Positions 1 to 64,000 of a DNA stretch of 64,000 nucleotides are shown here, piece by piece. Source of the stretch: Okamejei kenojei (lineage: Eukaryota); the NCBI GenBank assembly GCA_035221665.1, contig CM069135.1:24242001-24306000 (forward strand), written 5' to 3'. The notes below the pieces were generated by a model, which was given only the letters and a program-made list of their open reading frames with translations, was not told the origin of the DNA and made no database searches. Both the position numbers and the translations under genes were made by a program. How positions within the stretch are numbered: position 1 is the stretch's first letter; each line of letters opens with the position of its first letter.

Positions 1-365
1 CCCCAGGGATTCGGTTAAATCCTGACCTCGGCCGCTGTCTGTGTGGAGTTTGCACGTTTTCGACGTGGCCACTTGGATTTCCCCCAAATGTTCAGGTTTT
101 TCTCCCACATCCCAAAAACATGCAGCATGGTAGCTTAATTGGCCTCTAGGGGTATAAGGTATAAGACCGAGATGTCCCAGAGAGTGGTGAGTCTCTGTGC
201 CACAGAGGGTAGTTGAGGCCAGCATTGGCATGGTAGAATTGAGGAGGATACGAGAAATAAATTTAAATGTGGTAAATGTAGGATTAATGGAAACGGGTGG
301 TTGATGGCTGTCGCTGACTCAGTGGGCCGAAGAGTTTGTTTCCATGCTGTGAATCTCTCTAACTA
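1..365 (+). mobile_element. tRNA-derived V-SINE (HE1-like), truncated by the window edge
   Basis: V-domain-like core GCTGTCTGTGTGGAGTTTGCACGTT...CTCCCACATCCCAAAAAC and a CR1-type 3' tail (GGGCCGAAGAGTTTGTTTCCATGCTGT). Confidence 0.65.
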
Positions 366-1180
366 AACAAACATAGTGAATGCAGGTTGCAATCTTCCAC
401 CCTAGTGATAGAATCAAGGGGGAGTTGATAAGAACATGAGATGCTGCAGCTTGCTAACAGACCTGAAACATTAAAAGTTTATCTTTCCACAGAGGCTGCC
501 TGACCTGCCGAGTCTTTCTAGCATTTTCTGTTTTTACTTCAAAGAACTAGTCTGCTATAACCATCCAACTCCCAATCTCTAGGACTGGTCCCATGGATAA
601 TGCCTTAGTTCTAAATATAGTAGATTAAGGTACTTTGCATTGATTTATTTCTACGACAGGCAGTTCTGCGAGTAAATCAGAGGAAACAAATGATTCTGAG
701 GCAAATCAGCCACAGCAACTGAGAAAGTTAATTTTGGTTAATTTAAAAAAAAAATGATATAGGAAGCTAATGTTCGTAATGTAATAGTGTATTGCCACAA
801 AACCCAATCTGGTTGAACAATGTTTCCCAGGGAAATCTTCCATTGTCAAATCAATCTGGCCTGTAAAGGACTAAAAATGTGGGCGACTTTTAACTGCCAT
901 TACCATACGGATTTATCAAACTATGAGGGAAAAAAAGAGTACAGCTTAAAAGACTACCAGGTTTTCATCAATCACCAATCAGGACAAAGGTGTAATCAAC
1001 CTCTTCACTAAAAGCTGGGGATTGGTGTCTAAATTGGGACCAATATCCCACAGACAAGGAATACTCACAGAATCATACTCACAGTCTTAAACCAACCTTT
1101 CTAAATACAATCTATGGATCTATCACAAGGAATGTCACACGGTTGAGAGTGGACCTCAAAATGGACTCACAACTCACACA

Positions 1181-4100
1181 TCGATGACGTCCGTCTGGTC
1201 AGGGCGAGTGAGGAGGTAATAGAGAGGAGCTACAGGGAGGTAGTCACTCCCAGACCACAGGAGGCAGACAAGTGGGTCACAGTTAGGAAGGGCAAGGGGC
1301 AGAGGCAGGGGCTAGAGAGTACCCCTGTGACCGTACACCTGGAAAATAGGTACTCGGGTTTGAGTACGATTGGAGGGGACAGCCTCGCTGGGGCCAGCAA
1401 CAGCAGCCGGGCCTCCGGCACAGAGACCAGCCCTGATGCTCAGAAGGGTAGCAAAAAGAGGAGGGCAATTGTAATAGGGGACTCTATAGTTAGGGGGTCG
1501 GATAGGCGATTCTGTGGACGCAGTCGGGAGACCCGGATGGTAGTTTGCCTCCCTGGTGCCACGGTCTCGCATGTGTCAGAACGTGTCCAAAAGATTCTGA
1601 TAAGGGAGGGAGAGGAGCCTGATGTTGTGGTACACACAGGTACCAATGACATAGGCAGAAAAGGTGACGAGGTCCTGAAGGGAGAATTTAGGGAGTTGGG
1701 GGGAAAGTTAAGGAGAAGGACCAAAAGGGTAACGATTTCAGGATTACTGCCTGTGCCGCGTGACAGTGAGAGTAGGAATGAAATGAGGTGGAGGATAAAT
1801 GCGTGGCTGAGGGACTGGTGCAGTGGGCAGGGATTCAAGTTTCCCTTCTTGAAATCTCTTTTGGGGAAGGCATGATCTGTACACAAAGGACGGGTTGCAC
1901 TTGAACCCGAGGGGGACCAATATCCTGGCAGTGAGATTTGCAAAGGCTACTGGGGAGACTTTAAACTAGAAAGGGTGGGGGGAGGGACTCGGGTAGAGGG
2001 GGCTACGGGTCAGGGTGTGGGGCAAGAGGCAGAGAAGGGAAGCACTCGGACACAAAATGTAGGCGAGAAAGATGAAAAAGATAATAGACAGAGAATAAGG
2101 GATGGTGGGTTTCTAAAATGTGTATATTTTAATGCTAGGAGCATTGTAAGTAAGGTGGATGAACTTAGAGCCTGGATTGACACCTGGAAATATGATGTTG
2201 TGGCAATCAGTGAAACATGGTTGCAGGAGGGCTGTGATTGGAAACTAAATATTCCAGGATTTTGTTGCTTCAGGTGTGATAGAATTGGAGGGACCAGAGG
2301 GGGAGGTGTTGCATTGCTTGTCAGAGAAGATATTACAGCAGTGCTTTGGCAGGATAGATTAGAGGGCTCGTCTAGGGAGGCTATTTGGGTGGAACTGAGA
2401 AGTGGGAACGGTGTAGCAATACTTTTAGGGGTGTATTATAGACCGCCAAATGGGGAGCGAGAATTGGAAGAGCAAATATGTAAGGAGATAGCAGATATTA
2501 GTAGTAAGCACAAGGTAGTGATTGTGGGAGATTTCAATTTTCCAAAAATAGACTGGGAAACACATTCTGTAAATGGGCTGGATGGTTTGGAGTTTATAAA
2601 ATGTGTGCAGGATAGTTTTTTGCAGCAGTACATAGAGGTATCGACCAGAGAAGCGGCAGTGCTGGACCTCCTGTTAGGAAATGAGGCAGGTCAGGTGACG
2701 GAGGTATGCGATGGTGAGCACTTCGGGACCAGTGATCACAATACCATTAGTTTCAATATAATTATGGAGAGAGTCAGAACTGGACCTAGGGTGGAGATTT
2801 TTGATTGGAGAAAGGCTAACTTTGAGGGAATGCGTAAGGATTTTAAAGGAGTGAATTGGGACACTGTTTCATGGGAAGGATGTAGAAGAGAAATGGAGGA
2901 CATTTAAAGGAGAAATTGTAAGAGTACAGAATCTTTATGTCCCTGTTAGGTTGAAAGGAAATAGTAAAAATTGGAAAGAGCCATGGTTTTCAAGGGAAAT
3001 TGGACACTTGTTTCGAAAAAAGAGAGATATCTACAATAATTATAGGAGGCATGGAGTAAATGAGGTGCTAGAGGAGTATAAAGAATGTAAAAAGAATCTT
3101 AAGAAAGAAATTAGAAAGGCTAAAAGAAGATATGAGGTTGCTTTGGCAAGAAAGGTGAAAGTGAACCCAAAGGGTTTCTACAGCTATATTAATAGCAAAA
3201 GGATAACGAGGGATAAAATTGGACCATTAGAGAACCAGAATGGACAGCTATCTGCAGAGCCAAAAGAGATGGGGGAGATATTGAACAATTTATTTTCTTC
3301 GGTATTCACCAAGGAGAAGGATATTGAACTCTGTGAGTTAAGGGGAAAAAGTAGAGTAGCTATGGAAACTATGAGATTCAAAGAGGAGGAAGTACTGACA
3401 CTTTTGAAAAAAATAAAAGTGGATAAGTCTCCAGGTCCTGACAGGATATTCCCTAGGACATTGAGGGAAGTTAGTGTAGAAATAGCAGGAGCTATGACAG
3501 AAATATTTCAAATGTCATTAGAAACGGGAATAGTGCCGGAGGATTGGCGTACTGCGCATGTTGTTCCATTGTTTAAAAAGGGTTCAAAGAATAAACCTAG
3601 CAATTATAGACCTATTAGTTTGACGTCAGTGGTGGGCAAATTAATGGAAAGGATAATTAGAGATAATATCTATAAGCATCTGAATAAACAGGGTCTGATC
3701 AGGAACAGTCAACATGGATTTGTGCCTGGAAGGTCATGTTTGACAAACCTTCTTGAATTTTTTGAAGCGGTTACTAGGGAAATTGATGAGGGTAAAGCAG
3801 TGGATGTTGTCTATATGGATTTCAGTAAGGCCTTTGACAAGGTTCCCCATGGAAGGTTGGTTAAGAAGGTTCAATCTTTGGGTGTTAATGGCGGAGTAGC
3901 AAGATGGATTCAACAGTGGCTGAATGGGAGAGGTCAGAGAGTAATGGTGGATGGCTGTTTGTCAGGTTGGAAGCCGGTGACCAGTGGGGTGCCTCAGGGA
4001 TCTGTGTTGGGTCCACTGTTGTTTGTCATGTACATCAATGATCTGGATGATGGGGTGGAAAATTGGATAAGTAAGTATGCAGATGATATTAAGATAGGTG

Positions 4101-5003
4101 GTGTTGTGAATAATGAAGTAGATTTTCAAGGTCTACAGAGAGATTTGGGCCATTTGGAAAAGTGGGCTGAAAGATGGCAGATGGAGTTTAATGCTGTTAA
4201 GTGTGAAGTGCTACATCTTGGCAGGACAAATCAAAATAGGACGTACATGGTAAATGGTTGGGAATTGAGGAATGCTGTGGAACAGAGGGATCTAGGAGTA
4301 ACTGTGCATAGTTCCCTGAAGGTGGAATCGCATGTAGATAGGGTGGTAAAGAAAGCCTTTGGTGTGCTTGGCCTTTATAAATCAGAGCATTGAATATAGG
4401 AGTAGGGAAGTAATGTTAAAATTGTACAAGGCATTGTTAAGACCAATTCTGGAGTATGGTGTACAATTTTGGTCACCTAATTATAGGAAGGATGTCAACA
4501 AAATAGAGAGAGTACAGAGGAGATTTACTAGAATGTTGCCAGGGTTCCAGCAACTATATTACAGAGAAAGGTTGAACAAGTTAGGTCTTTATTCTTTGGA
4601 GCGCAGAAGGTTAAGGGGGGACTTGATTGAGGTCTTTAAAATGATGAAAGGGATAGACAGAGTTGACGTGGATACGTTTTTTTCCCATTGACAGTAGGGA
4701 AGATTCAAACAAGAGGGCATGACATGAGAATTAAGGGACAGAAGTTTAGGGGTAACGTGAGGGGGAACTTCTTTACTCAGAGGGTGGTGGCTGTGTGGAA
4801 TGAGCTTCCAGCAGAAGTGGTGGAGGCAGGATCGATTTTAACATTTAAAAGTAAAGTGGATAGGTATATGGACGTGAAGGGAATGGAGGGGTATGGTCTG
4901 AGTTCAGGTAGATGGGACTAGGGGAAAACAAATGATCGGCACGGACTGGAAGGGCCGAGAGGGCCTGTTTCCATGCTGTAATTGTTATATGGGTATATGG
5001 TTA
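1181..5003 (+). mobile_element. CR1 LINE, 5'-truncated within ORF1, ORF2 frameshifted
   Basis: SGNH esterase ORF1 (IVIGDSIVRG, GTNDIG); APE endonuclease (YFNARSI, SETWL, GDFN, SDH); RT (PQGSVLGP, YADD); (GGTTATAT)-type tail; near-identical to 23812-28075. Confidence 0.97.
1975..4921 (+). pseudogene. CR1 ORF2 (endonuclease-reverse transcriptase), broken into four ORFs
   Basis: ORFs 1975-2907, 2951-4393, 4359-4691 and 4688-4921 are consecutive pieces of one APE-RT protein ending ...GRWD. Confidence 0.95.
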
Positions 5004-5809
5004 ACTACAAGAAGTGTTGTCACATGAGCGCAAAAATAGACAAGGAAATCACCGGCTGAATTCCATCTTACTGCCCTCTCCCATCTGAAAAAACAGCAAT
5101 CGTCTACATTGACCACATTTGGAAGAAGCATTCAAGATATAGCCAAGACCTAAAAGATCTAGCTGCAAGCAGAGCCTATGGTAGGTGGTGAAAGGTGATG
5201 ACTACATTACATTGTCAGATGTCCCAGAAGCACCAGACCGTTGCAGTCCTGGTAGGAGTGAGCATCATTGTGAGACAAAGCTTTGTCATCACCTTGAGGG
5301 CTCTTGCCACCTTGTTGAGTTCCAATTCCATAATACTAAAATAGGTACAGTATAGATCCAGCAGCTCAAAACATGACATTCATGAGACACTGGAGAATTG
5401 TATCCACTACTACCCATAACTTCATAGCGTGGCATATCCCTCACTCCGCCTTCACCATTAAACAAGGGAGCCAATGCTGGTTCAAAGCTAATGTTACAGC
5501 ACTGGACTACATATGTATTCTGCACAGACCTAAAATATTCCACCAATCAGCACCTTGCTTCTATATTTAGTCATTAAATAGCAATGGATAATGAACATTT
5601 GCAGGGAGAAGGTGGGACCAGGTACATTCTCATTCAAAACTATGTCAAAGTCAAAACAAGTGAAAGAAGCATTTGCAACCATCTTCTACAGGAAATGTTG
5701 GGTAGATGGCTTAGCACTATCTGAGGTCTCCACTGTTGCACTGGTTACAACAAAGGCGCTTATATCAAAGATTTGGATGAGGATGTACAAGGAATGTTTA
5801 GCAAACATG

Positions 5810-6675
5810 AAAGAGGGTGGCATCCAAGATAGTGAAGATGATTATCAAAAATTGCTGGGCCTTGATCAGTTGGGCAGGTGGGGTAAAGAATGGTTAATGG
5901 TGTTTAATAATGATAAATGCGAGTTGTTGCATTTTGAAAAGTCAAATCAGGGCAGGACCTACACAGTGATTGGCAGGGCTCTTGAGAATGTTGTAGAGGG
6001 ATCTAGGAGTGCAATTACATCATTCCTTGAAAGTGGCGTCACAGGTAGATAGGGTGGTCAAGAAGGCTTTTGGCACATTGGCCTTCATCAGTCATAGTGC
6101 ACAGATGTTGAGAGGTTATGTTACCGTTGCACATGACATTGGTGAGGAATTAGAGTATTGCGTTCAGTTTTGGTTATAGGAAAGATGTTGTTAAGCTGGA
6201 AAAGGTGCAGTAAAGACTTATGAGGATTGACGACTTGAAGGCCAGGCCTATAGGGAGAGATTGAGCAGGCTAGGAATTTACTCCTTGGGCGTGCAGGAGG
6301 ATGAGAGGTGATCTTACAGAAGTATATAAGTTCAAGAGGGAGATAGGGTAAATGCACAGTCTTTTACCCAGAGTAGAGGAATCAAGAACCAGAGGACATA
6401 GGTTTAAGGTGATGGGGGAAAGATTTAATAGGAACCTGAGAGGCAACTTTTTATTTGCACAAAGCATGGTGGGTATATGGAAAGCACTGCCAGAGGAGGT
6501 GGTTGAGGCAGGTACTATCACAATATTTAAAAAACATTTGGACAGGTACATGGATAGGATAGGTTTAAACAGATATGGACCAAATGCAGGCAGGTGGAAC
6601 TAGTGTAGATTGGGCACATTGGTTGGCATGAGCAAGTTTGGCCAAAGGGCCTGTTTCCAGACTGTATGACACAAT
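5810..6675 (+). mobile_element. Old CR1 3' fragment
   Basis: Degenerate RT C-terminus (DKCELLHF, SRTRGHRFKV, GRWN) and CR1 3' UTR. Confidence 0.85.
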
Positions 6676-7009
6676 GACCCGAGGCAATGGAAACAGACAG
6701 AATCCTGCCTGTGGCACTGTACACAAGCTGCACAACTGGTCATCCAAGCTGTTCCAGTGCCATAACGATATTGGCACCAGTCCAACGCAGTGGAAATAGC
6801 TCTGTACGTCATGTCCACGTAAAGCAGAATAAACATCCTTGCACTGCTCAAAGGAAGACAATCTAATAAGAGACTCTAATCAATGATTTTGATGTACAAT
6901 GGCATCACCAGAGACAAATCCATTACTATCAACGTTCCAGAATTCATCAGTTACCATAAACTCAATTAGACCAGGAAATGAAATACAATGCTTACAAGAG
7001 CAAGTCAGG

Positions 7010-7909
7010 GACTGCGTTTACTGCTGTGTATCCGGAGGTGGCGGCGCTGCCTGGCAGCTGCGGCTCGCCTGCAGTCCGTCTGTTTTTTCTTTTTGTTGTT
7101 GTTTTTCTTATGTCTGTTTTAGTTTAGTTTAGTTTAGTTAGTTTATTAGGTTGTGTAAGTGTGGGGGGGTGGGGGGGGGGGGAGAAACATGGTTTAGTCT
7201 CTTCCTTCGGGGGGATACGACCTTTTCTTGTCGTGTCCCCTGTCTCCATCTGCGCTGAGGCCTAATGGCGGAGCTGACGGCCTCGGGGCTGTGGCGCAGT
7301 TCCGGCAGCGGCAGCGACCCGACTTGGAGCTGTGGCGGCACTCCGGCGTTCCGGTAGCGGCAGCGGCAGCGACCCGACTTGGAGCTGTGGCCCGACTCGG
7401 AGCTGTGGCGGTGTTCTGGCGTTTCTGCGGCGGTGGCAGCGCGGCTTCAGAGGCCCGGCCGCGGGCCCAGTGGACGACATCGTCGGGAGCTCGCAGGTCG
7501 CAGGTTGGTGACCTGTTTTTCTGGAGCTCCCGCAACAACAGCTGCGTCCGCTGGACTGGAGGGCGGCAGCTTCGGCAGCTTTGACCACCCCGGGCCGCGG
7601 AGTTGAACCAGCCCGTTCGCGGAGCTGGATTCAGCCGCGGGACTGACTCGCTTACCAACACCCGGCGGGGTCACAACATCGGAGGCCTGGATCGCCTCAG
7701 CGCAGAGGGAGAACAAGGAGGGAAGAGACAAAGACTAAGACTTTTGCCTTCCATAACAGTGAGGAGGTGTTTGGTGAATTCACTGTGGTGGATGTTAAAT
7801 TTGTGTTTATTGGGTGTTTTTGTTACTTTTATTATATGTATGACTGCAGGCACGAAATTTCATTCAGACCGAAAGGTCTGAATGACAATAAAGGTAATCT
7901 AATCTAATC
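7010..7909 (+). mobile_element. GC-rich non-autonomous retroposon with Rex1-type 3' end (copy 1)
   Basis: Conserved hairpins near 7210-7240, 7750-7793 and 7860-7885; TGACAATAAA followed by (AATCT)n; homologous to 21955-22646, 56390-56685 and 57255-57856. Confidence 0.75.
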
Positions 7910-8294
7910 AAAAAAAGTATATTACTTACCTCCCAAAGCATCAAGACTGTGCTATAATCTACAAGGGAGAAGCCAGAAATATTTTTCGTTTGCCTAAATA
8001 AGGCTAGCTCTAAAAGAACCAAGGACATATAAATGAATGCAACAAGCTGCTGGGTGTCTGGCAGCTGCTGCACCTCCAGCATCAGTACATTGTAACTACA
8101 TTATGAACCATCTGCAAGACGGTATGTTCAACAGTTCTTCCCAAACACATTAACTCCAACCCCAAGATTAAAATTGGAAACGTTAAAATCGCTAGCACAT
8201 TTCCCCCTCCAAGTTACACGTCTTCCTAAATTGGAAATGTATCAGAATCTATTTATTTTCTTTGAGGGAGAAATTTTGGAACTCATTTGCAACA

Positions 8295-8587
8295 ATGACA
8301 TGAGAATTAAGGGACAGAGGTTTCGGGGTAACATGAGGGGGAACTTCTTTACTCAGAGGGTGGTGGCTGTGTGGAATCAGCTTCCAGCAGAAGTGGTGGA
8401 GGCAGGATCGATTTTAACATTTAAGAGTAAAGTGGATAGGTATATGGACGTGAAGGGAATGGAGGGGTATGGTCTGAGTGCAGGTAGATGGGACTAGGGG
8501 AAAACAAATGGTCGGCACGGACTGGAAGGGCCGAGAGGGCCTGTTTCCGTGCTGTAATTGTTATATGGTTATATGGTTATATGGTTA
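8295..8587 (+). mobile_element. CR1 3' end, same young family as 1181-5003
   Basis: Near-identical to 4720-5003; (GGTTATAT)3 tail. Confidence 0.95.
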
Positions 8588-8979
8588 ATGGGGGGAGTAG
8601 CTTCACTACAGTGCTTCCAGAAGGCTGCTCACCATCCCCTTTCTAAGGCCAATTATAGAAAGCCAATAAATATCAGCGTTGGCAGCAATGTCCGCATGCT
8701 ATAAAAAATATGCAATAAAAAGGGGGCATTAGCCCTTCAGCCATTTCATGTGCAAAATACCTAAGCATGCAGCAATGATTTGAAACGTATTCTGCTTTTT
8801 AATTGACTATTTTCCCAGCCTAATATGCAATCCTTTGTTGGATTGTTTTACTTCCTTATAAACTGGCATGTTTGCTAGGCAAATAGACACATGTTGGGTA
8901 ACAATGTGTATTGTGTGCTAATTTGCAAGGTGTTTATGACTAAAATTAGTCTACGTGTCTCAACATCTACAGATGGTAT

Positions 8980-10690
8980 CATAGAACATAGAAAAGTACA
9001 ACACATCATGCCAAACACGATCACAAGACAAACCAATCTTTTCTATCTTAAACATAGACACGTTGAAAATAGATGCAGGAGTGGGCCGTTCGGACCTTCA
9101 AGCCAGCACTGCCATTCAATATGATCATGGCTGATCATCCAAAATCAGTACCCCATTCCTGCTTTCTACCAAATCCCTTGATTCCGTTAGCCCTAAGAGC
9201 TAGATCTAACTGTCTTCCTGCACACAATCATACCCCTCCATTCCCTGCAAATCAACGTGCCTATCTAAAAGCCTCTTAAACGCCACTATTGTATCTGCCT
9301 CTATCTACGTATGTTACAATATTTACCTTTAGCGGCGCTGCAGTTCTGTCACTGCCCGTGTGCGCGCCTTTGAGAGGGGGGCGGGTTTAAAATGCGATAT
9401 TTCGGAAGCCTATTCAAATCGATCTTGAACAGGCTATTTAGTTGATGAAGAAAAATCGCTTAGACTGCCGTTCTCTGAAGTGACTTTTAAACTGCGCTTG
9501 CTAATTTAATTGCTGTAGTAAATTTAAAATCATCTTGTAAAGCCATGAACGCCGACAACGGGACGGACCTCACTTAAGGAACATGGCAAGGTACACGGTT
9601 TATTTTTTCATTAAAAAGTGCTTCTTCCGATACCTTTAATCAAAATTTCACGTTGCGAGAAGGTGATTTATTCCCCATACGAACCGGCAGTATTTTTTCT
9701 GCCGAGATGGGTTTAAATTCACCGCAACCTCAACGTTCCAATTGATCACGTTCCAGAAAATCCCACTCGCAAGATGATTTAAATGGGCATTAATTTACAG
9801 GAATTAAACACTAAATTCCTTCCATTTGGCCTACAAATTAATGACAATGAGATTTAAAAATCATGTTATATTGTGAATTCTTGTGTGAATGTTATTTGGA
9901 CACTTAGGCTATTTAAAAATGTTCATCTTTTCTTAAGAAATTGATAAATGTTTAGATCTAGTAATTGAATTTTGTAATTAGCTACAATTGGGTAACTAAC
10001 TAATTATATGCTTTAATTTCAGGTCATCCAAGTAAGATTGTTTCATATTTGTTTCAGAATACTTCAATCTATAATAACTGAACAATTCTTTCAGTTCTCT
10101 TAATTTTTAAGAAAGTTATGGGCTTTTGACTGTACACGATCACAGCTTTTGCGTTAAGTCAATGGAAAAGCAACAGGGAACAAGATGCTAATTTCCGAGT
10201 ATGAAAATGGCCATAACTTTTTTAATACTGAAGATATGAAAGTGAATTAGGTGTCAAATTAAACTTATTTTTATGCTTTATCTGGGATAAATTGCAGACT
10301 TGATTTTTAAAATCTCAAAATTTTGTAAATTTTTGCTACTCTATTACCCCTGACACTGGGTTCCAGGCACCCTTCATCCTCTGTCAAAAAAATGTCCTGC
10401 GCATCTCCTTTAAACTTTACTCTTCTCATCTTAAAGCTGTGTCCACTAGTCTTTGATGTTTCTACCCTGGGAAAATGGTTCTGAATGTTTAGTCTATCTT
10501 TGCCTCTCATATTTTTATCATAAAATCAGGTCTCCCCTCAACTTCCTGCGTTCCAGGGAAAATAATCCAAGTATGTCCAGGCTCTCCTTGTAGCTAATAA
10601 CCACCAATCCAGACAACATTCTACTAAATCTCTTCTGCACCTCTCCAGAGCCTCCACATATTTCCTGAATTGCACACAATACCCGCAATA
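8980..10690 (-). mobile_element. Old CR1 3' fragment interrupted by the 9305-10340 insertion
   Basis: CR1 3' sequence runs on across the insertion (GTATCTGCCTCTAT...TACCCCTGACACTGGGTTCCAGGCACC). Confidence 0.7.
9305..10340. mobile_element. Unclassified non-coding DNA-transposon-like insertion
   Basis: CTAT direct repeat at 9301-9304 and 10341-10344; imperfect subterminal inverted repeats TGTTACAATATTT / AAATTTTGTAAAT; splits a CR1 fragment. Confidence 0.55.
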
Positions 10691-11224
10691 TCAGAGCTTG
10701 GACAAGTCAACAAGTGGGTGGCTGTGTGGAGGACACAGAGAAAGTGAGGAGCTTAAAACAGATTAACTGTCAATTCTATGATATTGTATAAATTTATGGA
10801 TTTACTAATTTGTCAATATTTGTACTTGCTCAGGATATAGAGGAGAGGTAATAAATCAAGTTTCTTATCATTGCAAAATACCAAAATCTATACATGGTCT
10901 AGCAATCATGGCATTCTGGTATCAAACAGCTTCAAGGTCTAACAGGAACTATAATGTTTTACCTTTATGTGGCTGTTCAATGATGTTAGTAATTACTAGC
11001 TTTTGTTCACTATCTCTTCCCTTTTCCTTCTTGACATGTCTAACTCCATCTAAGAGGATGGGTTACAAAGAATATCCATTACAAGTCCAATTTTCTAATA
11101 TCACACCACGCAAAGGCAAATAATTTACCTATTATCAAAAGTTGTGGGCTAGTGCAGTAATTGTGGAATTATAGATTATCATTGTTTTAATTGCTGTTTT
11201 CATAATTACTATTACTAATTGCTG

Positions 11225-12275
11225 ATAGTGTCATAGTGTCATAGTGTGATACAGTGTAGAAATAGGCCCTTCGGCCCAACAATGTCCCAGCTATACTAGT
11301 CTCACTTGCCTGCGCTTGGTCCATATCCCTTCAAACCTGTCCTATCCATATACCTCTCTAACTGTTTCTTAAACAATGGGATAGTCCCAGCCTCAACTAC
11401 CTCCTCTGGCAGCTTGTTCTGTACACCCACCACCCTTTGTTAGAAAAATTTACCCCTCAGATTCCTATTAAATCTTTGCCCCTTCACCTTAAACCTATGT
11501 CCTCTGGTCCTCGATTCCCCTACTCTGGGCAAGAGACTCTGTGCATCTACCCGATCTATTCCTCTCATGATTTTTTTTCACCTCTATAAGATCCCAGCTC
11601 ATCCTCCATGGAATAGAGACACAGCCTACTCATCCTCTCCCTATAGCTCACACCCTTGAGTCCTGGCAACATCCTCGTAAATCTTTTTGGAACCCTTTCA
11701 AGCTTGACAATATCTTTCCTAAACTGAACACAATATTCTAAATGCGGTCTCACCTGCGTCTTATACAACTGCAACATGACCTCCCAACTTCTATATTCAA
11801 TACTCTTAACTGATGAAGGCTAAAGTGCCACCTTTTTGACCGCCTTATCTACCTGCGACTCGACCTTCAAGGAACCATACATCTGTACTCCTAGATCCCT
11901 ATGCTCTACAACACTACCCGGAGGCCTACCATTTACTGTGTAGGTGCTGCCCTTGTTCTATGTCTGAAAATGCAACACCTCACACTTCTCTGTGTTAAAT
12001 TCCATCAACCATTCTTCCGCCCACCTGGCCAATCGATCCAGATCCTACTGCAATCTTTCACAACCATCCTCACTCACTTTTGTATCATCAACAAACTAGC
12101 TAATCTTGCCCTGTATGTTCTCATCCAAATCATTGATGTAGATGACAAACAGTAATGGGCCCAGCACCGATCCCTGAGGCACACTACTAATTCACAGGCC
12201 TCCAGTCCAAGAAGCAATCTTCCACCATCACCCTCTGCTTCCTTCCATGGAGCCAATTTGCTAACGATTCAGCTA
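11225..12275 (-). mobile_element. CR1 3' fragment
   Basis: MLQLYKTQVRPHLEYCVQF motif; PQGSVLGP region near 12150-12180; (ATAGTGTC)n tail as read on +. Confidence 0.9.
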
Positions 12276-13897
12276 CCTGCATGTGGAGTTAACAAGCCCC
12301 TGCCAACATCCCTCAGCAGACTCCACAACCACTTGTATCATTCTGTTTTTCTTGATCTCCACTCTATTACAGACATTTCCTTTGTTCTCTCCATTCTATG
12401 CAGAATATTATGTATTTCTCATTTCTGATGGGATGCCATTGGCCTGTAATCTTAACTTTGTTCCTCCCTTCAAAAATGCGGGCAATACTCTGGGTTAAGC
12501 AACATTTTCTGTTATTATGCTCGCATGGTCATTTCCAAAAGAGTTACCAACAATTCATCCTTCCATGTTCTGAAAGAAACATTTATGAAACAGGTTTAAA
12601 AATGTATTTCCTGAATATTGCAGAAGTATTCATATTACACCATTCTCAACAAATTGGAAGCGATAAAGAAATATTTGAAGAAAGGGAAACTTTCGTATTG
12701 CAATGATTAATCTGCATGAAAGAAACTGGGATCTTTTACATTTACATAACTGTATTGAATCACCTGCATAGTATATGTCATATTATTTCACTAATTTTTT
12801 GGAAATGGAACTGTCAGCATTAAAAAATATAAAGCTTTACACACTGGATACAAACTCAAAAATTTTGCTATAATGCACAAAATTCAATTCAAAGTAACTT
12901 ACAATGGATAGCATATTTAGATTGCGTACTTCATGAGTTAAAATAACTGGGAAGAAAAAATAAGCAAGCAAAAGGAGAATTAATAAAACATAAGGAAAGC
13001 TATTAATATTTAAGGTTGGAGATATGAAGAAAGTCTGCAAAGTTGGAAACGTGGTAAAGGCTTAAGTGCAGAAAAATGTGCTCAAAAACAGAAAAAAGGG
13101 AATAAATCATCAATAAAAAAGAAAGCATGTAATGGGAGTGTAAGAAGAGGGCAGAAAGTATTTGTAATCATAAAAATGATTATAACATAGGAGTCCATTC
13201 AACCCATCAAGTCTTTACCAGGCGTTTACCCCACTATTTTCCTACAAATGATTCCCTCAAACATAGCCATTACTGAATTCTACCATCCACCTGCACTTGG
13301 GGTAATTTGAAGTAGCCAAATTATATCTCAAATAGCACACTGTTGGAATGTGAGAGGAAACTGGACCACCCCCCCCCCCCCCCCCCCCCCCCCCCACCCA
13401 CCCTCGAGAAACACATGTGGTCACAGGGAAATGTGCAAACCCCATACACCGCACCAGAGGTCAGAGGTCACCTACTCATGCCACTGTGTCATCCAAGTAA
13501 ACTGACTGATGCAGCAAAAGTAGCGTGAAATGTAGTTCAGGATAATAAAGAGCTGCTATACACTCCGTGCAGACTTGGACGAGAATTGGTTAATTATACA
13601 TTTGGAAGAGAATGGGCTAATTAAGGAGATGTGAGGGGCAAGTTGTTTTTTACACAGAAAGTGGTAGGTGCCTAGAACATGTGGCCAGGGGTGATGGTGG
13701 AAGGAAATGCAATAGTGGCTATTTAAGAGGCTTTTAGGTGGACACACAATTATGCAGGGAATGGAGGAACATGGATCACATGCAGGCAGAAGGGATTAGT
13801 TTAATTTAGCATCATGCTCGACACAGATATCATGGGGCAAAGGACTTGTCCCTATGCCGTACCACTCTAGAGTGTTCTAGAGTTCTAATTAATCTAT

Positions 13898-13902
<5 letters not shown>

Positions 13903-13928
<26 letters not shown>

Positions 13929-13948
13929 AATATATATATATAATATAT
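13903..13948. repeat. (TA)n microsatellite
   Basis: Directly visible TA run. Confidence 0.95.
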
Positions 13949-15805
13949 ACTAGAACCATGCATAAAATTGAAGATATTGACTTAATTACCAAACGTAAAT
14001 TAAAAAATACAAACATAACTTTCTTAATTAAATAAGCCACTAATTTAAAACTAGGTCAAGCTACTTGAATTACTGGCTAGTACACCAGAGGCAGAAATTG
14101 TGATTCATAACCATCTATAATTAAAGACCTCTGTTCATCAGAGAGGGCTGAAGAAAACAAGGCTCCTCAGATGATTTTCAACAAATCAAACCTTCTAGCC
14201 CCAGACGATGCTTGCTACCTGGTTTCCCTGGTGAGAAGACATTGAAGCACCTCAGCAACTGCACTGATACAGCCCTGTGAAAGAAACCTTTGTGTTTCTC
14301 CCAGAAACTCACATCCCATTAACAATCTTCAGTTAACTAATAATGCAAAGTGCAACCTGGACATGAATCAGCACAAACCACCATTGGTTTTTGATATTCC
14401 AGACTTTTCAGCATTCAGAGCTTTTGAAACCTACCAGGTGGTAATGTTTCCACGTTCTTTGTTTTTCCTTCTGCATTGCTGCTCTGATCATCCTTTCTTT
14501 TATTTGGATCCAAAGCATTCCACTCATCCTATCAAACAAATTGTAAGAGAATAATGATTGTATAAGTAGTAGGATTCATTGCATGACGTTGCTATAAACT
14601 GCTCAAATATAAATCATCTTGATTTGAGGAATATCTACTTTGCAGCAAAGTGGGTTGCAACACTATTTACAAATGCACTATAATGACTCTTATGTACATA
14701 AGAGCAGTGTCAGAATAGGAAAATTACCAGAAAAAAAAACATTGGAACCCCAAATAACCTTACTTCTCTCAAAACAGAATATTAGTGACTTGCTAAACTA
14801 AACCTTCCTCATGCCACACGGCAAAGTAGAAAGATGGAAAGAAACGATGATGGACTGGGCTGTGTTTACCACTCTGCAGGTTCAGATGGTCAAGATTAGA
14901 GCAGTTTCCATTCTGGGCTGAGATGCATCCCATCGGAATAGTTTCCACAGGACATCTGTACGTCGAGAATATCCTTATGGATATGCAGGCTCTGTTCAGA
15001 CCCTAAAAGTAAATATATGTTGATGCACTTTCTTAATTACATCAGGTTGAACGGACCAAGTTAGTTTGCTGGTGATATGGATGCCTAGGACCTTGAAGCG
15101 GTCGACCAGCTCTACAGCAGCTCCATTGATGAAGACATGTTTTTTGTTTACCGCCCTGCTTCTTTAGGACAACAACAAACAACTATTTTGTAGGTTATTG
15201 TACTGACACCATGGGATTCAGTTCTCAATCTCTTGCATCTTATCGTTGTTGTACATCCGGATGCCAACAGTGGCATCGTCAGTGAACAAAGATCGAGTTG
15301 GCCTTGTATTTGGCCAAATGATCATGGGTGCACAGGGAGTAGAGCATGGGACTAAGCACACAACCCTGCGGGCACCAGTAATGGTATTGGGAAGCACATT
15401 CCTGGATTTAGCTTGATTGAAGTCAATGTCTTGAGGGTGTTGACACAGTATAATTCGTCCAGTGCAGATCTTGGCATTGCTTGGGTGGAATGTAGACAAT
15501 TGACAAGATGGTGGAGGTGAATTCCCTCTATAGATAAAAGGGATGACATTTTTATGAACAACTAGACTAAGTGGGACCCGTTGGGGACTGTGGATATATG
15601 GCAGATATTAAAAACAGAAGATGAAGGTCCTTTGTGGAAGTTAACAAAGTGAGAAAAAGTGTGAAAAGGTAACATTTATAATCTGCTTGCAACAAGCTCC
15701 AATCCATTTTGGACAACATCAGTATTCAGAGGGTAGAACCAACAAATCTCATGAAAATGTACATTTTCGCGCAATCTACAATGTCAGGTCAGCCTTAAGA
15801 ACTTT

Positions 15806-16216
15806 GAGAATTTAGAAGATTGAGGGGGGATCTTATAGAAACTTACAAAATTCTTAAGGGGATGGACAGGCTAGATGCAGGAAGATTGTTCCCGATGTTG
15901 GGGAGGTCCAGAACAAGGGTCACAGTCTAAGGATAAGGGGGAATTCCTTTAGGACCGAATTGAAGAAAACATTTTTTCACACAGAGAGTGGTGAGTCTCT
16001 GGAATTCTCTGCCACAGAAGGTAGTTGAGGCCAGTTCATTGGCTATATTTAAGTGGGAGTTAGATGTGGCCCTAGTGGCTAAAGGGATCAGGGGGTATGG
16101 AGAGAAAGCAGGTACAGGATACTGAGTTGGATGATCAGCCATGATCATATTGAATGGCGGTGCAGGCTCGAAGGGCCGAATGGCCTACTCCTGCACCTAT
16201 TTTCTATGTTTCTATG
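15806..16216 (+). mobile_element. CR1 3' end, family with (TTTCTATG)n tail
   Basis: Matches 40750-41160 in reverse orientation; GCTCGAAGGGCCGAATGGCCTACTCCTGCACC 3' stem-loop. Confidence 0.9.
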
Positions 16217-16396
16217 AATAGTATAATAGGTCTTGCAATCTCAGACGTGATTATTCACTTATCTTTTCAAATTTGGGCATAAAAAGAACTTAAGTGGGAC
16301 AGAGTAGATTCCGTGTTCTCAAATAGTTTATTTTGCATAAAATATAATTATATAGAATGTAGGTTTCAACAAACTCATTTTGTGCATCTCCCGTGG

Positions 16397-17968
16397 GTAG
16401 ACACAAAATGCTGCAGTCACTCAGCGGGAGAGGCAGCATCTATGGAGAGAAGGAATTGGCGACGTTTCGGGTCAAGACCCTTCTTAGTGCCCCACCTTTC
16501 TTCACTCCCTCTCCCTCCCCCATTCCCAGACCATCCTTTTCTCTGGTTCTACATTTCAGTCACATGTGCCTGGATAAAGGACTTCCTCACCAACCGGCCC
16601 CAGACGGTGAGACTCGGCCCCCACCTCTCCTCCACTCGCATGCTGAGTACCGGCTCCCCACAGGGCTGTGTGCTAAGCCCCCTCCTATACTGTCTCTACA
16701 CCCACGACTGTTGTCCGGTCCACAGCAACAACCGCATCGTCAAGTTTGCTGACGACACTACAGTAGTCAGACTCATCTCAAGGGGAGACGAGGCAGCCTA
16801 CAGAGAGGAAGTCCTGAAGTTGACAACCTGGTGCTCAGAAAACAACCTGGTTCTGAAAACCAAGAAAACCAAAGAGCTCATTGTTGACTTCAGGAGGCGC
16901 AGCACCGACTTAGCTCCCTTATACATCAACGGCGAGTGTGTGGAGAGGGTCTACACCTTCCGGTTGCTCGGCGTCCTCATCTCCGCTGACATCTCCTGGA
17001 CAGATAACATCACAGCGGTCATCAAGAAGGCTCAGCAGCGGCTGCACTTCCTGAGAGTCCTCAGGAAGCACAACCTGGACTCCAACCTGCTGCTGACCTT
17101 CTACCGCTCGTCCATTGAGAGCCTGTTGACATACTGCATTACAGCATGGTACGGCAGCTGCACCATGGCAGACAGGGAGAGGCTTCAGAGAGTAGTTAGG
17201 GCAGCACAGAAGATCATCGGCTGCCCTCTCCCCTCTCTGATGGACATTTACACCTCCCGCTGCCTCAGCAGGGCGAAGAACATTATCAAGGACAGCTCCC
17301 ATCCTGCATTTGGCCTGTTCAACCTGCTGCCCTCAGGAAGGCGCTATAGGTGCATCAGCACAAGGACAAATAGACTCAAGAACAGTTTCTTTCCAAAATC
17401 CATTATCTCCCTGAACTCACACATGCACAGACTTCACAGCCTAACCCCCGGACCTTCATCTATCCACCTACTGTAATTTGTACTGTAACTGTAGTTCTAT
17501 TTATCCATTGCCTTTTATAGATATGTACATAGCGTCGCAGAAACTGTGCACCTTATTCCCCCTCCCCCTTTTTGTTTTTACACTGAGAAGGAGCAGCTTT
17601 TAATCTCATTGTACATGTGTATAGTGACAATAAAAAGGCATTCATTCATTCACTCCTCACCTTCATTCCTTATCAGAGTTCACCATTTGCACCCTTTTGT
17701 CTTCTCCACCTCTAACCTTGGTTATGATCTCCACATGCCCTCTGAGTTAATCCCTCTCATTTCGATCCAATTATCACCAGGTCTTGCGTCACCTCTTCCC
17801 CCCACCTTTTTTTACTAACTATTTCTGCTCTACTCCATCAGTCTGAAGGGTCCCACCCCAAAATAGTGTCTGTCCACTTCCTTCACAGATGCTGCCTGAT
17901 CCGCTGAGTTCTTCCAGCAGGTTGTTTTATGTTCAAGACTTCAGCATCTGCGGTCTCTTGTGACTCCA
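16397..17968. mobile_element. Penelope-like element terminal-repeat remnants flanking the Rex1 insertion
   Basis: GACACAAAATGCTG...CTCAGCGGG...GGCAGCATC...GACGTTTCGGGTCAAGACCCTTCTT at 16397-16486 and an inverted degenerate copy at 17835-17968. Confidence 0.6.
16559..17652 (+). mobile_element. Rex1/Babar-clade LINE, 5'-truncated, inserted into a Penelope remnant
   Basis: RT motifs PQGCVLSP and KFADDTT; [15 protein letters not shown]; [11 protein letters not shown]; 3' hairpin, TGACAATAAA and (CATT)n tail. Reading frame open to 17476. Confidence 0.9.
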
Positions 17969-19916
17969 TTACCCATTGTCACTCTCCCAAATAACTTGCA
18001 CTAACCTTAGAACTGCACGACTGATGCCTCTCACTCTTTCACAATCAAAAATCGCCCTCAATACTGCAATTAAGTCATACAGCATGGAAACAGCCCCCTC
18101 ACCCCAACTCGTCCGAGCCGACCAAGATGCCCCATCAAAACCTGTCCCATTTACCCACATTTGGTCCATGTCCCTCTAAACCCTTCCTATCCATGTACCT
18201 GTCCAAGTATCTTTGAACTGCTGTTATTGTAATTAAAGGTACCAGCTTAAATAAACCTCTCCCTTGGTGATGGAGATACTGCCATTGTTTAAACAAACTC
18301 TCATGCTGAGGTCATCATGTAAAGACCATTCTGATGTTAAATGCATGAACAGCTCTTGAAAGGGCTCAAAGGGCTTCATTGTCTAGAAAACTAATATATG
18401 TGAAGCTGTACAGCTGGGAGATGGCTAATTGGTCCAAAGCTGCAATTGATTTGTCCTAAATATCACTGTCTGCATTTCTGAGCGCCTTCGTGGATCGAAT
18501 CGAACATAATTATAAGTTACATTAAAATCCCCTTTAGTTAAAATACTTTAAAAAAAGCAATCTACTCAATCTCTCTGCTTCATTGCGCGCTTTTCCTCTG
18601 GTACCTACTGATTTTAGCCTATTCTGATAGATTCAGCGGTACATTGGCTCCTCCCCTCTATCCCTCTCCTTTACCACACAATTGTTTCCTGGGAAACCAC
18701 ATAAACCGCTCTAATAAACTACTGTGTCTTACCTCCAACCCCACCATATTATTTCCAGCTCCTGGTTTGTTTTCTGTTCTCCCTTTTATCCCCAGCTTTC
18801 AGTTCTGCCTTCTGTTGTTGCCTTAATGCACGCTCTCCCATTTCCTCCTCCTCTGCCTTATCCCTAGATTTTCTCTATTCCAGTTTCCCAATTCTACTAT
18901 TTTCTTATTCCCCTATTCTCTTTTCCCTCCCCAAGCCATATCCTATTCTCTTTTCCCTCCCCAAGCCAATCTTCTAAATAGCGAGTACAAGCCGAGTCTA
19001 TCCAGTCTTTCCTCATATGAAAGTCCTGACATCCCAGGACTCCGTTTTTAGGATCATTGGAAAGGTCAACATTTATTGTTATCCTTAACTGCAGAGCATC
19101 TGGACTAACATACCAGCAAGGATGGAAGATATTGTCTTCCCTGTTCCATCAGTAGCTTCGTTACTATTGCCTCATGATTGCTAAGAATCGTGTTTTTCCA
19201 GATTATTATCCAAATTTAAATTCTACAGCTGCGATAGTGGGTTTTGAATGTAAACCTGCGTTGTTAGTCTAGATCTCTTGGTGGCTTTTGCTCTGGTATT
19301 TTATTTAATGCACATGTTTAATCAATATGATTAGGGTTATTGATAGCGGACGATCAGTCATGATCACAATGAATGGCGGTGCTGGCTTGCAGGGCCGAAT
19401 TGCCTCCTCCTGCACCTATTTTCTATGTTTCTATGTTTCTAATAATGTTTTATTATTAATGTTTAATATTTTATGTATCATTTCCAACTGTCACTGTATG
19501 TCATGTTGTCACTTGCGGGTGGAGCACCAAGGCAAATTCCTTGTATGTGAATACTTGGCCAATAAACGTATTCAATCATTCTTAACTGCAGCGTCATCAC
19601 CATAAACCAGACATCTTATTGTTAGTCACCATATAATAATATAATTTACACAAAAATACAGAAAGTCGGCAGTACAGAATATGCCAACTATTCCAGCTAG
19701 TCCGAAGCAAAATATCTTGGGAGCCAGAAATCTGAAATAAAAACAAAGCATTTAAAACGTTCTGCAGATCAAGCAACTTCTGTGCAGAGAAAGGGAGTGA
19801 GAGTTTCAGATCAGTAACCATTAGTCAGAATGGTTTATGCTGACCTATATACTGTTTATGATTCAAACAAAGTCTCCACCCACTCTGCTTCTCACCTTAT
19901 CTGAAAAAACTGCTAT

Positions 19917-20380
19917 TAACCATATAACCATATAACAATTACAGCACGGAAACAGGCCCTCTCGGCCCTTCCAGTCCGTGCCGACCATTTGTTTTCCCCT
20001 AGTCCCATCTACCTGCACTCAGACCATACCCCTCCATTCCCTTCACGTCCATATACCTATCCACTTTACTCTTAAATGTTAAAATCGATCCTGCCTCCAC
20101 CACTTCTGCTGGAAGCTCATTCCACACAGCCACCACCCTCTGAGTAAAGAAGTTCCCCCTCACGTTACCCCGAAACCTCTGCCCCTTAATTCTCATGTCA
20201 TGCCCTCTTGTTTGAATCTTCCCTACCCTCAATGGGAAAAACGTATCCACGTCAACTCTGTCTATCCCTTTCATCATTTTAAAGACCTCAATCAAGTCCC
20301 CCCTTAACCTTCTGCGCTCCAAAGAATAAAGACCTAACTTGTTCAACCTTTCTCTGTAACATAGTTGCTGGAACCCTGGC
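19917..20380 (-). mobile_element. CR1 3' fragment, young family
   Basis: ORF 19999-20346 nearly identical to the ORF2 C-terminus of the long copies; TAACCATATAACCATA tail as read on +. Confidence 0.95.
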
Positions 20381-21954
20381 TTGTCTTCATCCTGTGTTTA
20401 TTTACCTTTCCTTTACTATTCACAATGGCTATTCTTTATAGTAGCAAGTTCCACATTCTCACCCTTCTCTTGATAAAAAAAAATCTATATAAATTTACTA
20501 ATAACAAATTTTATATTTATCAGTCCTGTTTTGGACTTTTTACAAGGAAATCTGCCACTGCCTACATCTGTATATCTTGCTGAATATGAGACACAAAGAG
20601 ACTTCAAGCATACAGAGATCTGGTTATGCATGAAGGTTCACTGAATGTGATCCTGAAAATAATAGTCACTGTTGTCATGGGTGGCAATGGAACAGGAGTG
20701 TGTGTTCCCGTGATCCATATTCTTTTGCAAATTGACATCATTTACGTAGAAACATAGAAAATAAGTGCAGGAGCAGGCCATTTGGCCCTTCGAGCTTGCA
20801 CCACCATTCAATATGATCATGGCTGATCATCCAACTCAGTATCCCGTACCTGCCTTCTCTCCATGATCACCTGTAGCCACAAGGGCCACATCTAACTCCC
20901 TCTTAAATATAGCCAATGAACTGGCCTCAACTACCTTCTGTGGCAGAGAATTCCAGAGATTGAAAAATGTTTTTCTCATCTCGGTCCTAAAAGACTTTCC
21001 CCTTATCCTTTACCTGGCAAAGAAGTTGAACACAATAAGTTGCATCTATACTTGTCCTCAATTTTAGGACTCATTTAAAACGGGTAGCCAAGGAAACAAC
21101 TATATTTGCACTGGACTGACCAGTTGTCAATGAAATTAAAATGCTGGACACTAGAAGAACAGATGCTATGTGCGCTGAGTTCTTCAACCAGTTGATCTAC
21201 CATTACATTATAATCTCCTGCCCAAAACCTAATTCCGACAGGGATGATGCAGTCCTGCAGCTCCACAGACGTATGGAGTCCAGCCACCACAACTGAATTT
21301 TGCACGTTGTCGTATGTATGTTAACAGAAGGATAGAAATTATGAAATGATCAGACGGTGCACATCAAAATAGTTCCTGAACTCGGATGCATTATTATCTG
21401 ATATGCAGATTGATTTCATGATTAACATCACTACTTAAGTAAAATACAGGCTTCTTATTAAAGGAACATCAAATCTTAGTTTATTTAAATGTCTCTGTGC
21501 GAGAGAAAATTTCACCCTTTTGTTAGGTTATGAAAGAAAATGAGCCTAAATTTATTGTAGCTGTAACACATGAAATAAATATTTAAAATGTAGCTTATGT
21601 TCATAAATTCATAATTTCTAGGAGCAGAATTAGACCATTCGGCCCATCATTTCTATTCCGCCATTCAATCACGGCTTATCTATCCTTCCCTCTCAACCCC
21701 ATTCTCCTGCCTTTGTCCCCCCGTCACCTTTACTAATCAAGCATATGCCAATCTCCGCCTTAAAAATATCCATTGACGACCTCCACAGTCGGCTGTGGCA
21801 ATAAATTTCAAAGATATGCCACCCTCTGACTAAAGAAGGGCCTAGTGTTACAGCAGTTTGAAAAAAAACTCTTGGGCAATTACCGTATGAAAGTTTCTCA
21901 GAGAAAGACATGAGGACAAGTACAGATGCAACTTATTGTGTTCAACTTCTTTGC

Positions 21955-22646
21955 AGGGTAAGGGGGAAACTAACTCCCAGTCGCTTCCTGGCGGGGACGT
22001 GACTATTTCTCCGAGTCGCGTCCTCGCCCCCCACCTCGCGGCCTACCTCCTGGATTTGAGCGGCCTTTCCTGCCGGGGACCGGGAACCGGACCAGAGCCG
22101 CAACAGCGGCGGCGCTGGAGTCACCGCGGAGCGGGCGATGCCTACCCGGGTCGCCGTTGGAGCTCCGGAGCATTGGGCCGCTGCTCCAACAGCGTGGAGC
22201 TCTGGTTTAGAGAGCTCCCAACGCGGGCGGCGCTGAACAGCTGCATGGAGTCCTGGGGCCCTTTGCAGAGGGCCTCCAACATTGTATCTCCACCCGGCGC
22301 GGCCAGTGGACTCCGGTAGGAGGGGGCCGACTTGGGGTCCAGGCCGCTGAGGACATCCCCCAGCCCCGACGTCGGATTTACATCACCTCGGGCAGCGGGC
22401 CTGAACATCGGGCCGCCCGTAGCGGCGACTGCGGAGGCCCTGACCACGGGGGAACATTGGGGAGTATCGGGAAGAGACTGACTTTGGTGCCTTCCCTCAC
22501 GGTGGGAAATTTTGATCCTGCTGTGAGGGGATGTTTTACGTTGAATTTCTGTCTACTCTGTGTTGTGTTCTTTATTTTTGGCTGTATGGTGACTTCATTT
22601 CACTGTGCCAATTGGCACATGTGACAAATAAAATCTATCTATATCT
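21955..22646 (+). mobile_element. GC-rich non-autonomous retroposon with Rex1-type 3' end (copy 2)
   Basis: Hairpins GGCGGGGACGTGACT/AGTCGCGTCCTCGCC and TCCCTCACGG/CTGTGAGGGGA; 3' hairpin, TGACAAATAAA and (ATCT)n tail. Confidence 0.75.
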
Positions 22647-22974
22647 GAGGGTGTCGATCAGAATGAATAAAAAATATGGCAATTAGTAATGGGTTTATTT
22701 AAAGCAGATAAGAAATCCACCTTGTACCAAAATGTTAACATGTGCTAATGCTCCTTTCCACTTATCATTAATAATTCCTTTTACTTGCAGAGGGAGATTA
22801 GATGATAATACTGAAGGTTAATTTGAGATGGAGCAGTCATGAGACCTTTTACAAATATGTAAAGCACTAAGAGATTTGAACATCAATAGTTTTTAACTAT
22901 TAACCTGTTCACAGTATGTTTCTACCAATGCCAGTGCCTAAATGTCCCAGAACTGCAGGGGCAGTTAAAAGTCA

Positions 22975-23272
22975 GGGCCTGTCCCACTTACGCGATTTTT
23001 TTCGGCGACTTGCCGGCCCCCGTCATAGTCGCAGCAGGTCACTGAAAATGTTTCAAAATGTTGTAAAACCAGTGGCGAGCAGAAAATTGTACGATTCTTT
23101 GGGCGACTACTCACGACCATACAGGCGACACCCCGCGACATGTCGCCCAAAGAGTCGTACCTTTTTCTGGTTGCCGCTGGATTTTGAACATTTTGAACAT
23201 TTTCAGCAACCTGCTGTGACAATGGCGAGTGCCGGCAAGTTTCCGTAAAAATCGCGTTAGTAGGACAGGCCC
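22975..23272. mobile_element. MITE, PIF/Harbinger-like termini
   Basis: TIR GGGCCTGTCCCACTTACGCGATTTTT vs AAAAATCGCGTTAGTAGGACAGGCCC; same termini as 46961-47626; TSD not clean. Confidence 0.8.
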
Positions 23273-23811
23273 TTCATTTTTTGGCAAGTGAACTCACCAA
23301 TATCCAAGTCTAGGTAAGGAGGGCAGATTTCCTGCCCTTAGTGAGTCAAATGGATATTCACAGCAATCTAGAAGTTTTGTGCCAAGATAGGAATTACCCT
23401 AAATTCCAGATTTATTTATTCTTTTGTATTAAATTCTCCAGTTGCCATGTTAGGATTCAAACTTGTATCTCTGGATCGCTGATCCATAATTCTGGCTGCT
23501 ACCATTTGACCAAGGCTGAAGTAGAATAAACAAATTGATTATGTATAGAAAGGAACTGCAGATGCTGGTTTATACCAAAGATAGACACAAAATGCTGGAG
23601 TAACTCAGTGGGTCAGGGAGCATCTCGGGAGAAAAAAGATGGATGATGTTTCCGGTCGGGACCCTTCTTTATTGTTTCAACACCCAGGCATTCCCATTCC
23701 TTCCTGCACATCTAGAAAGCTCAACTGATTTTCCATTAGTTTGGATTTGGTGAATGAAAACTTTCAGCCAAGTTTTGCTAATGTAGATTCTGCTGGCTTT
23801 CAAACAGTCCT

Positions 23812-26800
23812 TTGGAGGAGGGGGAGGAGCGACACCCGACCGGTAAGGTTTAAAATCAAGCGCGGGGCTTGTTTTTTTCAGAGGCCCACAGGAGCCGTTG
23901 GAAGAAAAGGAGGAGGGGGAGGAGCGACACCCGACCGGTAAGGTTTAAAATCCAGCGCGGGGCTTGTTTTTACCGAAATCCATAACATTCCATTTGGAGA
24001 AGTGGGTTTTTTTTTTGAGGAAGCCGCTGATTGGTGGGAAGTGGACTAGGGAAAGCAGCTGATTGGCAGTCAGATTCCAGCAGTTTGTTGTGTACTTTGT
24101 ATTGTGTTGATATTGTATCCTGTGTAAGGGGGGAGTATGAAGGCCAGGGCAGTGTACTGTTCTGGATGTCAGATGTGGGAGGTCAGGGAATCTGATAGCC
24201 CTCCAGACATCCACATCTGCGCCAGGTGTGTTGAGATGGGGCTCCTAAAGGACTGTGTTAGGAACCTGGAGCAGCAGCTCGATGACCTCCGTCTGGTCAG
24301 GGAGAGTGAGGAGGTCATAGAGAGGAGCTACAGGGAGGTAGTCACTCCCAAACCACAGGAGGCAGACAAGTGGGTCACAGTTAGGAAGGGCAAGGGGCAG
24401 AGGCAGGGGCTAGAGAGTACCCCTGTGACCGTGCACCTGGAAAATAGGTACTCGGGTTTGAGGACGATTGGAGGGGACAGCCTAGCTGGGGGCAGCAACA
24501 GCGGCCGGGCCTCCGGCACAGAGACCGGCCCTGATGCTCAGAAGGGTAGCAAAAAGAGGAGGGCAATTGTAATAGGGGACTCTATAGTTAGGGGGTCGGA
24601 TAGGCGATTCTGTGGACGCAGTCGGGAGACCCGGATGGTAGTTTGCCTACCTGGTGCCAGGGTCTCGCATGTGTCAGAACGTGTCCAAAAGATTCTGATA
24701 ATGGAGGGAGAGGAGCCTGATGTTGTGGTACACATAGGTACCAATGACATAGGCAGAAAAAGTGACGAGGTCCTGAAGGGAGAATTTAGGGAGTTGGGGG
24801 GAAAGTTAAGGAGAAGGACCAAAAGGGTAACGATTTCAGGATTACTGCCTGTGTCGCGTGACAGTGAGAGTAGGAATGAAATGAGGTGGAGGATAAATGC
24901 GTGGCTGAGGGACTGGTGCAGTGGGCAGGGATTCAAGTTCCTTGATCACTGGGACCTCTTTTGGGGAAGGCATGATCTGTACACAAAGGATGGGTTGCAC
25001 TTGAACCCGAGGGGGACCAATATCCTGGCAGGGAGATTTGCAAAGGCTACTGGGGAGACTTTAAACTAGAAGGACTGGGGGGAGGGGCTAGGGGTCAGGG
25101 TGTGGGGCAAGATGCAGAGAAGGGAAGCACTCGGATCCAAAATGTAGGCGAGAAAGATGAAAAAGATAATAGACAGAGAATAAGGGATGGTGGGTTTCTA
25201 AAATGTGTATATTTTAATGCTAGGAGCATTGTAAGAAAGGTGGATGAACTTAGAGCCTGGATTGACACCTGGAAATATGATGTTGTGGCAATCAATGAAA
25301 CATGGTTGCAGGAGGGCTGTGATTGGAAACTAAATATTCCAGGATTTCGTTGCTTCAGGTGTGATAGAATTGGAGGGACCAGAGGGGGAGGTGTTGCATT
25401 GCTTGTCAGAGAAGATATTACAGCAGTGCTTTGGCAGGATAGATTAGAGGGCTCGTCTAGGGAGACTATTTGGGTGGAACTGAGAAGTGGGAATGGTGTA
25501 GCAACACTTTTAGGTGTGTATTATAGACCGCCAATATTGGAGAATTGGAAGAGCAAATATGTAAGGAGATATTAGTAGTAAGCACAAGGTAGTGATTGTG
25601 TGAGATTTCAATTTTCCAAAAATAGACTGGGAAACACATTCTGTAAATGGGCTGGATGGTTTGGAGTTTGTAAAATGTGTGCAGGATAGTTTTTTGCAGC
25701 AGAACATAGAGGTATCGACCAGAGAAGGGGCAGTGCTGGACCTCCTGTTAGGAAATGAGGCAGGTCAGGTGACGGAGGTATGCGTTGGTGAGCACTTCGG
25801 GACCAGTGATCACAATACCATTAGTTTCAATATAATTATGGAGAGAGTCAGAACTGGACCTAGGGTGGAGATTTTTGATTGGAGAAAGGCTAACTTTGAG
25901 GGAATGCGTAAGGATTTTAAAGGAGTGAATTGGGACACTTTGTTTCATGGGAAGGATGTAGAAGAGAAATGGAGGACATTTAAAGGGGAAATTGTAAGAG
26001 TACAGAATCTTTATGTCCTGTTAGGTTGAAAGGAAATAGTAAAAATTGGAAAGAGCCATGGTTTTCAAGGGAAATTGGACACTTGTTTCGAAACAAGAGA
26101 GATATCTACAATAATTATAGGAGGCATGGAGTAAATTAGGTGCTAGAGGAGTATAAAGAATGTAAAAAGAATCTTAAGTAAGAAATTAGGAAGGCCAAAA
26201 GAAGATATGAGGTTGCTTTGGCAAGAAAGGTGAAAGTAAACACAAAGGGTTTCTACAGCTATATTAATAGCAAAAGGATAACGAGGGATAAAATTGGACC
26301 ATTAGAGAACCAGAATGGACAGCTATCTGCAGAGCCAAAAGAGATGGGGGAGATATTGAACAATTTATTTTCTTCGGTATTCACCAAGGAGAAGGATATT
26401 GAACTCTGTGAGTTAAGGGGAAAAAGTAGAGTAGCTATGGAAACCATGAGATTCAAAGAGGAGGAAGTACTGACACTTTTGAAAAATATAAAAGTGGACA
26501 AGTCTCCAGGTCCTGAAAGGATATTCCCTAGGACATTGAGGGAAGTTAGTGTAGAAATAACAGGAGCTATGACAGAAATATTTCAAATGTCATTAGAAAC
26601 GGGAATAGTGCCGGAGGATTGGCGTACTGCGCATGTTGTTCCATTGTTTAAAAAGGGTTCAAAGAATAAACCTAGCAATTATAGACCTATTAGTTTGACG
26701 TCAGTGGTGGGCTAAATTAATGGAAAGGATACTTAGAGATAATATATATAAGCATCTGGATAAACAGGGTCTGATCAGGAACAGTCAACATGGATTTGTG

Positions 26801-28075
26801 CCTGGAAGGTCATGTTTGACAAACCTTCTTGAATTTTTTGAAGCGGTAACTAGGGAAATTGATGAGGGTAAAGCAGTGGATGGTGTCTATATGGATTTCA
26901 GTAAGGCCTTTGACAAGGTTCCCCTTGGAAGGTTGGTTAAGAAGGTTCAATCTTTGGATGTTAATGGCGGAGTAGCAAGATGGATTCAACAGTGGCTGAA
27001 TGGGAGATGTCAGAGAGTAATGGTGGATGGCTGTTTGTCAGGTTGGAAGCCAGTGACCAGTGGGGTGCCTCAGGGATCTGTGTTGGGTCCACTGTTGTTT
27101 GTCATGTACATCAATGATCTGGATGATGGGGTGGAAAATTGGATAAGTAAGTATGCAGATGATACTAAGATAGGTGGTGTTGTGGATAATGAAGTAGATT
27201 TTCAAAGTCTACAGAGAGATTTGGGCCTTATGGAAAAGTGGGCTGAAAGATGGCAGATGGATTTTAATGCTGTTAAGTGTGAAGTGCTACATCTTGGCAG
27301 GACAAATCAAAATAAGGACGTACATGGTAAATGGTAGGGAATTGAGGAATGCTGTGGAACAGAGGGATCTAGGAATAACTGTGCATATTTCCCTGAAGGT
27401 GGAATCGCATGTAGATAGGGTGGTAAAGAAAGCCTTTGGTGTGCTGGCCTTTATAAATCAGAGCATTGAATATAGGAGTAGGGAAGTAATGTTAAAATTG
27501 TACAAGGCATTGGTAAGCAATTCTGGAGTATGGTGTACAATTTTGGTCGCCTAGTTATAGGAAGGATGTCAACAAAATAGAGAGAGTACAGAGGAGATTT
27601 ACTAGAATGTTGCCAAGGTTCCAGCAACTATGTTACAGAGAAAGGTTGAACAAGTTAGGTCTTTATTCTTTGGAGCGCAGAAGGTTAAGGGGGGACTTGA
27701 TTGAGGTCTTTAAAATGATGAAAGGGATAGACAGAGTTAACGTGGATACGTTTTTCCCATTGAGGGTAGCGAAGATTCAAACAAGAGGGCATGACATGAG
27801 AATTAAGGGACAGAAGTTTCGGGGTAACGTGAGGGGGAACTTCTTTACTCAGAGGGTGGTGGCTGTGTGGAATGAGCTTCCAGCAGAAGTGGTGGAGGCA
27901 GGATCGATTTTAACATTTAAGAGTAAAGTGGATAGGTATATGGACGTGAAGGGAATGGAGGGGTATGGTCTGAGTGCAGGTAGATGGGACTAGGGGAAAA
28001 CAAATGGTCGGCACGGACTGGAAGGGCCGAGAGGGCCTGTTTCCATGCTGTAATTGTTATATGGTTATATGGTTA
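23812..28075 (+). mobile_element. Near-full-length CR1 LINE (5' UTR, intact ORF1, disrupted ORF2)
   Basis: Duplicated 5' UTR block; ORF1 24137-25069; ORF2 fragments 25102-27993 with APE and RT (YADD) motifs; (GGTTATAT)n tail. Confidence 0.97.
24137..25069 (+). CDS. CR1 ORF1p: N-terminal Cys-rich zinc finger, coiled coil and SGNH esterase domain
   Basis: CSGC...CARC, leucine heptads, GDS / GTND / DGLH SGNH blocks; uninterrupted 310 aa. Confidence 0.92.
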   Translation: MKARAVYCSGCQMWEVRESDSPPDIHICARCVEMGLLKDCVRNLEQQLDDLRLVRESEEVIERSYREVVTPKPQEADKWVTVRKGKGQRQGLESTPVTVHLENRYSGLRTIGGDSLAGGSNSGRASGTETGPDAQKGSKKRRAIVIGDSIVRGSDRRFCGRSRETRMVVCLPGARVSHVSERVQKILIMEGEEPDVVVHIGTNDIGRKSDEVLKGEFRELGGKLRRRTKRVTISGLLPVSRDSESRNEMRWRINAWLRDWCSGQGFKFLDHWDLFWGRHDLYTKDGLHLNPRGTNILAGRFAKATGETLN

Positions 28076-28124
28076 AATGTGTGATTCACTCAAGTATGAC
28101 ACCATTTTGGCATTGCACTAACAT

Positions 28125-28680
28125 GTCAGTGTGGCTCTATGCGTGGCACTCTTGCTTTTGAGTCAGCGTGTCACAACTTCAGTTCTCACTTGAGAGACTT
28201 GAATGCAAAATTGAGGCTAACTCTCACAGTGCCAATAATAAGGAATGCTGCATTGTGAAAGATGCACTCTTCCAAATAAGATATTAAATCAAATTTCAAT
28301 CTGGTGTTGCAGGAGAATGTGAAGGATTGCATGGTACCATTCTAAGAAAATCAGAGGAGTTCTCCCTGCATTCTTGCAAGATATATAGTCAAGATCACAC
28401 AAGATTCAGTCCAATGAAGGGTCCTGACCTGAAGCCTCATCCATCAATTTCCTTCCACAAATGCTGCCTGACCCGCTGAGATCCTCTGAATGTTGCTCAA
28501 GATTCCAGCATCTGTGATCTCTTGTGTCTCCACTCAAATTATCTGGGCATTATCACATTGCTGTTTACCACATCTTGCTGTGGCACAGGTTGGTTACACA
28601 TTTGTTGCAACAGTAATCACACATCAATTATACTTCATTTGACTCTACAGGTGCTTTGGAGATGGTGTACTATATAAATA
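28125..28680 (+). mobile_element. DeuSINE (SacSINE1-like), degenerate, with an internal Penelope remnant
   Basis: tRNA-like head GGCACTCTTGCTTTTGAGTCAG; Deu-like GCTGCATTGTGAAAGATGC...AAATAAGATATTAAA; tail ATTATCACATTGCTGTTT; similar copies near 32495-32800 (-) and 42810-43140 (+). Confidence 0.6.
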
Positions 28681-30439
28681 TTATATATCTGTGAGCTGGT
28701 TATTTCAGTCTTTCAGTCATCTGATTTAGGTGAGATAGCCGTTGTACTTGGTGGGTAGAGGCCACTTCACAAATTCCCTGAACAGCATGGGAGTGGATAA
28801 ACCACAAATTAGTGCCTTTAAAATAATTGTTTCTATTTAAATGCATGAAAAGGTTAATAAAAGAGACATTACTGTACATCTATGAGTGCTTACAAAGACA
28901 CTAGAGCTGATAAAAATATTTTTAAGCACAAAAGGAATTGTTCTCAATTAAGTTGTGACATTCACTATGTGCACTAGATTACTGCACATCACCAGATTAA
29001 AAACTGTTTTTAAATGGTCAGTAGTTAAATAATAGCAACAAAGATCAGCACATGAATCCTTCCACTGTAATGAGCATAATGCTTTTGAAGTGACATTCAG
29101 CTGCAAGAGCTCAAACAAACCCATGCAGTCATGCAAACACTTCTGCCAAATGGACACAAATCAAGGACCAGAGATGTTTAAATGATTGCATTATTTTTTA
29201 CTGGAGTTTCCCATGTTAATAGTTATTTCAAATTAAAAGAGGAGCGGAGTGCTTGAGCAACTTTCTGACTGCAATACATGCACACTTGCATACGTGGGAC
29301 AAAGCAATCTTTTCTAGCAAAGTCTCAGTGGCTAGAGCTCTGAATGAATATTATGGGTTTCAATAATTTAGGATGCTACTCACAATGCAGCACAGTGGGA
29401 ATGCCGCAATGTTGGAAGACCCAGAGGTTGGAAGAGATACTGAATGTGATCATGGAAATGTCAGAATTGTTCTGGGGCAGAAGGAGACCGCTTAACCCAT
29501 CAAGCTATTCCGGCACCAACATAGAAACCCCACGTCCCCATGTCCTGCACATTACATTCACTCAAATATCTACCAAATCCCATTTGAAAGCAAAGATTTA
29601 TCGTTTCCACCATTCCTACAAGTAGTGATTTTCAGTTCATAAATATTCTTTGCATAAAAAGTATTTTCCCCAATTTTGTCCGCACCTTTTGCCCAAATGT
29701 TAAACTTAGGCTGCATGTGCACATTGAATGCTTGACAAATACATGATTGCCCTTTGAGAGTCTTGAGCCATGAAAGAGACTGTATAATTATGTATTTTTG
29801 TGATTCCTTTTACAATTAAAATATTGTTCTATATCAATCAGTGCTGATCACTTTTCTTTTTAAAGCATGGTATTGTTAATTTTCACCCGTTACAATGAAA
29901 CATTAACTTGCATTCAATGTTTCAATGGTTCTTGTTATTGTCAAGTGTACCAAAGGTACAGTGAAATCCATTTTTTGCAGATAGATCAGTGCGATTATTG
30001 CCATATATAAAAGACAAACGCCGATTAAATACCCCATGCAAGGAAACAGACCCGAGTCCACATACAAATCGCCCGATTTTTGCGCCATTTTACACAGTGC
30101 AAGGTGCAGCAGGCCATAGAGGCCCGTTGCATTAGTTTGCCAGTGAGCTGTCCTTCTCCTCTCTGGGCCTTCAGCCTTCGTGCCCTGGGGGACGCCCCCC
30201 CGCAGCCGACCTGGAAGGTGCGGAAGGTAGACTCCCAGTTGTCCTACCGGCCCTATGTCCGGGGTCTGCCGGTATCACAGACTCTGCAATCAGTATCTTG
30301 TTTGAGCTCTCACCCATGATATAAGCAGTTTCTAGCCCTATGATAGGATGAAGGCCATGTTGCTCGACTAATAACCAGATAATTTAAGGTAAACATTTTA
30401 GAAGATTAATTTGAAAATAAAAGTCTAGACATCAGGAAA

Positions 30440-31875
30440 ACACCCTGAGCTATCCAATTGGTTCACAACGGTCCATTAAAGATGAGTATAGGTGATGAAA
30501 AATCCTTCATGATAATTCTTAACAATGGTGCCCTGCGAGGATGTGTTCTTGGCCTCTTGCTATTTTCCTTCAGCACTCACAACTGTGCAGCCAAATTCGG
30601 CTCTAAAAGCATTTACAATTTTGCAGAACTAGTGGGCCGGATCTCGAAAAGTAATGACATGAAACTCAGGAAGGAGAAAGAGAGCTTAATAACATGGTTT
30701 TGAGACAACAAACTATCCTTCAATGATAGACACAAAATGCTGGAGTAACTCAGCAGGTCAGGCAGTATCTCTGGAGAAAATGGATAGATGATGTTTCTGG
30801 CTGGGTCCCTTCTTCAGACTGATTGTTGGGGGATGGGAGCAAGAAAAGACCAGGACAAGCCTGAGGTCATTTGTTGCCAGCCCTGGTTTGTCAGAGTATT
30901 TTCTTGCTTCCATCCCCCCCCCCCCCCCTCCACAATCAGTCTGAAGAGGATCCCGACCCGCAACTTCACCTATACATTTTCTCCAGCGATGCTGTCTGAC
31001 CCGCAGAGTTACTCCTGTTTTACGTGTCTATCTTTGGTATAAACCAGCGTCTGTAGTTCCCTTTTATTACATAACCACTCCTTCAATGTCCGCAAAATGA
31101 AGGAGCTAGTTATTAACTTCAGGAGGTGATGTTGTGTACAAGTCAGCATTAATGGTGCCAAAGTGTAAATGGTCAAGAACATCATGTTCCTAAGTATCAC
31201 CAGTAATTTCACTTGGACCAACTACATTGAAGCCACAGCCAAATTAAAACACGCTAATGCCTTTACTTCCTCAGATGAATAAGGAAGTTTGCCATGCTTC
31301 TAACGACTTACCAACTTCTACAGATACATCGTAGAAAGCATTCTATTGGGGTGCATCACAGCTCAGTTTGGCAACAGTTCTGCCCAAGACCACAGGAAAT
31401 TGTAGAGAGTTGTAGATGTCACACAAACCAGCATTCTCCATCACACAAACTGACCTCTTCCCAATCGACTCCAATTTACACTTTACACTGCCGAAGGAAA
31501 CCAGCCAACATAATCGCCTTCTCTCCCATTTCCTTTTCTTCCCTCTCCCATTGGTACAAGATACAAAAGCTTGAAAGCTCATATAACTAAATTCAAGAAC
31601 ACCATCTTTCCCACTGTCATCAGACTACAGACAGTTCCCTTCATAAGCTAGGGTGTCATTTCAGTCATCCAACCTACCTTGTTGCAGACCTGCACTTTTT
31701 TTTAAAATTACACTTTTTGTGTAACACTATCTTCTGCACTGTTACTATCCTCTTTCCACTACAGGTTGTACTTGTTTATGGATTTATTGTAATCACACGT
31801 AGTCTGATTTGACTGGATTGCATGCAAACAAAGCTTTTCACTGTATCTCAGTACACATGGCAATATTAAACCGAT
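30440..31875 (+). mobile_element. Old Rex1-like LINE fragment
   Basis: Degenerate GALRGCVLGLLLFS (RT PQG region); AAGGAGCTAGTTATTAACTTCAGGAGG; 3' hairpin TTTCACTGTATCTCAGTACACATGGCAATA. Confidence 0.7.
30726..31060. mobile_element. Penelope-derived fold-back element (two inverted terminal-repeat copies)
   Basis: 30726-30832 is the reverse complement of about 30925-31032. Confidence 0.75.
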
Positions 31876-34800
31876 ACCAATGTTTTCTTTTCCCAATCCC
31901 ACACCAAGGTGGTTACCTATTAACCTTGAGATCAACTAAGCCACATCATATAACCGCAGAATCACACATATTGTTGTGCTGCCACGGTAACTAGGGATGG
32001 GCATTAAACACCATAATTGCAGCTACACCCACAATGTGAATGTCATGATTAAAATAAAGGTTTGTGATGCCAGAAAAGAAGACATTGGATTTGGACCCAG
32101 CACCTATTTAACCTTGGCAGCATACTCAAAGCCACACTATTACAATATGTGGAAGTAATTTTAAAACACTTTAGCCAATTCAGACAATGCACTATTTCAT
32201 TTTGTCTTTGGAGAAGGCCATTGTATGTCCCTTTGCAACCAATGATCTACGGCAAGCATGAGAAAGAAACAGAAAGGGTCATAAGCTGCAACACATTCAT
32301 TTTACGATACACCTCGTCGCAGAGCCCACAAGATCGTACGTGATCGCAGTGTAAAATTAGAAACTGCCCAGTGCAGAAAAAGAAAGAAGAAAACACTGCA
32401 GATAGTGAAAATATGAAGTAAAGCAGAACATGCTGAAAACACTCAACAGGTCTGGTAGCATTTGTGAGATGAAAAACAGAGTTAAGGAAAGGGATATTGT
32501 AACACCTCAGGGCATCTTAAAGTGCAGTCATTCTTGTAATCCAGCAAACTGGAACTAATTTGTATGCAGCAAATGTTCAACAGTTAGCAATACGATTATG
32601 ATCACATCATCTACATTAATAATGCTGACTGCAGGATAAACACCGATCACATTACTCTGGACATCCCCTCTTCTGTAGGATCTTTAGCATCCACCTGTGA
32701 ATAAATGGGGCTTCACTTTAACCCTCATATGAAGGGTAGTACATCCTGCATTACAACACTCCTTGAAACTGCACAATAGTGTGCACAAGTCTTCATCAGG
32801 ATGGAAATAGAACAAATGGGAAAACAAAGGTAAAACAAATAATTTACATATTTCCTTTCCCTTTGCCCTGTAAGGCTAGGACCCAAACATGTAAATAATC
32901 AAAGTAGGTTTACAGGTTCCAAGTAATAAAATTAACTTTTCAGGTAATATACATCTCTGCAATTTCTACTGAAGGCCAAAGGACACTTCATGATTTACTG
33001 ACAATCTAAAACAAATTATGCTTTAATTCTAGGCTTGTATTTTTAGTTTAAGACAGAGATCACTTATATCAGCAGCGTTCACCTTGAAAGGGTTGAAGTG
33101 CGTGGAGGTGAAGGGTGTAAGTTTTAGTTTTGATTCTTTCAGTGCCAATGGAATTGTGCCCAATCTCTAATCTATTGACATATAAACATAGAAAATAGGT
33201 GCAGGAGGAGGCCATTTGGCCCTTCGAGCCAGCACCGCCATTCATTGCGATCATGGCTGATCGTCCCCAATCAAAAACCCTGCCTGCCTTCTCCCCATAT
33301 CCCTTGATTCCACTAACCCCTAGAACTCTTTCTAACAAACCCAGAGATTACATTGTTGGAAGCAGATTCTTTCTTCTGGCTGGCAGCGAGGGAAGCCAGC
33401 AGATCAAAAAATGAATTTAAATTTGTGGTAATGGACTCCCATTAAACTGTCTCGCCCTTTTTCATTTTAATAAATATAATTACTCTGCAAAATCGAATAT
33501 GGTATACCATATCCATACAAATATGTACTGCGCAATCAATCTATCTGCAATCAAAGATCAGATTCCAACCAGTTTAATCCTGCTTCACTGAACTGTTTTC
33601 TTCATTCCCCATCAACCTCAACCTTGACCCCACTGGCATCATTAAATATCAGCCACAGTTATTAATGTGTATTTAGTAGCTTTAGCAGAGTAAAAATGCT
33701 TTCTATAACTTCATGGGAGCATAAGCAGACAATAAAAATCAAGTCATGGACAGAAATTTGGATGGGTGACTGAAAGTTATGTTGAATAGGATGAATTTAC
33801 ATAAAATATTCAGAAACGGCATCAAACTAGTTTACCCAGTGTTTGTGCTTTATAAGATCCTCCACCCACTTTTCTTCATCCCTTCCTGGAAGCATATTTG
33901 CTTTCTCTCATATGTACTTATACTCCCCTTAGAAAAATCTACACAATCTGCCTCAAGCACTCGCAGTGGTTGTGGGTTTGCCATCTCACCAAATCCTGAT
34001 TGAAAAGAAAGGTTTCTTTATTGGACTGCAAATGTTCATATTTACGGTCTCTGATACAAATTGTAGCAGAGTGGACTTAAAGGAGGACAAAGGAAGGGAG
34101 AGGATAAAAAGATGGGGATTCTGTTAATTCAAATATAAACCAAGGCACTTGATAAAGCATAAGAGTCAGTCTTAACTGAATGCTCAAATACAAATAGAGC
34201 TTTGTAATAATTCACTTGTAGCATACTATTGCTCTGTTGACCAAAGTGACACTTGATACCGTTTCATGTCAGGAAACAATGCCTAAATTAGAAACAATGC
34301 CTAAATTGATATAAATGGAATTTGATTTAATTGTATGCACATTAGGATTTAAAACGAGTTGGAAGGAACTGCAGATGCTGGTTTACACCAAAGATAGACA
34401 CAAAATGCTGGAGTAACTCAGCGAGATAGGCAGCATGTCTGGAAAGAAGGAATGGGTGACGTCACTCATCACTCATGGGTGATGACACAAACATCACTCA
34501 TTCCTCCAAAATCTACGGTGAAAAAGCAGGAACTGCTTTATCTCTTCTCAAAAGACAAGCCACGTCCGTGCGACCCCAACCCAAGAAGCAATCTGGTGAA
34601 TATTTGCTGTACTACCTTTATCACAACCATATCCTTCCTTAGGTTATAGGGACCTGACCTGTGCACAGCACAGACTAATCAAGGCCCTATATCATTAGAG
34701 CACGATGTCGCTACTCTTTTATTCAAATCCTCTTGCAATAAAGGCCAGCATGTGACTTGTCTTCTTAATTGCTTCACATACCTCCATGTTGACCTTTGGT

Positions 34801-36000
34801 AAGGTGTATACAAGATTCCACTGGCACCAATGTCTTTCAGTTGCTCACCATTTCTACAAAAGTGGAGTATTCACAAGTTCCCTCATTACGTACCATCGCC
34901 ATGTCCTTACTCATTCTTTTTGTGTATCAATATCTTCTTGGAACTCCTCCTCAAAACTTATACTGTTTACCAGATTTGTATTATCAGCAAATATAAATAT
35001 ATTACTCATGGCTCTCTCATAAAAATTATTAATACAGAGACTCTGAACAGCTGGGACCCCAGCTCCGAACTCTCTACTACTTGACTGGTTATGCTCCCAA
35101 CCTGAAAGTGTGCCATTTAACAGACTAAATAATCCTCATGCCATGCCAATTCCATGTGCTCAAATGTTGTGTAATAATGTCTTCGGTGGCATCTTATGGA
35201 AGGCCTAAAAATCCAAATTCACTAAACCCACAGGTAGCCCCATAGATACAGATGTGAATAATGCAGTAAAAATATTGAAAAATGGAAAGGCCATGCATCA
35301 GCTACCTGCCCCACCTGTAGAAGACTCTGCAGTTTCCATATCGGATCATTAGCCAACTTAGAGCCGACAAAACAGAGTGCAAATATGTTAGCCCTGATCC
35401 CAAGGAACTGTCTGAGATGGATGAATGATTCAGTGTCAGTGTGGCTCCTCCAGTGTCTGCAAGTTCCAGTGCCTGTGAGAGTAATCCAGTGTGTGTGATC
35501 TACTGCCTGTACATTCCAGTGTGTGTGTGTGTGACTGATCCAGTCTGTAGTTCCTGTCCTGTCCTGTGAGTAATCCAGTGTGTGTGATCCAGTGCCTGCA
35601 CTTTCCAGTCTGAGAGTGATCCAGTGCGGTGAGACTGATCCAGAGTCAGCAGGTTTCAGTGTCTGCAAGTCTGATCCGGTGTCTGTGCGAGTGATCCTGT
35701 GCTGCACATTCGAGTGCCAACATGACTGATCCAGTCTCTATGAGCCCAATGTAGCGTCTGTATGTTCCTTGGTGTCTGTATGCCAGATCTAGTGCCCGTG
35801 TGGCTCACCCACTGTCTGTGAGACTGATCCACTTTCTGAGTGCCTTTTCCAGTCTCCGTGTGCCTGTGCCTGATCCAGTGTCCGTGTGCATGATCCTGTG
35901 TCCGTGTGGCTGATATGTGTGGCAGACTATGAGACTGATGGACTGCGAGACTGACGAACGGCGAGGCCGATGAACTGCGAGACTGATCCTCTGTGTGGCT

Positions 36001-36486
36001 GATTCACTATCCGTGTGCCTGATCCACAATCCGTGTGCCTGATCCACTATCCGTGTGCCTAATCCACAATCCGTGTGCCTGATCCTCTATCCGTGTGCCT
36101 GATCCACTCTCCGTGTGCCTGATCCACTCTCCGTGTGCCTGATCCACAATCCGTGTGCCTGATCCTCTATCCGTGTGCCTGATCCACTCTCCGTGTGCCT
36201 GATCCACTCTCCGTGTGCCTGATCCACTATCCGTGTGCCTGATCCTCTCTCCGTGTGCCTGATCCTCTCTCCGTGTGCCTGATCCTCTATCCGTGTGCCT
36301 GATCCACTCTCCGTGTGCCTGATCCTCTATCCGTGTGCCTGATCCACTCTCCGTGTGCCTGATCCACTCTCCGTGTGCCTGATCCACTCTCCGTGTGCCT
36401 GATCCACTCTCCGTGTGCCTGATCCACTCTCCGTGTGCCTGATCCACTCTCCGTGTGCCTGCTCCACTCTCCGTGTGCCTGCTCCA
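36001..36486. repeat. 20-bp minisatellite, 24 units (consensus GATCCACTCTCCGTGTGCCT)
   Basis: Perfect 20-bp period with an invariant CCGTGTGCCT half; diverged CTGATCCAGTGT-like units extend left to about 35430. Confidence 0.98.
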
Positions 36487-36559
36487 GTGTGTGTGTGTGT
36501 GTGCCTGCTCCAGTGTCCGACTGATCCAGACGCTACATGAATGAACGAGCGTCTGCCTG

Positions 36560-37150
36560 GGTGTCCCGGTTGTTAATGTCTGCCTGTGCTCCCCCACCCC
36601 CCAGTCCCTAGATGTGTCGGCGAGTGCCCATGTGTTCCACTGCCTGTCAGTGCTCGCAAGGGCCGGGGGCCGGGGGCCAGGGGCCGGCTCCAGCAGCCTG
36701 TCCGGGGACGGATCCCCGAGGCTTCGCCGCCTTTCCCGAGCAGGCAGGCTGGGAGCCGAGGCCCAGCACACAATCTTTTCTTCAAGCTGAGAGAGAGAGA
36801 GAGAGAAAATAATAATAATAATAATAATCCTCACCTTCCTGCTGGTCCCGTTGCCCAGATAAATGTAATAGGCGATCCCCAGCACCCAGAGGAGGGCGAA
36901 GCATAGGAGGATTCTCGACTTTCTTCGCATAGTTTCGAGCGGGATGGGAATGAGGAGAGCGAGGCGGAGGAGCAGGCCGGATCGGCACTGGCGACGAAAC
37001 GACGCTCAGCATCCATCAGCGAAGAGCCGCGCAAGCTGGCGGCGCGCAAGCTGGGCGGAGGTCAGGGGGTAAAGGGTGCGCGCGCGGGGGGAGGGAGGGG
37101 AGGGCGCGCAACTGCCGACCGAGCGAGCGACCGGCCGAGCGACCGATGCA
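36560..37150 (-). promoter_or_regulatory. GALNT2: CpG island / GALNT2 promoter and 5' UTR
   Basis: Dense CpG outside recognisable repeats; GGGCGG box, GCGCGC motifs and GGGAGGGAGGGGAGGG tract around exon 1; AT-rich on the upstream side. Confidence 0.8.
36835..36930 (-). CDS. GALNT2: Polypeptide N-acetylgalactosaminyltransferase 2, coding exon 1 (cytoplasmic tail and type II TM anchor)
   Basis: [32 protein letters not shown] closely matches the vertebrate GALNT2 N-terminus ([24 protein letters not shown]...RK); phase-0 donor AAG|GTGAGG at 36835/36834; lies in a CpG island. No downstream exon recognised in 1-36834. Confidence 0.93.
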
Positions 37151-37414
37151 GCCTTCCAGCACCAAACTTACAAAAAACAAGCACCAGGATCATTTTGCAG
37201 TGCGTATAATGAGGAAGTTCATTCGACACTACATACAAACTTCAAGTAATTACCCTTTTTGCGCAGAAATATTGGGATGATTTCGCACTGCATGACTAAA
37301 ACACTTATTTTTTCCTAGATAATTACGCACCGTGTTTAATATCGACTATTATGTTGAATACAATTCCGAACTACATTAATTAAGAGCGCTGCTGTGTTTC
37401 TTTGAATGGAGACG

Positions 37415-37582
37415 CTACAATACAATATACAATGCGATATTTTATTCCATGTCATTTGAACCTCAGCGAAGCTCAAACGAAACTCCGTTTCCACAGCCAT
37501 ACAAAGACAATTCCTACAAAACATACAAACAATTCAATTTACACAAACATCCATCACAGTGAATCTCCTCACTACGAAGGCA
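37415..37582 (-). mobile_element. 3' half of the GC-rich hairpin retroposon family
   Basis: Reverse complement matches 56510-56670 (CACTGTGATGGATGTTTGTGT, GAAACGGAGTTTCGTT...GAGGTTCAAATGACA). Confidence 0.75.
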
Positions 37583-37977
37583 ATACATTGTATTGTAGTA
37601 AAGATAATTAGACATTACGTATTATGGAAATAGTAAATAATAGTTCTACACTGAATATAATAATTCAACATTACCTACAATAATGAATGAACTAATTTAC
37701 CAGTGTAAGTATTTTACATTTAAGATAGATACAATAGAAAAATACAATATATAAATCATTTTACAACACATATTAACAATTCTGAATTGCAAAAGAATGA
37801 ATTTAATTCTCTGGTGTAACTGATAATTCTGCTTAACATATTGTAATCTGGAATTAAAGATACATTGTGTAAACTAAGGTTGATCCAGCATTGAATATAA
37901 TTTATGTTACATAGTTTATAGCCCACTCCCATGGACTGAAAAAAAATTAAAAATCTTATAATAATGAAGATAAAGCT

Positions 37978-38119
37978 TCTTCTTTCTTCCTTCGTGTGGC
38001 GTGCACAGGCTAAAGTTGTAGGACAACTTATTCTATTTGATCTTCCGTTTGTGCACGTCAAGTTGATTGCATTAGTCGAAACAGGGCGGACCACGTGAAG
38101 GTTGCAATCTTCCGCCCCT
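37978..38119 (-). mobile_element. Short retroposon with a 5' HDV-like ribozyme (copy B)
   Basis: 10-bp TSD AGATAAAGCT (37968-37977 and 38120-38129); head GGGGCGG AA GATTGCA ACC TTCACGT GGT CCGCCCT G TTTCGA CTAA TGCAATC; GAA-rich tail. Confidence 0.85.
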
Positions 38120-40749
38120 AGATAAAGCTACATTATATATATATAAATAATATAATATAATTGTAAAAATCGAAGATAATAACAATAATTCTGTGTCATG
38201 GAATGATGTTAATTCTTGATGGAATGAAGTGAATCTATTTACATTGCAAATGATCAGGAAGAAAGTGTTTTGCATTTCAAGTAAACGAGCTTGACTTTTA
38301 TAATGAAGAAACTAAGTGGCTAGATGCAACCACAGTAGCAAGCTCCTTGTGGAATACAACCAGAGCTATTCCAGTTATAATGAGGTATTATTGCTTAAAA
38401 AATGGATGCTGAAATTATATAGGGGAGGAGGGGGAGGAGAAAGTGGTGGAAGAGTATCAAAGGATCTGTAAAGGCTGATGAAGAACAGCATCTTCATGGT
38501 TCTGTTTTTTATACAAGAGAGGCAGATCCTTCAGAGCTACTGGCAGCTTCCCCAGCAAGTTACCAGGGTGCTCATCATAGTAGTGCGTGAGTAATAATTC
38601 TTCAGGTCTGATCTGCCCACTCCCGTGGACTGAGGTGAAAATGGGATGAAGTCAACTCTCCTTGCCTATGCAGCTTCGGCAGTCTTCCTATTGCAGCAAT
38701 GAACAGCAAACTGTAAGGGATGGAAAGGATCAACAACATCTGCCTAGAATAATCCTGAGGCTAAGAAGTTGACAGTAACTCTGACATCCATGGACAAACA
38801 AAACCGGGCACATCTGTGAATGTATATTTGAGATTGCAGGACATTGCAGATATCTGTGAGGACAAGAGATTAGTTGGTCCTTTAAATCACGCAAGTTCAG
38901 ATCAGTGATCTGGAATATCAAACTTGGGGGGAGTATTGGGTTTTTCACCATTATCCATATAATCTTGGAAAGCCTTACAACAGGTAAAAAGGTCTGGGGA
39001 TAATAAAAATCTCATCGAAAGAAAGAGTTCAATGTTGTGAAAGGCACCATGGTTTGTGCACAATAGTGCTGTCTACTGAGTTTTCTCAGCACCATACCAA
39101 GTTTTCCTTGGGGTTTCTATGTTGATGCTAGTGTGGCAATGGTTTTAGTTGCTGATTAAAAAAAAATAAAGGATCATTTGGATAGAACAATGGCAGCTGA
39201 AATTTAATACAAAACACACCAAAAATATTATATTTATAATGGGTTCATCAGGATCTCATCCCAAAGTGCAAAATAGACAAAAAACAAAGCTTCAAATGGG
39301 ATCAATTAACATAATCTGCCTTGGTGATTTTTGTTAAAGGATAACTATGGGCCAGGTGAATTAGTTGGACAGCACAAAGGCAGCAGTTCCATCAGGACCT
39401 TGGGAGCTGTGTGAAATTTGCACATTCTCTAGTAATTAATTGGATACTGTAAATTATTCTCGAAGGGGAAGTGGCAAAGGGATCAAAGATGTGCTGTTAT
39501 GCATGTGAGAGAGTGCCAGGCTTCAGGGAAATGCAGGGAATAGCCTTGTTCTATTGAACTAGAGAGCCAGCAGGAATGTGATCGGCTGAATGGTCTCCTT
39601 TTGCAGCATAATAAGTAAATAAATGTATCTTGATTGCATGTCCACCCGAGTGTATAATGAACTTTGGTTTAATTTGCCAACAATGGTTCCATACGATGTC
39701 AGCCAAATTATGTGCTTCTCTCCAGAGCATGCTTATGGCAACTCAAGCAGTGGCATTTTACCATGGTCCAGCATTTGACAGTCAAGCAAGTAAGAACATT
39801 ATTTTAATATTCAATAGATTCAGATGGTATAATCTGATCTTAGTTCGCTGACACTTTTTCAAGTTATTGTAGCTTTCAATGTATATTAAAACAGTTACTG
39901 TTCTCTGTCAAATTGCAGAGGCTTGCAAATCTATTAAAAAGGTTTATATGATTATGGTTCATTCAGATGGAGTCTCTGGTGCATGAAATCTCCAATGCAG
40001 TTTTAATGTATGTCCAATATTTTAATTATTAGCTACTTATTGGAACCCCAGCTATAATTAATTGCATCTGATTGGATAATAAAAAAAGTAATGGACAGTT
40101 ATTGCATGAGTGATTTCAATGCATATATTCAGATTTGCATATTTTCATCCTTTTATTACATGATGATTTTGCCAAAGCAGGCTGTGTGAGTGTGCAGTAG
40201 ATATTTTCTACTAAAATTCGTGAATGTAGCTAAATGGTATCACTTAACAAATTCAGAACTACTTATCATGATTATAACCAAAACTGATCGTCAGTGATCA
40301 GTGGTAAGTCCTACTTCTACCTCCTTGCTGATGAGTGAGAGGAGATTGATCAGATCGTAGTTAGTCGGAAAGTATTTTTTTGGCATATTATTTATGGGCA
40401 ACTTTTTGCATTATTGGATGGATGTCACTGTTGTAGTTGTACTAGGACATTTTGGTTAGAGGCCAATCCTGTTCTGGATAACATCTTTATTACTAGATGT
40501 GATCTTGCTGGAGCCTACAGCCTTACCAACACAGCTAGTCATCTCTTGACATAATGGTAACCAAATCAAATTCATTGAGTGCAATGGAGACACAAGAGAT
40601 TGCAGATGCTGGAATCCGGAGCAAAAAAGTAAATTGCTGGAGGAACTCTGTGGGTCAAGTACCATCTGTGGGGAAAAGGGATAGTTTACGTTTTGTACTG
40701 TAAAAGCCTTGTTCTGTGCAATCATCTGACATACTTTACCAACACTGAA

Positions 40750-41796
40750 GATAGAAATTAGGTGCAGGAGTAGGCCATTCGGCCCTTCGAGCCTGCACTG
40801 CCATTCAATATGATCATGGCTGATCATCCAACTCAGTATCCTGTACCTGCCTTCTCTCCATACCCCCTGATCCCTTCAGCCACGAGGGCCACATCCAACT
40901 CCCTCTTAAATATGGCCAACGAACTGGCCTCAACTACCTTCTGTGCCAGAGAATTCCACAGATTCACCACTCTCTGTGTGAAAAACGATTTTTTCATCTC
41001 TGTCCTAAAAGACTTCCCCCTTATCCTTAAACTGTGACCCCTTGTCCTGGACTTCCCCAACATCGGGAACAATCTTCCTGCATCTAGCCTGTCTAACCCC
41101 TTAAGAATGTTGTAAGTCTCTATGAGATCACCCCTCAATCTTCTAAATTCCAGCGAGTACAAGCCGAGTCTATCCAGTCTTTCTTCATATGGAAGTCGTG
41201 CCATCCCAGGAATCAGTCTGGTGAACCTTCTCTGTACTCCCTCTATGGCAAGAATGTCTTTCCTCAGATTAGGAGACCAAAACTGTACGTAATACTCCAG
41301 GCGTGGCCTCACCAAGACCCTGTACAACTGCAGTAGAACCTCCCTGCTCTTGTACTCAAATCCTTTTGCTATGAATGCCAACATACCATTCGCTTTCTTC
41401 ACAGCCTGCTGCACCTGCATGCCTACTTTCAATGACTGGTGTACCATGACACCCAGGTCTCGTTGCATCTCCCCTTTTCCTAATCGGTCACCATTCAAAT
41501 AATAGTCTACCTTCCTGTTTTTGCCACCAAATTGGATAACCTCACATTTATCCACATTATACTGCATCTGCCATGCATTTGCCCACTCACCCAGTCTATT
41601 CAAGTCATCCTGCAGCCTCCTAGCATCCTCCTCACAGCTAACACTGCCCCCCAGCTTCGTGTCATCCGCAAACTTCGAGATGTTGCATTTAATTCCCTCA
41701 TCCAAATCATGAATGTATATTGTAAATAGCTGGGGTCCCAGCACTGAGCCTTGCGGCACCCCACTAGTCACTGTCTGCCATCCTGAAAAGGACCCG
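40750..41796 (-). mobile_element. CR1 3' fragment with an open RT C-terminus
   Basis: ORF 40833-41771: [30 protein letters not shown]. Confidence 0.95.
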
Positions 41797-42105
41797 AAGA
41801 TAGTGAATCATGAATCGATGTTTAATATTCTACCAAGTCAGTAATGCGATTTGGTGGTCATTTATTGCATTACTATTGCAGAACTTGTTGTGCACAAATT
41901 GTTTTCACATGTACCAACATTAGAACAATAATTATGCTCTAAAGCAGCTTAGTGACTGTGAGGTAGTCATTAAGGACTATCATTAAGTTAGAACACCTCA
42001 CAATTCCTGCGATCTGCTTGTTTAGGATTGTGGTGAGGGTATGCATCTTAATTCACAATTCTGCTTTTGTGCAGTTAGCTCATGATGATCATCAGCTGAG
42101 TTCAA

Positions 42106-42159
42106 GGGGTGGTAGATTGCAACCTTCACGTGGTCCGCCCTGTTTCGACTAATGCAATC
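42106..42159 (+). ncRNA. Minimal HDV-like self-cleaving ribozyme (predicted)
   Basis: P1 GGGGTGG/CCGCCCT with G1.U wobble; P2 GATTGCA/TGCAATC; P3 ACC/GGT; L3 TTCACGT; J4/2 CTAA with candidate catalytic C at 42149. Confidence 0.75.
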
Positions 42160-42253
42160 ATCTCGACGTGCATAAACAGAAGATCAAAAAGAACAAGTTG
42201 TCCAACAACGTTAGGCTGAGCACGCCACACAAAAGAAGAAGAAGAAGAAGAAG
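42106..42253 (+). mobile_element. Short retroposon with a 5' HDV-like ribozyme (copy A)
   Basis: 15-bp TSD ATCAGCTGAGTTCAA (42091-42105 and 42254-42268); (AAG)n tail; ribozyme fold at 42106-42159. Confidence 0.9.
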
Positions 42254-43526
42254 ATCAGCTGAGTTCAAAAAGGCTGTCCTTGATCATAAGAATTTGTCTA
42301 TTCAGTCCTTCAGTTCCTTTAAAAAGCATCAGTGGCATCATAGATTTCATCAAATGCAGAAGTGGTGGCTGATGTCATGACCTGACATTTTTATGTCAGT
42401 AATCATAGGAAGCAGCTTATTAATGCAATTGAATTCTTGTCTGCGCTGGAAGCCTGTGGAATTGCTTGTGGTTCTATATATCCACATTCATGATATCAAA
42501 GTACGTCATACTTTCACAATAATTGTAACCCATGAAAAAATGTGTTGGGCAGCCTCACATGTTGCTGACAGTTTCCCATAGGGAATTCGATGGAAATAAG
42601 TAATCCTTCACTTACTTCTTGCACCAGTTTTGCAGAGTTGGGCATACAATTTCCTGTTTTTGCTGGGAAGGATCCAGGAGTGTATAAATTAAAGGCTGTG
42701 GTCATTCTGCCAGCTCCTGGCAACATTTCAGCTGTGGAGCCTACCCAGAGCTCTGTTTCAATCATAGCTTAGTCAGCCGTATTTTTACTTCTCACTCATT
42801 CACTGTAAAAACATGAGCATAGATATTAGCTGACACTTCAGCGATCTTTTGAATAAGTGTTGCCCTGTTGGAAATGCTGTCTTTCAGTCTCTTACAAGTG
42901 TGGGTAAATAGTGCTGTTGCATTACTTTAAGAAAGTGCAGCATATTATCCCCTTACGACCCGAGCAATATTCAAACCTCAGCCAACATTACTAAATTATA
43001 TTATCATATTCCTGAACATAGCTTTGCACAAAGTAGCTCCTGAGTTTCCTAAATTACTTTGCTGAGTACTTCATAGACTATATAATTGACTATAAACATA
43101 TCTAAATTCCTGAGATCATGAAATACATCATATAAATCCAAATTTTTCATGATTTATTTCCCATATGTTATCAAGACAAAGAGGCCATAGCTTTAAAGTG
43201 AGAGAAAGAAGTTTTAAAGGGAATTTGAGAGGAAAGTTTTTTTACATTTGGAATAGTAAAATCTGAAACGGACTGTCAAAGGATGCGGTGGAAATAGATA
43301 CAATCACTATATTAAGAGGCATATGGATAGGCCTTTGAATAGGCAAGACATAGATACTTGCTCCATAATGTGGGCAAAAGGCTCAGCACAGACATGATGA
43401 GCTGAAGGGCTTGTTTCTCTGCTATACCACTCCAAGATCCAAAATCAATGGATCATTATTAAAATATCTGCAAGTTCTTAAGATGGTGATCATACCAGCA
43501 GAATATTAATCTTAAAGGCTAATGAG

Positions 43527-44509
43527 TAGCCAGGATTTTACCATAAATGCCATGTGCCTATTCATGCCTTTTTTCATGATTTCACCAGGATCATGCCTTT
43601 TTCATGATCGAGTGCCTAAATCAGCCTTTTTTGCCATTTTGCTAAAAGCTTGTGCTATTTTCTCTAGTTGTACTGTGATTACAATGACGTTTTCTATGTT
43701 AACACATTCATATTAATGTCATTATTAACATAGTATAATTTACAAGAAAAGTTCCACCACCGGGGTGACCGCCAGCGTCGGTCGTTCATTCGTTCGTGCC
43801 GCTGCCCGCTGGTTCAGTCTTCTCTAATATCTATCTAAGAAAGAACTGCAGATGCTGTAAAAATTGAATGTAGACTAAAAATGCTGGAGAAACTCAGCGG
43901 ATGAGGCAGCATCTATGGAGAGAAGGAATAGCCACGTTTCGGGTCGAGACCCATCTTCAGACTGATGTGGGGGAGGCGGTGGGGAAAAGAAAGGAAGAGG
44001 TGGAGACAATAGGACTAGGAGAGCTGGGAAGGGGGAGGAGGGAGAAGACAAGGACTATCTAACATTCGAGAAGTCAATGTTGATATCGCTGGGGTGTAGA
44101 CTACACAAGCGAAATACCCAAACTTGTCCCCTCACTACATTTACTGCTGGCTCCAGTCGCAAATCTGAGTTTTTGAGTATGTGTGCAGCTATTACAATAT
44201 ATATTAATGATTTGGACGAGGGGATTGAATGCAACATCTCCAAGTTTGCGGATGACACGAAGCTGGGGGCAGTGTTAGCTGTGAGGAGGATGCTAGGAGG
44301 CTGCAAGGTGACTTGGATAGGTTGGGTGAGTGGGCAAATGCATGGCAGATGCAGTTTAATGTGGATAAATGTGAGGTTATCCACTTTGGTGGCAAGAACA
44401 GGAAAGTAGACTATTATCTGAATGCTTTTTCATGCCTTTTTTGTAATTTTATTATGCCTGTTTGCCTGCCTATTTCAGAGTTTTTTAATGCCTAAACATC
44501 CTGAGTCTG
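43527..44509. mobile_element. hAT-like non-autonomous DNA transposon containing Penelope and CR1 fragments
   Basis: 8-bp TSD CTAATGAG (43519-43526 and 44510-44517); imperfect TIR TAGCCAGGATTTTA vs CAGACTCAGGATGTTTA (right end, reverse complement); repeated subterminal ATGCCT motifs. Confidence 0.7.
43835..44120 (-). mobile_element. Penelope-like element 3' end (ORF C-terminus and terminal repeat with hammerhead core)
   Basis: FRLCSLHPSDINIDFSNVR* resembles the Penelope ORF terminus (FRLGSLxPxGMNIxFS); CTGAAGATGGGTCTCGACCCGAAACG on the minus strand near 43935-43962. Confidence 0.75.
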
Positions 44510-45187
44510 CTAATGAGAAACAAGTCCATAGTCACTCTGTTTCCAATAGTTCCAGCTAAGCCAGGTCTGTGTTGATAACACTTTCAAGTATTTTATTCTT
44601 TATGGCTATTGACTGAGTTGACGGTTCAATTGTGAACTAACTCCAAATCCTTTAATGTCTTTATTTAACTATAACTCTATCTATCTTAGATTTAAAATTA
44701 GCTATAGACCCGACTTTGATCATTTTCCATTTGTGAAAGAGTTCCAAATTTCCTAATTTGTTTCTTAATTTTCCCAAAACGTCTGGCTCTAACATCAGGA
44801 TTTACTCCCAGACTCTCAAACAGTTGCCACTGTGGCCAGCCAATTCTAATGAAACAAGTGGTGCAGAAGATGGGATGTGGTAGTGGAGTGCATTGCAACC
44901 ATTGCAATCTCAATCTCCTCTTGCAATTCTCAGTGCATGCATAAATGTGTCATCTAGTGTGTCTGGTCCAGGGCTGAGTTTAGGAGATCAGGATGACCAT
45001 AATTGGAGTCACATATGCTGTGGTTAGAGTGGGAATGAGCAGGGCTTAAGTAAAGGCGGTGATCAACCAAGGATTGGAGAGGAGAGGCGCAGGGTAATGC
45101 CCAAGGATAATGGGCAACAGCAAGTTTAATGGTGGAGCTTAGGTGCTGCTGCAGATCAAAGACTCCATCAGGTAACATGGGAGATTT

Positions 45188-45312
45188 GGGGTGGGAGATT
45201 GCAACCTTCACGTGGCCCACCCTGTTTCGACGAATGCAATCAACCTGGCGTGCACAAGCAGAAGATCAAACAGAACAAGTTGTCTTACAACTTTAGGTTG
45301 TGTACGCCATAA
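45188..45312 (+). mobile_element. Short retroposon with a 5' HDV-like ribozyme (copy C, tail eroded)
   Basis: GGGGTGG GA GATTGCA ACC TTCACGT GGC CCACCCT G TTTCGA CGAA TGCAATC followed by the shared 3' body. Confidence 0.8.
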
Positions 45313-46960
45313 GACTTAACTTGCCTTTACAGGCACAGGCAATGACCAGACCTCTAAATCATGTGCTGGCCCTTCATGCCAAACAGCCCGCAATGGAGAC
45401 CTAGTCTACTTAAACCCATCCAACGTTGACATAATCTCTTTGACATGCTGACACTCTTCATTTATGAAGTCATACTTTATTGTCACATGTGACAGGTCTC
45501 AGTGAAATTCTTTGTTTTGCATACTCAAGGTATGCAAATAGTCACCACATAAAGGGAGCGGACAAAGTTACAAAGTATTCCATGCCAGGTCCTCCTTATC
45601 TCTTGCTATATCTATGGACAGAAAAAAAATAGTTGTGAATGATTTGGTTAAGGAGCGTGAATTTACATTAAATTAATTATCATATTTTTCCAATTGTGGA
45701 ATATAGCTGCAATGTTGTACTTTGAAAAGTAATTCTCTGAATGTAAAACGTTAAAAAAATATCCTGATCCTTTTTGACATTTCCTGTGCCATTGTTGGAA
45801 AGGATACAGACATCTGGAAATGCAGTGAAGGAGTAGGGAAGCTCTCTCTAACAAAATCCGCTTTCTGATAAAATGCTTTGATTTTTTTGCCTTATGCAAT
45901 ATACTTTTTCCTCAGAGAGGCAACCACAAGACCTCATGACAAAATTTCTGACCCAGGAACCACGAAGATGCCTGCATTATCTACATCATGACTTCTGGAC
46001 ATATCGCCATCCAATCCACTCTGGCACCTTATTGAATCTGGACGCAAAATACTGACAGGAAAAGAAACACAGCACAAAGTCCCAGCAAAAAGAAAACCTT
46101 TCCAACAAATGTCTCACAGCGTATAGTACTGGTATTTCCTGGCATCTGTTGAGAGATTCTTGGTTTATTTGTCAGAAAACGCCAAGACTTCATCCTGGAG
46201 ATAAAGGAGTTAATTAATTGCAAATGCAAGACACTCTAAGACTGAAAGCACTATCACAGCTCAAGAGAGAGAGAAACAGGTTTGCAGAGGATCCTGTCTA
46301 CTTTCTTGAAGCCCAAAGCGACTATGTATGTTAGATTCAGTTTGGCACAAGCATGAAAATAATTATAACCCTTTCAACTTGTATTGGATTGGGCCATGGT
46401 TATGGAGTGGTTGATTGGGTTCAGAACAGGTTCCAATTAACTATCGCTGGCCCAGGTTTGGATTGGCTATAGTTCAGTCGGATTTGGATTTGCATGGTTA
46501 AGTCAGGTTTAGATTTATTGCAATCAGATTGGATTCAGATCAGCTATTTATTTTGTATTTGATCGGATGTGTAATTCACAGGATTTGAAAGCTGAATTTG
46601 AGCAAGAAACTTGTAATTGGAGAACAGATGGTGACGATCAAGGCTACACAGCGACATGGAATCTTCATCCTCACAGACTGATCCACAACAGGCCAAATCC
46701 CGGTGCTGAATGGGATCAAACAAGGCTTTGTCATTGCACCAATCCTCTCTTCAATCTTCCTTGTTGTGATAGTTGACCTTATCTTGAACCTCCACTTGAG
46801 TGGGTCAGTGGACAGGATGAGCAGTAAACTGTTCAACCTTCATCGCATCCACTCCAGAATCAAGATCATCCCAACCGCGGACATCGTGCTTATGCATGTG
46901 CTTAAGTTCAAAACATTGAATCCTCTATGAAAATGTATACAATTATGGATCTAATACTAA

Positions 46961-47626
46961 TGGGCCTGTCCCACTGAGGCGGCTTTTTAGGGACTGCAGG
47001 AGACTATGCAGTCGCCACATGGTCGCCACATGTTCGTGGGTGGTTGAAAAATTAGCGACGACTAGAATGAAGCCACCATGGAGAGTAACGAGAATTCTCG
47101 AGCCGTAGGTGGGTCGCCAGGAGGTCCTAATGGGTTGCCAGGAGGTCGAAGGTTCTCGTAGGTTGTAGCCGATGCTGACCGGTGAATTTCATTGGCTCAT
47201 TGAAAAAAAAAGATAAGCAGTAGTTTTCAGAACCAAGGATAACCGACCGGTAATATTAAATGTCCGCCAAGATTCACAGTCGTGTATCTCTGGCTTCTTA
47301 GAAGATGTCTCCACTCCTTCTCCCCCCCTCTTTTAAAGGACATATCGTACACTGTGCTTTAGCCATCTTTTTAAAACCCCAACCTTCCTGTTCATCGCAG
47401 TGTGTGTCTGTATCACTTTGGCTTTGCACCGTGTGAATTGTTTAGACATCGCTCCCCCCGCTTGCCCTGTCCCCTGCCTGCATAACGGGCTGGTGAAAGA
47501 AGCGATGTGTGTGTGTGTGTTCCACTCTGACAGTCGCCGTTCCAGTTGCCAGTTTTTCAGGCGACTGCCGGCAACTTGACAGCCGCCGGCAGTCCGCTGA
47601 AAAATCGCCTAAGTGGGACAGGCCCA
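46961..47626. mobile_element. MITE, PIF/Harbinger-like termini (longer relative of 22975-23272)
   Basis: TIR TGGGCCTGTCCCACT / AGTGGGACAGGCCCA; TAA and TTA flanks. Confidence 0.8.
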
Positions 47627-47700
47627 TTAAGCTCTGAAATATCAAGATCAATCTCATCACTACCACAACAATATCCATGATGTAACCGTCGACAGTGATC

Positions 47701-48024
47701 TTAGTTTAGTTTAGTTTAGAGATTCAGCATGAAAACAGGCCCTTCAGCCCACCATGCTGACCAATGATCACCCATTCACACCAGATGTATGTTATCCCAC
47801 TTTTGCATCCACTCCCTACACACTGGGAGCAATTGTACAGGTGCCAATTAATCTACAAACCCGCATGCCTTTGTGATATGGGAGGAAACCGGAGCACCCA
47901 GAGGAAACCCACATGGTCACAGGGAGACCGTACCAAACTCCACACAGAACTGTAGCAGAGGTCAAGATCGCATCCGGGTGTCTGCCGCTGTGAGGCAGCA
48001 GCTCTACCAGCTGTGCTGCCCTTC
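47701..48024 (-). mobile_element. tRNA-derived V-SINE (HE1-like)
   Basis: GGAGGAAACCGGAGCACCCAGAGGAAACCCAC...CAAACTCCACACAGA core; (TTTAG)n tail as read on +. Confidence 0.85.
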
Positions 48025-48330
48025 TGTGAGAACGGACATTGGTGTTAAAATTTATCAGCACATTTGCTGCAGCAACATGGCCTTTGACCACATTAGTAAG
48101 AGTGTATTCAAAGATGAAGACCTCAAACCAAGTTAATGGTCCAGGGAAATGCAGAGATCCTTGCCCTCCTGTACCTTTAGAGTAATTGACAATCTACAAC
48201 CTCAAAACATTTGAGTTCCACACACCACAAAAACCTTCCTTTCCACTGCAGAAAAGAGTGTCAATCTCTTTTCTTCGGCCAAAATCCACAGCACTCACTG
48301 AGGCTTTCAAACGGTTTCAATAGGTGAGTC

Positions 48331-48491
48331 GCAAAATGTGTAAGAAGGAACTGCAGATGCTGGTTTAATTCGAAGATAGACAGAAGATCAGTCTGAAGAA
48401 GGGTCTCGACCCGAAACGTCACCCATTCCTTCTCTCCAGAGATGCTGGCGTTGCCTGTCCTGCTGAGTTACTCCAGGATTTTGTGTATCTC
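48331..48491 (+). mobile_element. Penelope-derived mini-element with hammerhead ribozyme core
   Basis: 13-bp TSD CAATAGGTGAGTC (48318-48330 and 48492-48504); CTGAAGA-A-GGGTC TC GACCC-GAAA-CGTC at 48393-48420. Confidence 0.75.
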
Positions 48492-49969
48492 CAATAGGTG
48501 AGTCAAATTGTTCCCACATCTGGCACCAGACGTCTTGACACAAACACAATACTCTGAGCTCATTTCAATGAGACTCATCATGAAGGCAGCAAAAAATCCT
48601 TAAGGATGTCCTCAAAGTCTTGAATAAATGTAAATCCAAGCCAACCAGTAGGTGTCCCAGCTCCAAGAAGCATCCGTCAGAGAGGCATCAAGGATAATCC
48701 AACCACTTGGAGCCTCGCACAAACAGTGGGAGGAGCATGCAATTGTTTAATCAACCCTTCAACCACTAAAAAGCTTTACTTGTCCCACTCTGGTAGATTC
48801 CATGCATCCTAATTGCCATCTCAGGAGCCACATAACTGTAGAGGAAGCAAGTCAACCGCGACCCTCAGGGGCTCTCTACGAAGCACATTTGTAACACATC
48901 CATTCTACAATTTGCAAAAGCCAATATTGTACAGTTCTAGATTCCAGTTGCCAGATGTCACAGAGGGGAAATAGAGAGGCTAACAACTGCACAAGAATCA
49001 AAACCAGCAGCAAAAAATAATGAAGAACAAGCATAAATAAACACCCAGGAGAGAGAGCAGAGAGGCCAACTGCAATGGAATGTCATCTCCGATTTCATGC
49101 TCAAATCTGAGCGCTTCTTAAACCCAGAACCTTCTGCTCCAGAAACAAAAGTGCTCCCAGAAGTAGGAGCACAGGATTGGATTGCTCACCTGTGTTGATT
49201 GCAGCAAATAAAGCAAAACACGATTCAACCTTTTTAACAGCTTATCCAGTTGTGCGAATCAGCAGATGCGAGGATATTTTATTCCATTTTACGGTGGCAT
49301 GGGATGTAGATATATCTTGTGCAATTGAAGGGATACCATGGTCCAATTGGCGAGGGAGAGAGAGAGGGAGAGAAGGAGGAACAAAAGGGAGTGTGTTCCT
49401 ACTATGTGGAAGCCGTACTCAATGATGTACAGGGTATTTTTTCTCATGGAATTAGGAATTATCGAGTGGGTACAGGCGTACTTGCTATTCAAAGGCAACT
49501 GTATCCCAATAAGGAGTTCATTCCAAAGTAAGTAGCAATTGAAGGGAGAATTGTTTCCCTTCAACAAACTCAATTTCAGGTGTCAGATCACTGATGGACT
49601 GTAAAACAACTTATGATCTAATGAAATAAAAAGAAATAACCCTTCAGCCCTTGTGCTTGCTCCATGATCCAATAAAATTGTGGGTGATCTTTTATCTTAG
49701 CACTACATTCTTACATTAACTCCAGAACTCCTAATTTCTTTAATGTCTAGAAATCTTATTAATCGTTATCTTGATAATACTCAGTGACCTAGTGCCCAAA
49801 AATGCATCACCGTTTATATGAATAGATTTCTTCTCATCCCTGTCCTGTCAGAGACCATGGAGCATTTGAGGAGAGGCCAGAAAGTCCAGGTACATATGAA
49901 AGGCAGTCAGGAGACCTCAGAAATATCCATGAGATAAGTTTGAGATGTCAATAGAGGCCGAGACAGTGG

Positions 49970-52900
49970 ACAATAGGTGCAGGAGAAGGCCATTTGGCCC
50001 TTCGAGCCATTCAATGTGATCATGGCTGATCATCCACAATCAGTACCCCATTACTGCCTTCTCACCATATCCCTTGACCCCTCTATCTTTAAGAGCTCTG
50101 TCTAGTTCTTTCTTGAAAGTATCCAGAGAGCCTGCCTCCACCGCCCTCTGAAGCAGAGAATTCCACAGACGCACAACTCTCTGTGAGAAAAAGTGTTTCC
50201 TCGTTTCCATTCTGAATGGCTTACCCCTTATTCTTAAATAGTGGCCCCTGGTTCTGGACTCCCCCAACATCGGGAACATGTTTCCTGCCTCTAGTGAGTT
50301 CAGACCCTTAATAATCTTATATGTTTCAATAAGATCCCCTCTCATCCTAAATTCCAGAGTATACAAGCCCAGCAGCTCCATTCTATCAACATATGACAGT
50401 CCCGCCATCCCGGGATTCAACCTGGTGATCCAACACTGCACCTCCTCAATAGCAAGAATGTCCTTCCTCAAATTGGGAGACCAAAACTGCACACAATACT
50501 CCAGGTGTGGTCTCACTAGGGCCCTGTCCAACAACTGCAAAAGGGCCTCTTTGCTGCTATACTCAACTCCTCTTGTTATGAAGGCCAACATGCCATTTGC
50601 TTTCTTCACTGCCTGCTGTACCTGCATCCTTACTTTCATTGACTGATGAACAAGAACCCCCCATTGTATTTCCCCCTTTTCCAACTTGACTCCATTTAGA
50701 TAATAATCTGTCTTCCTGTTTTTGCCACCAAAGTGGACAATCTCACATTTATCCACATTAAACTGCATCTGCCATGCATCTGCCCACTCACCCAACCTGT
50801 GCAAGTCACCCTGCATCCTCATAGCATCACACTGCCACCCAGCTTTGTGTCATCTGCAAATTTGCTAATGTTACTTTGAATCATAGAAACATAGAAACAT
50901 AGAAAATAGGTGCAGGAGGAGGCCATTCAGCCCTTCGAGCCAGCACCGCCATTCATTGTGATCATGGCTGATTGTCCGCTATCAATAACCCGTGCCTGCC
51001 TTCTCCCCATATCCCTTGACTCCACTAGCCCCTAGAGCTCTATCCAACTCTCTCTTAAATCCATCCAGTGATTTGGCCTACACTGCCCTCTGTGGCAGGG
51101 AATTCCATAAATTCACAACTCTCTGGGTAAAAAAGCTTTTTCTCACCTCAGTCTTAAATTACCTCCCCTTTATTCTAAGGCTGTGGCCCCTGGTTCTGGA
51201 CTCACCCAACATTGGGAACATTTTTCCTGCATCTAGCGTGTCCAGTCCTTTTATAATTTTATATGTTTCTATAAGATTCCCCCTCATCCTTCTAAACTCC
51301 AGTGAATACAAGCCTAGTCTTTTCAGTCTTTCCTCATATGACAGTCCCGCCATCCCAGGGATCAATCTCATGAACCTACGCTGCACTGCCTCAATCACAA
51401 GGACGTCCTTCCGCAAATTAGGAGACCAAAACTGTACACAATACTCCAGATGTGGTCTCACCAGAGCCCTATACAACTGCAGAAGAACCTCTTTACTCCT
51501 GTACTGAAATCCTCTTGTTATGAAGGCCAACATTCCATTAGCTTTCTTCACTGCCTGCTGTACCTGCACGCCATCTTTCAGTGACTGGTGTACAAGAACA
51601 CCCAGGTCTCGCTATACCTCCCCCTTACCTAACCTAACCCCATTGAGATAATAATCTGCCCCCTTGTTTTTGCCACCAAAGTGGATAACCTCACACTTAT
51701 CTATATTATACTGCATCTGCCACGCATCTGCCCACTCACTCAACCTGTCCAGGTCCCCCTGCAACCTCCTAACATCCTCTTCACAGTTCACCCACTTCAC
51801 TGCCACCCAGCTTTGTGCCATCCGCAAACTTGCTAGTGTTGCTCCTAATTCCCTCTTCCAAATCATTAATATATATGGTAAACAGTTGCGGCCTCAACAC
51901 CGAGCCTTGCGGCACTCCACTCGCCACTGCCTGCCATTCTGAACAGGACCCGTTCACTCCTACTCTTTGCTTCCGGTCTGCCAATCAATTTTCTATCCAT
52001 GTCAACACCCTACCCCCAATACCATGTGCTCTAATTTTAGTCACCAGTCTCCCATGCAGGACCTTATCAAAGGCTTTCTGAAAGTCTAGATACACTACAT
52101 CCACTGGCACCCCTTCATCCATTTTACTTGTCACATCCTCAAAAAATTCCAGAAGATTGGTCAAGCATGACTTCCCTTTCATAAATCCATGTTGACTTGG
52201 ACTAATCCTTTTACTGCTATCCAAATGTTCCATTATTACCTCTTTAATAATTGACTCCAGCATCTTTCCCACCACCGAAGTCAGGCTAACTGGTCTGTAA
52301 TTCTCCGTTTTCTCTCTCGCTCCTTTCTTGAAAAGTGGGATGACATTAGCTATCCTCCAATCCACAGGAACTGATCCTGAATCTATTGAACATTGGAAAA
52401 TGATCACCAATGTGTCCACTATTTCTAGAGCCACCTCTCTGAGGACCCTGGGATGCAGACCATCAGGCCCAGGGGATTTATCATCAGTCCCATTAGCCTA
52501 CCCAATACTATTTCTCGCCTAATGAAAATTTCTTTCAGTTCCTCTACCCCCTTAGATCTGGTACATCTGGGAGATTGTTTGTGTCCTCCTTAGTGAAGAC
52601 AGATCCGAAGTACCTATTCAACTCTTCTGCCATTTCCTTGTTGCCCATAATTATTTCACCCATGTCTGCCTTCAAGGGACCCACATTTGACTATGCTACT
52701 TTTTTTCCCTTAACATATCTAAATAAACTTTTACTGTCCTTCTTTATATTTCTGGCCAGTTTCCCCTTATACTTCATCTTTTCAGCCCGTATTGCCCGTT
52801 TTGTTTCCTTCTGTTATCCTATGAAAATTTCCCAATCCTCTGGCTTCCGACAACTCTTTGCAGTGTTATACATCTTTTCCTTTAGTTTTATTCTATCCCT

Positions 52901-54556
52901 AACTTCTCTTGTCAGCCACGGTTGCCGCTTACTCCCCTTAGAATCTTTCTTCCGTTTTGGAATGAAATGATCCTGCGTCTTCCGGATTATGCCCAGAAAT
53001 TCCTGCCATTGCTGTTCCACTGTCATTCCTGCTAGGATCCCTTTCCAGTCTACTTTGGTCAGCTCTCCTCTCATGCCTTCATAGTCCCCTTTGTTCAACT
53101 GCATCACTGCCACTTCCGATTTAACGTTCTCCTTCTCAAATTGCAGATTAAAACTAATCATATCCAAGCGGTTCCTTTACCTCGAGTTCTCTTATCATAT
53201 CTGGTTCATTGGACAACACTAAATCCAGAATTGCCTTTGTCCAAACCATTAATATATATTGTAAATAGCTTTGGTCCCAACACCAAGCCTTGCGGTACCC
53301 CACTAGTCACTGCCTGCCATTTTGAAAGGGACCCGTTAATCCCTACTCTTTGTTTCCTGTATGCCAACCAATTTTCTATCCATGTCAGCACCCTACCCCC
53401 AATACCATGTGCTCTAATTCTGCCCACTAATCTCCTATGTGGGACCTTATCAAATGCTTTCTGAAAGTTCAGCTACACCACATCCATTGGCTCTCCCTTG
53501 TCTGTTATCCAGGTTACATCCTCAAAAATTTCCAGAAGATTAGTCAATCATGATTTCCCCTTCGTAAATCCATGCTGACTCAGACCGATCCTGCTACTGT
53601 TATCCAAATGTGCCACTATTTCATCTTTTATAATTGACTCCAGCATCTGCCCCACCACTGATGTCAGGCCAACTGGTCTATAATTCCCCGTTCTCTCTCT
53701 GCCGCCTTTCTTAAAGAGTGGGATAACATTAGCTACCCTCCAATCCACAGGAAGTGATCCTGAATCTATAGAACTTTGGAAAATGATCGGCATTGCATCC
53801 ACAATTTCTAGAGCCATTTCCTGAAGTAACCTGGAATGCAGACCATCAGGCCCTGGGGATTTATCAGCCTTCAGTCCCATCAGTCTACCCAACACCATTT
53901 CCTGCCTAATGTGAATTTCCTTCAGTTCCTCCGCCACCCTAGATGCTCTTGCCACTAGTACATCCGGGAGATTGTTTGCGTCTTCCTTCGTGAAGACGGA
54001 TCCAAAGTACCTGTTCAACTCAACTGCCATTTCCTTGTTCCCCATAATAAATTCACCTTTTTCAGTCTTCAAGGGTCCAACTTTGGTCTTAACTATTTTT
54101 TTCCTCTTCACATACCTAAAGAAGCCTCTATTATCCTCCTTTATATTCTTAGCTAGCTGACCTTCGTACCTCATCTTTTCTCCACGTATTGTCTTTTTAG
54201 TTATCTTCTGTTGCTCTTTAAAAGTTGCCCAATCCTCTGGCTTCCCGCTCATCTTTGCTATGTTATACTTCTTCTCATTTATTTTTATACTGTCCCTGAC
54301 TTCCCTTGTCAGCCACGGTCACCCCTTACTCCCCTTGGAATCTTTCTTCCTCTTTGGAATGAACTGATCCTACGCCTTCTGTATTGTTCCCAGAAATAAC
54401 TGCCATTGTTGCTCCACTGTCATTCCTGCTCGGGTATCTTTCCAGTCAACTTTGGCCAGCTCCTCCCTCATGGGTCCATAGTCCCCTTTCTTCAACTGTG
54501 ATACTGACACCTCCGATTTACCCTCTCCCTCTCAAATTGTAGATTAAAACTTATCA
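49970..54556 (-). mobile_element. CR1 (outer element), 5'-truncated, split by a nested CR1
   Basis: ORF2 pieces 53548-54252, 53206-53427 and 50040-50822 are collinear once 50883-53233 is removed. Confidence 0.9.
50883..53233 (-). mobile_element. CR1 (inner element) nested in a related CR1
   Basis: Has its own (ATAGAAAC)n tail at 50883-50905 and ORF2 fragments at 51159-53167. Confidence 0.9.
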
Positions 54557-56389
54557 AAGGAGGCCAAATATTCTGGAGGAGATCAAGAGGTCAGAGATTC
54601 CAGAAGAAATGAAGAGGGATGTGAGAGACCCATTAGGAGTACTGGTGACCTTCTGAAATGAGGGATGGGCGTGTTGGAATACCAGCAACTGTGCAGAAAT
54701 CAGATATTACGAAACGTACAATTTCAGCAGTATCACAGTGGAATACTACTCTTTTCCAATGTGCAGACTGATCTTCTTGGCAATGAATTCTCTTTTCCTG
54801 CACTTCAAAAGCCATACTGTTTCAATTACCTTTTATGAAAAATGGAAATTGAAAATACCTTCCAGGTCTATCAATAAAACTGGTAATAAACACAATATTA
54901 GCAAATGTTTTTCTAAATCAGAAAATCCTTGCATTTTGGAATATGAATCCAGTAAGTTGACGCCAGAGGAACAGGAATAGATTTCAGAGTCTTGTGAGCC
55001 TTTGCTGCCAATCAGTTAAATTATCACAGATTTGTACTTAAACTTTTTTAAATTCATTTTGCTCGCGCAACCTTAATATTCTTGCCTTAGGGCCGTAGTC
55101 TTTCTCTGTGTTGGCACGTACACGTCAAGCCAGTGAATCTGGAAGAGAGAAAGGTTAGGAGAGACTACATCTGTTGGTGATAGGATCATGAACAATATGG
55201 ACATTTGCCTGGGAACAGATGATAGTTCGATAAAGATGAGTAAGCCTCCAGTAAACATTTGACGTTCTGCTCTAGTTTATGCAGATTATGCACAGAATGT
55301 TTTATTTTTTTAGGTAAATTGAATCAAGCAGTGCTGTAAATAAAAATCTGCAGGAAGAACTCAGCGGGCCTGGCAGCATATGTGATGGGAAATGGGGAGA
55401 TGAGTGTCTCTCTCTGTAATGAATGACTGGAAGGGAGATAGCCAGTAATAAAAAAGGTGAGTGGGTAGGGTAGGAACTGGCACATGATTGATGGACCCAG
55501 ATGAGGAGGAATGGATTGGTGGATGGAGTCAGGTTGAGGAAAGAGAAGTGGAGATAACAACAAAGGCTAGGGCATGATTGGTAGAGGTAATCAGGTGCTG
55601 CAGATAATCGATTGTGATGGGAAAGGAAGGTGGAGTATTTTGTCAAGTAAGGTTTGTGGGGTGGGCGGATATCAATAGTGGTAAGAGGAAACCTGATAGG
55701 AGGAGTGTCTAGATGAGGGACAGATGACACAGATGGGGAATAAGTTGATGAGAGTAATCCTATACTCCAATATTCAACTGTTCATTTCCCTCCACAGAGG
55801 CTGCCAGATTCACTGTTTGTTTGTTTTTTGCTCCAGATTCCAGCATCTGCAGTCTTTGAGTCTACATTGAATAAAAGATTAATAGAGGTGAGCGCCTTGG
55901 TGTATGTACTTAATTTTAGGTTTAGGTATATTATTGTAATATATATTGAGGTACAGTGCAAAACTTTAGTTCAGTTTAATTTATTGTCATGTGTACTGAG
56001 TTACAGTGAAAAGCTTTTGTTGTGTGCTATCTGGTCAGCGGAAAGACAATACATGATTACAATCAAGCCATTTACAATGTATTGATACATGATAATGGAA
56101 TAACATTTAGTGGAAGGTGAAGCCAGTCAAGTATGATCAAAAATAGTCCAAGGGTCACCAATGAGTTAGATCGTAGTTGACTGTTGTGGAAAGATGATTC
56201 AGTTGCCTGATAACAGTTGGGAAGAGGTATGCGTTTTCACACTTCTGTACCTTTTGCCCGATGAGAAGAGGGAGTGGTCAGGCTGTGACTCGCCCTTCAT
56301 TAAGCTGCTGGCCTTGCCAGTGTGAGGTATAAATGGAATCAATGGAAGGGAGGTTGGTTTGTGTGATTTTGTATATTATTTTGTGACTT

Positions 56390-56685
56390 TGGGCCTGGAG
56401 CGGGGCCATACATCGCCCGGCGCGGCTTCAATGGACATTGGACTTAACACCGCCCGCCTGGGGCTTCCACATCGGGAGAGAGATGGTGCGGGGGAGAGAG
56501 AAGAACTTTGCCTTCCATCACAGTGAGGAGGAGATCCACTGTGATGGATGTTTGTGTGAATTTAATTGTTTGCATGTTTTTCTATGAATTGTTCTGTTTG
56601 TTTGTTTGTATGGCTTGTAGAAACGGAGTTTCGTTCGAGCCTCTCTGAGGTTCGAATGACAAGCAATAAAATCAAATCAAATCAT
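56390..56685 (+). mobile_element. GC-rich hairpin retroposon (copy 3, 5'-truncated)
   Basis: TCCATCACAGTG/CACTGTGATGGA hairpin, 3' hairpin and (AAATC)n tail. Confidence 0.75.
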
Positions 56686-57254
56686 ATCCACACAGATCAG
56701 ATATACTACAGATAAATACAATCTTGTCAAACTTGAGGTCAATAGATAGAGCTGCGGGGAATTTATATAGTGCATAATATAATTCTCAGCATTGTCTTGC
56801 ATCAGTTCCATAGACAAAAGTCCAAGTCCAGAACTGTAAAATAATGTCATTTCATCCAGCCCGAAAATCTTATATGACCTTAACTGACCTATGTTTCATT
56901 TATTGATGCAGCCCGCCCTTGCTTCTCCCACACAAATTGTCTCTTAAGTTTTTTTAATTTCAATATTCGTAGTTTCTGTATATTATTTACAGGTGAACCT
57001 TCTGTGCATTTTCTTCTTTTAACCTTGAGACCATCTGCCCAGTTCTTGATTTTGTATGAATATATTATTAGGGTCATTTCATCTATTCTCTGAAAGGATC
57101 CTGTATCCTTGAATAAAATCTCCCAGAACCTTCTTTCTCAAAGTTACAACCCAAGTTACTAAACTTATTGTTAGGCAACTTACATGTGACATGTTAGTTT
57201 AATTGCACTTTCTGAACTGTCTTCTCTGTCTTGCTGTATTGTGGCATCAGTACA

Positions 57255-57856
57255 TCAGATGGTGCTGTATAAATGGCTCCTAAAGACGTTTAGGAGCTGT
57301 TAAAGATGTTACTGGCTGCCTCCGCCCACAGTCTGGTTGTCTTTTGTTATTGTTTAAAGTATGTTTTTTTAGTTTTTTTTCGGTATTTTATGAGGGGGGA
57401 AGAGGGTAGGATAAGTGGAAACCGTCCTTCAGTCACTTCCTGGCGAGGATGCGACTATTATCGGAGTCGCGCCCTCACTCCCCCCCCCACGGCCTACCAA
57501 CTGGATTGCCGCGGCCTTTCCTTCCGGGACCTTCAGCAGCTGCGGAGCTGCGCTCGATACATCGCGGAGTGGGCGAGACCTAACCTGGGATCGCCGCTTG
57601 GGGCTCCGGAGTGTTGGGCCGCTGCTCCAACATCGCAGAGCTGTGGGGAACATCAGTGAGGAGGTTGACTGGACTTTGGTTCCTTTCCTCACAGTGGGGA
57701 ACTTTGGTGCCACTGTGGGGATGTTAGTGTTGTGGACTACTGTGTTCTGTGTTTTTGTGTTTTTGTTTATTATTTGTATGACTAAGGGAAAAATAATTTT
57801 GTTGTCTCTTAATTGAAGACAATGACAATACATTAAATCAAATCAAATCAAATCAA
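57255..57856 (+). mobile_element. GC-rich hairpin retroposon (copy 4)
   Basis: GGCGAGGATGCGACT/AGTCGCGCCCTCACT and TTCCTCACAGTGG/CCACTGTGGGGA hairpins; TGACAATA and (AAATC)n tail. Confidence 0.75.
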
Positions 57857-58190
57857 TGGACCTCAATTTATGCATTGTTCTGTAGCTACTCTGGTATTTC
57901 TGGTGAATATTGTTTAAAAACCATTTCGCTTCGGTAAGGATATAGTCTCTGAAATACCTTAACCTTTTAATCTTTCTCCCTTAAAATTCAAATTCACCTT
58001 ATATTTCTCCAAATTAAGTCTCACTTGCCATTCATCAGCACACTTCACTAATCCCCCTATTATATTTAAATTTCCTCTCACCAATTATCTTTACCTTCGT
58101 ATTCCCCCATGATAAAATGATTATTGGTAACCACCATTGATCCCCACATCATTCCTGTGTCTTCATATTAACTAGCTCTTTTGACCAAGT

Positions 58191-58484
58191 ACAGGAAGTT
58201 CCGCTGTAACGCAATTGTTGCATTTCTAAGAAACCTTGCATTATATTAAAAACTATGAAGACAATTACGTGAAAGGGGTAGGGGGCTGGAGAATTTCAGA
58301 CTCGTGATACCAAAGTTTCCGCCCTCCCCCCCTATGATTTTCAAACACAATGGTCTTTTAACAGCTATAAGTTTATTTTTGTTACTGCAAGGTAAGAAAA
58401 TTAAAGGGTATATGTAATGTTGTTTTACACAATAGAAGTGATTGCTTCTCAATTTAAATAGCCATCTGCGGGGAAACTGACTGT
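58191..58484. mobile_element. Possible old Tc1/mariner (Tigger-like) MITE remnant
   Basis: TA|CAGGAAGTTCCGCTGTAACGC start and a weak inverted match at the right end; similar CAGGCAGTTTTGCTATAATG near 58726. Confidence 0.35.
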
Positions 58485-61400
58485 GTTATTTAAATACAGT
58501 TGCACATTATCTGAGCCCAACAAAATTCATGGTCATCTGACCCTACTACCAATTTACCTGATTTATCCCAAAACTCACACATGCACATCGATATCTTCGG
58601 ACCATCAAACTTCACCCCTCCTCAGTCACCAGTCACACACTGGCCCCATGGCTGTTGCAGGTGACGTAGCTAGAACTGGCTTGCCTATTTAAAACAAAAA
58701 AAAAACTTTTCACATATTCCATTCGCAGGCAGTTTTGCTATAATGTCCATATCACAGATTGGCTATAACGCCATTAATGATTTAGGTAACACCGTTTGTA
58801 TTATGTGGGTCGAATTGGTTATAATGTGATTTCCATCCGGAACTAGAGAATTACTTAAAAGTTACTTTGGAAATTGACAAGCACAAAAAAAGCTGCCTTA
58901 TCGTGTCTGCTTACTGTGCGAAGGTTACAGTTTCCCCCTCCCCCCCCCAAAAGATTTTTACTACTGTTGATTCAGAAACAGGGATTCATCAGGATGCCAT
59001 GGTGAATTCCCTTACTCATCTGCAAAAAATTGTCTTGGGAGTGTTCATGGTCCATTTGAGAGGGCTGGCCAAGTTTTTGATTTAATATCTTGTCTAAAAA
59101 CAGCACCTCCAACAATGCTCTCTCAGTATTGGACTAAATAACATCATAAAATCTCTGTACTTCTCTTTATAGTGACTACTTTTCTCTCCACTCTTGGTCT
59201 TGATGCAGGCTTTCGAACTGAAAGCCCAACAGTTACCTACTGAATCTCAGCATCTGCATCCTCTTGCGTCTATATCTTTCTCCTGTGTGTACTTATCTAG
59301 ATCCCTCTCAGATGCAACAAATGCTAATTGCCTCAACAAATTATTTGGGTAGCTCATGTCATGTTCTTCCAAATGCGTGCAATAAGAAGAGTTTCCTGAA
59401 TTCCATAGCTGTTTATTACCCGTCTTGAGCTACTCTATATAGGTGACCCGATTAGGAATGTTTTCTAATATTTTAATCATAACTGATGCCCATTGGCCTT
59501 TCTACAGGTATTATTTCCTATGAATTACATGGCTTTGGAGCTCTTTGGGACAAAATCTCCAAAAACATAGACATGTGTTTCCACTGTTGAATAGTTGAGT
59601 GTTTTTCTAATTAAAATTTAAGCAAACTATGTCATAAAATATAAATATTGAAGATAAAGAATCCTGGAAGCACCCAACAGATCTGGCAGTATCTGTGGAG
59701 AGAGAACATTTCAGATCCATGTCAGAAACATTCATCAGACACTGTTGAGATATTTCCAACATTCTGTTGTATTTCAAATTTCTGTGCATCTGTAGATGTT
59801 TGCTTATTAATGTGGCCAGAGAATATTACTTTAGCGAACAGATATGATGTAAAAATCTTGGTACGATTGAAAGCAGTTTTTGCATTGATTTTTTTGTGCC
59901 AATTCTCAATTGTAGATGAGAGGAAAAAAATCTTAGATATTGTAAATGTCAGGTTTCTAAATTGCTTCTCAGTGAGTGCACAGTCAACAACATTTGTGCA
60001 TTAGAAATTTAAGTTGGATAATATACCTATGACATATTGTTGAAATATAATCACTGTTGTGGCTCAGGAAAAGTGAGAAACAATTTTGTGCATGGTTAAC
60101 TGCCACACATAAGAAAATAAATATTGGATATTGGCCTGTACATTGGGTTGAAAGCTTCTTTGAGACGCTGACATCTCATCCTTTACCTGTGTGCAGTGGG
60201 CACATTAGCCTAATGTCTCATCTGGCAGATGACGCCCATCTTTGAATAATTTGGCGAGGTTCTCACAGTATTCCTGGGAAATAATGACATAAAAATCAAC
60301 CTTTAATTTCTAACCCATGTTGGTGAGCATTACTACGGGCCATATTTTTGGAAAACTTGGGCCAATGAGTCAAACTCAATTAGGCACAAAGTTTCTAGCA
60401 TTGATTGCTTACATCGGTGGGAAGTTATCTAACCAATTTTGTGTACCAGCCAAAATTGAACAAAATAATTCTGGCACTAAAGCTATTTTTTTCCTTCCAA
60501 GTTAAATTCCTGCCAAAGAAATATTGTTGCCTGCTCACCCACTGAGGTGGAATTATACTGTTATCCAAAATGACATGTAGTTCTCCAGGTGAAGTCTAGC
60601 CATTAGATTTAGACCCAACAATTCTTACAGCATTATGGAAAACCAATGTCCTTTATATAAAAATATGGAGGCGTGGATAGGGTAGGAGCAAATTTATTTG
60701 GATTATATCAGTGCAGGGAAGTTATAATTAGCAGGAGAACATGTACAAGCTGGGGAACCTTTGTCTAAAAAAATTGACCTAGGCCTCTCACTTTAAGGTT
60801 TGACAGAACATATTTTGAGGAAAATATTACCCCTTGTGGAATTAAGCCAAAACTAGGGATCATAAATATAAGCCTGTTACCAATAAATCAAATAAGGAAT
60901 TCAAGAGGAACCTGAGAAAATATTGAAAATGTGGAACTTGTTACTTCGTGAAATAATTGAGGCAGATGGGAGAAGCCAGAAAAGTAGATGAGGTGTGACA
61001 ATGGAAGGTGAGACGAGGCTCATATGGGACATGACTTGAGCCCAGTGTTTATGCGTCACAACTGTTCTCTAATTCTGTATAATGAATTATGTGTGTCCTT
61101 TATCAGTTACTCTGTACTGCAGAAACAGTTGCTTGCAAACTTGCATGCAGCGTCAAGCCTTTAACTTATTTTCCCTTCTTTTGGTTTCTTGCTCCCATTA
61201 TGAATATTGTGCATTTGTTCCCACATTTGGTTTCATCTGCCCCCTGTTGGCAGAGTGGTCTAAATAAATCAACACAAAAGTTAATTACCTTAACCATTTT
61301 CTTACAGCATTATACAATTGAATTTCTTTTTCACCAAAGTGAAATGATGTAACAACCAATTTGCGGTCACTTCAGGAAGTTAGCCAAGCACTTTGGGGCA

Positions 61401-61915
61401 TGAACCTCCTCTGCCTGGCCCCTCCCCTCTTCCTTTCATTCCCAATGCAATGCTGCTTTTGGAACATCACGGATGAGATTGGATCACATTCTCATCAGAT
61501 AAATCCCATGCTTCACTTTAATTGTTCTTACACTGACTCTTGATGTTACTACCAACCCCCTAACCTCCAGTCTCCTGTTTGTATCCACTAAGTATCCCTT
61601 CGCCCTTGATGCCTCAGTCTCTAACCATGTACCACCTTGTCACTTAATCCGAGTCCTCAAACACAATCCTAGAGTCATCGGGCAATCTTCATCCAATTCG
61701 TGTTTCCCTTTCACTTGACTTAAGTTGCCACTGATCCTTCTCTTTCCAGTTACATCAGTGGAGCATGGGTCCCATGGATGAGCCATCCCACCCCCGGAAC
61801 TTGGTCTCTTGTGCTTTTCCCATATGGCACATTTTAATTCCCAAATGCAAATGGTGACTATTTCTGAGGCTTTAGAACTCAACTACACTTTTCAGCATGA
61901 GGCTTTTAGCTGAAA

Positions 61916-62905
61916 CTAGACTGTGGGACTCGTTGGGTCCCTGTCACACGGGAGGCCTGGTCCCCCAACGCAACCCGTTCCCCAACGCAATATTCCACCA
62001 CTCACCCGTTCCCCTCCCTCGCCAGCAGGTAGACAGCGGGGCTCAGTACTGCCGCCCCGCCCCCCCCCCCCCATCTCCCTCTACCACCCCATCTCCTCCC
62101 GATTTCCCTCATCCTCCTCTCCTCACCCCCATTCCCTGCCCCAGCACCTACCCATGCCGTAGAGCAACGCCAGGGCCTGGAACTCAGCCTAGTTCTCGTA
62201 CTTGGCCCGGCCCTGGCTATAGGCAGCCGAAGCACTCACGGACCTGGGCCTCAATGGAGCCGGGCTCGTTGTGCCGGGGGCGGGGTGAGGGTGGCAGGCG
62301 ACCGAGCCAGAGCTGCCCGCAGAGCAGGAAGCGGAAGCTGTGCTGCAGGATAGCGGCGGCCGGGCGGCCCTCGAGGCACTGGTACACCTTGACCAGGCCC
62401 CAGGCTTGGGCACGACTCCAGCCTTCAGCTCGGCCGCCGCCTGGGTTCCAGTCCAGGCCCCGACTTGACGCCGGACCCAGGCTCGTCCTTGGTTCCAGCC
62501 CAGGCCCAGTCTCAGTCCCCGGGCTCGTCCTTGGCCCCAGTCCAGGTCCGGGCCCAGTCCCCGGGCTCGGCCCGCAGCACCACCATCCCCACCGGGTACT
62601 GTGCGGCGGCACGCCTCGGCCGGCGGCACCACTCCTTCACCATGGCGACCTCCAGCCGATTGACTGCGGACGCGGCCAATCAGTGCGCCGATGGTGCCAG
62701 AAAGGGGCATCGCCGTCCCGACAAGAGAGGAGACCAAACTGCGTGGCGGCGACTGACAGCAATCTGTGCATCACAGGAGAACGGTGAGTAAGCTGGTGAA
62801 AAATTGTAGTGCTCTCCATACCGTTTTTGAGCAAATAGAAAAACCACACAAACAGGAATAGCACAAGATCAGAATTTTACAGATAGACAGATAGACAGAT
62901 AGATA
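61916..62905 (-). mobile_element. Non-autonomous Helitron with GC-rich internal cargo
   Basis: Minus-strand 3' end: hairpin GGGACCC AAC GAGTCCC, then ACAGT CTAG|T; 5' end in a (TCTA/TCTG)n tract that supplies TC; the same 3' terminus occurs alone at 15561-15590. Confidence 0.75.
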
Positions 62906-63611
62906 GAAAGAAAGCTTCTTCCAAGTTACAATATAATTTCTTCCAAGTTACCAACTCTTGTGTTAAAGCAGAGGTTTGTGCAAGCAGCAATCACATAGCT
63001 GCAGTTTGTAATAATAAACTGAAAAAAAGAGAAGGGACAGAGCAGTGTTCAGCACAGTGAGTGGACTGTTAGTTTTAAAGGATTGCTCAATTGGGATGCT
63101 TTTATTAAATTAAGGCATTCCAAGAAAAAAATGAAATCAAAATAGAAGACTCCAAAAAAAGGCAAAGACAAAGCTAGAGATAAAAGAGAGCCTACAGCTT
63201 GGTTTATCTGTTCAGTACATTTTGGGTGGCCTAAAGCTCAAACAGATTGGGGGAAACTGTAATGTAAAAGTAATTGCTTGAAGATCTCTTCAACCTTCAA
63301 TTTGACAAAATATAATGTTCAGACAGTGAAATTCACCAGAGAAACATGCCAAAAGGGTTGGGAAAGCAGAACATGTTTAGGATTATCCCTTGAACTGTCA
63401 CCTTATCCACACATGCATGTGTTAAGTGACTTGCCTATCTCATATGTGGCAATTGCCATGGGTCGCAGCTCCCTCCCCAATTCCTGCTCCTAACCTGGTG
63501 AATTCTGGCAGATGATCAACGACAAACATTAAACTTCAACCAATCTTTGGATTTTCCTCAAATTGAGAGTTAATCTCAGTAAATACCATCTTTCTAACCA
63601 AACTCTGTCTA

Positions 63612-63747
63612 TACTGTCACTTGTCGTATCCTGGATCCATTGAAATCTGCATTGAAGGCTAATTGGCACATGTCCTATCCTGGATCCATGGAAATCTGCA
63701 TTGAAGTCAATACTGGCACTTGTGCCATCCTGGTTCCATTGAAATCT
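63612..63747. repeat. Degenerate tandem repeat, 49-50 bp unit, about 2.7 copies
   Basis: ATCCTGGATCCATTGAAATCT recurs, with one substitution each in the later copies, at 63628, 63677 and 63727. Confidence 0.85.
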
Positions 63748-64000
63748 TGGCAACAATCTTACATTGGCACTAAATACAATCTAGCACCATTCCACCTCTG
63801 TAGCAATCTATTTGCGTACTAATCCCATCCGAACTCTAAACCACTCGGCATAATTCAACCACAGCACCAATCTCACCTCACGAATCTCTGCAAACGCGCT
63901 CAGTATAAAACCTAGCCTGTACCAGTCTCACCTTCCACTAATTGCATCTTGACCAGGCACCAATTTCCATTAATCACTATAAATCCGACTTTGGCACCAA

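Follow-up and report, generated by a model that had tools for sequence, protein, structure and literature searches.

Introduction

Three copies of a short repeat lie in the stretch of Okamejei kenojei DNA analysed here (64,000 nucleotides, hereafter called the window), and they raise the question of how a sequence that encodes no protein can be dispersed with constant ends, and whether its 5′ end could be set by an RNA that cuts itself out of a longer transcript. The original prediction described the repeat as a promoter-less retroposon with an HDV-like ribozyme at its 5′ end and a structured 3′ body, and it located three copies in the window, all of which lie exactly there (Table 1). Its assignment to the non-autonomous retroposons that spread by target-primed reverse transcription (TPRT) also stands, given the target site duplications (TSDs) and the GAA tail together with the lack of an ORF. 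Here we describe the predicted fold of the element, its origin from a LINE of the same genome, its relatives, and a possible connection with the CPEB3 ribozyme of mammals.

Anatomy of the Element and Its Predicted Ribozyme Head

Table 1. Copies of the element in the window and the parts of copy A
Feature	Position	Strand	Basis or remark
Copy A	42106-42253	+	148 bases; 15-bp TSD on both sides, (AAG)n tail
Copy A, left TSD, 15 bp	42091-42105	+	Sequence and TSD test
Copy A, head: predicted 54-nt P4-less HDV-like fold	42106-42159	+	Sequence, descriptor, LINE match, covariation
Copy A, P1	42106-42112/42135-42141	+	Predicted fold
Copy A, P2	42115-42121/42153-42159	+	Predicted fold
Copy A, P3	42122-42124/42132-42134; L3 42125-42131	+	Predicted fold
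Copy A, P1.1	C42127-G42142	+	Predicted fold
Copy A, candidate catalytic C	C42149	+	Predicted fold
Copy A, remaining part of LINE 5′ UTR	42160-42177	+	BLAST to element position 72, probably ~79
Copy A, junction segment, absent from LINE	42178-42197	+	Letters between the joints
Copy A, LINE-derived 3′ part: last ORF codons, stop codon, short 3′ UTR	42198-42230	+	LINE match
Copy A, (AAG)n tail	42231-42253	+	Sequence
Copy A, right TSD	42254-42268	+	Sequence and TSD test
Copy B, young subfamily	37978-38119	-	One extra base (38119) precedes G1 (38118)
Copy B, 10-bp TSD	38120-38129 and 37968-37977	-	TSD test
Copy C, older subfamily (J4/2 CGAA)	45188-45312	+	3′-truncated at 45312; P3 mismatch

The head had been proposed to follow the order of the HDV double pseudoknot, and P1, P2, P3, L3, P1.1 and J4/2 do read as claimed, with C42149 as the candidate catalytic base; in copy C the first P3 pair is an A·C mismatch. 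In the numbering of the element, the 54-nt head consists of a 7-bp P1 that includes G1·U36, a 2-nt J1/2, a 7-bp P2, P3, a 7-nt L3 and the pair C22-G37, this one G-C pair and a U·U making up P1.1, while a 6-nt stretch replaces P4 and J4/2 reads CUAA or CGAA. An HDV descriptor had no match in 10.0 Mb of sequence resampled by dinucleotides; in 834 kb of real sequence (a 770-kb random sample and the window) it matched three times, each time at a copy of the element. When another base was required in place of the catalytic C, T retrieved a single decayed copy, and A and G retrieved none. Among 69 copies collected from the genome, the core bases C44, U20, G25 and A47 are present in 65, 67, 64 and 65, respectively. 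Pairing is preserved throughout the family as anticipated, each pair being kept in 64-69 of the 69 copies with almost no two-sided changes, and the variation at position 5 of P1 offers little evidence of covariation, as U·G is found there in 59 of the 69. An Rfam search of the window, the element and the partner LINE yielded no HDV-family match, the gathering cut-offs of RF00622 and RF00094 not being reached. The head, 54 nt long, is likely to be a minimal HDV-like ribozyme, with its predicted cut in the RNA directly 5′ of G1. The weak P1.1 counts against activity, although a fast ribozyme with a U·U pair at this place has been reported (PMC13635239, available part); also against it, 1-nt J1/2 spacers allowed little activity in another ribozyme, the accessible text giving no report on 2 nt for that construct (PMC4908430), and in crystals of the CPEB3 ribozyme the same L3 opens and dimerises (bioRxiv 2022.09.22.508989).

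The structured 3′ body fares less well. Its 10-bp stem (GGCGTGCACA/TGTGCACGCC) is complete in the older subfamily only and near complete in copy C, whereas copies A and B carry an A·C mismatch, beside which copy A has two further changes in the stem. Folding energies, which cover nested folds and not pseudoknots, are ordinary in copy A (z 0.44) and copy B (z -0.23), with a z of -2.0 in copy C, so that a functional structured 3′ body is only weakly indicated. The LINE-derived 3′ part is likely the signal recognised by the reverse transcriptase (RT), and the junction segment may partly repeat, as a short duplication, the end of the 5′ UTR. Neither a tail nor a TSD was found at the ends of copy C.

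Origin from a Vingi-Type LINE

An autonomous-type Ingi or Vingi partner sharing both ends with the element had been suggested, and such a LINE was found in the same genome. A first degenerate RT-motif pattern (141 matches, control 0) led to Vingi-type families that were rejected as partners, their 3′ ends being unlike that of the element; a second pattern (35 matches, control 0) reached the partner family, for which a search returned 772 candidates. Its 3′ end matches element positions ~93/100-134 in 28 of 30 loci (L171-L200, BLAST), and a full-length copy, L202, matches positions 1-72 at 87.5% and 98-134 at 86.5% identity, with 3.04 kb between the two matches. The first ~72-79 nt and the last ~35-42 nt of the element match the termini of an APE-RT LINE that is 3.04 kb long and has a single ORF, and because the partner shares both of them, the element is best explained as its internal-deletion derivative. 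This bipartite origin from LINE ends is close to certain. When the 5′ region of the LINE was searched for, 15 of 30 loci extended into the ribozyme, with 5′ limits at positions 1 to 13, and no shared sequence was seen upstream of G1 among the 30.

The partner is collinear with P0001, a database protein of 1,019 aa, with tblastn pieces 46-80% identical, and Pfam recognises APE, RT and a weak C-terminal zinc motif, and no RNase H, in P0001, P0008 and P0109. Since a compact single ORF with APE and RT and no RNase H is the Vingi architecture according to the accessible part of PMC13708176, the LINE would be classed as Vingi-type by architecture, there being no labelled Vingi or Ingi reference among its protein matches. 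All partner copies examined are broken and none was seen intact, the longest stop-free RT frame among L171-L203 spanning 423 aa. Just past the ribozyme, the sequence of the 5′ UTR is the complement of part of the 3′ UTR (window 42164-42174 and 42217-42226; UTRs of L202). The match covers 10-11 bp in the old subfamily, and 8 bp with one further mismatched position in the young subfamily and the LINE, where end-to-end pairing across 3 kb is possible.

Public sequencing runs contain the same joint. In four of four runs, from different studies, contigs connect one LINE end directly to the other and omit 2,910-2,979 bases between them, and loose contig ends accumulate at G1 in the three large runs. 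The 5′ interior of the LINE is covered several hundred to a thousand times less deeply than its ends, depth here not being equal to copy number. Words of the element occur in 23 runs from 10 studies and 7 organisms, all of them contigs and one on record as RNA, and the four runs above are among these 23; in a run guessed to be RNA, the contigs extend upstream of G1, which speaks neither for nor against cleavage, and contigs do not make RNA 5′ ends visible.

Copy Number, Ends and Subfamilies

The genome assembly comprises 2.76 Gb in 1,141 contigs. A copy-A query returned 1,770 candidates and a query with the 3′ half only returned 834, and 40 of each were scored. A random sample of 77 stretches of 10 kb (770 kb), taken at round coordinates of the larger contigs, contained seven element matches at E <= 0.1, all seven full length, which corresponds to about 25,000 copies in the genome (Poisson 10,000-52,000). 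Over all loci, 135 BLAST hits were obtained, of which 82 span the middle of the element and 69 remained after duplicate removal; most of the 53 hits left out were partial matches or ends of the LINE, so that the count does not cover very short 5′-truncated copies.

The predicted uniformity of the 5′ ends is borne out, as the first base lies no more than 3 nt from G1 in 68 of the 69 copies, among them all 22 that came from the random, incidental and window sources, in which no 5′-biased query was used. A TSD of at least 8 bp (range 8-22 bp) flanks 57 of the 69, compared with 0/69 in a swapped-flank control. Where the TSD is exact (46 copies), G1 directly adjoins it in 38, and the other eight have 1-5 extra bases before G1, in no case a lone extra G. 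The base before G1 is T in 34 of 65 copies, which suggests a target preference or microhomology.

The element could also be regarded as a collection of ordinary 5′-truncated LINE tails whose fold is due to chance, in view of the LINE origin of its last ~35-42 nt and of the partner LINE existing mostly as 5′-truncated copies. This is scarcely credible: 17 of the 18 new copies retrieved with the 3′-half-only query begin at G1, the matches of the random sample are complete without exception, and shuffled sequence amounting to 10 Mb produced no descriptor hit.

Two subfamilies are distinguished by 10 of 125 positions, copies A and B being of the young type and copy C of the old one; two of the differences lie in the 54-nt head and eight in the other 71 nt, a bias of the expected sign on numbers too small to be weighed. 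The youngest element copies look younger than any partner copy examined, the best young copies (among the best hits) being 1.2% from their own majority and the partner copies at least 3.7% from theirs. Of the seven randomly sampled copies, only two retain all pairs and core bases. Inversions of the 5′ end that resemble twin priming were seen in one copy of the short element (L055) and in the partner-LINE copies L253, L254, L255, L257 and L262, and they often end within the ribozyme.

Sister Families and Covariation

HDV-like heads were found in seven other LINE or short-element families. Twenty heads from six families were aligned with MAFFT (360 cells), leaving out F4, which has a long P4 and a 1-nt J1/2, and F2, which has an odd register. 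Pairing is present in 94.2% of the 360 cells, which count related copies and not independent events, and two-sided changes occur in 14 of 18 pairs across the six families. The covariation score of 0.665 was reached in none of 500 shuffles, a test that relatedness inflates, and slid controls scored 0.04-0.15; the stretches had been cut by the expected fold, and several of them were taken from the Rfam CPEB3 search. The compensatory changes lie between families and are nearly absent within the element family. A C occupies the catalytic position in 26 of 28 family representatives, and this C and the A of J4/2 are kept in the element and in six other sister families as the stems diverge. Selection has very probably acted on the fold of the head in the source lineages.

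One of these families, F8, is a third bipartite short element (L333-L336, L338, L340; about 1512-1680) whose head lacks P4 and has a 6-bp P1, and whose 3′ end matches the L142 LINE family. It provides a second, independent P4-less head, in which five of the seven P2 pairs differ from those of the element and are still paired. The second bipartite ribozyme-headed short element, of ~165 nt and with a long P4 (L304-L311, about 1438-1610), derives from F4 (L124, L301, L302) and has 346 candidates.

The family F2 (L271-L290) differs in that U stands at the position aligned to C75 of HDV in 20 of 20 copies and P2 is in a non-canonical register, yet the 5′ boundary is sharp. Its head is possibly a dead ribozyme carried by a successful LINE, and uniform ends therefore do not require cleavage.

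Proposed Mechanism and Its Rivals

We consider it quite probable that the element, put together from the two termini of a Vingi-type LINE, spreads by the following mechanism in full, ribozyme cleavage included. Pol II would transcribe a copy by read-through, from an internal promoter, or both; the ribozyme would then cut 5′ of G1, leaving a unit-length RNA with a 5′-OH that retains its own head. The LINE protein would bind the LINE-derived 3′ end in trans, and the bound RNA would be copied by TPRT. With a length of only ~135 nt, almost all new copies would be complete and inherit the ribozyme, and this inheritance by near-complete copies would explain why the element outnumbers the full-length LINE by orders of magnitude.

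The main rival shares the bipartite origin and differs on the 5′ end, which would be set by an internal Pol II promoter at +1, the fold being slow, vestigial or mainly protective. It gains from Pr77 of L1Tc and NARTc, described as internal promoter and ribozyme at once (PMC3383444, available part), and from F2, in which the boundary is sharp with U at the catalytic position; on both grounds the term "promoter-less" of the original prediction lacks support. The weak P1.1 and the missing P4 of the element point in the same direction, whereas the retention of the catalytic-position C and the J4/2 A across six other sister families, despite the divergence of their stems, argues against this rival. 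An extra 5′ G is a mark of capped templates. None of the 46 exact-TSD copies has a lone one, which also speaks against the promoter, although the test is a weak one. We judge this rival unlikely on balance, and an internal promoter may coexist with cleavage.

A SINE of Pol III type derived from tRNA or 5S, with a superficial likeness to a ribozyme, is very improbable. In its favour are a stretch near position 5 that loosely resembles an A-box and the TTCGA found at 39-43, but the best boxes (A-box with two mismatches, B-box with one) belong to the commonest class in shuffled sequences (525 of 2,000) and are thus at the level of chance, and the head is the 5′ end of the partner LINE itself. The claimed lack of a tRNA head agrees with ARAGORN, which reported nothing over 37000-46000.

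Relation to Known Systems

The class to which the element belongs is already known from NARTc, RIME, SIDER, the R2 SIDEs and bipartite Vingi derivatives. NARTc, RIME and SIDER, of the L1Tc/ingi clade of trypanosomatids, are likewise short, non-coding and dispersed with TSDs, and have their ribozyme-bearing 5′ end and their last ~30 nt in common with an APE-RT LINE; the cleavage site of Pr77 is at +1, as is the predicted site of the element (PMC3383444, PMC4035085, available parts). The element differs from them in its vertebrate host and in a partner without RNase H, which is Vingi-type and not Ingi/L1Tc, and its predicted P4-less head has 54 nt in contrast to the 77 nt of Pr77 (PMC3383444, PMC4035085). 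The R2 SIDEs of Drosophila combine a 5′ HDV-like ribozyme with a LINE 3′ end through internal deletion, as the element does, and use TPRT in trans, as is proposed here; however, R2 is of the RLE type and specific to a site in the rDNA, while the element is of the APE type and dispersed in tens of thousands of copies (PMC3414825, available part). Bipartite derivatives such as those of Vingi-1_EE similarly retain only the two ends of a LINE, and bipartite non-autonomous LINEs are recorded in the RTE, Ingi, Vingi and R2 clades; Vingi is absent from the ribozyme-bearing clades listed in the accessible part of that source (PMC5786205). The minimal P4-less HDV-like and theta ribozymes resemble the head in having a short loop for P4 and the catalytic C first in J4/2, but nearly all of those described in the available text lie beside tRNAs in gut phages, whereas the head caps an animal retroposon (bioRxiv 2023.06.13.544163).

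In the literature searched, we found no Vingi ribozyme, no mention of this element and, for the class to which it belongs, no vertebrate or minimal-fold case; earlier key papers, supplements, Repbase or Dfam may describe the element or Vingi ribozymes. If the proposed reading is true, ribozyme-capped retrotransposition extends to the Vingi clade, and minimal HDV-like ribozymes gain a eukaryotic role together with tens of thousands of natural variants. UTRs of Vingi-1 are in use in gene-writing templates (PMC13708176, available part), and a self-cleaving 5′ module of 54 nt would therefore bear on template design.

A Link to the CPEB3 Ribozyme

In a search of the genome with RF00622, 59 matches were scored and 30 of these exceeded the gathering cut-off (best 66.8 bits), against none in 14 control genomes, those named being all prokaryotes; the F3 and F4 heads match at E ~0.001, below the cut-off. 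The 30 loci above the cut-off (L312-L341, for instance L313:1501-1568 -, L314:1501-1568 - and L312:1511-1574 +) are 5′ ends, and the families to which they belong, Vingi-type or derived, number at least four. In L317 and L337 the head leads into a Vingi-type ORF, and the similarity of L312 and L315 to L317 extends along 240-260 nt. Nearest to CPEB3 is a group (L313, L314, L318, L320, L323, L332, L341) that adjoins pieces of the L130-L133 LINE family, and in L313 the head is joined to the 3′ end of that family. A search for a full-length copy of F6, the family closest to CPEB3, returned eight loci, none of them uninterrupted and full length. Counted by eye, L313 agrees with 44 of the first 46 positions of the CPEB3 consensus, and L314 with 56 of 67, the P4 stem and a P2 pair with a compensatory change among them; such identity in the stems is hard to reach by convergence because the same positions vary freely between families.

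The element itself shares with the CPEB3 ribozyme the same L3, a one-pair P1.1 with U·U, the G1·U wobble and the numbering to position 38 (RF00622; PMC8233481, bioRxiv 2022.09.22.508989, available parts), its L3, G37 and U38 agreeing with the CPEB3 numbering (bioRxiv 2022.09.22.508989). The two differ in the sequences of P1, P2 and P3, and the element has no P4 and no Rfam match; the CPEB3 ribozyme, moreover, is single-copy and intronic, and is reported only from mammals in the accessible parts of PMC8233481 and bioRxiv 2022.09.22.508989. The sequence matches suggest that the mammalian CPEB3 ribozyme may be a domesticated retroposon end, an origin from a transposon of which the literature searched held no account. 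It seems rather likely that HDV-like ribozymes, active P4-less vertebrate forms included, cap the Vingi-type LINEs in general, and that the CPEB3 ribozyme of mammals would be one such 5′ end, domesticated after insertion into the CPEB3 intron of an ancestor of mammals.

Other Features of the Window

The genome from which the window comes contains many CR1-like LINEs, and two copies in the window (1181-5004 and 24279-28076), 3.8 kb long and 96.6% identical, have ORF1 and APE-RT frames. Another LINE clade is represented by an RT frame of 397 aa at 16283-17476 (+), which we take to be Rex/Babar-like. Palindromic, MITE-like repeats of ~300 bp lie at 22974-23273 and 30721-31036, and a weak Rfam match to mir-5881 (23082-23167) falls inside the first of them. 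A frame with a signal-anchor-like first exon, presumably GALNT2-like, is found at 36007-37005 (-), with copy B ~1.5 kb upstream on the same strand.
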